DNA of 64,000 bases. Origin: Sarea resinae. Lineage: Eukaryota. The notes beneath the pieces were generated by a model. That model searched no databases and was not told the origin of the DNA. It was given only the letters and a program-made list of their open reading frames with translations. Positions 1 to 64,000 of the stretch are shown here, one piece after another. Numbering within the stretch: the stretch's first letter is position 1; each line of letters begins with the position of its first letter. The stretch is from contig JAPEUD010000006.1 in the NCBI GenBank assembly GCA_026026165.1, forward strand, positions 62,001-126,000, given 5' to 3'. Made by a program: the position numbers and the translations under genes.

Positions 1-134
1 GGATTCTCAATTCCATTGTTCCGTCTCTTACTACCAGAGTACTCTATATATCCGCTCTACTTATCAATATACCCCTAAAAGTCCCAATTTCCAAGCGCAT
101 TAACCTCACACTCTTCCATCCAGCAACCGCCATC

Positions 135-1244
135 ATGCAGCACGTTCTCCAAGGCGGCCTCTCAGCAGGCATGTCGGCAACAGAAGCCTTCCACTCCAGC
201 AAACCCAACCCCGTCGACCCCTCCTTCGACGGCACCGCCGCCATCCTACCCGCCTCCTATATCCCCTCGGCCGACAAAACCATCACGCTCCGCGGCGCGA
301 AAAAGTCCATCAAGGCGCCGCACATGACCTGGGGCGCCTGGCCGTGGGGCGACAAGGCAACATTCGAGTTCTCCGACTCGGAGCGGCCGGCCGTGAAAGC
401 CGCCTGGGAGCAGGCCTATGCGCAGGGGCTCAACTGGATCGACACGGCGCAGGCCTACGGCTCAGGCGAATCGGAGCGGATCGTGGGCGAGCTCATCAAG
501 GACTTGCCGCGCGACAGCGTCATCATCCAGGACAAGTGGTACGTGGTGCCGGACAACCCGACCAACTTTGTGCACCCGGTCGACGCGCCCCTGATCTACC
601 TCAAAGACAGCCTCAAGCGGCTCGGCACCGACCACATCGACCTCTACCTCGTGCACGGCCACATCCACCCGGCATCCATCAAGAACGTGGCCGAGGGCCT
701 CGCGGCCTGCGTGAACCAGGGCCTCACGCACACCGTGGGCGTGGCCAACTACTCGGCCAAAGACATGCTGGAGATGCAGGCCGCGCTCGCCGCGCACGGC
801 ATCCCGCTCGCGCTGAACCAGTGCGAATACAGCGTGCTGCGGCGGCACCCGGAGACGCTAGGCGGCCTGCTCACCGCGTGCCGCGAGAACGGCATCGTGT
901 TCCAGTCGTACAGCTCGCTGGCGCAGGGCCGGCTGACGGGCAAATACAGCGCCGACAATCCGCCGCCGGCGCAGCGCCGGTTCAGCTCCTACGACATGAA
1001 GGACCTCGAGCCGACGATGCGCGTGCTCGGCGACATTGCGGCCAAGCACGACGTCGGCGTCTCCGCCGTTGCCCTCAACTATAACCTCAGCAAGGGCGTC
1101 ATCCCCACCGTCGGCATCCGCAGCCCCGAGCAGATGAAGGAGAACGCGGCCGCGCTGGGCTGGCGCCTCAGTCTCGAGGAGATGAAGCAGATTGACGCCG
1201 TCAGCGTCGAGGGCAAGACGACTGCGCTGTGGCAGCAGGGCTAG
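135..1244 (+). CDS. Aldo/keto reductase family oxidoreductase (intronless)
   Basis: 369-aa ORF with AKR motifs WIDTAQAYGSGESE, SLKRLGTDHIDLYLVHG, VGVANY, NQCEYS, YSSLAQGRLTGKY, PTVGIR; strongly GC3-biased codons. Confidence 0.93.
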   Translation: MQHVLQGGLSAGMSATEAFHSSKPNPVDPSFDGTAAILPASYIPSADKTITLRGAKKSIKAPHMTWGAWPWGDKATFEFSDSERPAVKAAWEQAYAQGLNWIDTAQAYGSGESERIVGELIKDLPRDSVIIQDKWYVVPDNPTNFVHPVDAPLIYLKDSLKRLGTDHIDLYLVHGHIHPASIKNVAEGLAACVNQGLTHTVGVANYSAKDMLEMQAALAAHGIPLALNQCEYSVLRRHPETLGGLLTACRENGIVFQSYSSLAQGRLTGKYSADNPPPAQRRFSSYDMKDLEPTMRVLGDIAAKHDVGVSAVALNYNLSKGVIPTVGIRSPEQMKENAAALGWRLSLEEMKQIDAVSVEGKTTALWQQG

Positions 1245-2287
1245 AGCTTTTTCTTTCCTTTTCTCTCTTCTTGCACGACAGGATACGATAGGATAAAATG
1301 ATGATGAGTAGAAATGTAAATATCTCAATGATTGCCAGATAGTTGTACGAAAAAGAAACCCAAATTCGAAATCAAAATCAAAACCAATCATCTTCTTGGA
1401 CGATTCGACTTGCACATATCAGACTATTCGTACCTAAATGCTAGCTACTTCTTACGCGCCTCATAGATGTTTGTTTATATGCGATATAAATGCTACATGC
1501 ATACTATAGATTTGCGCCATATACACACATATATAGAAATTGCAATACCTAGCTAGCCCCCTTGACTTGCGCGTCCCAGGGGATAGAAAGATAACAAGAT
1601 CCAAAACAACCATGCATCCAAGCAAGAAAAGAGGGAGAGACTGACAGGCAGACAGGCAGACAGAGAGACAGAGAGACAGAGAGACAGAGAGACAGAGAGA
1701 TAGATAGAGACGACAAGAAAGGCCGAACGAAGAGACGGGTAAATATTACATATTACATGGTCAAATAGGAATACAATCTCATTTTCGTTATTTCTTGGAG
1801 ATCTGCTCCTTCACTCATTCGTTCCTTTGTCCGTTCATTTGTTCGTAAATTTCGTTAGACGAGATCCCGAGGGGGTTCTCTTGTTATGCTAATCGGAAGA
1901 GAGGATAGCTACTTTGGTTGCGGGTAGAAAGGTAGGCAGGTGTGCGAGAACAGCAGCAGCAGTAGCAGTGCAAAACGAAAAGTCAGACAGCCGGCCAGCC
2001 AGATGCCCACTCGACCCCCATCCATCTCCACTTCCAACTCAATCCCATCCCGTCTGATCCCATTCCATTCCATTTCATTCGCAGATGTTCATCCATTTCC
2101 CGCACGCATCCCACGCTATACCGCAAGACCAAACAGAAATAAGCAAAATTCGCAACGCGGGGATATACTCGCCAACACCGGGAAATACTCAGACCAAACA
2201 ACCAAACAAAGCACAGTAAAAGCAATTTAACGTAAAGGGCAATGGCAAGTGAATTCGTGATAACCTCCCCCTCATGAGCTGGAATCA

Positions 2288-4052
2288 TCACTGTTGCGAG
2301 GCGGGCGTCGAACCATTCCTCTGCAGGAGCTCTGCGGCCTGCTCGGCCGAATAGCCAATGAAAACCGGTCCCGTAAATACCATACGTGGGGCCGAGTGTG
2401 TGTTAATGTTTGATGGGGATGGAGTCTTTGGGCGTGGGTTATGGCTGAAGACATCGCCTTCTCGTTGTGACTCCGGGCTTTCTAGGACAGGATCCACGTT
2501 CTTCGAGCCGCCCACATTCGATGTCACTTTTCTAGCTCGACAGTTGCCGTAAGAGAAGCTCGCCGATTCCGGTAGCGTGGATACACCCTTATTAGCGGCC
2601 GACTGGTCCGCGCTCACACGCCTGGTCGATGTCTCGCTGCCTGGAGCGGTCTGCGTCTTCTCTTTATTGATAGGCACCGGGATGCCCCATGGTCGGCTAG
2701 GTGATTCGCCAAGCCGAATATCCTTGAGAGGTCTGTCGAAGCGGCCTTGACGCTCTTCATCGTCCTTGGGCTCGACTGCGGTGTCTGTATCCATCCCTGC
2801 GCCTGGTTCCACCATGCCATCGAGGCTAGAGCTAACCGTCTTGGCCCAGTTGGCTACCTTTTCCATCGACTTCTGCTCCTCGGCACCCGACTCGGGCTTC
2901 GATGCGAGCATCGGCTGATGTGTTGATCCTAAGCCCTGAATCATGCTGACGAGGTTTCCGTACTTTGCGTCCAGCTGTCTGATGCTTTCCGAGTTGCTCT
3001 GATACCGCTTGACACATATTTCGTGGCTTCGAGGGATTTCGTGCTTGTGATTCTCAAAGTACTTGGCCACTTCCTCTGGAGAGTGTTGATCGAGAAAGCG
3101 AATGGGACATTTGGACAGAGAGCCTTCCACTGAAGCTGGCGGGGAGTTGACTTGCTCTGGATGCAGCTCGAGCTGGATCGGATCGATGGAAGAATGGCGG
3201 CGATGAGGTTGCTCGTCATCCTTGGTGTGGGGAGGTGTCGGAAGGGAACGCGGGTTGTCCAGATGAGGTCGAACGGATTCTTTGAGGGCGGAAGGACGTC
3301 TGCTGAATGGCTTACTGCCCTTGCCGGAGAAGGGACACTGTAGGTTGCCCTCCTTGCCTCGTCGAGTGAAGTCCTCTTCCAGATGTAAAGCAGGCTCTCG
3401 AGGTCGAGGCGGCGAGTTTAGTGGAGAAGTCGTATTCGGGGCCAGGCTAGCATGCGGACATCCGGGCGAACTGCCTTGCTTGATCTGACCCTTTTTCAGG
3501 CTCTGGAGACGATCGCGAGCCCCCAACGCTTCGAGTATGCTGGCGTGCGCTCGACGATCTTGACCGGAACCTTTTCCTCGCAAGTCGTTCTTTAGCCACA
3601 GATACGCTTCACTCGAGTCCATGTCGCCATGATCGTTTTCAAGGAACTCAGCCTTCTCGAGAAGATCTACATCATCCGGATGTCTTTGAACCGCTTCTCG
3701 GAACTGTATTCAGTCAGCTTCAACCTTGCTTCAGTCGTCGAGAATTGATGCAGGACAGGAATGGATCGAGAACAGTCAGGAAACATGTAAAGATCGTTCA
3801 TAGCCACAGAAGCGGCTTCAGATCTAGAGCTAGTAAAGGTTTCATCATGCAAGAAAACGGCAAGGGGCTTCTGTATAATGTCGGCGGGGGAACGGCAGAG
3901 ATGACACTCACGGCAATCTGTGCGGCAGACAGCTTACTCTCAACACGTCGACGCTTCGATGTGGAGAGCTGCATCTCCTCGTACAAAGCCTCGAAACCAT
4001 CGACCAGCTGTTTGACGAGGTGGTTGAATTCGTCTCCTGCGAGGTCGCCCAT
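2288..4052 (-). CDS. Conserved fungal hypothetical protein, snoRNA host gene; exons 4052-3912 and 3703-2288
   Basis: Exon 1 MGDLAGDEF...AQIA ends at a GTGAGT donor (3911). Branch GCTGAC and CAG acceptor (3704) resume FREAVQRHPDD in frame with the 444-aa ORF, which carries CPF and CPIRFLDQHSPEEVAKYFENHKHEIPRSHEICVKRYQ motifs. Confidence 0.8.
3774..3851 (-). ncRNA. Intronic C/D-box snoRNA, predicted 18S rRNA 2'-O-methylation guide
   Basis: Minus strand: C box ATGATGA (3848-3842), guide TAGCTCTAGA (3832-3823), D' CTGA (3821-3818), hairpin AGCCGC-TTCT-GTGGCT, C'-like ATGAACGA, D CTGA (3779-3776). It lies in a 208-nt intron, the longest inferred in the window. Confidence 0.75.
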
Positions 4053-4705
4053 GATGCCGATACTTGGTGGCGCCAGCCGAAGGTGAGCTCTACATGAAGC
4101 AAAGCCGAGAGAAGCTGAGAAGAGAGATGATGTCTAGATGATTGATGATGGATGAAGTGTATGTATGCACGGCGTGGGGGGTAGGGAAAGAAGGTCGATG
4201 GTGGATGGAGGATGGAGGATGCCAGTATCTGCTGATTATTCTGGGGTGCAGGACATGTGTATGTATGTATGGCGATAGGAATTAAATTGCAAAAGATCAA
4301 ACAGAAAGGTGAGACGAGAGAGATGAGAGACGAGAGAGATGAGAGACGAGGCGAGGGACAGATTGGCATCTTTACGGGTGCCAGCAGTGACCCAAGAGGC
4401 AGGACGTGCCGACTCGAGGGCTCGTAGGTAATTTGTACGGAGTACGAAGTTACGTGGCTCTCCAGCGCTCCAGGGCGGTCTATTGACAGTGGACAGACGC
4501 TGAAACCCATTATCACCGCCTCATTATAGACTGGACGTGGCTTGAAGCGTTTCCGCTCCAGCAATGTTTCTTCTCTCCCCGTTGTCCAGCATGGGAACAG
4601 ATTGAAACCTCATCTGCTTTTCATTCCTTCGTTCATTCGTTCGTTCTGAGCAGATACTCCCGCGAGATAGAGCTCGACGCACCATCCAAAAGGACGACCT
4701 TCACG

Positions 4706-6079
4706 ATGCCTTCAATGCACCTCTCGCACATCCACAAATGGATCCTCGCCTCGCCGCCCGTCGAATGGGCTCTCCAGCATCTGCGCGAACTCGTCATTGG
4801 CGCTCTCCGCCAAGGGCCCATCCCGCAGCATGTCGCCTTCGTCATGGACGGCAACCGACGCTTCGCCCGAAGCCACCAGATCGAGACGGTCGAGGGCCAT
4901 AACCTGGGCTTTGAGGCGCTGGCACGGGTGCGTATCTCTGAACAGTGATGGGCATGCGATCGGCGCAAGGCACCCGAAACTGACACCCGATCGATCATGC
5001 AGATATTGGAAGTATGCTACAAGTCCGGGGTCAAAGTCGTCACCATCTACGCCTTCAGCATCGAGAACTTCAAACGGTCCAAGTACGAGGTCGACGCGCT
5101 GATGGAAATGGCCAAGGTCAAGCTCTCGCAGCTGGCCCAGCACGGCGACCTCCTGGATCGCTACGGCGCCAGCATCCGCATCCTCGGCCAACGGGAACTG
5201 GTCAAGGCGGATGTGCTCGAGGCCATGGACCGGGCCGTGAGCCTCACGAGCCATAACAAGCAGTGAGCTACCAGATCCAAACAGACGGTATTTTCCACAC
5301 TAATCACTTTTTATCTATCAAGAGCCATTCTCAACGTCTGCTTCCCCTACACGTCGCGCGACGAAATCACCACCGCCATCCGCGGCACGGTCCTCGACTA
5401 CTCCAAACCGCTTCCCTCGCTGCAACGCCCCTTCAGCGAGTCGCACATTACGCAGAATATCCGATCACGCAATTTCAAAACGTCGGCGCTGCCAAGTCTA
5501 GACGAAAAACCCTACCAGTCCTTCCCCGCCTCGGCCGACTCCACGGCCCCCTCATCCGACGCCGAAGAAGAAAACGAAGACGAACGAGCAGACGGAGAAG
5601 AAGGAGAAGCAGAAGAAGAAGAAGAAGACTCCACAACCACAGCATCATCGACCACGCTCTCCCCCGACACGCCACCTTCCACCACCGCCGCCGCCACTAC
5701 CGCCGCAAACACAACGGCCTCCAACAAGCTCGCGCACGCCCCCTCCTCGGACCCCACCTACCCGGACCCCGAAACCATCACCCCGGCCACCCTCAACGCG
5801 CACATGTTCACGGCCGGCATGCCGCCGCTCGACCTCCTGGTGCGCACGTCGGGCGTCGAGCGCCTCAGCGACTTCATGCTCTGGCAGTGCCACCAGGACA
5901 CCGACCTCGTCTTTCTGTCTTGCCTGTGGCCCGAGTTCGACCTGTGGCACTTTTTGCCCGTGCTCGTCGAGTGGCAGTGGCGCAGGAAGCGCGCGGATGA
6001 GAAGGTTTCTGGTGGTGGTGGTGGGGCGGCGGCGGCGGCGGCGGGCTCGGGGAAGATGATGGCCGCGAAACTTGGATAG
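4706..6079 (+). CDS. RER2: cis-prenyltransferase / dehydrodolichyl diphosphate synthase (RER2/SRT1 family); exons 4706-4927, 5003-5262, 5323-6079
   Basis: Motifs [69 protein letters not shown]. Introns GTGCGT..GCAG and GTGAGC..CAAG restore the frame. Confidence 0.93.
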
Positions 6080-7940
6080 ATAGATAGGTAGGTAGGGATG
6101 GGCTTAGATTAATTCCATTCATCTTCTGCCAGTCTCATCTCGTCTCGTCTCATCTCATCTCATTTCCTTGCATCTCCTCGTTCTAGTCCATCTCCTCGTT
6201 CTAGTCCATCTCATCTCATTCCCATTTCCTTCTCATCCCATTTCCTTCTCATCTCATTCCCATTTCCTTCCCATTTCCCTCCCATTTCATTTCATCTCTC
6301 TCCTTTCGTCTCATTTCCCTCCTTCGCTTCGTCAGTTAGCTGGCACGGCTTAGCATAGTCTTCTTCAACAATTCTTCAACAATTTCTCAAACAAATACCT
6401 TAAACAAATACCATATAGCAACGGCTCAGCTCAGCTTAGCTCAGCTCAGGTCCGGTCTGGTGTGGTCTGGTCCAGTCGGGTCAATGGCTCAGTAAAGCGT
6501 GGAATGGGTTCCAGCGGTTTTCAGCGGTTGTCAGCGGTTGTCAGCAGTTCTCGGGTGGCTTAGGTGGCTCGGTGATTCTTCTTCTTCTTCTTCTTCTTCT
6601 TCTTCTTCTTCTCCTGGCGGCGATGGCGATGGCAACGACGACGCGTGCTGGATGGATGGATAGATGGGAAGAGGGATAGGAAGCATTTTGTTTTTGTTTC
6701 GGTTTCATCTTGTTTCATTTCATCGGCGTTTTATGGGCGATTGAGTATGTCTACTGTGTCTGCTAAGTTTACTGTGTCTACTGTGTCTGTTGAGTCTACT
6801 GAGTTTACTGAGTTCACTGTGTCTGCTGTGTCTATTAACTCTTGTCTCGTCTCGTCTCGTCTCGTCTCGTCTCGTCGTACATTATGGTATGGCATGGTAT
6901 GGCATGATGTATTGTGTTGTAGCGTATTGTATTGTAGTATAGTGTATTGAAGCGTATCATATTGAAGCGTATCATATTGAAGCGTATTGTGTTGAAGTGT
7001 AGTGTAGTGTAGTGTAGTGTAGTGTAGTGTAGTGTAGTGTACTGTATCCCGTTATAGCAAAGCAAAACACATCTCATCACCCTCTCTTCCCCATTTTGCC
7101 TCTTCCCCCTTTCCCCTGGCTAATTCCCCTACTACTAACCTTTCCCTACCACCTTTCCCCTTTGATTTACCCCCTCTTCGTCTCTTTGTCTCTTCGTCTC
7201 TTTGTCTCTTCGTCTCTTCGTCTCTTTGGGTTTATTTCCTCCCCTTGTTCGTATTTTTTTCTTCTTTTTTTCTTTTGTAAGATTGGTTGGTTGGTCAGTT
7301 GGAGGGCAGGTTTAATTGTTTGATAGTATGTTTAATGAATGGATGGTTGGTTCGTTAGATGGATGATTAGATGGTTAGATTGTTTGGATTGTTTGATACT
7401 AGGTTGGATGGATGGATGGATGGATGGTATACACCGCCCGCGCGCGTGTGACGGGTTCAAGACCACGGGACTCTACACACAGAGGGGGGGAAAAGGGGGG
7501 TGTGGAAAAAGGCAGAAATTACTATAAATGAGAGATTGGTTGACTAGTACGGCATGAACTTAGATAAAAGTAAAGTGAACTAAAGTAAAGTACTCTACAG
7601 ACAGAGAGGTTTGTAGTTGTGTAGGTGTGTAGGTAGGTAGGTATACGCGTTGTACGGTAGAGACACTGAGAAGGGGGGGTTCTCCTCGCTGCCTCCTCTG
7701 CTTCTGCTCTGCTTCTGCTCTGCTTCTGCTCTGCTTCTGCTTCTGCTACTTCTGCTTTGGCTCCTCGTTTGACGATGACGGGGCGCCGTCTTCCGAGGCA
7801 AAGTCTCTGATTTTCCTATTGTGACGAATCTCATCCAAACCCCATCCCCATCCCATCTTTCACTTCTCTTCTCCTATCTTATTGTCTCTCCTCTTCTCTT
7901 CTCAACTCATCCCTTCCTTCTCATTTCCATCCCTTCTCAC
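6080..7940. repeat. Compound microsatellite / low-complexity spacer between convergent genes
   Basis: (TTC)12 at 6576-6611, (AGTGT)9 at 6996-7040, (TCTCG)n near 6845-6875, ATTGAAGCGTATCAT repeats near 6946-6985, (GGAT)n, (CTGCTY)n near 7698-7757. Confidence 0.9.
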
Positions 7941-7946
7941 CATAAT

Positions 7947-10900
7947 TTACTCCCCCTTGTACTTGTCCTGCTCGACACTAAACGCAGCCTCAAGCAGGTC
8001 ATTCTCCTCCTTCATATGCGTGGCCTTGAGACCGGTGGCCACGGACGCGCTGGGGCCACGACCGGCGTACATGACGTGCTTGTGATGGTGATGGTTAGTC
8101 TCATTCAGCAAGGTCTCGATGCGGGGCTGAGTAAAGGACCAGGCGCCCGCGTTCAGCGGCTCCTCCTGCGCCCAAACGATGTTCTTGGCATTCGGGTAGC
8201 GGTCAAGGTTCTCCTTGAGTGGCGCCCACGGGAACGGGTTCAGTTGCTCGACCCGAATGATGGCCGTGTCTTTGATCTCGTTCGTCTCGCGGTGCTTTTG
8301 GAGCGCCGCATAGACTTGGCCGGAGCAGAGGATCACGCGCTCGATCTTCTCGGGCTCGTTGATCGACTTGCCGTGCTCACGGTCTGGGATGATCCATTCG
8401 AACCGGGACTCGCCCGTGAATTCCTCAATGGACGAGCGTGCCAGAGGGTGGCGGAGGAGGGATTTGCTGAAGAAGATGATGAGGGCTATTTGCCATGTTA
8501 GCAGCAGCCCCGAAAAAGATTATGAAAACTTACGTTTTCGGAATTGACGGTTCATTTGTCGTCGCAGGATGTGGAAGAGGTTAGAGGGAGTCGTCATGCA
8601 GGCGATCTGCATGTTGCAGTCCTGATGTTGGCGGGCAAGTTTCTCGGCTGAAGGGAAGATGCGCGGATCTTCGTTGCAAAGCTGGAGATAACGCTCCATC
8701 CTGCCCGAAGAGTGCTCGGGGCCCTGACCGTCGTAGCCGTGGGGCAAGCTCATGACGAGGCCAGATCTCTGGAGCCACTTGACTTCACCAGAAGCAATGA
8801 ATTGATCAATGATACATTGGGCGTTGTTGGCAAAGTCACCGAACTGCGCTTCCCACATGACAAGGGCATTCGGGGACGACAGAGAGTAGCCGTATTCGAA
8901 GCCGAGACTGCAATCCGTTAGTTTTATTCGACGATATGGAAACTAAGAACTTACGCTCCGAATTCGCTCAGCGACGAGTTCGAGATGGTAAAGGTGCCTT
9001 GGTTTTCACTAATGTGCTGCAGAGGAGTGTACGTTCCCTCATTTTCTTGATCGTGCAAGACCGCATGACGTTGGGAGAAAGTTCCACGCTCCACATCCTG
9101 GCCAGAAACACGGACATGGTGGCCATCTGCGACCAAAGATCCGAAAGCCAGAGCTTCGCCAGTGGCCCAATCAATGTTCTTGCCCTCGTCAACGGTCTTC
9201 TTCCTGTTGCTGAGAATTCGCTTCAGGTTTCGATGAACGGTGAAACCCTCGGGAGCTCCCCCGATCTTGTCGCCAACGCTCTTCAGGAGGTCTTCCGAGA
9301 TGGCTGTTGGCAGATGTGGGAGAACCTCCGTTGCGAGCTCCTTTGGCGAGGCGAATCCGTTCCAGGCAGATGTCAGCCATTCCTTCGACGTAGGCTGGTA
9401 GTCCTTGCTCCGGTTGAAGCTGTCCTCCAGCATTCCCCAAACCCATTTCTTGTGCTCATCAATGTCATCCTTGGTAAATGACTTCTCTTCGAGCAGCTTG
9501 TTGACGTATTTGTCCAATTGGCTCTTCTGCTCACTGATACGCTTGTACATGAGAGGTTGCGTGAACGATGGCTGGTCAGTCTCGTTGTGGCCTTGTTTTC
9601 GGTAGCAGACAATGTCAACGACGACGTCCTTCTTGAACTCTGCACGCCAGTCGGCCGCTAACTGACAGACGTGATTCAATGCTTCAACGTCATCACTGTT
9701 GACGTGGAACACAGGAGCATCAATGGCCTTTGCGATATCAGAGCAGTAAGGAGTGGAGCGAGCGAAACGAGGGTCAGTCGTGAATCCGATTTGGTTGTTG
9801 ACGATCAGATGGATGGTACCACCAGTGGAGTAAGCAGGGAGAGAGTGGAAGCCCAGAGTCTCGTAGACGACACCTTGAGCGGCAAAAGCAGCATCACCGT
9901 GCAAAAGAACACCCATTGCGGTTGTGAAGTCCTTTTCATCATTGTTGTAATGCTGAATAGCTCTCGTCTTACCCAAAACGACAGGGTCCTCGGCTTCCAA
10001 ATGCGACGGATTTGCGACGAGAGAAAGCTGCACGCGTTTTCCTGATGGAGTCGGTCGCTCAAAGTTCATTCCCAAGTGATACTTGACATCACCAGAACCC
10101 TCATCAGAGGGTTCGGCAGATCCGCCAAATTCGCTGAAGATGGACTCGTTGGGTTTTCGCACGACGTTGCTAAGAACGTTCAGTCGTCCACGATGGGGCA
10201 TTCCGATGACGATATCCTTGACACCGTGATCGACACTTCGGTCGATCAGAGCTTTCATACCCGGAACCATGGACTCGCAGCCCTCGAGACCGAAACGTTT
10301 GTCGTTGGGATACTTGGTGGCCAGGAAGGACTCGAAGCTCGAACTCCAGATGAGGCGATCCAAAATACGTCGGCGCTCATCGATCGAGTACTTGTAAGGT
10401 TGTGGGATCTCCATCCGATTTCGGATCCAGTCGCATTGCTCTCTGTCCGGGATATGAATATACTCGATACCGTAGGAGCCGCAATATATCCTTTCACACG
10501 CCGCGATGATCTCACGAAGGGTCATCTTCTCTCGCGTCTCGGTCTTGAATCGGGGAAGAATACCGGGGCCCAAGCTGTATTCGGTATCCAGATCATTCTC
10601 GGTGAATTGGTAGTAGTCGAGCTGAAGCTCCTTTGGCTTGCTGTAGCCAAAAGCCTCGGCCTCGCCACGAATGCCCAACGGATCAATCTTGGCCTTGTGG
10701 TGGCCTCGAGCTTGATAGGCTCTCACCAACAACTGAACCTTCAAGTGATTCGTGACGTCAGAGCCTTGTCCGGTGGCCATTCCCGGCACGAAGCTGGGGA
10801 TACCTCCAGCCGCGGCCGGGACGAGGGTGGGCGGCGGTTGGAAGGCCTGGGACATGGGCATGTCGCCATGCTCCATGTTGTTGAAGTAGACCCGCCACGA

Positions 10901-11283
10901 GACATGAACGCTCTCGGGGTCCTTCTTCCACTGCATGTACATCTCGTCGACATAATTTGCAGTGTTTCCCTGCAGGAAAGAATCGTTCGGGTCCTGGAAT
11001 ACGAGCAATCATCCCGTCAGCATCACAACGATGGAGTCCGTTTTCGAGTTGCAGAGGTGCTTACCACTCCCTTGCTGGTATCCTCAGCAGCGACCGCATA
11101 GCTTCGTCGCTGCGAGGCATGGCTGGTCACGGCCAAAGCTCTTCGCTTTGCGACGAGAGCCGAAGCCTGTGAGCGTGGTGCAGCGGTCACCATATTCCTC
11201 GACGCGCCGCATAGTGATCGAGAGCAGGTGCAGCCGCCCCCAAGGAGGCGACTGCTGGACTGCCTCAAGGAAGCGCGAAGCAT
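7947..11283 (-). CDS. KGD1: Mitochondrial 2-oxoglutarate dehydrogenase E1; exons 11283-11065, 10993-8955, 8907-8534, 8485-7947
   Basis: Arg/Ser-rich presequence [12 protein letters not shown]. Motifs [88 protein letters not shown]. All three introns are GT-AG and join in frame. Confidence 0.97.
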
Positions 11284-14131
11284 GGTGAAAGGAAGAAACA
11301 CGCCAAACCAGATGGAAGGACGATGGAGGGCGAAAGGGTTCGCCGATGTCCAGACGGTAGAGCGGAGAAGAAGATGAGATGAACCCAAGGATGTACAATA
11401 TTAGGAACAGGGTCCTCGGGGAATGGAATGAGGAACAAGAGTGCAGGTGACGAGAGGGAGGAAGGAAGTGAAGGGAGAAATGAGACTAAGCCGATGCAAA
11501 AGAAGGGAAGAGGCTCAGAGGCGTCAAGAGGTCCAGCGGTCCAGAGGTCAAGAGGTCAAGAGGTGTGAGTGTCTACTGTACATTACTTTCCAGCGTCGTG
11601 GTAGTAGTAGAGTAGAGTAGCTGAAGTAAAAAGCAAGTCAGGTAGGTAGTGATGAATGATTGCTTGCTTGCTTGCTTTACTACATACTGCCATTTGCTTT
11701 GCGTCGAAGCTTTCACCCATTCATCATCGCGAGCCCGCTCCAGGACGCAATTCGCGGAGAAGATTCGCCAAGGTTGCCCGTCCGGGACTGGTGACGAGCC
11801 TAGTCTGATATAATTACAGTGCTACGAAGTAATTACACGTCTGCAGGGCACCTTGGACGCTGTTCACCCGAGACGGGCCAAAGTCGCTCACCTCGCCCTC
11901 CCTCGCCCTCTGGGCCGCTCCGGGGGCGGCCAAGGGGGCGACATCGAGGAGGATCAAGGGGATCCCGTGTCCCGTCCGCGTACCTGTTGCCCCGTCTGAG
12001 CGTCTACAACTACACGGCCACTACTTGGTGACTCCGGCAACCGAGGAATATGGATGAAAAGACCAGCTCAGATTCCGAGAACCGGCCGAACAACGGAAGC
12101 ATCACATATCCGATTGTTGCAGTCACCGACATCCATCTCTCGTCCTTGCTGAGGTTGATTTGTTGATGGAGACATGTATGCATCCATGGGCTTTTTAACA
12201 GCAAGCACACCTCACCAGCCAGCCTGATCCCGCAGCAGAGGCAAGCACGTCGAGACGAGAAACGAAAAGAAAAGCGAAGAGACCGCCTGGTCTCGACTGT
12301 GGGGGGAATGTATCGTGGCCGGTTGAAGGGCATTTGGGCGTACAGGACAAAGTACACGATCCGATATACCAAGGTACGAAGTTACTCCGAGCGAAAAGAA
12401 ATAGCGCATACCCCACAGCCCTGCCGAAGCACCACTGACAAATTGTAGCATCGTCATTTGATTGCCACCATCTGAGTATAGAACGTAGAATGCATGAGAC
12501 ACGAGAGAGTAAACAAAGAGGGTAGAGTCGACGAAGATGCTTTCCGGAATGCCTTTCTTCTTGTTAAATGACCACGATTGTTGCGCCTAACGTGAATGAG
12601 ATCGATATCTCGACTTGCCAGCCATGCTCAAATGTCTTGTAGGGCAGACGGCCGGTCCAGCTATCTTCCGAGCAATGTATTTTCAGTGCTCGGCGAGGGG
12701 GCGAGCAGTCAAGAGATGCGGTTTCCAGGCATTCGCGGCCCATCTGGCGCAACCCAGGTAGACAGTGAAGCCCCGCACTGACTGCGGTGGTCCTCTTAAG
12801 CGCTTCAGAATGGTCAATATATGCTTTGCAAGCTTAAGAGCCATAGGATTTTCAAGGCTGGAGAAGTGGTTGGTCTCGTAGAAGCTGATCGCTCTCCGTG
12901 GGGATTTAGAAAGAAATTCTCACTCAGCTCAACTGATTGACTCTGTCCAAAAATGCTTTAAGAACCACTGCTGATGAAGGCATTCTTCTTGACCCTTCTA
13001 CTCAGCTTGAACCAGTAGTCTCCCTGCACTTGCAGATTTAGCCTGTTTGACTGAAGATGCAAGCCGTCGCATTAGATGTGCGCGCGCTCAGCCTGAGGAC
13101 ACAAAGAAGCGACTGGTCTATAATCAGGACATAAGAGGACAGACTCTTTCGAAAGGTCGCGTTCGATGTGCTGACGTGGTTTTCCTGAAGGGTAACCAAG
13201 AAAATACTTGACTGAGCACGGTCGAACTCAGCATCGACGAAAGCAGTTCAAATCCAATCCAAAAATGTATCAAATGATAATTGTCTCCCAGCCTTAGAAC
13301 ACCTTATAACTGGATGTCTTCCTGGGCATGCCATGACAGTCTCGAAGGCGACCAGGACTGAAAAGAAGCTGGCCGGTGTCCCAACTGGCTCCGCGCTGCT
13401 TCATACTGAGCCATCGACGTTTCTTGTCTGCATGTTCACGCTCCATGATGTTTCAGAAGGTAACAGTAGAATATTGACCGATAAATAAGGACTAGCGCAC
13501 GATTGAGACTGGTAAGGGGGAGTGACAGAGAGTTTGTGGTATCACAGGAAAAGAAAAGGCGAGTAATAAGAGACGGGGCAGCTCTATATATTTATGAACT
13601 TCAAACAAGATAGTCAAGCACAGATGGCTGAATCCTCAAAGCAAAATCAACTTGACAAGGCAGGCAATCGCAAGTGAGATCGCTCATTCAAAATGCTAGT
13701 AGATAGTGTGTGAATTGGTTCGGAGGTGAGGTCCATGATGCAACTCGAGTGCCTCGTTTCATATTCCCAAGCAAATTAGACGCGCTGAGTGTATGCATAC
13801 TTTTCTTTGGAGGAGAATAGGAACGGTGGCTGAACAGCTTGAAAGAATTATAGAAGAAGCGGGTTCTAGATTTAAAGCCGTAATATCTTGTTAGTGAGGT
13901 GTTGATTTCGATAGCGTGAGTGTTGGAAGCTCGCGGGACTTCATATCAGACGATGACGAACGGGAACGGAGAATGCCGCGCCGCATCACATATCTGCCAA
14001 GCCGTCATACAATTTGGAGAAGAGCGTCTAGACGCGCAAACGCATCTGTACAGCTCAACGCAAGCCCAGCCCGCCGACCACGAAGATGGGCTGAGGAGGC
14101 TGATAGATTGCTCGGCCTTTTGCTCGTCACC

Positions 14132-16217
14132 ATGGCTCCTCCCCGAGGCTCTGCGGCTTACAAGAAGAAAGATGGCACTCTGGCTTTGTCGAAAGACCTA
14201 CAGACGCTGTCATGGACGCCCGTCGCGCCTCCGGGCTCGTCACCCGCCGTGACCATATCAGTCCCTACGATAACAAGTGAGTGGTGTGAGGCCTGAGATA
14301 ATGTAATCGCAGCTAAGACGAGCCTTTCCTGAGCCAGATTTACAGCAAACCCCCAAAGAGAGCGCAAAGGTCATGCTCAAGGTCTTCGCTCAGCCTCCAG
14401 CAGCGTCAGCATCCGAGCAATATGTGTTTTCCTTCACCTCTCCAACAGCGCCTCGAGCCGAAGCAGACGCCATTAAAGATGCGCTTAGTGAATCCATCCA
14501 GGCCGCCAAGTCTGCGTCGGGAACGCCAGCCGCTAACGGCGGAGGTGGAGGGCAGTCGGCGGCAATGGCTATCGCGAGCGCCCTGTCGTCGGGCGCAGGC
14601 AGCGATCGCAACTCCAGGAATTGGTACGATGACGCGAAGCTGCAGGCCGACGTCGAGCTACAACAGTCTCTACTGAAGGCGGATCCTCAACTGCAGCGGA
14701 CGTTCATGGAGTCGTTGCGCACGAAGCCAGAATCCATCACGAATTCGCAGTTCACGAAGCAATTTTGGACTACTAGGACACATCTATTACGGGCCCATGC
14801 TGCCGAAAAGCACCAGACTCGGGGCGCGTACAATGTGCTCTCAAGCATCAAGCCCAAAACCGTGGAAAACACCCTTCGGCTGAACATCAGCAAGGAACAA
14901 ATCCAACAGATCTTCAGCCAGCATCCACTGGTCAAAAGGGTCTATGACGAGAACGTCCCGAAACTGAGCGAAGAAGCCTTCTGGTCGCGCTTCTTCCAAA
15001 GCCGGCTATTCAAGAAGCTAAAAGGAGAGAAGATTGGGGAAAATGATTCGGCGGATCCCATCCTAGATAAATATCTCCGCAACGACGAGGATCTGGATGC
15101 CAGCAGACGGCAGTTAAGCGAACACATCCCGCATATCATCGACATCGAAGGCAACGAAGAAAACCACAGCCAGCGAAAAGGAAACCAGCCGGATCTGACG
15201 ATGCGCTGGAGCACCAACGACAAGGTGCCGATCCTGCGCCGGCTCAACAACCAAAGCGAAGTGCTGATGCGCAACGTCGCCAAAGCGGACGTCAACCCCG
15301 CCGACCCCATCGGCATCGACGAGAAAACCTTCAACGAGCTCGCCCTCCAAGATCTTCAAGGCGACACCGCCGCAAACCGCATCGTCCTCAACATCAAGGA
15401 CCAGGACCGCTTCTTCTCAGACACCCTACAGACCCAGGTCTCGGCCGACGCCCTGCTGTACGCGAAGCAGGACCCCAATGAAGTCTTGACAGAGCTGCAG
15501 ATGGACCTTGACCCGAACCTAATGGAAAGTGACGCACACCACGGCCTCTACCTCGACCGGGCCATCGGCATCGACGAAGACTCCTCGAGCGATGAGGACG
15601 ACGACCAGCAAGACTCCGGCCAGCCGGCCGGCCATTCAGGCAAGAAAACAGACCACGTCGGCAGCAAGTCCAGCCTATCACGCGCCACATCGCACATCCT
15701 CTCCGCGATCTCAGAACAACGCTCGCAAAGCATCGACGAGGCCTCGGACCCCACAAACCCCTCCACAACCTCGTCCTCCTCGTCGTCGTCATCATCCCTC
15801 TCGCCCGCCCTCCTCGACCGCCTCACGCTCACCCACGCCACCACGACCGAATTCCTGCACTACTTCTGGCACGTCTTCCTCTCGGGCTCATCCTCGCGCG
15901 CCGCCGAGATCGGGCAAACGATCGAGTCCCTCCACCGCGCCACGCAGCGCATGGAGGCCGTGGCCGCCGACGCGCAGAGCGAGCACGACGCCGAGACGGA
16001 GAAAGTCCGCGTGCAGATCCGCGAGCGCGAGCGGCGTACGGGCAAGCGCGTGCGCGTGGACGTCGAGGCGCTCGTGCGCGCGGGCGGCAGGCAAGAGGTC
16101 GAGGCGCTGATGGCGCCCACGAGGGATGCCGTCAGGAAGGCCGTCGAGGTTTATGAGGCTGCTGTTAGGGAGGAGACGAGGGCGGGTGCGAGCTCGGTGG
16201 CGAATGGCGATGTTTAG
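14132..16217 (+). CDS. TFB1: TFIIH p62 subunit (PH + BSD domains); exons 14132-14276, 14338-16217
   Basis: N-terminal YKKKDGTLAL...ITNLQQTP (across a GTGAGT..CAG intron), FW..RTHLLRAHA, GAYNVLSSIKP, IFSQHPLVKRVYDENVPKLSEEAFWSRFFQSRLF, EFLHYFW. Confidence 0.93.
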
Positions 16218-16219
16218 GT

Positions 16220-18049
16220 AGATTCGGAGAGAGGAGGGAGGGGGAGGGGTGAGGTGTTTCATCGTCCATCTTTTCGAAAGCATAGCGAAGGCGTTTTTTT
16301 CGTTTCTGTTCTGCCTTCCTTTCAATCAATCAATCAATCAATCTATCAATCAATCCATCAATCAATCCATCAATCAATCAATCGAACCCGTCCACCTTCC
16401 TCGTCGGTATCTTGCCATCTCAAGCTTCTTCTCGTGTCGTGTCCTCCGTTCTCTGGGTCGCGGAAAAGCAATCTTTGCATCTATTGGCCAGCCAGACACC
16501 CAGATACCTAGCCTACCAGGCGGACACCCGGACAGAGAGCTAGACAGGTAAACAGACAAACAGAGACAGACAGCTATCTTGCTATCCCAAGCTTTATCTC
16601 GTGTCGCGTCCTCGGTTCTTGGCCAAGCGGGAATGACGACCAATGCATCCCTTAGCCAGACAAACAGACAGCTAGCTAGACAGCCAGACACCTAGACAGA
16701 TGGATTGAGACCTCTCTCTCTCTCTCTCTCGCTCGCTCGCTCGCTGTGTATATATATAGAACCACACACCTAGGAAGAACAAAAAAAAAACAAAAAAAAA
16801 AACGAAGAATCATGTCCTATCCCATCGTCTCCTGTACCTATGATTATCCCTAAGCGCATGCCTATGCCTATGTCTTTCGTCTATGTCTATGCAACTATAC
16901 CTATGCCTATCCTACTATCTAAGACCGATAATCCTGTTTAATTATCCACCTAACATGAACACTCCCGTCCTAAAATTCTATCCAACTCGTATCCAACCAT
17001 CCTATTCAACCGACCATCCAACCAAACAACTACCTAACCATCCTATCCAACCATCCTATCCCTACCCCTATGCAACCGTCTAGCCATCTAGGTAGCCATC
17101 CAACTATCCAGCCACGATACTCCTATCCCATCCTATCATCCGCTTTCCGCTTTCCGCTTCCCGCTTTCCGCTTCCCGCTTTCCGCTTCCCCATCTTCCAC
17201 GCTCCCTCTCACCTACCTGTGCACCTATTCTACCTATTCTACCTATCCTACCTATTCTACCGGTTCTACCGATTCTACCCATCCACCCGCCCGGACGCCC
17301 GCCCGTCTTTCTGCAATCCCCACACATATACACATATCCTCACATATCCACACAGACATGCACACACACACAGAGAGAGAGAGAGAGGGAGGGAGGGAGA
17401 GATGCTGGGGTCGCATCAAGCCGAGATGTGGGTTCCGTCCCCGTCCCCGTCCCCGTATCCGTGGCTTCTTTCTAAGTACCATACATAGGCTAATTGGTAT
17501 CTCGCACGTGGGGCTGGGGGGAAGAGGAAGGGGGGGGGGGGGTTGTTTATTAAGCTGATCCGGTCGTAGGTAGTAGGTCAAAGGTAGTAGGTATCAGAGA
17601 CCAGAGACCAGAGACCAGGAAAGAGAAAAAAGAAGACTGCCAAGCTGGGTGCAACAATGAAACCGAACGGGGGCACGGATGAGAATATGGTGATGAAGGA
17701 AATCGTTTATTAATCATTTCGAATGCATTTCTATTTTTCATGTGACTATCATAATACAGGAAGAAAGCCCGAGAGGGAGAGAGAGAAAAGAGGGGAGGAT
17801 GACAGAGGGAGAGTTGTGGACATGTATGATGTCTAGAGGGAGAATTGAGAGGTGGGGAGAGAGGGGAAGAACGATAGAGGGACAAAAGGAGAAAAAGGGA
17901 TGGGATAGGAAGAACGGAGAACAGAGAAGAGAAAGAAAGGAAAGAGAGGAAACCATAGAAGAACCGAGAGAGAAAAGAGGGCAACGCCAGATCGAGATGC
18001 ATGCCGCTTGCATATATGCTTACAAACCACTACGGATACAAAACAATGC

Positions 18050-18080
<31 letters not shown>

Positions 18081-18170
18081 AGCAATACTAAACTCAACCA
18101 TTCACTCAACAACCAAAACCAAAACCCAAAATCGGTAACAAAAACAACCCTCCAGCCCGAAACACAGAGA
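16220..18170. repeat. Compound microsatellite / low-complexity spacer between convergent genes
   Basis: (ATCA)n ~16322-16382, (CT)n, poly-A runs, (TTYCCGC)n ~17140-17190, (CA)n/(GA)n, (GAC)n ~18050-18080. Confidence 0.88.
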
Positions 18171-18175
18171 TCAAA

Positions 18176-21147
18176 CTAAGACACCGTCATGCTTTGGCTG
18201 AGACTCGATTTCCCCGGGCCTAGCTGTCCGTTTTGGCCGTTCGAGCCGGATGATGATTGGGATTGAGACTGTGACTGTTCGCGTCGGAGCGTTCGGACCA
18301 ATGCTTCGAGCTTGCGACGTTCATCTTGTTCGGCCTTTTCGAGGAAGAATTTAGCAAAGGTTGGAGAGTGCTGAAGTCAAAGTTGAGGAAATATGTGGGA
18401 CAGAAAAGCAAAGGAAGCAAACGAAAGGAGAACCCATGAGAAAAGGAGAACGGAAACACGATTACTCACCCTCAAGGCCTTGGCATTCGCTGCACGCGTA
18501 TCCCGCATCATCTTCTTGAACTCGTTCTTCAGCACCGTCGTGCCCGTCGTTTCCGGTGGATGACCACCAGGACTAGTGGCACTCCCGAGGTTACCGTTGG
18601 TAGGAGCAGAGCCAACGCCAGGGCTTTTGACGCCTAGCCATCTGACCTTCTCATCAGACAACTGCGCCTCGAGACTCTCGCACCGGTCTCTCAACCCATC
18701 GATCAACGATTCCAGGCCCTCGCGCTCCTTCTCGAACTCGATGCTCGCCCGCGTCAACGACTCGTACTCGCCAATCGTCTCGCTGAGCTCCCGCTGCAGT
18801 GCCTCGACCCGAGCTTGGAGCTCTGGTACCCCGGCCCCAGCGGACTCGCGCTCCGAGCGCAGAGAAGAGATTTCTTGCTGCAGCGACATGTTGCGAGCGG
18901 CCAGGTCATCGATTTCCTTCTGCACGGCCGGATTGGCGGCCACTTCGGCCGCACGCTGGGCTCGGGTTCCGTAGGCGCCGTCGAGTTCGGCGCGGGCTAC
19001 TGTCACCTCCGTCTGCAGCCGCACGACCTCGCCCTCAAGATCGCGCATTTCTGCCTGTATCGATGCAACTTCGTGGTCCTTCTGGGCGAGCCGGGCTTGC
19101 ATTTCGGACTCGTGGGTTTGGGCGTCGGAGGCAGCGGTGGTGGCAGCAGCGAGGTCGGCGCTTAGCTTGTTGATGCGCGCGCTCGACTCTTCCTGTTTGG
19201 ATGCGGCTTCGGCTTGCGTTATGGCGGCGTCGTCTTTGAGGTCTGCGAGTGCCGCCTCAAGTCGCTCAATCTCCTCCGTTCGTGCTTCGAGTTCCGAGTT
19301 CAAGGCGTCTTCCTCGTCCATTTTCGACATGGTGTTCTTGAGTTCTTCTCGGGCTTCGCGCGCTTCCCGTGACGTGTGTTCCAGCGTTACTTTCATGTGC
19401 TCGTACTCGTCGGTAATCTGGGCGAGTTTGGCGTCGCGCGCCGAGTCGGAGGATTGATTCATTTCGCGCTGTTGTTCGACCTGGCGACGAAGAATGTCTT
19501 TCTGCTCTTCCAGGCGAGTGGCGCGGCCGCAGAGCCATTGGACTTTTGAGGAGAAAGCTTGCAAGGAGAAGGGCTCGTTGGGATTGATCTGGTCGTCGGC
19601 ATCGAGGCCGACGCCGCGTTCTTGATCTTCGCGATGGCGGGACTCTTCCTGCCCTGCTTGGATGATGTCCCAGAGACCCAGCACGACGGTTTCGAATTTG
19701 TCTGCTTTCTCTTGGTGGCCGGCGAGCTTCCCGATGGACATTTGGGCCGAGTCTTCGAGACTGTGGAGCTGATTGTCGATGATGCTGAAGCCTTGTTCCA
19801 GGTAGTCGACTTGCTCGCGGAGACTCTGGCCGGAGAGACGCGGTGGAGGCTTGAGGTCTTCTTGGGTTTCGGTGTTGATGATTGATTGGTAGATGCGTTG
19901 GTTGACATCTTCTAGTCTCTCTTCCATTGCTTGTTCGGCGCCTTGGACGTCGTCGAGTGCCGCACTCAGCTCTTTCAACTCCTTCTGCTCTCTGTCCAAG
20001 GCACCCAGTCCTTCTTCAAGATAGTCTAGATGGGCGACCAGAGTAGACCCAGCTGCGGCTGCACCATCCGCCTGCGAGACCGGGGGTTCTGCGTAGCTGC
20101 GATTCTGTTGAGGTTTCGCCTGAACAATCAATTCCCGCAGACGATTATTCAAGTCTTCCAACTTCCTCTCCGTAGAAATGACTGCCTCTGTCTGCTGAGC
20201 GAATTCTGCAATCTGAGAGTCAGACCTCCCATGCGATCTCCTGCCACCAACACTGCCCCTACTTCCTCTATCACGAGGCTCACCGAACTCGCCCAGTCGA
20301 TCTGCTGTGCGGTAGAGACTCCTTTCGTCAAACTCATCACCATCTTCCATGGCTGGGACGCTGTTTCTACTGTTCGAATACGTGTAGATGCTCTCCGGGC
20401 TCCCGGGCGGTATATTTGGCGGCAAAGGGTCCTGCGGACCTCTCGCCTTCTTCGAGGGGCCCTTGTGCGTCATCTGCAGGATACCAGCCGTATGTTGCAA
20501 CAGGCGACGTTGAATCTCTGTCGCGCGCCTGTCCAACTTCCACAGCTCATGGGCTAGATCGTCGCATTTTCGAGATTGAACGGCGAATTCGTCGCCATCG
20601 CGAGCCTGGGTGTCATTGCTGGCCCTACGACTCGCGAGGCTCCTCCGGCTCTTGCGGGCGTCGCCAGAGAGTCGACTGAGGGATCTTGCCGCGTCGCGTA
20701 CCTTGGACTCCAAAAAAAGCTTGCGCCTGGAAGCCTCTGCTCGGCTTGAAACAAGCTTATATTCCTTCTTCAATCGATCTACCTCTTCAAAGGAGAGGAT
20801 CTCATATTCAGCACTGTCGCCCTTGGCGGTCTCGACGAGAAGATGAATGGCCACGGAATCGTTGGAGCTGAATGCCTTTGATGATCGTGGTCGTGAATCC
20901 TCGAGCTGCATGCACCACACTCAGTCAACTACCGTCCCCACAAAGAAAGATACGCGCTTCCACTTACGTGACCGAAGACTGGCGATTCCTCGTCAATCTC
21001 CGTCAAACCACCTCTGAAGCCGTCCATCAGGACTTTTGTGGGCGGATAAAGAGGCGGCGAAGAAGTGAACTGGGGGCTCCCAACTCCGAGGTCGAGGTCC
21101 TGGCTAGAAGAGTACGAAGGAGTCCTTCTAAAGCCGGTGCCGTTCAT
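18176..21147 (-). CDS. UDS1 (up-regulated during septation) domain coiled-coil protein; exons 21147-20968, 20905-18470, 18334-18176
   Basis: HLLVETAKGDSAEYEILSFEEVDRLKKE, LESKVRDAARSL, RLLQHTAGILQMTH, VARAELDGAYGTRAQRA, LKNEFKKMMRD..ALR|AEQDERRKLE; long coiled coil. The start codon is the least certain part. Confidence 0.82.
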
Positions 21148-23933
21148 TCTTTTGGAGCCTCCCCACGACTTGGGAACAGTGTTGTCGGTCCGTGGTAGCA
21201 GGTATTGCCGGCTGAGAAGAAGATATGCGGAGACGACGGGAACAGCGCGCCAGGAACGAATTATTGTTGGATCTCAGTCTAGACCCCCGAGGAATACAAA
21301 TGGCCAAGCGGCAGGGTATGCGGAGAGAAGGAATGAAGGGTGGCCCGGTTCTGGCCTGCCGCGATGCCACAGCCACCGACTATTTCTAGTTCTAGCGTAT
21401 CCCCGGACAACCCTTGGATTGTTGCCGATGCTGACGAGGCCGCTGCTTACGAGAAGCGAATGGCGAGAATGGGACAGATGGTCAAGCCATGTTCGAGGGA
21501 TCTGTTCCAGGGCAAGAAGAATAATGATAGACGATATCAAGATGTCAAGATGTCAAGATGTGAGGTGTATCCGTCGTCAGTGCTCGAAAGTGTCGAAAGA
21601 TCAAATTATATGATTGTACAGAGATGTAGCGCAAAGTGACCCGTAATCTGCAATTTCACGCTTCACGCTTCACGCTTCACGCTTGGGCCGATCGGCTGGG
21701 CGAGGGAGAGCGCAACGAGAGTAGTGCAAGGCGGTGATGGGCGGTACGCAGTACTGTCGTGCTCAGTTCTACGCGGTGCCGGATCAGATGTACGGGAGGA
21801 GAAGGAAGAACAGGGGGGGTCTCAGGGGGGATGGGACGCATCCATCGATGGGGAGCCATTGGGATCAATTGGGAGCAATTGGGAGCAATAACGAGCAATA
21901 ACGAGCAATAACGAGGAGCCATTGGGGCCAATCTGGGCGGTGGGACCAGGGGCAAATGGTCTACTCGTACCTTAGTAAATGGCACACTACCTACGAAGGG
22001 ACTAACCGCCCTCTCTCTCGCCCCTGGCTAATGGCGAGGAGGAGAACTGGTCAAGTACTCGGTACCACGAGGACTGTACTCGAGGACTGTATTTCTTCGG
22101 AGACCAGGCCAAATGAACACGAAAAGGCACACGGAACCAGAGTCGTGGTGATCAAGCTATCACTCCTACAATCTGGTGGTGCCCGAGCCCTAGGTGAGGC
22201 TGAGTAGGTGCGTCAAGATGCAACAGACGCGGATAACAGAATGATCTCACCCGAATCCTCCCATCGGTACGACGACCTCGGGCTGAATGCGGCTACGGGG
22301 TCACGCGTCTGGCTCCGAGCCTTCGTCCATCCTCCAGCTCCTTGAGGGCTGTGTAACGACAGACCGCGAGGAGACATCTTCTCATCTTCACATCTTCACA
22401 TCTTCACCGACATGGCAATATGGCCCACTACATATTGCTGCATCTTCCCGCCGACGGCAGTACGCGTGACTTCTTCTCGATTCGTAAACATAGCGACGAG
22501 CTCGAAGCATTGCAGTGCGTAGGCATGCTGGAGCCGCCATCTCCAGAGATGGATCCGCAGCAGCTCTGGTGGTGGTGTGTCGATGACCCTCCCTCGATCG
22601 ATGGTTGCACTTGAGCGAAAGGACACCGTCAATCTTATCTTCACCTTCCGATCCCCTCCTTGCTCTCTGTAACACAGACCATTGGTGAGAGGATCTTCTC
22701 TTCTCTTCTGCTTCAGCGTGCTGCCAGCCAGGGCGTCCTGGTGCACCCTCGGGGCCTCCCGCGCCCCCAAACCCCACTTGGGCTCCGCGTCACCGATTGT
22801 CCGTCCAGCATAGACGCGATTGTCTCCAATGGCTCAATCGGTCGATCAAGAGTCGATTAGGAGCTCGTCTCTTATCTGACGCAGATCGAAAGCCTGATTG
22901 TGTCGAATAATTACCCGTGTGCCGGCCGTTTGAGTAGGTTGATGCGGGGTTTGCTTCCTCTCTCGTCTCATGAGCTACTGGCCGTGCCACTCCTCTGGCC
23001 TTGCAGCTGAAGCTATTGAATGTGCTGTGGTCTATAGGGACGACGATGACACTTGACAGCGCGTTGGGTTCTAACGTCGCTCCATGTCTCGGGACTGAAG
23101 CTTTCTCTAGTATGAATGAACATTGCTATGCTTACTCTCTTGTCTCTACTGCTGCTGCTCCCAAGACTGAAAGTCATCTCCAAGGAATCTTGTTATCTTT
23201 TGACCTTTGCAAACTTTGAGAACGTGAAGTCGGGTCGCGGGAGAAACTGCTGGAGATGGTTATGTTGACATACTCGACAAAGCCCCTGGGTCGCAAGAGC
23301 GCGTTACGGCCCGGAGATTCTCGTCACACTGCTTGGCAAGCCTTCTCATCGAGATGTCGGGCAGTCGTGTTACTAGCTTTAGACTGCTTCACCGAATGTG
23401 CCGATCTCTCACAAAGTGATACTCGCTGATGAGCGCTTCCATATCTGCATCTCGTCCGTCACGGATCTGGCCGATCACCTTCTCCGTTGCCTGTGCGCAA
23501 TAGGAAAACGGAAAGTCGCATCTCGATGCTCATCCCGCCAGCAATTGAGTTTCGAACCGTCCGATCGGTGGGACCAAGAAACCTTCATGTCTCAGCTCTC
23601 TTCACATATGCCCCTCTAGTATCTCATGCATCTTAGGCCTGCTACATATCTTACCCGCGCAGGCTTCCTGGATCTGGATGGTTGGGCCCCACAAGTGACA
23701 ACGAAAAGAGATCAAGTGGCTGAGAGCGCGAGCCGTGGAAGACTATTTACATCTAGCTTCTCCCTTCCTCGAGAACCTTATTCTCCCATCCTCTTTGCTG
23801 CCTTGACTTATCCGCTACACTTCAATACAGAGGAGCAAACGGTCGGAACAAGTCCAAGCTCTACGTTGTCTTTTTGTCAACAGTAACGCCCGCCCTCAGC
23901 ATACCTCGACCTCTCAGCTTTCCAACTTACGAG

Positions 23934-24303
23934 ATGCCGTCTCGAATCGGCCTTTTCGGCCTCCTCCTTGCCGCTCTGCTCCACTTGGCCTCCGCCTTCC
24001 TGATACCATACATTCCTCCTCCCCCTCTGCCTGAATGGCCTTCTGTCAGCTTCGTTCCCTTTCCGACCAGTGATCTTCCTCCGCTATGCACAGGCGCCTT
24101 TGAGGAGTTCACTGTCGAATGCATTCCTCCACCTCCGGACATTACAGACTTCCCTTTCCCGATCGAAAAGCGCGAGCCTCTGTCGGGCACACCGGTCAGC
24201 TTCCCGTCTCCAATTATCATCCTTCCGTACAGGCTATTAACAGCAATTAAAGAAGAGGGAAGTAGAATTAGCATGGCCCCCTGAGCCCGCTCCCGTCCAG
24301 TGA
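23934..24303 (+). CDS. Small secreted Pro-rich precursor with KR processing site(s); ends 24284 unspliced or 24303 if intron 24195-24243 is used
   Basis: Hydrophobic signal-like N-terminus MPSRIGLFGLLLAALLHLASA, two Cys, and an IEKR-EP site. No recognisable homology. Confidence 0.5.
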
Positions 24304-24980
24304 CTTCCGACCGTTGCCCCACCAAAGTTTCTCCGCGAATTCCACGGTTACTGTTACCGTTCCCTTGGGTTTCAACTAGACTCTTGGTGATCGCGGCAGT
24401 TAATTGGTCATGTTGCGGGTACGAAGCTCTACTCGTCATCTGCTCCCTTTTCATCTCTGACCGGCACTTGCAATACGGTCTTGGATGAAGGAAGCATGAC
24501 AACGAGCAAGCAGTGAGGTGGAAGCCAGCTCAACCAATGCACTCGAATCAGCCGTGCGTCTGTCCGTCTGAACATCTATCTATTTTCTGCGCTACTTTCA
24601 TGTCGCTTGACGCCCCTGATTTATTTATCGTCTCTCGTCCTGCGCGAGATGATCATGCCGCTCCTTTGGCGAATAAAAGAACGCTAGCTATATTCTTCAG
24701 CACTAAAACATCGAATTGGACTGACTGTTCTTGATTGACATCCTTTACTGACGAATGCTCCATATTGTCTGCTTTATCGGCAATGGCTTCGCATGTTGGC
24801 CCATGTCCTCATATCTGCCCTATTGCATCTTCGTTCCTTGATCTTGACCCCACTCCGCTTTGATCTGCTATCTTCTGCCAGCTTTGCTGTAGCAACCGCC
24901 GCGGTTAGCAGGATGACACATAGCGGAAAGGTATGTCTGCTCTGATGTGTGAGTTCTTGGCATTCTCGACCCAATGGCGT

Positions 24981-26650
24981 ATTCACCACCCTGCCTTGCC
25001 AGTCCACTTTTCATATTTTCAGCAAAAATCGTCGAACGTCTCAGTGCCCTCACGTCGCGTCTCCCCAGCAGACTTCTTCTGACTGTTGACTCCTCGGAGG
25101 TCTCTGATTGGCTTTCATACTCGATCAAAACAAACGGATAAGCCACTGACGAGCAATCGCGTCGCGCTGATAAGAGGGTAGTGCTTCATTGAATTGTTTC
25201 TTGGTAAATATCTGGTATTCACTCCTTTACAGATTCACTGCCCACCCACCTACCCTCTACGCCTTATTTCGAGCCAAAAATCGGCGAACGTCTCAGGGCC
25301 ATCACGTCGCGTCTCCCCGCCGGACCATCTTTGCTCTTTACTTCTTCTCGGTCTCTGATTGGCTTCGATAGCAAAACAAAACAAATGGATAAGCCATAGA
25401 TAAGCAATCGCGTCACGTTGATAAGGGTTCACGTGCTGTTTTCGATTGACGGTGATGGTCTCTGGCTTCAAGGTTCTTCACACATTCACTCACAGGTCCT
25501 GTTGAGAGTCACTGCCCATCGGAAGCCCCCTACTCGATGTTTTCGACCAAAAATCGTCGAACGTCTCAGAGCCAACACGTCGCGTCTCCCCAGCAGATGC
25601 CTTTTGACGGTTTACAGCTCCTAGCTTTCTAATTGGCTCTGATTCGAGAGCAAAACAAACCGATAAGCAGCGATAAGCAAAGTGGTCGCGCCACGTCCAT
25701 TAGGGGGCAAATGCCAGTCTACGCGTCTAGAGAAAACCTCAGCCTAGATACTCTGCATCATCGGGGCTTTGACATTCACACCCACCACCCCTTTTGGGTT
25801 TTCAACAAAAATCGTCGAACGTCTCAGCCGGATCCGTCGCGTCTCCCCAGCGCCTCTCTTTGAACCGTTGACGGGATCAAGGCCGGTCATTGGTTCATCG
25901 AGGCCTTTGTAAACAAAGCGATAGGAATCAGGAATCAAACGCGTGGCATTGATAAGCTCTCATGATGGTGAGGTCGTGAGATCGTGAGATCTTCAATATC
26001 TAATCTACAGCTTCTGTGGTCCTACATTCACTATCGGGACACCACGCGCGTCCCCTTATTTTGAGCAAAAATCGTTGAACGTCTCAGCCCACCCCGTCGC
26101 GCCTCCCCAACGTCTCTGTCTCGACTGTTGACCGGATCCACGCCTGTAAATGGATCATCGACACCTTTGTAAACAAATCGATAAGAAGCAGGAATCGAAC
26201 GCGTGGCATTGATAAGCCATCACGATCGTGAGATTGTGAGATCTCCAATGTCTCATTTACAGCTCCTGTGGTCCTCCAGCACATTCACTACCTCATCGCC
26301 TACATTCACTCTCGGGACACCCACCACCCGTATCCCCTTATTTTGGACAAAAATCGTCGAACGTCTCAGCCCAGTCCGTCGCGTCTCCCCAGCGTCTCTG
26401 TCTCGACTGTTGACCGTCTCCACGTCTCTGATTGGTCTATTGACGCCAGTGTCAACAAACGGATAAGCAGCAGATAAGCAATCGTGTCGCGTTGATGCGC
26501 ATTCTAGATTCACCCTCCTTTTGGACAATGATCGTCGAACGTCTCAATGATGCGTCCACGGCAATCTCCCCAAAAGCTCTTAAAAGCGTTCAACGCAGTA
26601 CCTGAATTCCAGGTGGCTGATGGGCTTGATGGTGCCAAGATAACAAACGC
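24981..26650. repeat. Diverged tandem array, 6 full + 1 degenerate units, each with a ~150-bp fixed-spacing motif core
   Basis: CAAAAATCGTCGAACGTCTCAG (0-1 mismatches) at 25023, 25275, 25548, 25806, 26066 and 26348, degenerate at 26526. Each is followed by CGTCGCGTCTCCCC, GTT[G/T]AC, ATTGG, ACAAA and GATAAG at near-constant offsets. Confidence 0.95.
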
Positions 26651-26954
26651 ATCTGTAGGTACAATTGAATCCTATGGTATTCTGGGCCCTTTGCTGTTAC
26701 ACACTATATATGAATATCAATGTTCTGCCGTAAAGGTACGATCCAACGTCGCGATTCGGACGGGAAAGAGAGGTCATGGCCTGCTCCTTCCTTTCTGACC
26801 ATGCTGTTTATACACGCATCTTCGTTCAGTCGATCCAGCACGCGACCATCTCCATCTATTATGTCTGTATTCGTAGCCTCCAAGCGTTCAGTCCTCACAG
26901 CATCCCCAACGCCGCATTTGATTCAAACTCTGCATCTACAGATACCAAGACTCA

Positions 26955-28718
26955 ATGTCTGACTCCGAGGACGCTCGCGCTCCCCTCTCGGACGCCACAA
27001 ATTCTCCCAGATCCCGCTCGCCGTCTCCAGTCTTCTTGACCGCCCGATCGCGACAAGGACAGCCCCAACAGCAATCCTTCAACATCCGCCGCAAAGTCTC
27101 CGTCCGCACCTTCAGACGTCGTTCGCAAGACTCGTCCGAATCAGCCCCGAGCCCGCATCCTTCTCTCTATGATGCGCCAGGCTATCATGACGCCAGTGGG
27201 GATTGGCTCTCGGGCACGTCGACATCGAGACAACTTCAGATGGTGTCTTCGCTGCTGGCGGAGAACTTTGCTTCAGATCAGTCAGGCGAAGACGGTGATC
27301 CGGTGGTGGATGCAGAAGATGGAGCATCGCCTTCGTCACCGCCTCTCAAGGTTCCAGATGCAGGTGCAGGATCAGGCACAACTTCGCCGCCGGTTGTCCG
27401 GACCACCACCGAGCCCCTCGAGACCATCATCGAGCAAAAGAGTCATCTAACGCTCCGTCCGAAATCGTCTCTCCTTTCCAAAATCAATTCCATGATCCCC
27501 ACAGCCGCCAGCGGCAAATCGGTGTCTACCGACACGCTCTTCGGGCGAAAGCAGTCCTTCTCTCTCCCGTACCTCCCTCTCCACTCCCACCAGCACGACT
27601 GCTCCTCTTCCTCGACGGAATCCGGACCAGCTCTCAACCCCGACCTCCTCTGCCCTCAACCACAAGACTACCCCACACGCCCGATCCGCCCACCACCCTT
27701 CCGCGTGCCCACGCCCCCAGGACTGCCCCACTGGCCGCCTCCGCGCCCAAACCGTAGCCAACCGCGTCCCTTTACGGCGCGCAATCTCCTCGACTTGCTA
27801 CGTCTCCGAGGCTCTACCGCCACCGCCGCGCGACTCCACAGCAGCACCCACGGCTACGGCGGTACACAGAGCGGGTACGGAAGTTTTGTCTCCCAGGGGC
27901 TAGAAGACCACCCCTTCCATCACGCCGACGTTGCCTCCTCGGCACGAGACAGCAACGGCGAGGCGCTGTACGCTCCTCGTCTCGTCGGCTTGCCCGACGA
28001 CGACGACGACGACGATAGCCCCGTGTCCGGGCTCGGGAGAAATCTTCCAGACCGAGATCCCACGTCGCAGCGGCCACACATCGGCATCCGCGTCTCGTCG
28101 GTCAGGGGTAGCGCCGTGCCCATCCGCCGTCTGCCCCATCCCGCCGCCGCTCCAGCAATAGGCCCCACAAGCAGAGTCCCAGGATCAGCCTTGGCGTCTC
28201 CCTCGGCGTCAGCCAGTACGACCACGCCCGCACCACCACCACCACCCGCGCTCCTACCACCAGCGCGCACGATCACGCTCTCCGAAGCCCGAGCCATTCC
28301 GCGCGTCGCGAACCCAACCACGTCCCGTGATCCACCTAGCACGAGTACCGCCAACCCCAATGCCAACCCCACCCCCACCCCCAACGCAGGCCCTCATGCA
28401 AGTACCAACACAGCCGCCCGTGCAAAACGCACGTGTCCGCACCGTCCGCCCGCGGTCCTGCTCAGTACGCCCGACGGCCTGCGCACGCTGGGCGGCAGCG
28501 GGGGCGAGTGCGTGCGGTGTCGGGCCAGTCGGTGTTGGGTTGGCTGGAAGAGCGCGTGCTGTTGTGGTCGGGGGATCATGGGCGAGAGTGATGATGAGGA
28601 TGAGGAGGAGGAGGTGATAGAGGAGGTGGTGGTGGAGGATGGCGGGGGGCAAGTGGGTGGTGGAAATGGTGGTAGGAATGGTGGTGGAGGTGGTGGTAGT
28701 GGTGTTCAGGGGGCCTAG
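26955..28718 (+). CDS. Hypothetical Pro/Ser-rich protein with Cys-rich and acidic C-terminus
   Basis: 587-aa open frame with a good ATG context; LETIIEQKS and RVPTPPGLP motifs; C-terminal CPH...CVRC...CW...CCCG. Confidence 0.7.
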   Translation: MSDSEDARAPLSDATNSPRSRSPSPVFLTARSRQGQPQQQSFNIRRKVSVRTFRRRSQDSSESAPSPHPSLYDAPGYHDASGDWLSGTSTSRQLQMVSSLLAENFASDQSGEDGDPVVDAEDGASPSSPPLKVPDAGAGSGTTSPPVVRTTTEPLETIIEQKSHLTLRPKSSLLSKINSMIPTAASGKSVSTDTLFGRKQSFSLPYLPLHSHQHDCSSSSTESGPALNPDLLCPQPQDYPTRPIRPPPFRVPTPPGLPHWPPPRPNRSQPRPFTARNLLDLLRLRGSTATAARLHSSTHGYGGTQSGYGSFVSQGLEDHPFHHADVASSARDSNGEALYAPRLVGLPDDDDDDDSPVSGLGRNLPDRDPTSQRPHIGIRVSSVRGSAVPIRRLPHPAAAPAIGPTSRVPGSALASPSASASTTTPAPPPPPALLPPARTITLSEARAIPRVANPTTSRDPPSTSTANPNANPTPTPNAGPHASTNTAARAKRTCPHRPPAVLLSTPDGLRTLGGSGGECVRCRASRCWVGWKSACCCGRGIMGESDDEDEEEEVIEEVVVEDGGGQVGGGNGGRNGGGGGGSGVQGA

Positions 28719-29260
28719 AGTCGTGCGTGGGCCGTATTAGGTAGGGGACGGGTGGTAGATGTGCTGGTTGGTGTCAGGGCCATTGTTATACAGTATCGGT
28801 CACAGCCACGCCCACACCCACACCCACAGTCTTAATTACAGTTCCAGAACCAGAACCAGAACCAGGACGTCCTTATAGCTCTAGTAGTAGTCAATAGCTT
28901 TTCCTTTCAATAATAACAGAGAGATATTCACGCCCTCTGAACGAGTCGGTTTTGGGACAACCAAAGAAGATTAATAGAAATGTTGAAGCGGATGTATCTG
29001 TATCTGTATCTGTATAGATATATATATAGATATATAAATATATCCAAAAACAAATCCAATTAAAGGAACAGTGCCGCAAACGATGAGGGATATACATCAT
29101 ACCATAGCTTCTCATAGCTTATCATATCATAATCAGGCATACACACCGCCGACGACGACCACAAACGACCACGCGAACCCTCCCAAATGCCCCTCACCAA
29201 AAAAAAAAAAAAAACCGAACAAGAAGCGCAAAAACGCTAAAAAGATGGCATCAGATGGCA

Positions 29261-32200
29261 TCAGATGCGACCGCCCTCGACGACCTCGCGGCCCACGACC
29301 TCGACCTCGCCCGACTCGGCCGTTCGCCGCCGCTCCAGCACCCACCGGTCCCCGCCCATCTCGTCTTCTTCTTTGAGGTAGGTGATGCTATCTGCGCCGT
29401 AGCCTCCTCCTCCTCCGCCGCCGCCGCCGCTAGACGAGTCCCGGCTGTGTGTGTGTTGCGTGCGGGACTGCACGTTAGTGATCTTGGCGGCGACGGTGGC
29501 CGATGCAGGCGAGGAGAGCGGACCGCCGGCGCTGCGTTGGCTGCTGTTTTGGCTGGAGGTAGGCAGGGAGAAGGAAAAGGTGTGGGTGGGTGAGACGGAC
29601 GAGGAGACGGCGCTGCTTTCCGGAGTCGTGGTATTAGTGGTAAAAGTGGTGGTGTTGTGACTGGCATGATTCGGGGGCGAGATATCCCAGTTTGGGACTT
29701 GTTGGTGTAGGTGAAAGGGTGCGGGAACCGGAAATGCTGCCATAGCACTCGGCATGGTAGCAGTAGCAGCGCTGTAGTGGTTATCGATCGTGATGGTGGG
29801 ACTCCCAGGCGCGGAACCAGCACCCTCGTCCTCCTCTTCCTCGTCGTCTTCGCCCTCTTCATCCTCCGAGCCAAATCGCACATCGTCCGTCGAACTGGCC
29901 AGACTATATGTCGAGCCCGAAAGCGGCGCACAAGGAGTCTGAGACGACATGGCCCCGACAGCATGGCTCATCCCGACACCCCCGCCCAGTGGCGGGAAAT
30001 ACGACAGAGGTGACGTAGCACCACCCGTGGGGCTCTGTGCGGGCGAAGCACTACCATTACTACCGCCCCAAGCACCCTTGCGCAGCTTCATCAGCGCGCC
30101 GAGTGAGAGCTCGTCCTCTTCAAACGACGGGCTCATCATGCCGGCCAATTGCGCCAGACCGGGGCTATTGAGGGGGTGGGCCGACTGCGGACCCGTGGCG
30201 TGTATGGAATGGATTGAGCTAGAGATGAGCGAGTTGCGATTGCTGTATTCGCTACGTTCGGTGATGGGCGTGAGATTCGGCTCTCGCAGCGCCATCATGT
30301 GGCCGCTCTGGCTGCGAATGAGGCCGTCGAGCGCACGCGGTCCGAAGTAGCCACCGTTGAAGTACTCGGCTTCGCCCGTACCGCCATCGGCCTGCGCATA
30401 AAACCCAAATTCCTGACCATAGATGCCCTCGGCGTCGTTGGCGAGAGCCTCAGCGTTTGCTTCAGCAATCATGGGATCATCTTCGAGAGCGCCGTAATCA
30501 AAATCGTCTTCCGTGCCAAAGCCAAACTCGGGCTGAGTTGAGGTAGTCTCTTGGCTGAAACGGCCCTCGTCTGGTATTAGACCGGGTTGAGAGCCCTCGA
30601 GGTTAACATCATCAATGTCACTACCATGAACGCCGTCTGTATCCACGCTGTCGCGACGGACAAATTTGCCATCCGCTGCAGCCTGATTAGCCGCAGCGGC
30701 CAAGGCGTCGTGATAAGCCTCCAGCTTTGCCTGAGTGAGACCACCAGCGGCTTGCGGTTTGGCAAGCGAGCCTCGATATCCTAGATTGCCACCACGAGAG
30801 AAATTGGGAGAATCATCAAACGATGGTCCGACTTCAGGCAGAACGTTTTCCTTTTCTCCATTGGTTTCAGCCAACGGATCGGCTGTGATGGATGAAGCTT
30901 GAGGTTCTATGTTTCGCACTCGCCGCTCATGGAAAGGTCCATTCTCATCGTCGAATATCGACTCGTCAAAGGCTTCTCCATTGTCATCGTGAGGCAGATC
31001 AATGAGGCCATCGTCAAAGTAGAGATCATCATCTTCGTCGTCCCGGGGTGCTGCATTGACAGGCACATCTTCGCCACCTGGAATGCCACGAGATAGATCC
31101 ACCGAGTGCGTACTACCTACAGCCTCAGGATTCACTGTCGAGACCAGTCCCTCATCAGCAGCAACGACTTCTTCTTTGTCCTTTGAAATTTGAACTGGTG
31201 GTTCTCCTGCTAGTGCCAATCCAATAGCTTGACCGCCCGAGTTTCTCGGCGTGCGAATGGTGATTTCAACCGGACTTGTCATGCTGATTGGAGTAGCAAC
31301 TGCAGACAGTGCAAAATTAAACCCCACACCTCCTGTGCGCTGCTTTACGTCTGCATCGGGGTCAACATTTACACCTGGAATCTCTTCCTCAAATCCAGCA
31401 CCGTCATCAATATCGCCATATTCGAACATGTCATCCTCATCGAAATCGTCGGATTCCCGAGGAAGCGGCTCGGGGTCTTTATCAGTGGCAGCCTTGGACT
31501 TGTGTTTCTCCTCCAAAAGCTTCTCTTGCGCTGCTGAGCCGACACCAGCTAGATCGAAGCTGAAGCGAGAGGCATTGCTCGTGAGATGTTTCGGAAGCCC
31601 AGAAGGCTGGAATGAGGGATCTATCACCGAGGAAGCTCTTGAGCGAGAGTTTTGCTGAGCTGAATTTTCCAGTTCCGAGACGTTTTCAGTGGCAGACTCT
31701 TCCAGAGCGACGGGATGCGGTTTTGCTGTAAGATTGGTGAGCTCTTCTTGAGATGGCACGAGCTCTAGGGTAGTGGAAAATGGTCTGGCAACGGACGGAA
31801 CAGGAGGAGCTTCGCGTTCAGGGAGCGGTACTGATGCCACCGGGATAGCTGGTCCCACCAGCTCCCGTGGAGTATTCGTAGCAGTATCTCGTCTAGCCTC
31901 AGGCTCCTCAACCTCCTCTCCAAAATGTTCCCTAAAAGCGGCCATGTGCTCCTTTTCTGCGAATCTGGGACTACTGGTCGCAGAGTCCGGCGTATCCACA
32001 TACTTGTCCTGAGCAAAATCAGGGCCCCTGCGCCGACCGTGTGAAGGATTGAAACTAGACGAGGCGGGTGGGGTACCTGGCGCGTCGCTGTAAGAGAAGT
32101 TCCGGCGAGGCCGCGGAGCGCTGAAGTCGTGAACACCCTTCCCTCGGATGCTGGGATCGAAATCGTCGGGCATTTTCATACCCGGTATCGCCAGACTCCG

Positions 32201-32941
32201 GGTAGAACCCGATTCACTAGAAGAATATCCCATTGCCTGAGACGATCTCCTCCGCATCAGGAGTGACATCGGATTCAGAAGATTGAGCTTCGTCTTGCCG
32301 GTTCGCAGATGCGGCGCATTTGGCGACGTCTGGGAGCGCTTGGTTGGAGGAGGCGGTGGTAACATGTTGGAGGATGATTGACCGGTGGAATAGAAAGACG
32401 ACGACGATGACGAGAGGATGAATGGTGCAGGCTGGTTATCCAGGCTCGAGCCAGCGCTGCTCCGAGTGTTGGGCTTCACGAGCTCTTTCATAAAACCTTG
32501 CCGTGCCATGGTATCCGTCTTTTCTTCCTTGTCCGGCACCTCGTCGACGGTGATAACAGGACTAAGTGAAGATGGCGCTTTTGCTGCCTGCTGATACTCC
32601 GTCTCAGAGCCTCTACGCTGCCGTTCTCCCCGTTCGTCGAGCGCATGACCTCCCCAAGCCGTTTTTTCTCGTGCTACTGCATCCGGTTGTTGATGTTGAC
32701 GTTGCGATGAGGCATAGCGTGACGCAACGCGGGGAATTGGCGGTAGGATAGGCGGCAGAGGCGAGATAGGAGAGCTGGAATGTACGCTATCACTATCGTA
32801 GACTCGAGGTGGGGGAGGCTGGGAGAAGGAATCCGTCGACTGCAAGGGGGATTCCTGGAGATGCGGGGATGGCAGACTTGGCGAGGCCGGATTCGACGTC
32901 GAGGCGCCGCGTTTGTGATGCGACCGTAGATATGCAAACAT
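29261..32941 (-). CDS. Conserved fungal hypothetical protein (largely disordered, 1226 aa)
   Basis: 3.7-kb uninterrupted ORF with motif islands LNLLNPMSLLMRRRS, IRGKGVHDFSAPRP, SRFSFD, YGQEFGFY, REPNLTPITERSEYS, WVLERRRTAESGE. Confidence 0.85.
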   Translation of the reverse strand: MFAYLRSHHKRGASTSNPASPSLPSPHLQESPLQSTDSFSQPPPPRVYDSDSVHSSSPISPLPPILPPIPRVASRYASSQRQHQQPDAVAREKTAWGGHALDERGERQRRGSETEYQQAAKAPSSLSPVITVDEVPDKEEKTDTMARQGFMKELVKPNTRSSAGSSLDNQPAPFILSSSSSSFYSTGQSSSNMLPPPPPTKRSQTSPNAPHLRTGKTKLNLLNPMSLLMRRRSSQAMGYSSSESGSTRSLAIPGMKMPDDFDPSIRGKGVHDFSAPRPRRNFSYSDAPGTPPASSSFNPSHGRRRGPDFAQDKYVDTPDSATSSPRFAEKEHMAAFREHFGEEVEEPEARRDTATNTPRELVGPAIPVASVPLPEREAPPVPSVARPFSTTLELVPSQEELTNLTAKPHPVALEESATENVSELENSAQQNSRSRASSVIDPSFQPSGLPKHLTSNASRFSFDLAGVGSAAQEKLLEEKHKSKAATDKDPEPLPRESDDFDEDDMFEYGDIDDGAGFEEEIPGVNVDPDADVKQRTGGVGFNFALSAVATPISMTSPVEITIRTPRNSGGQAIGLALAGEPPVQISKDKEEVVAADEGLVSTVNPEAVGSTHSVDLSRGIPGGEDVPVNAAPRDDEDDDLYFDDGLIDLPHDDNGEAFDESIFDDENGPFHERRVRNIEPQASSITADPLAETNGEKENVLPEVGPSFDDSPNFSRGGNLGYRGSLAKPQAAGGLTQAKLEAYHDALAAAANQAAADGKFVRRDSVDTDGVHGSDIDDVNLEGSQPGLIPDEGRFSQETTSTQPEFGFGTEDDFDYGALEDDPMIAEANAEALANDAEGIYGQEFGFYAQADGGTGEAEYFNGGYFGPRALDGLIRSQSGHMMALREPNLTPITERSEYSNRNSLISSSIHSIHATGPQSAHPLNSPGLAQLAGMMSPSFEEDELSLGALMKLRKGAWGGSNGSASPAQSPTGGATSPLSYFPPLGGGVGMSHAVGAMSSQTPCAPLSGSTYSLASSTDDVRFGSEDEEGEDDEEEEDEGAGSAPGSPTITIDNHYSAATATMPSAMAAFPVPAPFHLHQQVPNWDISPPNHASHNTTTFTTNTTTPESSAVSSSVSPTHTFSFSLPTSSQNSSQRSAGGPLSSPASATVAAKITNVQSRTQHTHSRDSSSGGGGGGGGGYGADSITYLKEEDEMGGDRWVLERRRTAESGEVEVVGREVVEGGRI

Positions 32942-34071
32942 CTTGGCTCAATTCCGCAAGTTGACCGTCTCCAAAGCCTCTGGTAGGCTGTCTTATCCGC
33001 AACCCCACTTCGCAAGTATTCTTCCAAATGTTACCAAACGTGCTCGCTATGAAGAAATAAGGTTATCACGAGTAGATATGGGACGACATTGGGCTCGCAA
33101 GGGTAAGAAGACCGTATCGCACGGAAATTTCCCAGAGTCTCAAACAAAGGCGTATATTGCAGCAGCCGGATAAAAATAGTTGGTAGCAGATCAACGAGGA
33201 CGGAATCGGGTTATATATCCATGGCAGAGATCACCGAAAAAGGATCAGAAATGGTCGAGTCCCAGCGGCCGCGTGCAATAGTTGTCTTGAAGAGGGGATC
33301 CTGATGTTCGAGGTGAAGTCGTTCGCAATGTGGTGATCTGTGCAGAGGCAGTCGTCAGCACCGCAACAAGGATGATCGCTTGCTGCGCGATACAGAGACC
33401 GATACAGATACACCGATTGGGACGGGGTCTGATACGCGCGTGGAGATCGATTAGCTCAATGGTCCGCATACCTTCCAATATATTAAAACTCATGAGCTCT
33501 CTATCAATTAGACCGTCAAAGCCACCAGAGAAAAGAAGTAATTTGTTGAATGGCAGTATCAAAGAGATGAGGCGACGCGGCATCGAGGCATTGCCGTCCT
33601 CACTCGAAACGTCTGATGTTCCGCTCGATTGACAAACTACCTTGGCTAGGTGGCCGTATCTCCAGGGTATCGCTCGTATCATCGACCAACTAGGGTAGAG
33701 AGAGTACGCATCGAGTTAATGAGAATAATGAGAATGATGAGAACAATGACCTCGGAAAGTCACGTCCATGGACGCATTGAATGCATTCATGTAAATATCA
33801 TTGCTCATTGTGAAATTCGATGCAGCAAAGAAGAGTTCATTGAAGGGCTGGCCGGCTACAGATTGCGCTCTGCCTTGAAGTCGTCACCGGTGTGGTGCAT
33901 GTCGATCATCGAGGTTGGCACTTGCGCTTACGATCATGTCACCCATGCCCATCTCGATCAACCTGTTATGCACAAAATGTAGAGCATCGTGAACCATGAA
34001 TGAATCACGACCATGATGTGAGATCTTGATGTTCTATGGATGAAGAACGGAGATCCAAACGCTCCCAAATC

Positions 34072-35004
34072 TCAAAATGCGCCCCGAAACTGATCAAGAA
34101 TCTGCGACCCGAGCGGTCTCCTCTGCCTCCCAGCCGCGGCCCCCCTGCCCTCAACCCCACTCGCAGCGATAGCCTCCTCTCCCTCTAATCTTCTCCTCAG
34201 GCCCTCAAACCGCTCTCCCTGCCTCTTCTCCCTCAATATCCACCCGGGAACTCTCCATTTGGCCGCACCGGGCAAGATCTCTCTGCGCCAGGCGTACCCA
34301 ATGAACCACCCAACGCTGGCAACGATGGCGGACCCGGGAAGCTGCGAGAGAGCCAGTTGGCCGGCAAGGAGGTAGGTGGGGGATTTGGAGCTGAAGATCA
34401 GACTGTTTTGCGACGAGGATGTTGCAATGGTGTACTTGTAGACATGTGGGATGGTCGCGTGATACTGAGCGAGGAGGGCAAAGACGAGAGTGGTGGGGCC
34501 CGCGGGGAGGTAGTTGATATGGTTAAAGGTCAAGGGCCTAATGACGAGGGCAAGGAGGAGGGGTGAAATGAGGGTGGAATATAGGAATATGGAAAAGAGA
34601 AAGGACTGCCCAGAATCAGTACTCTTCATCATTGGATCAAGACCAGGAGTGGGACCAGACGAACGGCGAATTTTCGAGATCCCCACAGTCTCTCGATGAT
34701 CCTGAGATTATACAAAGTCATAGCCGCAAACAGAACCTCTGAAGAATTCGTATAGCATGCCTGCATATCCACATCAGCTTCTCCGGTGTCTCGTACATGC
34801 ATCTACAACAACGGCCTAGCCGCGAAATCGTCATACCTGCCATATCAGCAGCCTCCATGCTTGCCAGTAGCGCCAGAGATGTGGGACCACCTGTATATAG
34901 AAGAGGTACTTGTAGTCTGCGAGACTGACGAGAATCGAAGATGCGACGATGTAGAGGAGCAGGTAATTGGAGACGGGCGCGTTCGTGAAGCCGGAACTGA
35001 GCAT
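34072..35004 (-). CDS. DSC2: Rhomboid-like Dsc E3 ligase complex subunit 2; exons 35004-34837, 34760-34665, 34605-34072
   Basis: SGFTNAPVS, PHLWRYWQAWRLLIWQ|ACYTNSSEVLFAAMTLYNLRIIERLWGSRKFA|SF, YLPAGPT..FALLAQYH; both introns are GT-AG and phase 0. Confidence 0.85.
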
Positions 35005-35568
35005 GATTGGAGACGGACAGGGAGGACTGCTTTGGCTGTTGTAGGGACCGTGAGGCCGCACTGTCACCGTAAGTTGAATGAAAGAAGGAACATCGATGCT
35101 CAGGTCCAAGAGAGATTGCTGGAAGGGTTATCAGAATTCTTTGCTCAGGGCCAAGGTAGCAGATCGCATTGTTGGCCATCTACCTCACGGAGGAGTATCA
35201 TCCACATGTGAATTATGCATAAAATGTACTTTTGAGTATCCGTACATAGCTGACACATGCGGTGCTCTTCGCTCGCCGTACAAGATCTCGATTCTTCGGT
35301 CCATGGTCGGCATCGGATCCAGGATGGATCAATGATGCATCTTTACGCAATACCAATCCGATATTCGCAATACCCGGGCATGCCGTCGGAGTTGCACTTG
35401 GCTCTTCGAATCACTGCTCGTAGAGAAAGGCGTGCACAGAACGAATAGGCTCTATTACGATATGGCATCCAGATATAGACATGACATCCATTGATTGTCC
35501 TAAGAACACCTAACCTAGCTTATCCATATCAATCACGCAGTCGCTTGCCTTTTCCACGCAAATTTCCT

Positions 35569-36422
35569 CTACTGGAATCGCTTCTCCGCAGTCTTCCAGT
35601 TTACGACATCCCAGATAGCCTTGAAGTACTCCGCCTTCCTGTTTTGGTATTGTAGACTCGAGAAAAGTCAGCTACTTGTGGCATTCGATGGCAGAAGGGA
35701 ACTCACTAGTACGCGTGCTCCCATGCATCAATTCCGAGAATGGGAGCGAACCGCCCAACGACAGGATCTTGGTTCTGTAGTTCATGTATCAATACTCTTT
35801 CATTCTCCGCTGAACAGAGAGGCACATACCGCATATGTCTTGATGCCGATAGCACCGGTTTGGGTATCGTTGACAAGCCAAGCCCATCCACTGCCCTGGA
35901 TGCCAGCAAGCGCGGCATTAAACTGCGTCTTGAAGGCATCGAGACTGCCGTATGCCTTGTCGATGGCACTGGCCAACTCACCGGACGGCGGATCACCACC
36001 GCCCTGGCTCTTGGGCGCCAAGTTCTCCCAGAAGAGGGTGTGGTTGACAGCGCCACCGCCGTGGAAGTTGATGAGCGGTTGCAGGGCAATCTGCGACTGG
36101 ATGTCGGACTTGGACTGTGCCGTGGCCAACTTCTCGATAGCGTCGTTGTAGGAGTTGACGTATGTTTGGTGGTGGTTCTTGTGGTGTAGCTCCATGATCT
36201 TGCCGGAGATGGAAGGCTCCAGCGCACCGTAGTCGTCTAAGAGATTCATGAGTGGCTTCGTCGATTGAGAGTGGTATGGAGACACTTACACGCCAGGTCG
36301 GGCAGGGTGGCTTTGCCGCGTGTGAAGCTCAAGCCCGCCAGACCGGCGTTCTTGGAGCTGGCAGCAGCTCCAGCTCGAAGAGCCGAGCGGGCAGTAGAAG
36401 TACGAAGCAGAGTTGCAGACAT
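35569..36422 (-). CDS. SOD2: Mitochondrial Mn superoxide dismutase; exons 36422-36290, 36236-35830, 35774-35707, 35656-35569
   Basis: Presequence MSATLLRTS..., KATLPDLAYDYGALEP, MELHHKNHHQTYV, FHGGGAVNHTLFW, GIQGSGWAWL, DAWEHAYYLQYQN. Confidence 0.96.
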
Positions 36423-36837
36423 TGCGATTGAACAGAAGTCGATAAGGTAGTGAAGGTGATATTGGTAGAGTGGAGAGGATGTGCGGTGTGCTTTAGATTG
36501 ATCGTAGTGGAAAAGCAAAGTCAAGACACGGCTTGGGATGCAGTCAGTCAGCTCGCTCTTAAGAAATGGATGGATGGCCGAGACGGGGTTTGGTTCCGAC
36601 GTCATACTAACTTAAGACGGAGCTGTGCATTGATCCACATCCGCAACCCTACCGAAGTCGCTCGGGAATATCAACAGTTACGGCGACCTCGGAACGCTCG
36701 AGTGGCACTTCACGACACCAATCTAAACACGCGCCGCCCCATATTCCCATTGAAACCCCACAAGCAAAGAATCACGAATGACGACTCAGCTACCGGAAAA
36801 GTAGGAATAAAGCCCTATCAGACATCATTTCAGCAGA

Positions 36838-37606
36838 ATGTCGTATTACGATATTGACGCCATACTTACGGACGCCGAGGTACCTCCCACTTCCCCTCCA
36901 TCCACTTCCCCACCACACTGCCCGCAGCGCCAAAGAGAGCAAAGACCCAGAGCCAGAAAGCTAACTCGTTATTTCGACCCCCAGAAAGTGCCTTGCACGT
37001 TTGAGATCTCTGTCCCAGGCCTAGGCTACCTAGACAACAACTCCAGCGCCGACGTACGTCGTTCTAGCCCCCCTCTCCCCAAATCTCTAACCCGTACGTC
37101 TAACTCACTCACCCGCCCGCAAACAGATCAAACAGAACACGCCGCTCCCACTGCCATTGCACCTCGCGCTCCTGCTTGCGCTCTCGCCCTCATTCCTCCC
37201 CAACTCGCACAATACCAGCCAGCCAACGCCGCTGCTAACACTCTCACTGCCGTCTCCGCTCTCCTCGCGCGTGCTGAACGCGCTCGCGGCATCCCCAATC
37301 GCCATCAACCTGCGCGCGCTGACGCCGAACTTTTACGCGCTGGCGACGCGGATGCTCGACCTGTTCGACGACGAAGACGACGCGATGGTGACGACGCTGA
37401 CGGCGACGTTCAAGGCGCGCGCCCAGCTCATCGCCGACCACGCGTATAACCCGCGTCGGGGCGGCGGCGGCGGCGTGGGCGGCGGGGACGAGGGCGCCGA
37501 GTTCTTGAGGGGGCTCAGCGAGGAGGAGCGGGGGCTATTTCGGGCTGCGTTTGAGGGCGCCAGGGGCGTGCGGGAGTGGTTGGCGACGCTGGGGAGGAAG
37601 AAGTGA
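36838..37606 (+). CDS. PSF3: GINS complex subunit Psf3; exons 36838-36879, 36985-37053, 37127-37606
   Basis: MSYYDIDAILTDAE|KVPCTFE..PGLGYLD, RVLNALAA, NFYALA, EFLRGLSEEERGLFR; two GT-AG introns join in frame. Confidence 0.9.
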
Positions 37607-37779
37607 TGTGTGTTTTTATCTGTGGGATATATCAAGACGGAAGGACTGAGAGTGTTTAGTGGAGAGGTAGTGAAAGCTATCAACGGACGAGAGCCAGAAG
37701 CGCCACCGCCGGTCGCCGAACAGTACCAGCCGCCAGCCGCCAGCCAGCCAGCAACAGCTTCATGTGCGGTCACACGGCG

Positions 37780-38427
37780 ACACAACGGGCCGAGGGATAG
37801 GCCATCAGGTAGACGTGCCCATGATCACAGCCACGGCCACGGCCACGGCCACGGCCACAGCCACGGTCATGGTCACGATAAGCTTATGCTCAAGCAACAC
37901 GGGCCAAACCGCGCCATGCCTACCCCCTTCTCACGTCAACTCTCAACTCAACCTAAACCGACTCAATCCAACTCAACCAACTCACTTCACCTCACTTCTC
38001 GTCAACTCGACTCAACCCAACCTAAATCAACCGAATCAACCGAATCAACTCAACTAAACCAACCAACTCACCCTAAACCGACTTAACCAACTCAACCCAA
38101 ATCCCAAGACCCAACCTACTACCTATTCCCTATATTCCCCCTCGAGTCCTCTCTCCCCCTTTAGACTCTTTAGACTCTTAAACACTTAACCCTCCCCCCC
38201 CTTCTCCTCTCCTCGAACCCTTGAACCCTCGAATCCTTGAACCCTTAAACTCTCGAACCCTTGAACCCTTGAAACCCTTAAATCGTCGAACCCTCGAACC
38301 CTCAAACCCTCAAACCTTGAACCTAGACCAGGTTATTAGCCAAGGTAGCTAGCTATATGCTCTTAGTATAAAGTACTCTACGAAACAATTAAACAATTAA
38401 ACCCTTAAACCTCTATCTTCTCTTAAA

Positions 38428-38458
<31 letters not shown>

Positions 38459-39020
38459 TTTAGACTAAGCCTAAAACCCTTAGACCCCTAGATCTCTGAA
38501 CTCTTAACCCCTTAAACTCTTAGACCGTTGAAATAATAAATCTAAAGCCCCTGAAGACTAAGTTTCACTTCACTTCACTTCACTTCACTTGAGCTAAACC
38601 CAACTTGAACTAATATCATATAGACTATAGATTGTAGATTATAGACTATAGACTACCTTATCTACGATCCTATATCCTATATCCTCTACCTTATAGCCTC
38701 TCTCTCTCTCTCTTCTAACATGTCTAACCCATCTAATATAACACGTATAACAAACCCTCTGATTTGCAAGGTGCAAGACATCTAACTCCTAGCTCTAACG
38801 CCTATCTCTAACTCTAAAGATCTATAAGAGGAGAGAGACAGAAAAGCAACATTAGGACACATAGATAGATAGAAGTAGGATTAGGGGTAGGAGTAACAGT
38901 AGGAGGAGTAGTAGTAGTTAGAGTAAGAGTAGTAGTAGTAGAATAAAAACATAATAGATATAAATAGCCTTTTCACTCCACACCCCAAACACCGTCCCCC
39001 GTCCCCGGCCCCCGGCCCCC
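37780..39020. repeat. Compound microsatellite / TpA-rich decayed repeat spacer
   Basis: (CACGGC)n, (CAACT)n, AACCCTYR 8-mers at 38211-38323, TAGAYTR 7-mers ~38620-38655, (TTCAC)n, (CT)n, (GTA)n. Confidence 0.85.
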
Positions 39021-39125
39021 GCCCGCCGCATCGCTCAATCGATTCTTCTAAACGGCCAATTGGCCAATCAGACTAATATACACATCCATTCATCACTAAA
39101 TCGAGCCGGCCAACACAACACCACC

Positions 39126-42044
39126 TTACTTCTTTACCGCACCTTTCAAACTACTACTCCGGCCCAGCATCCCCCGCACCGTGATCTGACTATGCGACCT
39201 TTCATGTCCCGGTCGTTCAGGGGGTAGTGGCTGCTCACCACCACCACTACCACCGCCACCGCCACCGCCGCCAACATTATCACCAAAGGAACCCGAATGC
39301 TCAGTCGTGGTAGGCGTATACGGCGCCTCGGACGTGGAGACGGACGCAGACATGGAGGCAGACGTCGTGCTAAACGACTTGGCGTCGTCCCAGGGAAGAT
39401 ACTCGGCGTGGCTGCCCGCGCGCTCGCGAAGCGCCAAGACGCGACCGTGCGATTTGCCCTCCACGCTTCCCGCCGTGCCGGGCCTGGCACCTGCCTGGTA
39501 ATGCGGCTGCTGCTGGTAGTAATTCTGGTGCTGTCCACGGAGTGAATCACCCGACGTGTTGGCCGACGAATTCGTCCTGAGCGATCGGGGTCTGGGTTCG
39601 GATGTAGCAGAAGGGGGACAATGAATCTCCGTCGCGGGTGACGAGTGCTGCTGCTGCTGCTGCTGACCAGCATGCGTCACTCGACCAAAAAGGCGTGACG
39701 TCAGACTTGCACGCTTCGACGGGCTAGGACTTTTCGTCATTCCAGGGACGCGGAGGCGGAGCGAAGATCGCTGCAGACGGTGCTCAGATGACTGCGGGGT
39801 ACCGGGGGCGACGCGAGAGGCGGAAAGAGGGGTCTGAGTCTGAGACCGTAAAGGACCTGCTGATGGTGGTACGGCGGTGAGAGACGAGGCATCGGAGTTG
39901 TAGCGGTTATGAGATGGCGTGGCGGTGTTGCTGCTTCCACTTCTCCAGTCTGGCTGGGACATGGCAGTATCCGTCCGCTGCAGACGGGCTCGGGGATCAG
40001 CTGCGTGTGGGAAATCCATTGACCGTCTCCGCATCGGAGGCAAGGGAGGCGTGCTACGGGAGGGGGGAACCTTGTCGATACCTTCCCCGTTGAACATTAG
40101 ATTGCCACCATAAGGCTCGAAAGGAGACTTGGTAGGCGTTCCGCTAAGCATTCGAAACGCTCTTGCCGAAGCACCAGCCATCATGGGGAACCCAGGACTG
40201 TCGAATTGATCGTCACCGTAGGCAAATTCACTCTGTTCAACACGCATTGATTCGAGCTCTCCGTCCGAAGTAGCTTGGTCGTTGAACTCAAAGTCGGTCC
40301 CAAAGGTCCTCGTGCTATCGATGCTTGCTCTCACGTCGCCACCAGAACTATGCGGTCGAAGCGCAGAGTAGCTTTTGACCGGAGCGGGTGTTCCATCCAA
40401 AAGACTCTTCTCTCCCACGATGCTCGAAGTGGACCGATTTAGAGTACGGCCCCCTGTACTCATCGTGTCTGGAGTGGGTGGCAAAAGGTCCTGCCCGAAA
40501 ATTGGCCCACCAAGTGATGGAGCCAGAGACTCTGCACTTTTCTTGTCCTCCCGTCTCATTTGAGGTGGTTCCCTTTGAGGACTCCTTCGAGAACCATGGC
40601 GATCTTCGGAAAGGTGAGGGCGGTTCTGCAGCACGCTGCGAATGGCCAGGTATCTATCCTTATTCCCCCCGTCGGCGCGAACGGCACGACTCGGTTTAGA
40701 AGGCGTGTCCCCTTCGTCGATCCACTTTTCAATTCTTGCAGCCTTTCTACGCTTGCTTGAGTCGTCCCTTTTCTCTGTTTCCTCGACTTCTTCAAGATCT
40801 GATGGGTTGTCATCGTCTCTGTGCTCATGCCCCTTTCCTTGACCATAGACGCTCAAGAAACTACTTTCACTCAGTACACTGAGTCTCGGAGAACTCAATT
40901 CATCCGCATCTGGAGCCATGTTTGGCAGAGCGTCCCCGACCTCACTTCCCAAGAGTCCTGCTCTTTTAGACATGGTGACAAAGCTGAATTGTGATTTACT
41001 CTCATCTTCGCCGGCAAGATACAAACTTCGTAGAGCTCCTGCGCTTCCACTTCCGCTTTTCTGGCTGCTCAGGAAGGAGGGAATCCGCATTGGCGTCTGA
41101 GGATTTCCCGGGGTTGCAAGATCAATCAGGCGATCCGATACTCCTGGGGCGAGCCCTATCTTCGAAGGAGTCTTCTTGAGCATGGCCACACGGGGAGGAG
41201 TTTTCGGCGCAAGCTTTTCGAACTCTGGGGGCGATGAGGGCGGCGCATCCTCTCCATCGCTATCTCCTGGTTCAGCTGGTTCCGTCAATGGATCGGATTT
41301 ATTCAACCCCTCCTCTATCCTTTCAACTTGCTCTTCCAGGTTACATATAATAGCAACTGCTTCTTTAATCGCTTGATCGCGCTTTTCCAGTTCCTGCAAT
41401 AGCTGCTCGTTCACATCTAGTAGTTCTGCATTTTCCTCTTCGAGTATCTCCGCCTTTTCTAGCTGCTCCTCTAATTGAGCCATACGCTGTCGACGATGGA
41501 AAAGTTCGAGCTTCAAGTCGAAATTCTGCTTGTGTAATGTCGAAATATACTACGGAGAGGTCAGCTGATGCCAATGAGCCTCACTTGACAGAACAATACA
41601 CACCCCGTCCATTTCCCTTGCTCCCATACCGCGCGGTCCCGCTGCGCCTTTCCCCCCACTACCAACAACACTGGACCTTCGACCTTGTCGTGACGCACCC
41701 TCTCCACGATGCGCCGGCATCACGGGAGAACTCTGGGCGAGTCGACGACTGGCAGCGCTGAGATCATTGCTTTCCAGAGCAAAGATGGCGTCATCTCTTC
41801 CCACACTCCGTCGTTTGTTCTGCGAATACGACTTGGTTACGCGGTGGCTCTGGGCCTTCTTTTCCCGCAGCAGATCATGTAAGAGCGACGACGAGGGGGT
41901 CACGTCGCGGCCAGAAGCTGGGGCTCTTGACCTCGCCGACGTTGAAACCGATTCAGGCGTTCGATAGGATGTGGTGCTGGCGGAGCGCTCAAAGCCAGAG
42001 CGGTGAGCATGAGGGCTCGTGGAGGCCCGCCTCCTGTCAGTCAT
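39126..42044 (-). CDS. Centrosomin N-terminal motif 1 (CM1/Cnn_1N) coiled-coil protein; exons 42044-41604, 41549-39126
   Basis: Spliced junction MGAREMDG|YISTLHKQNFDLKLELFHRRQR matches the CM1 motif, followed by a coiled coil (ELEKRDQAIKEAVAII) and SPRLSVLSESSFLSVYG. Confidence 0.8.
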
Positions 42045-44171
42045 GGTGATTGGGCGATGGATTCAAGTCTCTGAGTAGGTAAGGTAGGATGTACGGTGAT
42101 GTGATGATGATGATGGAGATGGAGAGGTGAGATGTGAGATGAACACGTCCTGTGGGTGATGAGATGCAATGGAGGGATCTTGTGAAGGCTAGAGAGAGAG
42201 GATATCCCTTGCATGAGCTGGAGAGGCATGCACCACCACGTGGAGGTGGTGGACAAAGAGAGCAACAACAATATCAAGCGGTGACGGCAAGCGAGAAAGG
42301 TCCACAAGCCATTGGGTCGGCGACCTCAGCGGATGCAGTTGTGCGCCATTGACGATAACAGAAGTCAATACCAACAACGTCAAAGGGAGTGAGGAGGCTG
42401 GGGCTGGGGCTGGTGGTGGTGGTGATGGCGATGGCGATGGCCTGTTATGGTGTTTTGTTGTGGTGGTCGGCGGAATAGAATAGTAAGGCAAGGAAGGTAA
42501 GGTAAGGTAGCTCATGGACGAAAAGTGAGGGCAGTGAAGAGTGAGGCAGCGGTAGCAGTACCTGGAGCGACAGGGTCTCGGGGAGGGAAGCACGAAGAAT
42601 GAGGTGTACCGGGTACTTGGTCTTCTACTCACTGCCCATCCCCCAGGGACCCCAGCCCAGGGACCAGATCCGCTCGTACCTGACGACTCTACTGAAGTAT
42701 TCTCTGTGATCATGCACGGGAGCAATGTCATCACGCAGTCACGCACGAACCAGATGGATCTGTCCGTCGGTACCTGGCCGCATCGGGAGCATAAGTACTG
42801 CTAGGTAGTTTCACAGATTGGCCGCCGTCACTCTCCACCATGGAGTACAGAGAGGTACCAAGCAGAGAGAGCACTTCAAGTAGACTTCCATCGTCTGTCC
42901 CCTTCCTCCCTTCCCGCTCTCTCTACCATGGGAAGCAACTTGCACCGGCTCGTCCCCTAGCGATCGTGCCGGCACCATAATACAAGCCCATACTATGAGT
43001 ACCTCCCCATCCATCCTAGGCCCAGCACTGTTGAGATCGAGTCGGGACGAAGCCTCCCAATCCGCAGATGATGGTGCCCCACTAGTGCAGAAGCCTGGCC
43101 ACCGCAGCGAATCGGATTTCCCTCTTTTTCTCCTTTTCTCCTTTTTCTCCTTTTTCCCCATACAGATAGCGCCGTCACTATCACATCGACGGCGCGGTGC
43201 CATGTACTCCATAGTATTCGTACTCCTACATATGCGAGGTGCTTCTACCAGGCGTTCACTAAGACGACCGGCCAGACCCAAGCTCGTCACCTTTCGACCT
43301 AGTTCGACCCGGTCCCTTTTCGGCTGTTTGACAGGGCACGCCAAACGCTCCAATGGGTCAGGTACGCAGCGACACTAGCCTCTCCGCTGAGTCGGCTCGA
43401 GATCCTGTAGAGTACTTCAGTACAGATGGCCTCCTAACCTCCACTGTCTCACCGCCCGGGCAAAAAGTCATGGCAGCATAGTCGTGGGTATGTTGTTTTC
43501 ATCTTTCGTCCGATGGCCATTGAAGGCACTCATACGAATGAATACTGCCCGTCAGCCAAACAAAGTACTCGAGAGACCGCCTTGACCTGGTCTATCTGAC
43601 GTTCGTTATGCACATATGCTTCTACTGGGAAATAGCTATAGAGCCCGATAGGACTCTTGTATGATCTCTTCGGACTTTAAAACTCATCACGGCTACGGAC
43701 TCTGAAGATAATGAGTGCCATGGTATCGGTCAAGAGAACTGCCTTCACGTATAGCACCAAGGGTCAGGAACTAAGCGAGAAGCAAGTTTTGAGACCTGCT
43801 GATAGACAGGCTGCTAGAGGTTGAGCTAGTATTAATGATGATGATGATGAAGAAGATGAAGATGATGATGATGATGAACCGAGCCCATGATCCCGTACCC
43901 TACCGTACTGAATGAATAAGCCAGCCAACCAACCACCCAACCGACTGAACCGCCAGGATGCTCCAACCGCGAAAAGAAAATGAATGAAAACCCCGTGCGA
44001 GAAGGATAGATCAGGGCTGGTGATGTACGTAGTGAAGTTAAACGACAGAAAATAAGAGTATGTATGTAGGGAAGTCCTGTGATGCGATGCAATGCAATGC
44101 CATGCCATGCCACGCCAGAGGATGGGAAGTAATGGACAGATGAAGTCGAGAACCTAACGTCACTCTTCAAG

Positions 44172-47100
44172 TTAATGAATCACGCCCATCCGCCACCTAT
44201 CAATACTATCCCTCTGTTCCCTCTGTCTTTGATCTAGCGCCTGCTGTCCCGCTACCAAGCCGGCCTGCATCACCGCCATCTGCTGCTGCATCTGCATCTG
44301 CGCCTGCAAAGCAGCCGGGCTGATCATCGATTGATGGTTGTTGTACGGATAGCCGTAGTTCGGATTATTGGGAGGAGGAGCGTAGTAGTTGAGGTTCGCA
44401 GCGCCACTGAAAGCCGGATTCGGGGTCCAGGTACTACCGGCACCAGGGGAAGCGTGCATCATGCTAGGGCTGTAGAACATTGGAGCATTATTTCTTGGCC
44501 CAGCCATGCCCGTTTGCATGGTCGGTGGGAAGCCGTTCATGCTCGCCCGTTGGTTGTTCGCTAGATTCATGCTCGAGCCCATCGGGTTCAAATTCGTGCC
44601 CATACCGTTCAGACCGCCATACGGCGTGCCGGCTCCCATCACCAGTCCGCCCCCATTCGGCGCATAATGCAACCCGCCGCCAACGGCACCCGTGCCCAGC
44701 AAGCCAAAGGGATACTGCTTCTGCTGCTGCATTTGATGCGATCCCACGTCTACGAGCGGCCGGTTGATGCCCACAGACGAAGAGAGTCTATTCTGCTCTC
44801 GCAACTGATGATTTCGCTGTGCCTGGAGCTGCTCGTTCTGATACAAAAGGCCAGTCGGCAGCAGCTCTTGGGAGGGGCGTCGTGCCAGCATCTCTTGCGA
44901 TCCTCGTCGCGATAGGGGCGTGCTAGAGCGCCGTTGCTGCTGGACCTGAAGGATATCGGCCATACTGTGACGATTCTTGAGCTGCGGCTTTGAAGCCCCA
45001 TGGCTCATTTCGCGTTCGCGGGCCTCACGCTCAGCTTGAAGGCGTTTTCGTCGCTGGCCGAGCGTCTCTTCTTCGTCGCCTTCAGGCGGCTCGGGAGTTT
45101 TCTTCATGTCATCCTTGAGGGCTTCACCCCCAAATTGGCTCATCAGCTCGCTTGCGAAGTCGGCACTAAGCGTTCGACTTTTATGGTCTCCAGCTCGCAG
45201 CCGCTTATCTGGTTCCTGTTCGCCGCCGCTGTCTTCGTCTTGGGTGAGGCCTGGTAGATCGAGCGTCATCATGCTGTCTCTCTTTGCTGGGCTACGGTCC
45301 CGCGAAATGGGAGCACCGCTTCTAAGTCTATGTCGTCGCTTGCTTAATGGCTCATTGTCTTCAATCTCACGCATTTCCATTAACCCCAGAGGCCGATCAT
45401 CGTCTCCGCCATTCTGGTTCACCAAGCCGTCACGGCCAGGGAAGAGCATACCCAGCGGAACGTCTTCATCGTCGTCAATCCCTTCACCCGGAGTATGCAT
45501 GTTCGGATCCTCCCAGGCGAGAGTGATACGTTTCTGCTGGCGAGACTGCTGCTGCACCTGCGCAACCGTATCCAGCTGAAGAAGAGTAGAGCGCATGCCG
45601 TTTGGAAAGGCGGTCGCAGCAGTGCGACTTCGTTGTTTCTGCTGTAATTTTCGGAGTTGGAGCTCGGCCAGAAGCGTAGTCGGCGGGCCAAAGTATTCTG
45701 ATTCTTCTCCATTGGCAAGGTTCTCTTCACCCGGGGTACCTTCAAGACCTACGTCCTCCCAAGATTCTCCTTCGAGGTTGTGATCAAGCATGGAGTGGGC
45801 CAAGTCTCGTGATCGTCGGAAAGGCGTTCGCTCCCCAGCCGCGTCATCATCTTCGTCATCACCGAGTGCTTGCTCTCCATTCATGCTCTTGTGATCTAGT
45901 TGTGTCCCCAGGCTCAGGCGACTGCTGCTTCGTTTCCCATGTCCTTCGAGCAAGGCAACGCTCGATCGTTTACGCAGGACGTTACGTGGGCCTCGGCTCT
46001 TGCGTTTCTCCTTGTCGTCTAAGAGGTCGCCAGTACTTCTCCTTGCGGGCTTTGACTTGCTATAGACATCTGCTCCTATATGTCCAACAATAGGGTGATC
46101 CGTAAAGGCGCTTACTGGGGCACTTGCAGAAGCCTCGAGAATGCTCTCCAGTGTAGCCACGGCAGATCCCCCCTTGATCTCAATGTCTTGCTGTAATGAT
46201 GGGTGCTCAAAGAAAGCACTAGCTCGGAGTTGTGGGGGTAGATCGGTCATGTTGGCAATGCTATGGCGCGTGTTTCGTGCCTTTCTTTCGGGGCCCTCTA
46301 CAGCGTCTGGGCCATCTTCACCTACGGGATCAGAGAGGAAAGTAGTAGACTTTCGATTCGCTGCTGCCATCGATTCGAGCATATGAGAGCGGCGTCTGTT
46401 GCGATGAGTAGCCGAAGGTATGTTTGAAAGCCTTTGGGGAAGATTGAGCATCACTGGCACCGGTGCTGGATAGTATACCATGTTCTGGCCTGGCAGCGGT
46501 TCCGCGGAAGATTGTGGTCGGCCCCTGGAGACTCGACGTTCCGCCCAATTTCCACTCGGGATCCGCGGGTCTTTGATGTGAACACCATCGAAATCAACGA
46601 AGAGGTCCTTGGCTTGCTGAAAGGTATCACCAGACGAAGGCCGCTCTGGCACATCAGCCGGTGGATCAGCTGGTTCATTCCTGCCACCCTCCTCAAACCA
46701 GCCAGCAATCTCTCGCTGGAGATCCTCCTGATATTCATGAGGCGCCGAGTGCAAGTTTTCTTCGGCGTGATCGGCGGCAGCAGACGTGGGCTCTGGTGGA
46801 GGCGAGATGGGCGGAATAGACGACGTCGTGACGGAGTCAAGTGGTCTACCCTCTTGTTCTGGTTCTGGTAATTGTGCCAGTCGTGATCCATTGGATGTTT
46901 GCCTGCCTCGGTGCGAGTAGTGTACGGACGACGCCGATCGTATCGATCCCCGTGGCGACGTGATATATCCTCCCGGCGAGTACCCCCCCGACCTTGCAGC
47001 GGTATTGACTCCAACAATTGAATGGGCCATGGAACCAGAAGAAAACTGTCGCGTGACGGGCGGCATGGAGGCCACCTCATCTATCTGCGTTGTGAGTATT

Positions 47101-47813
47101 GACGACCTTCTGCTTTCCGAGCGCTTTTGTTCCAGCTTCAACTTCCGCAGCTCCTCCTCCACGTCCGAGCCCTGGCTCAAGGTCTCGGCACTTCGTTCGA
47201 GACGCTCCACATTTCCCAAATATGCTCCCTGCAGAGATTGCAGATCCGGGGTCGGATGCCGCAGAGGAATTGAGCCTTCGGAGGAATATGTCCTGACCAG
47301 CGGCTCCGGCGAATGTTGGCGAGACTTCATGGTCGACTCGTCTTGATCGTGAACGGTTGAGATGGAAGAGATCGAGTCGGCGCGCTCAGACTCAGGCGCG
47401 GGCTCAGGTTGGGTATTGGTGTTTGGATGCGATTCCTCGGCATTATCAGCGTCCACTTTGATTGCTCGGCCACGTTCCACCAGGCTGTCTGCATCGGCAG
47501 CATCCTGGCTCGGCTCTTCTTGCTCATAATCGTCGTCTTCAACCATATCGTAGTTGGAGCTTGCAGAGGTTAGAGTTCTCCTTATCAACGAGCTTAAGTC
47601 GCCCCTTGCATCGGCTCCATGCATGTGGGCGGACTCTGGCTGTAGCGAGAATGGAGATGCCGCCGTGGTGGTGCTCGCGGGGACGGCAGAGGGAGACGCA
47701 CGGTTGGACGAGGTGGACGAGTGAACGGAGTCCACATCGTGCTCCCGCTGGACGACCACATTGTACGACATGGGTATGGGGGGTGTGGCGGTCCGGTGTG
47801 CAGCACCAGGCAT
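44172..47813 (-). CDS. Conserved fungal hypothetical protein (1213 aa)
   Basis: 3.6-kb ORF with motif islands PLRHPTPDLQSLQGAY, YYPAPVPVMLNLPQRLS, PTTLLAELQLRK, EETLGQRRKRLQAE and terminal IDRWR. Confidence 0.85.
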   Translation of the reverse strand: MPGAAHRTATPPIPMSYNVVVQREHDVDSVHSSTSSNRASPSAVPASTTTAASPFSLQPESAHMHGADARGDLSSLIRRTLTSASSNYDMVEDDDYEQEEPSQDAADADSLVERGRAIKVDADNAEESHPNTNTQPEPAPESERADSISSISTVHDQDESTMKSRQHSPEPLVRTYSSEGSIPLRHPTPDLQSLQGAYLGNVERLERSAETLSQGSDVEEELRKLKLEQKRSESRRSSILTTQIDEVASMPPVTRQFSSGSMAHSIVGVNTAARSGGYSPGGYITSPRGSIRSASSVHYSHRGRQTSNGSRLAQLPEPEQEGRPLDSVTTSSIPPISPPPEPTSAAADHAEENLHSAPHEYQEDLQREIAGWFEEGGRNEPADPPADVPERPSSGDTFQQAKDLFVDFDGVHIKDPRIPSGNWAERRVSRGRPQSSAEPLPGQNMVYYPAPVPVMLNLPQRLSNIPSATHRNRRRSHMLESMAAANRKSTTFLSDPVGEDGPDAVEGPERKARNTRHSIANMTDLPPQLRASAFFEHPSLQQDIEIKGGSAVATLESILEASASAPVSAFTDHPIVGHIGADVYSKSKPARRSTGDLLDDKEKRKSRGPRNVLRKRSSVALLEGHGKRSSSRLSLGTQLDHKSMNGEQALGDDEDDDAAGERTPFRRSRDLAHSMLDHNLEGESWEDVGLEGTPGEENLANGEESEYFGPPTTLLAELQLRKLQQKQRSRTAATAFPNGMRSTLLQLDTVAQVQQQSRQQKRITLAWEDPNMHTPGEGIDDDEDVPLGMLFPGRDGLVNQNGGDDDRPLGLMEMREIEDNEPLSKRRHRLRSGAPISRDRSPAKRDSMMTLDLPGLTQDEDSGGEQEPDKRLRAGDHKSRTLSADFASELMSQFGGEALKDDMKKTPEPPEGDEEETLGQRRKRLQAEREAREREMSHGASKPQLKNRHSMADILQVQQQRRSSTPLSRRGSQEMLARRPSQELLPTGLLYQNEQLQAQRNHQLREQNRLSSSVGINRPLVDVGSHQMQQQKQYPFGLLGTGAVGGGLHYAPNGGGLVMGAGTPYGGLNGMGTNLNPMGSSMNLANNQRASMNGFPPTMQTGMAGPRNNAPMFYSPSMMHASPGAGSTWTPNPAFSGAANLNYYAPPPNNPNYGYPYNNHQSMISPAALQAQMQMQQQMAVMQAGLVAGQQALDQRQREQRDSIDRWRMGVIH

Positions 47814-48942
47814 GTATGGGAAAGAGATAAGAAGCCTGGATTCTCCCGTCGCATGCGGATATGAGGTTAAGAGGCACCGATGTGCATGGTGTTTATGCGA
47901 AGAGAGTTAGAGAGTCGGAGAGTTTGGGGGGAGAAATGGGGGCAAGGATGGTCGGCAAACAAGTCGGCCAGTTGGCTTTTGCCTCCTTTTGGGCTATCGT
48001 GAAGGTTGATCTCAGAAGTTATCTCAGTGCAATCTCCATTCCTTGATGCTGTTCCCGCCAATAACCCGTCGATCGGTCGGTTCGATTTAAATTGCAGTCG
48101 AGATAGAGCAGCGGCGGGTGGATGAATGAGGGCAGACGGCGAGCAGGTTTAGCCGTCGAGAGGCATCTCGAGAGAGAGTGACTTGTGAGTACTAGACTCC
48201 AGACAGCCCAGGAGATGCTCGTCGCCTCCCATTCACCAATTTTGGTGTGGCTATTGATAGAATGCTCGTACTCCTCGTATCGTCCCGTACCCTTCGAGTA
48301 CCGTGTCTCGACTGAAATCCCGCCTGTCGCGTGTCCAGCTCCCGACGCCAAGCATCGAGTGCAGCGTCTTATCATTCCAACCTCCATACCAAGAACAACA
48401 AGACTCACGATGAGCTTCTCCCGTGGATGCAGAGATTGCTACAGGACGAGGTATACGAAGTTCAGAGTAGACAGAGCTTAATGCCCCTTTCCCACTCCTG
48501 CGTCGTCTTTTCCGATTGAATGCATGACAGAGGAGCCGATCAGGATTCCGTGTTGGCACGCATGAAGCCAGCAAGCCATGGAACCATGAAACCATCAAGC
48601 CACCAGCTGCAGTGAAGCCCGAGAGCGGCCCTGAGAGCTGAGAGCTGAGAGTGGAGGCGTCTTGGCGAGTCTCTCTTAGCACGAAGGCATGCTCTTACCT
48701 GCGAGTACCCAAGGTAGGTACATGTACTTTACTTACATCCAGAGTCCGTGGGAGCTGTACACTGGTACTTCGTACTCCGTACCGTCAACCGTCAATGGCT
48801 GCTTACATAACCCATTGATGGCCGATGAATCCAAGTTGATGATGGATGATGGATGATTGATACGGCGATGATGAGACACGGCATCACTTGACCGCCTACC
48901 TAGTGGCCGCCATCTAGATACTCCCATCCTGCTCGCGGCACG

Positions 48943-51711
48943 ATGAACGCCTTTGCCGGTGGCGGCTCTTCTTCGGAATCCTCCGACGAGGGTGATGACT
49001 TGCTGTTCCCCTCGACAGATCCGGCAGCCGACGAGTTCGAGGGGCCTCGCCGCAAGAGACGGAAGACTGGCCGTGACGCCAAAGAGAGTGCAGCTCTGGG
49101 TATCTTTGGGTCTGAAAGTGAAGATGACACCACGAGACCTGGTCAGAGATGGAAGGCGAAGAGTCTTCGTGGGAAGGGTGTCGGCTTCGTGAAATCGGGA
49201 ACGGCCGAGGACGAGCAAGAGGAAGGGAGCGATGAAGAGGAAGAGGAAGATGCGGAGATGGAGATGGGGAATACGGGAGTAGAAGAGACGGCTGGACTGA
49301 GAGGATTAGGTTGGCATACCCCCAAGGGCCGGCCAGATGAACAGCCCCAGGAAGCACGCCCTTCCCTGGGAACGCCGCTGGGCCAAGGTTTCGTGCCTTC
49401 TTCTGCGAAACAGCCGGTCCTAAATTTCGCGCCTCCTGTCGATGAGCCTTCCACCCCCAAGATTGCTCGGCCTTCCTTTACTTCTCCGATGCCATCGGCT
49501 GGAAACCGTGGCCGCGGAAAAGGCACGCCTGCGGTCCCGTCCGCCAACCCCAACTCTTTTGCGGCGAGAATGATGGCAAAAATGGGATATGTGGCCGGCC
49601 AGGGTTTAGGGACTTCGGGTCAGGGAATACTGAATCCCGTTGAAACCAAGCTCCGTCCGCAGGGCGTGGGTCTGGGTGCCGTTCGAGAGAAGACAGAGCA
49701 GGCCAGGGCCGAAGCTCGCAGGGAAGCCGAGCGGAGAGGGGAAGTAGTGGAGGACTCTTCGGAGGAGGAGCGCAAGCGGCGGAGGAGACAGAAGAAAGAA
49801 AAATCGAGCCGGAGCGGCACGAGCACGCCGGTCGGTGGAAGACCTAAGCAGAAGCTAAAGTACCGTACGGCTGCAGAGATCGAGGCCGCTGCCGATGGCT
49901 TGGAGGTGCCAAATGTGCTCAAGTCTATCATCGATGCTACTGGGAAGGAGAAGAAGCTGCTCACGTCAACGTCGGGCTTGATGACCCCGGTCGAAGGAGC
50001 TTTGTCATCCGAATCCGAAGCTGCAAAGATTGCCAGGAGAGCCCGACTCGACCTGGAAGCGTTTGCAGATGAATGGAATGGTCTTACAGAACGGAAAAAG
50101 TACGCCTTGGTTCTCGAGGAGCAGTTGAACAAGGAGCTAGGTATACAGCAAGAAGAGATAGGGCAACTCAGAGGGGTCACGGAAGCTGTGCAAGGCTTGA
50201 GTCATCTGCAGCTAGATCAGATCAGTGATCCGAAGGCACTGGATGCCTGCTGGGGGGACATTGTCGGCAAACTCGAGACTCTGGAAATCGAATTTCGAGA
50301 CGAGATCGAGGCCTTTGGACTTTCCGAGGTGGCCGTTGCCGCGCTGCACAAGCCATTTCAACTTCAAGTTGAGGATTGGGCTCCCTTACAACAGCCGACG
50401 CATCTGGTCTCCCATCTCCAACGTCTGCGCACGATCCTTGGAGTGAAGTCGGAGGAAGACAGCAATGCGCTGGCGTTGCAGAACGGGCGTTTCGACATGC
50501 CTCACCAAAGCCGATCCACGACGTTCTACGAGACGATGATCTACAGTCTCTGGCTTCCAAAGATTCGGTCCGTCATCACCAACGACTGGGACGTCCACGA
50601 CCCATCCCCACTCATATCGCTCATCGAAGCATGGAAGGACCTCCTTCCCTCCTTTGTCTACCACAACCTCATCGACCAGCTCATCGTCCAGAAACTGTCT
50701 GGCGCAGTCAACGACTGGAACCCGCGCGTCAGCCACCACAAGAAACGAAGACAAACAACGTTGCCACCGCACGTCTGGCTCTTTCCCTGGCTGCAGTATC
50801 TTGACGCCCACCACACGGACCCGCGCAGCCCGACAGGCCTGCTCGCAGACGTCAAGCGCAAATTCCGCGTCGTGCTGGACACATGGGACATCTCACGCGG
50901 CACGATCCCCGGCCTCCAGAACTGGCGCGACGTGCTGCGACGCTCTGAATTCGACGCACTGCTGATCCGCCATCTGCTCCCCCGGCTCGCGCTGCACCTG
51001 CAGACGTACTTCTCCATCGACCCGTCGGACCAAGACCTCAGCCCGCTCGAGCACGTGCTTCTCTGGACGGACTTCTTCGCGGCGTCCGTCATGGCGCAGC
51101 TCCTGCTCGCCGAGTTCTTCCCCAAATGGCACGCGATCCTGCATCTCTGGCTCACGAGCGAGCCCAACTACGAGGAGGTCGGCCAGTGGTTCTCGTGGTG
51201 GAAGGCGCGGTTCCCGGACGCCGTCAATGCCGCGCCCGCTGTCGCGGCCGAGTGGGACCGCGGCCTGCAGACGATGAACCTGGCGCTCGACCTGGGCCAC
51301 GAGCGCGCCAAGACCGAGCTCCCGCCGCCGGCCGCCGGGCCCCTGCGACCGATCAAAGACCCTAATGATACCACTTCTGCTACTTCTGCCTCGGCCACCC
51401 ATCCCGCATCATCACGCGCCCCGAGCCGCCGCGACGGTGCCGCCGCCGCTGCTCCCGACGAGCCCCCCACCTTCCGCGACGTCGTCGAGGCCTGGTGCGC
51501 CGAGCAAGACCTCCTGCTGATCCCGCTGCGCGAAGCGCACGACCAGACGGGCGCGCCGCTCTTCCGCATCACGGCCAGCGCCAACGGCAAAGGCGGCGTG
51601 CTGGTCTATCTCAAGGGCGACGTGGTGTGGGCGGCCAGTCGGCGCGATCGCAGCGTCTGGGAGCCTGTGGGCTTGGAGGATGGCCTTGTTGCTAGGGCTG
51701 AGGGGAGGTAG
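48943..51711 (+). CDS. G-patch / GCFC-domain spliceosome disassembly factor (TFIP11 / Spp382-Ntr1 family)
   Basis: TIP_N-like KESAALGIFGSESEDD; G-patch SFAARMMAKMGYVAGQGLGTSGQGILNP...GLG; PHVWLFPWL, IDPSDQDL, EFFPKWH..LHLWL, EVGQWFSWWK. Confidence 0.92.
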   Translation: MNAFAGGGSSSESSDEGDDLLFPSTDPAADEFEGPRRKRRKTGRDAKESAALGIFGSESEDDTTRPGQRWKAKSLRGKGVGFVKSGTAEDEQEEGSDEEEEEDAEMEMGNTGVEETAGLRGLGWHTPKGRPDEQPQEARPSLGTPLGQGFVPSSAKQPVLNFAPPVDEPSTPKIARPSFTSPMPSAGNRGRGKGTPAVPSANPNSFAARMMAKMGYVAGQGLGTSGQGILNPVETKLRPQGVGLGAVREKTEQARAEARREAERRGEVVEDSSEEERKRRRRQKKEKSSRSGTSTPVGGRPKQKLKYRTAAEIEAAADGLEVPNVLKSIIDATGKEKKLLTSTSGLMTPVEGALSSESEAAKIARRARLDLEAFADEWNGLTERKKYALVLEEQLNKELGIQQEEIGQLRGVTEAVQGLSHLQLDQISDPKALDACWGDIVGKLETLEIEFRDEIEAFGLSEVAVAALHKPFQLQVEDWAPLQQPTHLVSHLQRLRTILGVKSEEDSNALALQNGRFDMPHQSRSTTFYETMIYSLWLPKIRSVITNDWDVHDPSPLISLIEAWKDLLPSFVYHNLIDQLIVQKLSGAVNDWNPRVSHHKKRRQTTLPPHVWLFPWLQYLDAHHTDPRSPTGLLADVKRKFRVVLDTWDISRGTIPGLQNWRDVLRRSEFDALLIRHLLPRLALHLQTYFSIDPSDQDLSPLEHVLLWTDFFAASVMAQLLLAEFFPKWHAILHLWLTSEPNYEEVGQWFSWWKARFPDAVNAAPAVAAEWDRGLQTMNLALDLGHERAKTELPPPAAGPLRPIKDPNDTTSATSASATHPASSRAPSRRDGAAAAAPDEPPTFRDVVEAWCAEQDLLLIPLREAHDQTGAPLFRITASANGKGGVLVYLKGDVVWAASRRDRSVWEPVGLEDGLVARAEGR

Positions 51712-52860
51712 GTAGGGGAGTTTGCTTTGGTTGGGCCGGAGGGGGGTGAGGGAGGGGGGGGGGAAGGAGAGAATGTTGGAACCGACTATTTGGTACCTAC
51801 AGTATGGTTTAGCGGACCGTGTAATTTTCGCTGGGGTTTGGCTTGATTAGTATCATATTGTATAGCATAGTTGACTTTCTATAGCAAAAGCAAAAGCAAA
51901 AGCAAAAGCAAGGACGAGCACATAATGTCTTCCCTATAGCCATGGCAAAGGAGAGAGAGATACAGGGGGAGAGAGACGTGCACCGACACATACACTTACA
52001 CATACACACACCTACACACGCGCGCTCGAAGGAATTCAGGTAGAGAAGAAGAAGAAGAAGAAGAAGAAGAAGAAGGGCTCATCTCATCCCACCACATCCT
52101 ATCCCATCACTTCATCTCATTTCCCATCCCATAACATAACATAACATAGCACAGCCAGCCAGCCAGCCAAGTAGACTGACAGACAAACAAATCAACTTTC
52201 ATTGAACTCTCTTGATATTGATACTGATACTGAGTCTAGTCCCCTCATTCTCCCTCATTCTCCCTCATTCTCCCTCACTCTCCATCACTCTCCCTTTTCT
52301 CTCTCTCTAGGATATCAAGCCTCTTGAGAGTAAAAGAGGAAAGTAGAGGACAGAGAACAACAGAGAAGAATAAAGATACAAAGTTCCAAACAGCGTGATC
52401 TCAGCCGGCCCCGCCCAAAACAGAGAACACCTTGGGATATCCATCCATCTATGCATCCATGCATTCATTCGGTATCCATCCATTGTGTATCCTAGAACGA
52501 GTCGAACGAGTCGAACAAGTCCAACGAGTCGAACGAGCCAAACGAGCGAAAACGAGCGCAGCAGCCATCCATCCATAGATCCCTTATTCAAAGACGGGGA
52601 GGGGCTGAGAGAAGAGACACAGAACAAGAAAGCCATGCGGCCGAACCCTGAGCCCGAGATGTGGGAACGGGATTAGAGCAGAGCAGACCCGACCACGCCA
52701 GACCAAACCAGAACACACGCACCACGCCAGACCATAACAGACAAGACCCGAAACCGAACCCGACTCCGATAATTCCACTAATCCTAGACTCCTGTAATCC
52801 TATAATCCTGTAATCCTATGATCCACTAATCCAATTACTCCGGTAATCCAATACTCCTCT
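51712..52860. repeat. Compound microsatellite spacer between convergent genes
   Basis: (GCAAAA)n, (GAA)n ~52044-52075, (CATAA)n, (CCCTCATTCT)n, (CGAACGAGT)n, CCTRTRAT 8-mers near 52790-52825. Confidence 0.85.
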
Positions 52861-52967
52861 AACGCTATACAACCATACCGATTCTCGAGAGTGATACATG
52901 ACCCATACACATTAACAAGAAAGCGGACGGATAGACCATCTCAGAATGTCGCCATGGGCAGAACGAG

Positions 52968-55900
52968 CTAAGTACGACGAGCTGGGCGGCCTCGGCGCTT
53001 GGGGCGTTCGGCGGCTGCTCCCGTGGGCAAGACCGGCGTAGTCGTGGGCAGTGCCGGAGTGGGGATCGCGATGGCTGTACCAGCGGTAGTGCCAGAACCA
53101 TGAGCAGCAGCAGGCAGACGCGCGATCTTGCTCGCTCGAGTCGTAGGTCTCGGCAGGGCTTTAGGCTTGGGTTTCGTCGCCGGGGCGGCCGCCGTCTTCT
53201 CATTCGAGACCGAAGACGGCTTCATCTTCTTGGCTCGCGGTGGGGGCGAGTCGGACGAGTCTGCCGATGACGACTGAGACGGGACGGTATGGGAGACTGA
53301 GAGCGGCCGCTTGAGATGCTGACGCGATGGCTGTTCCTGCTCCTTGGTTGATTCTTTGGTAGCCGTCTTTCTGGCTGACTCTTTGACTGCCGACGCCTTG
53401 ACACCCTCCCTGGCAGTCCCTTTCCATATTACCTCTCGAGCCGTCTCTCTCACGGGCCTCTTTGCCTCCTTGGTAGACTCTTTCGCCAGCTTTGTAGCCG
53501 TCTCTTTCACAGACATTTTCATATCTGCTGCAACGGCAATGGTATCGTCCGTCCTAGTCCTCTTCTTCGGCGCAGGTGTACCATTCTTACCCTCTTTCAA
53601 AGGTTGTATCACCCTCACACACCTGATGATCTGTGGAGCAGGCGGGATGGCTTTGGGATCGAGTTTGCCATTACGGTAAGATGTCGGCAGATGACGGGGA
53701 CTAACAACTACTCGTGTGTAGAGGAGCTCCTCGTTGCAGGGCTTCGGAGATGGCTGTTCCGGTTCCTTGCGCACGACCTTCTTCGGCGTGGCCGATCGGC
53801 TAGCCTTTTCCTTCCTGGTGCTTTTCTCTGTGGCCTCTTCGCCTTTGGTGACGTCCTTGTTGATCGCTACCTTGTCCTTTTCTTCCACCTTTTCTTGGAA
53901 AAAGTGTTCAAGTTGCTCGTCCCAGCAGACGGCCTTCTTCTTGCTGTCAGTCTTTTCACCATCTTTCATTCCGACATCTTCACTTCCTTTCGAATCGGCT
54001 TTCTCCTCAGCCAGGCCACCGTCGCCCTTGACATCGCTCTCCGCAATCTTAGCGATTGTTTTCAATGTGATGACTGCTGGGGTACTCTTTCCCTTGTTCT
54101 TTTTGGTATTGGCCCTAGTCTGAGCCGCTAATCTCTGGGCTTCCGTACCATGTGTCAACTTGACCGCCTCAGAGCCACCGGGCCTGCGAAGAGGGATATG
54201 ATTAGGGCCAGGAGGAGGAGTCTTGGATAGGGCAGGCAATCGGCTGCTGCTCCTGCCACTTCGCAATCGCCGAGCCGGTACTGGACTTTCTTCTGCGTTC
54301 TGATTTGCAGTCTGAGAATCCGTCTCCCTCTCGTTATTCGCTTCTTCATCATCATCTCCAATTTTGGTACGAGAGGGGGAGTTTCGGTCAAACGACTCGA
54401 ACGGATTTGTGAGTGGTGAGGGAGGGGGTGAGAGTGAAGGGGATGGTGATGCCGCGAGGGCCTTGCGAACAGTATCAGAATCTTCTCCGGCTAATTTGGC
54501 TGCTTTGCGAGCCTGTGCCCGGTCAAGGAAACTCTTTAAGAGATCTGTGTCGTCAGGAATGTACGTGGATGTGAGAGTTGTCTCAATAGTCTTCTCTGGC
54601 TCATTGGTCTCCACTGACTCAATGACCTTCTCGGGCTCAATAGCCTGTACCGCCGTCTCGGTTGCCTTTGAAGGCTCAATAATGATTGCTGACTCAGTGG
54701 CATCCACCAATTCGATGATGGCACTCTTTGGCTCCCTGCTATCTTCTATGGCCTCCCCCTCCTTGATGTCCTCTACCAGCTTGATGTCTTCAACCGGCTT
54801 TATGCCATCTGCTGGTTCGACGGACTCTGCCATATTCTCGAGTTCCTTCGTGGGCTCAAAGACATCTACTGGTGCAATGACCTTTGCCAACTCAATGGTA
54901 CTAGCCGGCTGGACAGCGTCTACCATGTCAATGCCCTTCTCTGGCTCCGCGGCCTCTGCCGAATGAATGGTATCTGCTGTATTTATGGCCTCTGCCAACT
55001 CGATGCTCTCTCCCATTTCGGTGGCATGCTCCGACTCAATTGAGATTTCTGGCTCGATCTCTTCCTCGAATGCCTTCATGGACTCAGTGGCTTGAGCTGG
55101 ATCAGTGGCTTCTGCCATTTCCATGTTCTCTGCGAGCTCGATATCCTTGGCATCTTCCGACTCAATTGAGGTTTCTGGCTCGATGTCCTTTTTCTCCTCT
55201 TCGAATGCCTTTACGGACTCCATAGCGAGGGTCGGATCAGTGGCTTCTGCCGTTTCCATGGCCTCTGCGACCTCACTATTCTTGGCATCTTCCGACTGAA
55301 TTGAGTCTCCTGGCTCGGAGACCTTTGTTGTCTCCTCGCCTGCCTTCGCCAGTTCGATGGCGTGGACTGGATCAGTATCTTCTGCCGTGACCATGACCGC
55401 CTCTTTGGTACCTACTTCTTTGAAGCTCTTTTCAAGTTCCATATGCTCTGATGACTCAATGGCTTTTGCTGAGTTGATAGTCTCTGCCGATACGCTATCC
55501 TCACCCTGGCCCTTTGACTCTGCCAGGTCCGAAAGCTCCCAGAGGATCAGGTCGTCGTCCTCCTCCTCTGCGAGGTTTTCTTGCTCTTCTTGGACCATCT
55601 CGTCTTCCTTGATGCTATCTTCTTTGACTGGTGTTTTCGGCTTGAATAGTAAAACGTCTCTTGCAGCCCGCTTGCCTATTTTGTGTTAGACTATACCACG
55701 AGTATTAGAGCCATATCATAATAAAATAACATACGCTTTGGTGTGGCCGCGTCGAGCCTGTCTTCCCACTGTGTGCCAATATGCATCGTGCGCGTCTTCT
55801 TGATCACCAACGGCTGCTCCTCCTCATCCATCCCCAAGCACCTTTTCTTCACCACCCTCGAGAGATCTGTCGCGTTCGGCAGCATTCTGTTTTCTTGACC

Positions 55901-56211
55901 CTCTCGTCCCGGACCACTCAAGCCACTCTCCTGGATCTGCGGATTACCAGACCGTGTACGCAACCCACGTCGCTTCCACACCGTACCCTTCCTCAATCGC
56001 GGCGCAAATGCTTGTTTTGGCTCACGTTCCCACGCGCGTTGGACCTTGACGGGCGCATCGACGTTCTTCAGCGAGAAATCATCGCCGGTGATATCACTAC
56101 TGCAGAGCCATAGTAAGTATCATCATCGCAGATCATAGTCGCGATCAAGGTGCGCTCGACATACCACACGGCGAACCCTGTGGTGGGCGCCGACTTCGAT
56201 GCGTCCTCCAT
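52968..56211 (-). CDS. Hypothetical protein (acidic repeat region, basic C-terminus); exons 56211-56165, ~56099-55734, 55675-52968
   Basis: GTATGT donors at 56164 and 55733 with CAG/TAG acceptors link MEDASK..., VQRAWEREPK...VWKRRGLRTRS and TPKRKR into the 876-aa ORF; DDTDLLKSFLDRAQARKAAK and TRANTKKNKG motifs. Confidence 0.72.
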
Positions 56212-56668
56212 CGTAGCAGCCACCACGCCGTTCCTCCGCGGCAACGGCGCCTTGTCGCAATCGATAGGATTGGGGAACCTTATGTAGCATTAACACCTGA
56301 AGCTCGAGTACAGTACCAAAGTGAAAAATGAAGCGTCAGTCGCGGACAAGTCGAATGTGATGATGGGTGTCGAGAGGATGGAGGCAGAACCGAGAGGAGA
56401 GAGGAGAGTGGTCGCTTGCCCTTGTATGTAAACAAACCAGCGGCCGACGGCCCATACCCGATTAGGGAAGGAATTCGCATGGACCCGCGCAAGGCCACCC
56501 ACCAAACGGGCGGCATCACGTGATGAGATTGTTCCAGTCCGGCAGAAATTGGACGACTTAACCTTACGGACCATCCGGACTGACTACCGTGATCGGGAAC
56601 TCGAGCATCAGGAAGCAAACAAGGAGCGACTTAGGCAGTCTCACACATCCATCGTCCATCTGTCGACA

Positions 56669-57160
56669 ATGCCGCCACCAAAGTCCACGGCAAAGGCCCC
56701 CATCCGCCTTCCTCCCCTGCCAAAACTGCGAGTGCGACGACCGAACAAAACCGATGCGAACCCCTGTGTGGGGATCATGTCCTCCGTTCTGGGTACGTTC
56801 TTCCCATGGGCACCACGAATGGCCTCTGCTGTGAGCTGGAGAACTGACTTTTCTGGGTCTATAGGTTGCTGGGCGTCGTCGGGGTATAGCGTGCAGGGAT
56901 GCGTTGGGCTGGAACAGCAGTTGAGAGCATGCATGGATGCGCCGGTACGCTGCCTTACATCCCTTTGCCGTTGCTCGAATGGACATCCGCAGAGATGAGA
57001 AGCAGAGAATCGATTCCATCGAAATGGGCTTTTTCTGGGAGCGAGCAATGACTGACTTTCATCAAACGAACAGAGACCGAAGACGCAAAAGAAGAACACC
57101 ATCAACTACCACTTGTCCAGACTGTATCCCAAGATCATTGGGCCTCACAAATGGAACTGA
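56669..57160 (+). CDS. MRP10: Mitochondrial small-subunit ribosomal protein mS37 (twin CX9C); exons 56669-56792, 56865-56944, 57074-57160
   Basis: RLPPLPKLRVRRP, C-VGIMSSVLG-CWAS, C-VGLEQQLRA-CMD, NTINYHLSRLYP. Confidence 0.92.
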
Positions 57161-57649
57161 TGGAACAATATAAGATGAGGAGCTAGAGATACAGATTAGA
57201 TGAGCGACTTGAAAATGTGTACAGAGGAAGCCGTCGGTGGCAGCAAAATTACTTTCTTTAGGGCATAGCGGAGAATGGGGGCTTAGGAATTATTAGACCC
57301 TCAATGGCGCAATGATATTTGGCTGTATTCTATTGTACATTAAGAGAAATACGTTGCAACCCTGCATTCACAAATATTGGAAATCTCTTCGTGATCGATG
57401 GTCATCAGATCTAATAATTTATAAAGCTATATACATGATACTAATATAAGTTACAGACTTGCTTTGCATACGCGTCAGAAGCCACCGAAGTCTCACAAAA
57501 GGCGAAGAGCTGCAACTAATTCAGCCTTCCAACAACATCTCTCCTACATCCAAAGAAAAGTCCTCAAAATTACGAAAGCACCATCGCCAAACTCCACGCT
57601 ATGTTTGCTTGCGCCAAGATCATTTCAGGGAAAGGGTTTTCCCTTAGCC

Positions 57650-60027
57650 CTATATATCCTTCTTCGGCTCCTCACTCCCGCTGGAGCTACCTTCCCAGGC
57701 GTCACTTCCCTGACTTCGCCGCCTAGTCCTCTCCTTGCCCCGTTCCCTCATCGCCTCATGGATCTTCTGATTGACCGCACTGAATCCGTCCTTGGAGTTG
57801 AGTGTGCTGAACCCCTTGACCGGAAAGCCCGCCGAGCCCACTAGCCCACCACTAGAATTGCTTCTGCTCCGAGTGTGATTGGGGGTGCTCGGTCGCGTCG
57901 CGAAAAGCCCAATGCTGCCAAGGTTCTTGAAAGATTCATTTCGAGGGAGATTTCCTTCCGCCGACGATCCCCCACCGATACTGGCATCCGAAGTGCTGGT
58001 GCGACGGGGAGTAGCAGGTGGCGAATAGGCGTCCGCACGAGTGGTTGGGGGAGGACTAGATGGAGTCGCTGGAGTATCTTCACGCCAAGGATCGGCGACG
58101 ATCCTCGCCGAATCGAAGTCAGGAAACATTTCTGGTCCAAATGTATTGATGACTTCCGTGACCTCCTGCGAGAGGGCCTCGCGCTTGGCCCGAAGCTTGA
58201 GGATTGTGTTTGACGAGAAAGGAAATAAGCACAGCACGAGCGGGCGGAGAGACTTGAAGATATCCATGCCAACTTCGCCGAATCGTAACGCGGTGAAAGT
58301 AATTATGGGAAAGAAGATCGCGCCAAAAGCGGCCACAGCCCAGAGTGGGACCCAGTCCGGTATATAGCCTTCTACCCGGTTGCGGTACGTCCACCACGTG
58401 AAGAGAACGATGTAGAAAGTATAAAGGAGCGGGGCAAGAGCTAGGGCTACTAAAAGCTTCCAAGTCGCCATTACATCCCGGCCCTGAATTTTAACCGTAG
58501 ACGCTGCCAAGGCCTCTCGCGACTTTTTGATGGAGATGAGCTTTCCAGCCACAAAGACGGGTGTGAAAAGCATCAGGCCGGGCAAAGTGACGATAGCCAT
58601 GACGCAGATCTTCAAAAGCCGATAGATGAGGGTAAAGACGACTTTGGGGATAGAGAACTTTGCGTATTCGACTTGATGGTCACGGATACCCAAATGCCAA
58701 AGCTGTTGATTGTAGTGAAGAACAGATTTCTTCAACCGGATTATGCGAGGATCATCCTTGTGTTGAGTATATCCTTTGACGAGCCGCCGATTCAATTCCA
58801 CTACCATTGGGAGTGGTAACTTCTTTCCCATGGGATTGTAGAGTCTCCTGGCGGCTTGAATCAACTGAAAAAGATTAGTATGGCAACGATTAGATGGGAA
58901 GGAATATTTACCATCAACGTGTCGTAGTCCGGACTCGTTACTGTTACAGCCACGAGAGCTTGGTAGATGGTTTCAAGTAGCTGACGCACAGACTCGCGCC
59001 TTTCTCCTTTCTTGTAGAGATCGATGAGCTCCTTGGGGACCTCGACTGGGTTCCCAAACTCGATGACAGCCCGAGATCGAAATTTATGCGCGTGGAAGTA
59101 GTTCATACCACAAGGTACAATCTTTAGTCCACAATCCGGATTGGCCGCCAACGCTCCGAGAGCCATTATCGCAACACCAGCTAATTTATGTCAGCAGAAT
59201 CCATGCACGCAGACCGCTAGACCCTGATCGTACCTTTCAATGGTAGGAGTTCGGTCCGATCATGGCTTCCTCCTTCTGGGAAAATGCCAACACATCCGCC
59301 GTCGTGTAAATGCTCGAATACAGCATTATAGACCTGGGTTTGGTCTACCTTGGGTGCCGTCTTATACTTCGTGCCCTGGAAGCCTTCAGCAGGGCCTGTC
59401 CCGCCCCCGGTGTCTGCGTTGCCTTCCGAGCCAGCGGATTCTCTTCCAGTCAATTGCTTGAATGCATCCTCTCCTCTGAATGCTCTCTTGAGTCGGATCT
59501 CCTCCGGACCATGAATCTCCAGTATTTCTGCATTTGCAGCATTCCCATTGACAGTAGGGAGAACGAGTAAGCCGCCAACCTGGACTGCCGACTTGTCGAA
59601 ATGAGTCCCCACCCCACGAATCAAAGTCTGATCATTTACATCCGGCAAATAGATCAACCCCTCTGCTGGTTTCGTGCTATCCATGGCCCGAGCCACAGGT
59701 ACGGCGCCCACATGACGTGAAAACCATCCGATAAACCTTCGTTGCATCGATTTGGCAGCAACCAGGAACGCAATTCGTCGATGGGATTCTCGGCGAACGA
59801 CACGCATGAGTAGCAGGGGATCAACAAACTAAATCATCAGTATCGGGTTATCGCGCATGGAGGCTCTAGCATACCTGATTCGCATGAGGGGCTGCGACGA
59901 TGATTACCGGACCCCGTCGAGGTAATTTCCACGAACCCCGCGGATGAACCTCCCGGAAGAAGAGATCTACCAATATCGAGAAGGTCCATAGCATAAAGTC
60001 ATATGTAAACTTATTAACCGGCGCCAT
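57650..60027 (-). CDS. Glycerol-3-phosphate / DHAP sn-1 acyltransferase (SCT1/GPT2 family); exons 60027-59875, 59828-59234, 59180-58912, 58864-57650
   Basis: FFREVHPRG, AAPHANQ|FVDP, GIFPEGGSHDRTELLPLK, VPCGMNYFHAHKFRSRAVIEFG, RDVMATWK. Confidence 0.94.
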
Positions 60028-61161
60028 CTTGGAGGTGATGCAACTGGCAAGACGGACTTCCCAGAGGCGTTTCGAATCTATGTAACAGGAAAGGCAGATC
60101 CAGGCGCGGTAGTAAGGGCACTTCTAGAGGAGCTATCGTACAGGCTCCCGCGGCCGCTCTTTACATGAGGCTGCAATCTGTCAAGACCTCTAGCAGAGCA
60201 AGGTATTCAGCACACCGTACTGAGATAACAAATACTCCTTGTCACAACAGCCGCCGCGGCAAGTGTGGAGGAAGCTGATGCGCACGTGCTCTCACTCTTG
60301 TTGCGAGACGTCAAGCACCTGTGCCTGGCCAATGATTCAGAGCCTGTGGCTGTGCGAATGAAGCAGCTAGGCAATAGTACTCGGGAAACAGGACGAATGC
60401 GAGAGAGATGGCTGATTGAGCAAACCAGCAGAGACGATAGAGGCCCAGCAGATTAATGTGACATCGGGCGATGATCTACCGTGGGCGAGTGATCGTATAG
60501 AACAGATGGCGACGAGTCAGGTAATTATGAGGTAGAGTGGTATGAAGGCAAGGTCCGGTAAAGATGGAAAATATTTGACGCGATATAATAACGTAGTGGG
60601 TGATACAGGGCCGTGCAGTAGCAGAGAGACAGGGAGGGAGGGAGGGAGGGAGGGTCAAGTTGGCGGGGGACGCCGGAGAGGGAGAGCCGGAGTAGGGCGG
60701 GTCACACATGGGCGGTGAAAGAAGGGAAAGGAACATAACCTGGAAGGAACATAACATATGGCTGGAACATGGAACATCATCATCCCGACCAGCCCTGGTG
60801 GGGTGAGGTGATGGTTCGTCTTACCGCCCGCTACGGTGCTCCCAGCCATCCATTTGCACATCCAATATCGATCCTCGCTAAATCTACTTGTTCGTTGTCC
60901 ATGCATCAACACCTTCTTCGTCTTCTTCGTCTTCATCTTCAACATCATCTTCATCATCTTCATCATCCCCATTATCACCATTACCTGCATCCTCACCCAT
61001 TTACGAATTATGACTCGACAAGCTCCGGATGGATATTAGAGGAGCTTCGTTACATTAATCATTCGGGCCGTTTACGATGCGTACTCGCCCACCACCATCC
61101 CATCTGCATCTCCAGCCATCATGATTGATGGTCCCTCATCTCACACATCCAACTCGACATC

Positions 61162-62805
61162 ATGCGTATCCCACTCTTCCGCATCTTCTACTCGACATCC
61201 TTCACCATCCTCTTGCTCATCCTCATCGTCCTCCTCATTGTCACTCCCGGTGATACCATCCACCAGGCGCTCTCCAATGACCAGATTTACTACGTCTTCA
61301 TCATCGCCGCCGTCTACTTCGTCACCGTCGTGCTCGCGGTCCTCATCTACGCCAGCCGTCTTTATACCAATCGCAGCGTCCTAGCCGCCATTCCCAAAGC
61401 ATGGGTGCCTATCGAAAAGGAGGATGTAGGACATAGCGTGCGCCGCATGATCGCAGAAGGATTGAGCCGCAGTGCTCTGGTCGCCTGGGATGCGCGCCCT
61501 AGAGATCTGAGCGCGGAAGGTTTCCCGGAAGAATACCATCAGTCAGCTCCGAGCATCTCTTCGGGCGTTCGCCGTCCGTCATTCACAGACCAACGCCACC
61601 ACCATCACCATTATCACCACGGGCACCTTTACCGCGAAGGGACCGCAATTCGCATACCGCGCCTTTCCCCCGTCTGGGGCCCCATCTCGCACCCAGGCTG
61701 GTCCTCGCCGTCATCTCCGGACCTCCCAAATCTTCACTACAACACCGTCATCTATGAGCTACCCCACCTCATTGAAGCCAAAGCCGTCTCTCTTGCGCCC
61801 TTGGACCCAACTCTCCCTCCCCCGCCACCAGACGGCCCGCCAACCCCACCCGACCCCCGTGCCGTAGCTCTCCTCCAACGTCCCGCGACGATGAGCCTAC
61901 GCGACTACCTAGCCTATCTCACCAACCTCGACCTGATCGACCCGCCCGAACTCGCTGCCGACTTCCTCGCTGCCTACGAGCGCGCCCGTTTCTCCAGCAA
62001 GCCATCCACCGAAGAACAATTCCGCGACCTCATGCACATATTCGCCGAGATCCTCCGTCGCATGACCACACTCGACCCGGCTGTCCTCAACGACTACGTC
62101 TTCGAAGAAGAGAGGTACTTCGGAGAAGAAGAGTTTGACTCCACGTTCCCAGACAACTCTACCGAGCGCGGCCGTGACAGAGACGGAGACGTATATGAGG
62201 ATGGCGCAGCGTCGATCCCGTCCCAGACGGCGTCAACGACCCAACTCCACCTTCCGCTCCCCTACTCGTACCGCACGCGCTCCCGCTCCTCTAGTCCCTT
62301 ATCCGAGCACAGCACAACCTCGACGACCGGCACGATCCGCACGGCGCCAAGCTACCTAACGCGCAATTTCCACACCCCAACATCCATCTTCCCACGCACG
62401 CCCTCAAGCTCCTCTCTCTCATCCCTGTCCACAACGGCGACGCGGTCGCGCCCGTCTCCGGCAACGCACAATTCCTCGCACACGCTCTCCCTGCCCCACC
62501 CGCCGCGCCGCCATCACTCACAATCCCAGCAGGGCACGCAGCCGCAGCAGCCCAGAGGCGGCTACTTCGCACACAGGGAACACAGCCTGACGCACCAGTC
62601 TCACCATCATCATCATCATAATCACCATCGCAACGAAGATGATGCGTCTCGGTCCCGCGATCCATTGCCCGTCGGCCAATCCGAGGACTCCTCTGACGCC
62701 TCGTCCGTCATCCGCCTGCGACACTCGCCGGGGCCAGACGACCTGCCATATGAATTTGCTCTAGCAGCTCCACCCCCGCGGGGGAGAAGGACCTCAATGT
62801 CATGA
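61162..62805 (+). CDS. DLT1: Defect at low temperature protein 1 family membrane protein
   Basis: Two N-terminal TM segments with RIFYSTS...TPGD...YASRLYTNRSVLAAIPKAWVPIEKEDV, HPGWSSP, ELPHLIEAKAVSLAP, YERARFS. Confidence 0.8.
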   Translation: MRIPLFRIFYSTSFTILLLILIVLLIVTPGDTIHQALSNDQIYYVFIIAAVYFVTVVLAVLIYASRLYTNRSVLAAIPKAWVPIEKEDVGHSVRRMIAEGLSRSALVAWDARPRDLSAEGFPEEYHQSAPSISSGVRRPSFTDQRHHHHHYHHGHLYREGTAIRIPRLSPVWGPISHPGWSSPSSPDLPNLHYNTVIYELPHLIEAKAVSLAPLDPTLPPPPPDGPPTPPDPRAVALLQRPATMSLRDYLAYLTNLDLIDPPELAADFLAAYERARFSSKPSTEEQFRDLMHIFAEILRRMTTLDPAVLNDYVFEEERYFGEEEFDSTFPDNSTERGRDRDGDVYEDGAASIPSQTASTTQLHLPLPYSYRTRSRSSSPLSEHSTTSTTGTIRTAPSYLTRNFHTPTSIFPRTPSSSSLSSLSTTATRSRPSPATHNSSHTLSLPHPPRRHHSQSQQGTQPQQPRGGYFAHREHSLTHQSHHHHHHNHHRNEDDASRSRDPLPVGQSEDSSDASSVIRLRHSPGPDDLPYEFALAAPPPRGRRTSMS

Positions 62806-63779
62806 GCGCGACTGTCTTGTCTGGGGAAGGCGCTGAAGTGACGGAGGAAGGGAGGAAGGGATCGATGGGAGAGGATGCGGGAGTTTTGCCAGAAGCCCGG
62901 CTTCTTGGACGTCTTTGATGCACGTTGATGACTTGATGAATGAAATCGGTTGGCGGTCATCTTAGAATGGCATGACATGACATGACATAGCATAGCGTGG
63001 TGTAGCGTGGCGTTTTTTTTCGAATTTTTTTTTTCTTTTCATCTTTTGGCTTGTTCTTTTTCGCCAGCACTCTTCTCACTGGATCCGTGATCTGTCATTT
63101 TTGCCTTTATTTCGACCGTCGGCATTGGCTACTTCAGTACTACTGTGGTCCGTACAACGACACCACGGTACGCCCTCGTTTGGATCGCGACTATCGTTCT
63201 TGGCTCGTCATTTCTGAGACCAGCATTTTGGGGAGGTCTGTAGAACAGAACTGAACAGAATAGAAGAGGTCGAGAATAGGGGTTAGGGGTTGGGTTCAGT
63301 TTCAGGGGTTCAGGGGAGGGGCTTGTTTTCAAATCCATTACATAGATGGATGGATGGATCGATACTACTGTAGATAGGTGGATAGGTGGATAGGTCAATG
63401 GACGGATGGGATGGGATGGGATGGCGTGGATCGGATAATAATATTCTTTCATGATCAAGGACTTGCTTGCTATCTATAGAGTACTGCAAATGCGCAGCCG
63501 ACGACTGAAGTCAAGTAAGGTACCTCAGTGATGACAGCCGTATTTCTGCGCCGATAGTTGAATGCGTAATGGAAATCTATCTTCCAGGTTTCCCGCTTCG
63601 CTATTCCCTCCTTCTCTAGTCCATTGTCCCGTCGCCCGTCCCCTTTCCCCCTTTGCCCCCTTTTGCCCCTTTTGCGAATTTTCCCCTTTTCCCAATAATC
63701 AGACAACACCTCGCTCACAAACAATACCCCACGTGCCCCTTTCCGCCTCCGCGCCCTACAAGAGGAAAGCCGACCCAAT

Positions 63780-64000
63780 CTACCAGCTCACGACGCCCCT
63801 CTCGCGATCGAAGCCGCCTCGTAGCTGGGTCGCGGGCTTGACGACTTTGCCGGCGAGGATGGTGTATTTGACGATGTTCTCGCAGTCCTCGGGGCGCACG
63901 CGGGCGAGCCAGATGGCTTGTGCTGCGCCTTGTGGTTCTGGTGTTTGGGGGGTCTGAGCTGATGAGGTGGTGGTGGTGGTAGTGGAGGAGGAAGGAGGAA
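63780..64000 (-). CDS. 3' end of a sucrase/ferredoxin-like (APD1/AIM32 family) protein, truncated by the window edge
   Basis: Minus frame ...GAAQAIWLARVRPEDCENIVKYTILAGKVVKPATQLRGGFDRERGVVSW* with the TAG stop at 63782-63780. Confidence 0.75.
   Translation of the reverse strand, partial: PPSSSTTTTTTSSAQTPQTPEPQGAAQAIWLARVRPEDCENIVKYTILAGKVVKPATQLRGGFDRERGVVSW

What the first reader, a model, noticed from the sequence alone, without database searches (positions are those of the whole stretch)
24981..26650. Non-coding tandem array of ~150-bp fixed-geometry cores separated by variable linkers
Seen: the anchor CAAAAATCGTCGAACGTCTCAG starts at 25023, 25275, 25548, 25806, 26066 and 26348, with a degenerate copy at 26526; periods are 252, 273, 258, 260, 282 and 178 bp. 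In the six full units, downstream motifs sit at nearly invariant offsets: CGTCGCG +29/30, (G)TT[G/T]AC +61/62, ATTGG +83/84 (AATGG in unit 5), ACAAA +106/107, GATAAG +113/114 (GATAGG in unit 4). A final TGATAAG is at +145/146 in units 1, 2, 4 and 5. Bases between motifs differ strongly, and linkers (~100-130 bp) vary in length and sequence but always keep an ATTCAC. No reading frame is shared by all units. Inference: conserved motifs and spacing amid divergent filler suggest selection on a DNA or RNA structure rather than a neutrally decaying satellite. The core is about one nucleosome long. I do not recognise this as a described element.
Basis: partly seen in the sequence, partly recalled or inferred. 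Interest (0 to 1): 0.85.

Follow-up and report, generated by a model that had tools for sequence, protein, structure and literature searches.

The report
Ancient tandem array of conserved DNA-motif modules
Seven old head-to-tail copies of a 250-280 bp non-coding module lie just upstream of a fungal gene; they keep the same short DNA motifs at the same spacing while everything between has mutated away, which fits repeated protein-binding control DNA better than an RNA gene or junk.

Summary
The 22-nt anchor occurs 7 times, all on the + strand, with the stated periods; a profile of the unit finds only these 7 copies in the 64 kb. Conservation is strongly clustered: 73 of 184 ungapped columns are invariant in 25 runs, against about 44 runs in shuffles (0 of 10,000 as few). 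Motif offsets stay within 1 bp in six units.

It is not coding, not RIP-mutated and not a structured RNA (no Rfam hit, no consensus fold, no fold better than shuffles). It fills the proximal 1.7 kb of a 6-kb gene-free gap and ends 35 bp before a TATA-like box, 285 bp before the ATG of an orphan ORF.

Each unit carries a CCAAT box, two or three same-strand GATA sites, an AACAAA block, CGCG-rich blocks and the unexplained anchor.

Contigs of the source run indicate further units outside the window, some with the anchor inverted.

Best reading (about 0.45): a tandemly repeated protein-binding control module. A transposon-derived repeat family is the main rival. No expression data or related genomes could be reached.

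The parts
24975..26675 (+). The whole tandem array: 7 units of 178-282 bp, each a core of about 170 bp plus an indel-rich, pyrimidine-rich linker.
25023..25044 (+). Anchor of unit 1 (0 mismatches); the unit 1 core is 25010-25185.
   Evidence: E 7.1e-48.
25275..25296 (+). Anchor of unit 2 (1 mismatch); the core is 25262-25437.
   Evidence: E 2e-44.
25548..25569 (+). Anchor of unit 3 (0 mismatches); the core is 25535-25714.
   Evidence: E 1.5e-44.
25806..25827 (+). Anchor of unit 4 (0 mismatches); the core is 25793-25968.
   Evidence: E 1.1e-44.
26066..26087 (+). Anchor of unit 5 (1 mismatch); the core is 26053-26228.
   Evidence: E 6.4e-45.
26348..26369 (+). Anchor of unit 6 (0 mismatches); the core is 26335-26510. 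The unit is a mosaic: 90% identical to unit 5 in the anchor half, 67% in the GATA half.
26526..26547 (+). Anchor of unit 7 (3 mismatches). The core 26513-26673 is whole but diverged, has a 10-bp insertion, and has lost the GATA sites.
   Evidence: (E 1.1e-27).
25137..26478 (+). Span of the twelve GATAAG sites, all on the + strand, two or three per unit in units 1-6. They start at 25137, 25169, 25388, 25399, 25420, 25662, 25672, 25951, 26180, 26211, 26462 and 26473.
   Evidence: 12 in the array against 16 in the rest of the window on both strands, a 27-fold density.
26705..26711 (+). TATA-like TATATAT, 35 bp after the last core and 244 bp before the ATG.
   Evidence: Read; its function is inferred.
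26955..28718 (+). Downstream ORF of 587 aa. It is low-complexity, has no Pfam family and has no relative in the protein collection. It is the gene the array would control.
18377..20911 (-). Divergent upstream gene (Uds1 / DUF7801 coiled-coil protein), 4 kb from the array.
20912..24974 (.). The rest of the 6-kb gap. It has no long ORF, none of its 19 ORFs of 81-200 aa matches Pfam, and it holds no copy of the unit.

Best explanation
The array is a tandemly repeated cis-regulatory module: protein-binding DNA that forms the upstream control region of the + strand gene starting at 26955.

An ancestral module of about 260 bp was duplicated head to tail at least six times, long ago, and reshuffled by unequal exchange. 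Since then only the protein-contact blocks and their spacing have been kept.

Each core would assemble the same set of factors on a fixed scaffold:
- the CCAAT-binding complex on the CCAAT box (read on the - strand);
- a GATA-type zinc-finger factor on two or three same-strand GATA sites;
- a forkhead- or HMG-like factor on AACAAA;
- factors for the CGCG-rich blocks;
- an unidentified factor on the 22-bp anchor.

Seven such platforms in a row would act additively or cooperatively on the adjacent core promoter.

Shown: the array is real, non-coding and not a structured RNA; it is conserved in blocks at fixed spacing; it abuts a promoter-like position. Inferred: protein binding, which factors bind, and the target gene.
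For: 1. Conservation is clustered, not uniform. 73 of 184 columns are invariant, in 25 runs against 44.4 expected (0 of 10,000 shuffles as few); lag-1 autocorrelation is 0.36 against a shuffle sd of 0.07.

2. Blocks are 96% identical both within and between the two unit groups. Filler is 63% identical within groups and 47% between. This figure is descriptive, because blocks were defined by conservation.

3. Block offsets are constant to within 1 bp over 114 bp in six units, while linkers vary by tens of bp.

4. The conserved blocks include motifs I recall as standard fungal promoter elements: CCAAT (CCAATCAG on the - strand in 4 of 7 units) and GATAAG. GATAAG occurs 12 times against 16 in the other 62 kb, a 27-fold density; GATAAGC occurs 9 times against 5, a 61-fold density.

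5. Position fits. The array ends 35 bp before a TATA-like box and 285 bp before the ATG of the next ORF, inside a 6-kb gap with no other recognisable gene.

6. Other explanations fail here.
- No open frame and no 3-base periodicity: 35, 33 and 32 variable columns of 56 each, p 0.84.
- No Rfam or tRNA hit.
- No consensus fold and no fold better than shuffles.
- No RIP bias: 349 transitions against 471 transversions, and RIP indices like the rest of the window.

7. Contigs of the source run carry the anchor in both orientations. That fits a DNA-level recognition site rather than a strand-specific RNA signal.
Against: - There are no data on expression, chromatin or factor binding.
- No orthologous locus could be compared, so selection is inferred from paralogous units only.
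- A 22-bp block that is near-invariant is long for one transcription-factor site and matches nothing I know.
- The factor motifs are short and their assignment is recalled, not tested.
- The same-strand orientation of all GATA sites follows from tandem duplication and is not independent evidence.
- The presumed target gene is an orphan with no relatives, so there is no functional logic for such heavy control.
- Contigs of the source run show tight clusters of forward and inverted anchors (forward, 15 nt, inverted, about 12 nt, forward) and a short form of about 67 bp without the CCAAT/GATA part. That looks more like a transposon terminus or a stand-alone binding-site family than like copies of one promoter.
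Confidence: 0.45

Rival explanations
1. The units belong to a dispersed, transposon-derived repeat family (MITE- or foldback-like) that expanded locally into a short satellite. The anchor would be a terminal or subterminal transposase-binding repeat. The array would have no host function, or only an incidental one.
For: One search is the evidence.
- Of 55 contigs of the source run laid on the 12-kb stretch, 33 are less than 99% alike and 41 lie on it only partly.
- They pile up on the array: summed depth is 473-1070 there, against 262-384 in the other 25 bins.
- One contig carries a full core that differs from unit 3 at 14 listed places plus 4 indels and equals none of the 7 units.
- Unmatched contig ends and inserted letters show anchor-like sequence in inverted orientation (20 of 22 to the reverse complement) next to forward anchors, and a short anchor-to-anchor form of about 67 bp.

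Transposon termini made of sub-repeats, and satellites born from them, are in print. I saw only the search listing for PMC4079207 and PMC5932611.
Against: - There are no terminal inverted repeats around or inside the array, and no inverted anchor anywhere in the window.
- No transposase-like ORF or Pfam hit lies in the 6-kb gap.
- All matching contigs have about the same depth as unique DNA (333-434 against 338), so this is not a high-copy family, although the tool warns that depth is not a copy number.
- A selfish repeat does not explain why CCAAT, GATA and AACAAA blocks stay 96% identical while filler falls to 47%, unless those blocks serve transposition.
- A transposon origin and a present regulatory role do not exclude each other.
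Confidence: 0.25
2. The array is an architectural or boundary element. The anchors would be docking sites for a chromatin-organising factor, for example TFIIIC binding B-box-like sequences without polymerase III, as at the fission-yeast IR boundaries. The array would insulate the two flanking genes or tether the locus.
For: - Read on the - strand, the anchor contains GTTCGA followed by a run of five T. By my recalled consensus that resembles a B-box (8 of 9 positions, by eye) placed next to a polymerase III terminator.
- Each fission-yeast IR-L/IR-R boundary carries five B-boxes bound by TFIIIC (passages read in PMC7474672).
- The anchors occur in arrays and in both orientations.
- The array lies between divergent genes in an unusually long gap.
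Against: - The last conserved C of the B-box consensus is not met.
- No A-box and no tRNA-like gene is present.
- The match was judged by eye against a consensus from memory, and a 9-mer resemblance inside a 22-bp block is weak.
- This reading does not explain the conserved CCAAT/GATA blocks.
Confidence: 0.1
3. Each unit is, or drives, a short unstructured non-coding transcript. This could be a repeated promoter with a leader, with the pyrimidine-rich linker as initiation zone and the anchor as the 5' end of the transcript. It could also be a small-RNA source, the anchor being 22 nt long and paired with inverted copies elsewhere.
For: - Every anchor is preceded by a pyrimidine-rich tract. I recall that filamentous-fungal transcription starts often lie at such tracts.
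- A forward and an inverted anchor 15 nt apart in a contig of the source run would form a 22-bp hairpin if transcribed.
Against: - No Rfam match.
- No conserved fold and almost no covariation.
- Fold z-scores run from -0.97 to +2.36.
- There is no inverted anchor in this window, so no hairpin can form here.
- The conserved blocks look like promoter motifs, not RNA motifs.
Confidence: 0.1
4. The array is a neutral, decaying minisatellite. The apparent motifs would be chance survivors or products of gene conversion.
For: - The units are old: pairwise identity is 60-80%.
- The array shows signs of unequal exchange. Unit 6 is 90% identical to unit 5 in one half and 67% in the other.
- This genome is rich in intergenic tandem repeats.
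Against: - 0 of 10,000 column shuffles give as few invariant runs as observed.
- Blocks are equally conserved within and between the two unit groups (96% and 96%), while filler drops from 63% to 47%.
- Indels are almost absent from cores but common in linkers.
- Conversion tracts would not be this short, nor fall at the same places in all units.
Confidence: 0.05

Closest known systems
Tandemly repeated enhancer or UAS modules upstream of a gene. Examples recalled, not read here: the promoter-bearing spacer repeats of Drosophila and Xenopus rDNA, and the 126-bp enhancer repeats before CYP51 in Penicillium digitatum.
   Same: Head-to-tail copies of a module carrying transcription-factor motifs, lying directly upstream of a core promoter, with the copy nearest the gene the most diverged.
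   Different: Those repeats are young and near-identical, or shorter. Here the copies are 60-80% identical with only the motif blocks kept, which implies long maintenance of every copy. The 22-bp anchor has no known factor. Activity is untested.
Homotypic clusters of GATA-factor and CCAAT-complex sites in filamentous-fungal promoters, such as nitrogen- or iron-regulated genes. A paper on SreA/SrbA/AtrR control (PMC10294635) appeared in the listing; only its abstract was seen.
   Same: Clustered GATA sites within about 30 bp of each other and a CCAAT box in the same module.
   Different: The sites do not carry the extended iron-regulator form as I recall it. The sevenfold fixed-geometry repetition is not a feature of described promoters. 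The target gene is an orphan with no tie to nitrogen or iron metabolism.
Satellites derived from foldback or MITE elements, for example Tetris of Drosophila virilis (PMC4079207; search listing and start of abstract only).
   Same: A unit of a few hundred bp found both as a tandem array and as other copies, with inverted arrangements of a terminal motif.
   Different: This locus has no inverted repeats, no transposase and no high copy number. Block-wise conservation points to function.
B-box arrays bound by TFIIIC at the fission-yeast IR-L/IR-R boundaries (PMC7474672, passages read).
   Same: Several copies of one short protein-binding motif in a row in intergenic DNA, acting on DNA and independent of strand.
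   Different: The resemblance of the anchor to a B-box is partial and judged by eye from memory. The period here is about 260 bp, and other conserved motifs lie between the anchors.

Membership tests
Tandemly repeated cis-regulatory (enhancer/UAS) modules | Lies upstream of a polymerase II gene, within regulatory distance. | tested here: met
   The last core ends at 26673, a TATA-like box is at 26705-26711, and the ATG of the 587-aa ORF is at 26955.
Tandemly repeated cis-regulatory (enhancer/UAS) modules | Short motif blocks are conserved above the surrounding sequence. | tested here: met
   25 invariant runs against 44.4 in shuffles, 0 of 10,000 as few. GATAAG density is 27-fold that of the rest of the window.
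Tandemly repeated cis-regulatory (enhancer/UAS) modules | Factor occupancy, and an effect on transcription of the neighbouring gene. | not testable with these tools
   No RNA run was listed for this DNA and no genome or chromatin data are held.
Tandemly repeated cis-regulatory (enhancer/UAS) modules | Conservation at the orthologous locus in related species. | not testable with these tools
   No eukaryote genomes are held. Contigs of two other organisms from the same study covered only coding parts of the stretch.
Structured non-coding RNA gene or cluster | Match to a described RNA family. | tested here: not met
   0 hits at gathering score in the whole window. One chance-level hit (E 2.9, 14.6 bits against a threshold of 40) in the array at relaxed settings. 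No tRNA.
Structured non-coding RNA gene or cluster | A conserved secondary structure with compensatory changes, and folding better than shuffled sequence. | tested here: not met
   Consensus energy is -0.19 kcal/mol (+ strand) and -3.91 kcal/mol (- strand); 0 of 7 and 3 of 16 predicted pairs are compensated. 14 single folds give z from -0.97 to +2.36.
Protein-coding tandem repeat | An open frame through the units, and variation concentrated at third codon positions. | tested here: not met
   Every frame has stops in at least 6 of 7 units. Variable columns number 35, 33 and 32 of 56 per phase, p 0.84.
MITE- or foldback-derived satellite | Terminal inverted repeats bounding the unit or the array. 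| tested here: not met
   No inverted anchor in the window at up to 3 mismatches. No inverted repeat brackets the array.
MITE- or foldback-derived satellite | Further copies dispersed in the genome. | tested here: inconclusive
   Contigs of the source run carry a variant full core, as well as forward and inverted anchors that are absent from the window. Their places in the genome, their number and their ends could not be seen.
TFIIIC B-box array | A match to the B-box consensus in every unit. | tested here: inconclusive
   By eye, against a consensus recalled from memory: 8 of 9 positions on the - strand of the anchor, with the last C not met. No tool test was run.
RIP-mutated duplication | An excess of C-to-T and G-to-A changes, and skewed dinucleotide indices. 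| tested here: not met
   349 transitions against 471 transversions. TpA/ApT is 0.52 (window 0.61). (CpA+TpG)/(ApC+GpT) is 1.14 (window 1.22).
Neutral decaying minisatellite | Substitutions spread evenly over the unit. | tested here: not met
   clustering; blocks 96% identical, filler 47-63%.

The most novel reading that the evidence does not exclude
The 22-bp anchor marks a genome-wide family of docking sites for an undescribed sequence-specific DNA-binding factor. This locus would then be a row of seven fixed-geometry nucleoprotein platforms (anchor factor, CCAAT complex, GATA factor and others), kept intact over a long time as an architectural or super-enhancer-like element. No such element class has been described in fungi.
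Probability: 0.15. Interest if true: 0.75.

Novelty: new variant of a known kind. Interest (0 to 1): 0.5.

Why it matters
If the reading is right, paralogous copies in one genome act as their own phylogenetic footprint. Seven old copies mark at base resolution which positions of a fungal control module are functional and that their spacing matters. That gives a ready-made design for mutagenesis and for fishing out the factor that binds the anchor.

It would also be an example of long-term retention of every copy of a repeated enhancer, rather than the recent, near-identical promoter repeats known from fungicide resistance.

If the family proves to be transposon-derived, it would be a case of a mobile element carrying host promoter motifs.

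Tried and rejected
- **Whole-genome search.** No genome is held for this window, so the other copies could not be located.
- **Expression.** No RNA holder was listed for window 22000-29500, so nothing can be said on expression.
- **Metagenome scan with 20 nt of the anchor.** It returned 2 loci. Both are the same ORF, which by my own reading of the reading frame (no family search was run) resembles a bacterial IS256-type transposase gene; the match stops after the 20 nt. I take this as chance, about what a 20-mer gives in a collection of that size.
- **Protein-collection search with a 96-aa ORF read through unit 6, to catch miscalled ORFs on other copies.** One candidate shared words; none scored.
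- **Downstream ORF.** Only itself was found among 7,999 scored candidates of near length. The 'longer' and 'shorter' length classes were not searched.
- **Protein Atlas look-up.** It was closed.
- **Earlier findings of the scan.** Nothing on this genome; the word hits were bacterial sigma-54 promoters of no bearing.
- **Motif-list script.** I replaced it with a count of all 6- and 7-mers that needs no typed letters.
- **Contigs of two other organisms from the same study.** They covered only bits of coding sequence, so no orthologous spacer could be compared.
- **Ideas rejected.** Coding repeat. RIP relic. tRNA, snoRNA or other Rfam RNA. Structured RNA. Array bounded by inverted repeats. The 20-nt identity to the transposase-like ORF as a sign of descent: it is too short and the flanks are unrelated.

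Full report
**What is there**

Window 24975-26675 holds seven head-to-tail units on the + strand. It matches nowhere else in the 64 kb on either strand, and 0 of 100 shuffles gave any match. A profile built from the seven cores finds exactly these seven (E 2.7e-48 to 1.1e-27) plus one noise hit at E 6. The 14-nt centre of the anchor occurs only in the seven units at up to 2 mismatches. At 3 mismatches there are 4 further hits on both strands, against 4.7 expected.

The periods are 252, 273, 258, 260, 282 and 178 bp. The seventh unit is a whole but diverged core with a 10-bp insertion, not only a degenerate anchor. The linkers are homologous between units as well, but rich in indels (families D8 and D10-D12).

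**Is the motif-versus-filler contrast real?**

Yes. In the six full units, 184 columns align without gaps and 73 of them are invariant. These fall in 25 runs, the longest of 11, 9, 7, 6 and 6 columns. Column shuffles give a mean of 44.4 runs and a minimum of 28, so 0 of 10,000 are as few as observed. 16 of 10,000 shuffles reach a run of 11. Lag-1 autocorrelation of variability is 0.36, against a shuffle mean of -0.005, sd 0.07 and maximum 0.27 in 5,000 shuffles.

I then split columns into conserved blocks (55) and filler (113). Blocks are 96% identical both within and between the two unit groups (units 1-3 and 4-6). Filler is 63% identical within groups and 47% between. That split is defined by conservation, so it describes the contrast; the test is.

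Offsets of the invariant runs from the anchor start are constant to within 1 bp in units 1-6: +11, +29/30, +37/38, +105/106 and +113/114. The units are old, with pairwise identity of 60-80%. Unit 6 is a mosaic, 90% identical to unit 5 in the anchor half and 67% in the other half, a sign of unequal exchange or conversion.

**What it is not**

- Not coding. Every frame on both strands has stops in at least 6 of 7 units. Variable columns show no 3-base periodicity: 35, 33 and 32 of 56, p 0.84.
- Not a RIP relic. There are 349 transitions against 471 transversions, and the dinucleotide indices resemble the rest of the window.
- Not a described RNA. No Rfam family reaches its threshold in the window. 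The only relaxed hit in the array is at chance level, E 2.9. There is no tRNA.
- Not a structured RNA. The consensus fold of the seven cores is worth -0.19 kcal/mol on the + strand, with 0 of 7 predicted pairs compensated, and -3.91 kcal/mol on the - strand, with 3 of 16. The 14 single-unit folds have z-scores from -0.97 to +2.36, none better than its shuffles.
- Not bounded by inverted repeats.

**Setting**

The window is fungal by its genes: an Uds1/DUF7801 protein, TFIIH p62, 2-oxoglutarate dehydrogenase E1 and a GCFC/G-patch protein. The array sits in a 6-kb gap between a - strand Uds1-like gene (18377-20911) and a + strand ORF of 587 aa (26955-28718).

Nineteen ORFs of 81-200 aa in the gap have no Pfam match. 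The last core ends at 26673, a TATATAT lies at 26705-26711, and the ATG is at 26955. The array therefore occupies roughly -35 to -1730 relative to a plausible TATA box.

The downstream protein is low-complexity, has no Pfam family and found only itself in the protein collection at near length.

**What the conserved blocks are**

- A count of all 6- and 7-mers, with no typed motifs, shows GATAAG 12 times in the array, all on the + strand, against 16 in the other 62 kb on both strands (27-fold density). GATAAGC occurs 9 times against 5 (61-fold).
- CGTCTC occurs 16 times against 83 (7-fold), all on the + strand. ATTCAC occurs 9 times against 18 (18-fold).
- Each of units 1-6 carries ATTGG at +83/84, which is CCAAT on the other strand; unit 5 has AATGG. 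Each also has an AACAAA block directly before the first GATA site, and CGCG-rich blocks.
- From memory, not tested here: CCAAT is the site of the fungal CCAAT-binding complex, clustered GATA sites are those of GATA zinc-finger regulators, and AACAAA resembles forkhead or HMG sites.
- The 22-bp anchor matches nothing I know. It is preceded in every unit by a T-run that forms a short near-palindrome with the anchor's A-run (invariant T42-T44).

**Copies outside the window**

No genome is held. Laying the contigs of the one public DNA run that holds this stretch gave a lead. That run may be the source of the assembly, so it is not independent.

- Of 55 contigs laid on 18000-30000, 22 are at least 99% alike and 33 less; 41 lie on the stretch only partly.
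- Summed depth is 473-1070 in the five bins over the array and 262-384 in the other 25 bins. The tool warns that this is not a copy number.
- One contig (depth 333) spans anchor to CCAAT block with 14 listed substitutions and 4 small indels against unit 3. By my reading it equals none of the seven units.
- Letters between joints and unmatched contig ends include a 22-mer that is 20 of 22 identical to the reverse complement of the anchor. No such sequence exists in the window.
- The arrangements seen are: forward anchor, 15 nt, inverted anchor, about 12 nt, forward anchor. A short anchor-to-anchor form of about 67 bp keeps the ATTCAC motif but lacks the CCAAT/GATA part.

So the unit, or at least the anchor, belongs to a small family elsewhere in the genome, or less likely in parts of this array that the assembly omits. 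It is used in both orientations.

**Reading**

Block-wise conservation at fixed spacing, recognisable promoter motifs, the position against a core promoter, orientation-independent use of the anchor and the failure of the coding and RNA readings together favour protein-binding DNA. I take it as a repeated cis-regulatory module for the 26955 gene (about 0.45).

The main rival is a transposon-derived family that expanded locally (about 0.25), supported by the inverted-anchor clusters. Against it, this locus has no inverted repeats and no transposase, and the conserved blocks look like host promoter motifs. The two readings are not exclusive.

An architectural or boundary role (about 0.1) rests on a partial, by-eye resemblance of the anchor's - strand to a B-box followed by a T-run. 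Five B-boxes per boundary repeat are documented in fission yeast (PMC7474672, passages read). An unstructured transcript or small-RNA source (about 0.1) cannot be excluded without RNA data. Neutral decay is disfavoured (about 0.05).

**Limits**

- No RNA run is listed.
- No related genomes could be reached.
- The single metagenome scan returned only a chance 20-nt identity inside one ORF that I read by eye as a bacterial IS256-type transposase gene.
- A search for miscalled ORFs on other copies found nothing.
- Factor assignments are recalled, not tested.
- Literature searches were used only to document the comparison classes. I found no description of an element like this one, but three word searches cannot show that none is in print.

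Noticed in passing
window 6000-8000, 16300-17650, 21400-22700: Intergenic DNA of this genome is packed with short tandem repeats of 4-40 bp periods; TRF lists 255 rows in 64 kb. The 260-bp array is of a different kind: TRF did not report it at all.
   Followed up: no
window 20912-24974: About 4 kb of further gene-free DNA lies between the Uds1-like gene and the array. Its longest ATG ORF on the + strand (23934-24284, 116 aa) begins with a signal-peptide-like hydrophobic stretch, has no Pfam match, and could be a small secreted protein gene or nothing.
   Followed up: partly
window 25964-25991 and 26224-26243: The linkers of units 4 and 5 each carry 2.5-3.5 copies of an 8-bp GATCGTGA micro-repeat. 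It is a younger repeat nested in the old one.
   Followed up: no
L001 188-207 (-) and L002 5001-5020 (+): Two metagenome contigs share a 20-nt exact identity with the anchor inside one ORF that I judged by eye, without a family search, to resemble an IS256-type transposase gene. In that frame both read the same short peptide as the anchor does. I take it as chance, because similarity ends at the 20 nt.
   Followed up: partly
window 26955-28718 and 29261-32941: Two long, low-complexity, proline/serine-rich ORFs (587 and 1226 aa) have no Pfam family. The first has no relative in the protein collection at near length.
   Followed up: partly
window 25023-26500: The offsets of the conserved blocks from the anchor (about 0, 30, 62, 84, 106 and 145) are close to whole numbers of helical turns. 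CGTCTC-type pentamers recur at about 21-bp steps within each core. This may mean one-face binding; no significance test was run.
   Followed up: no
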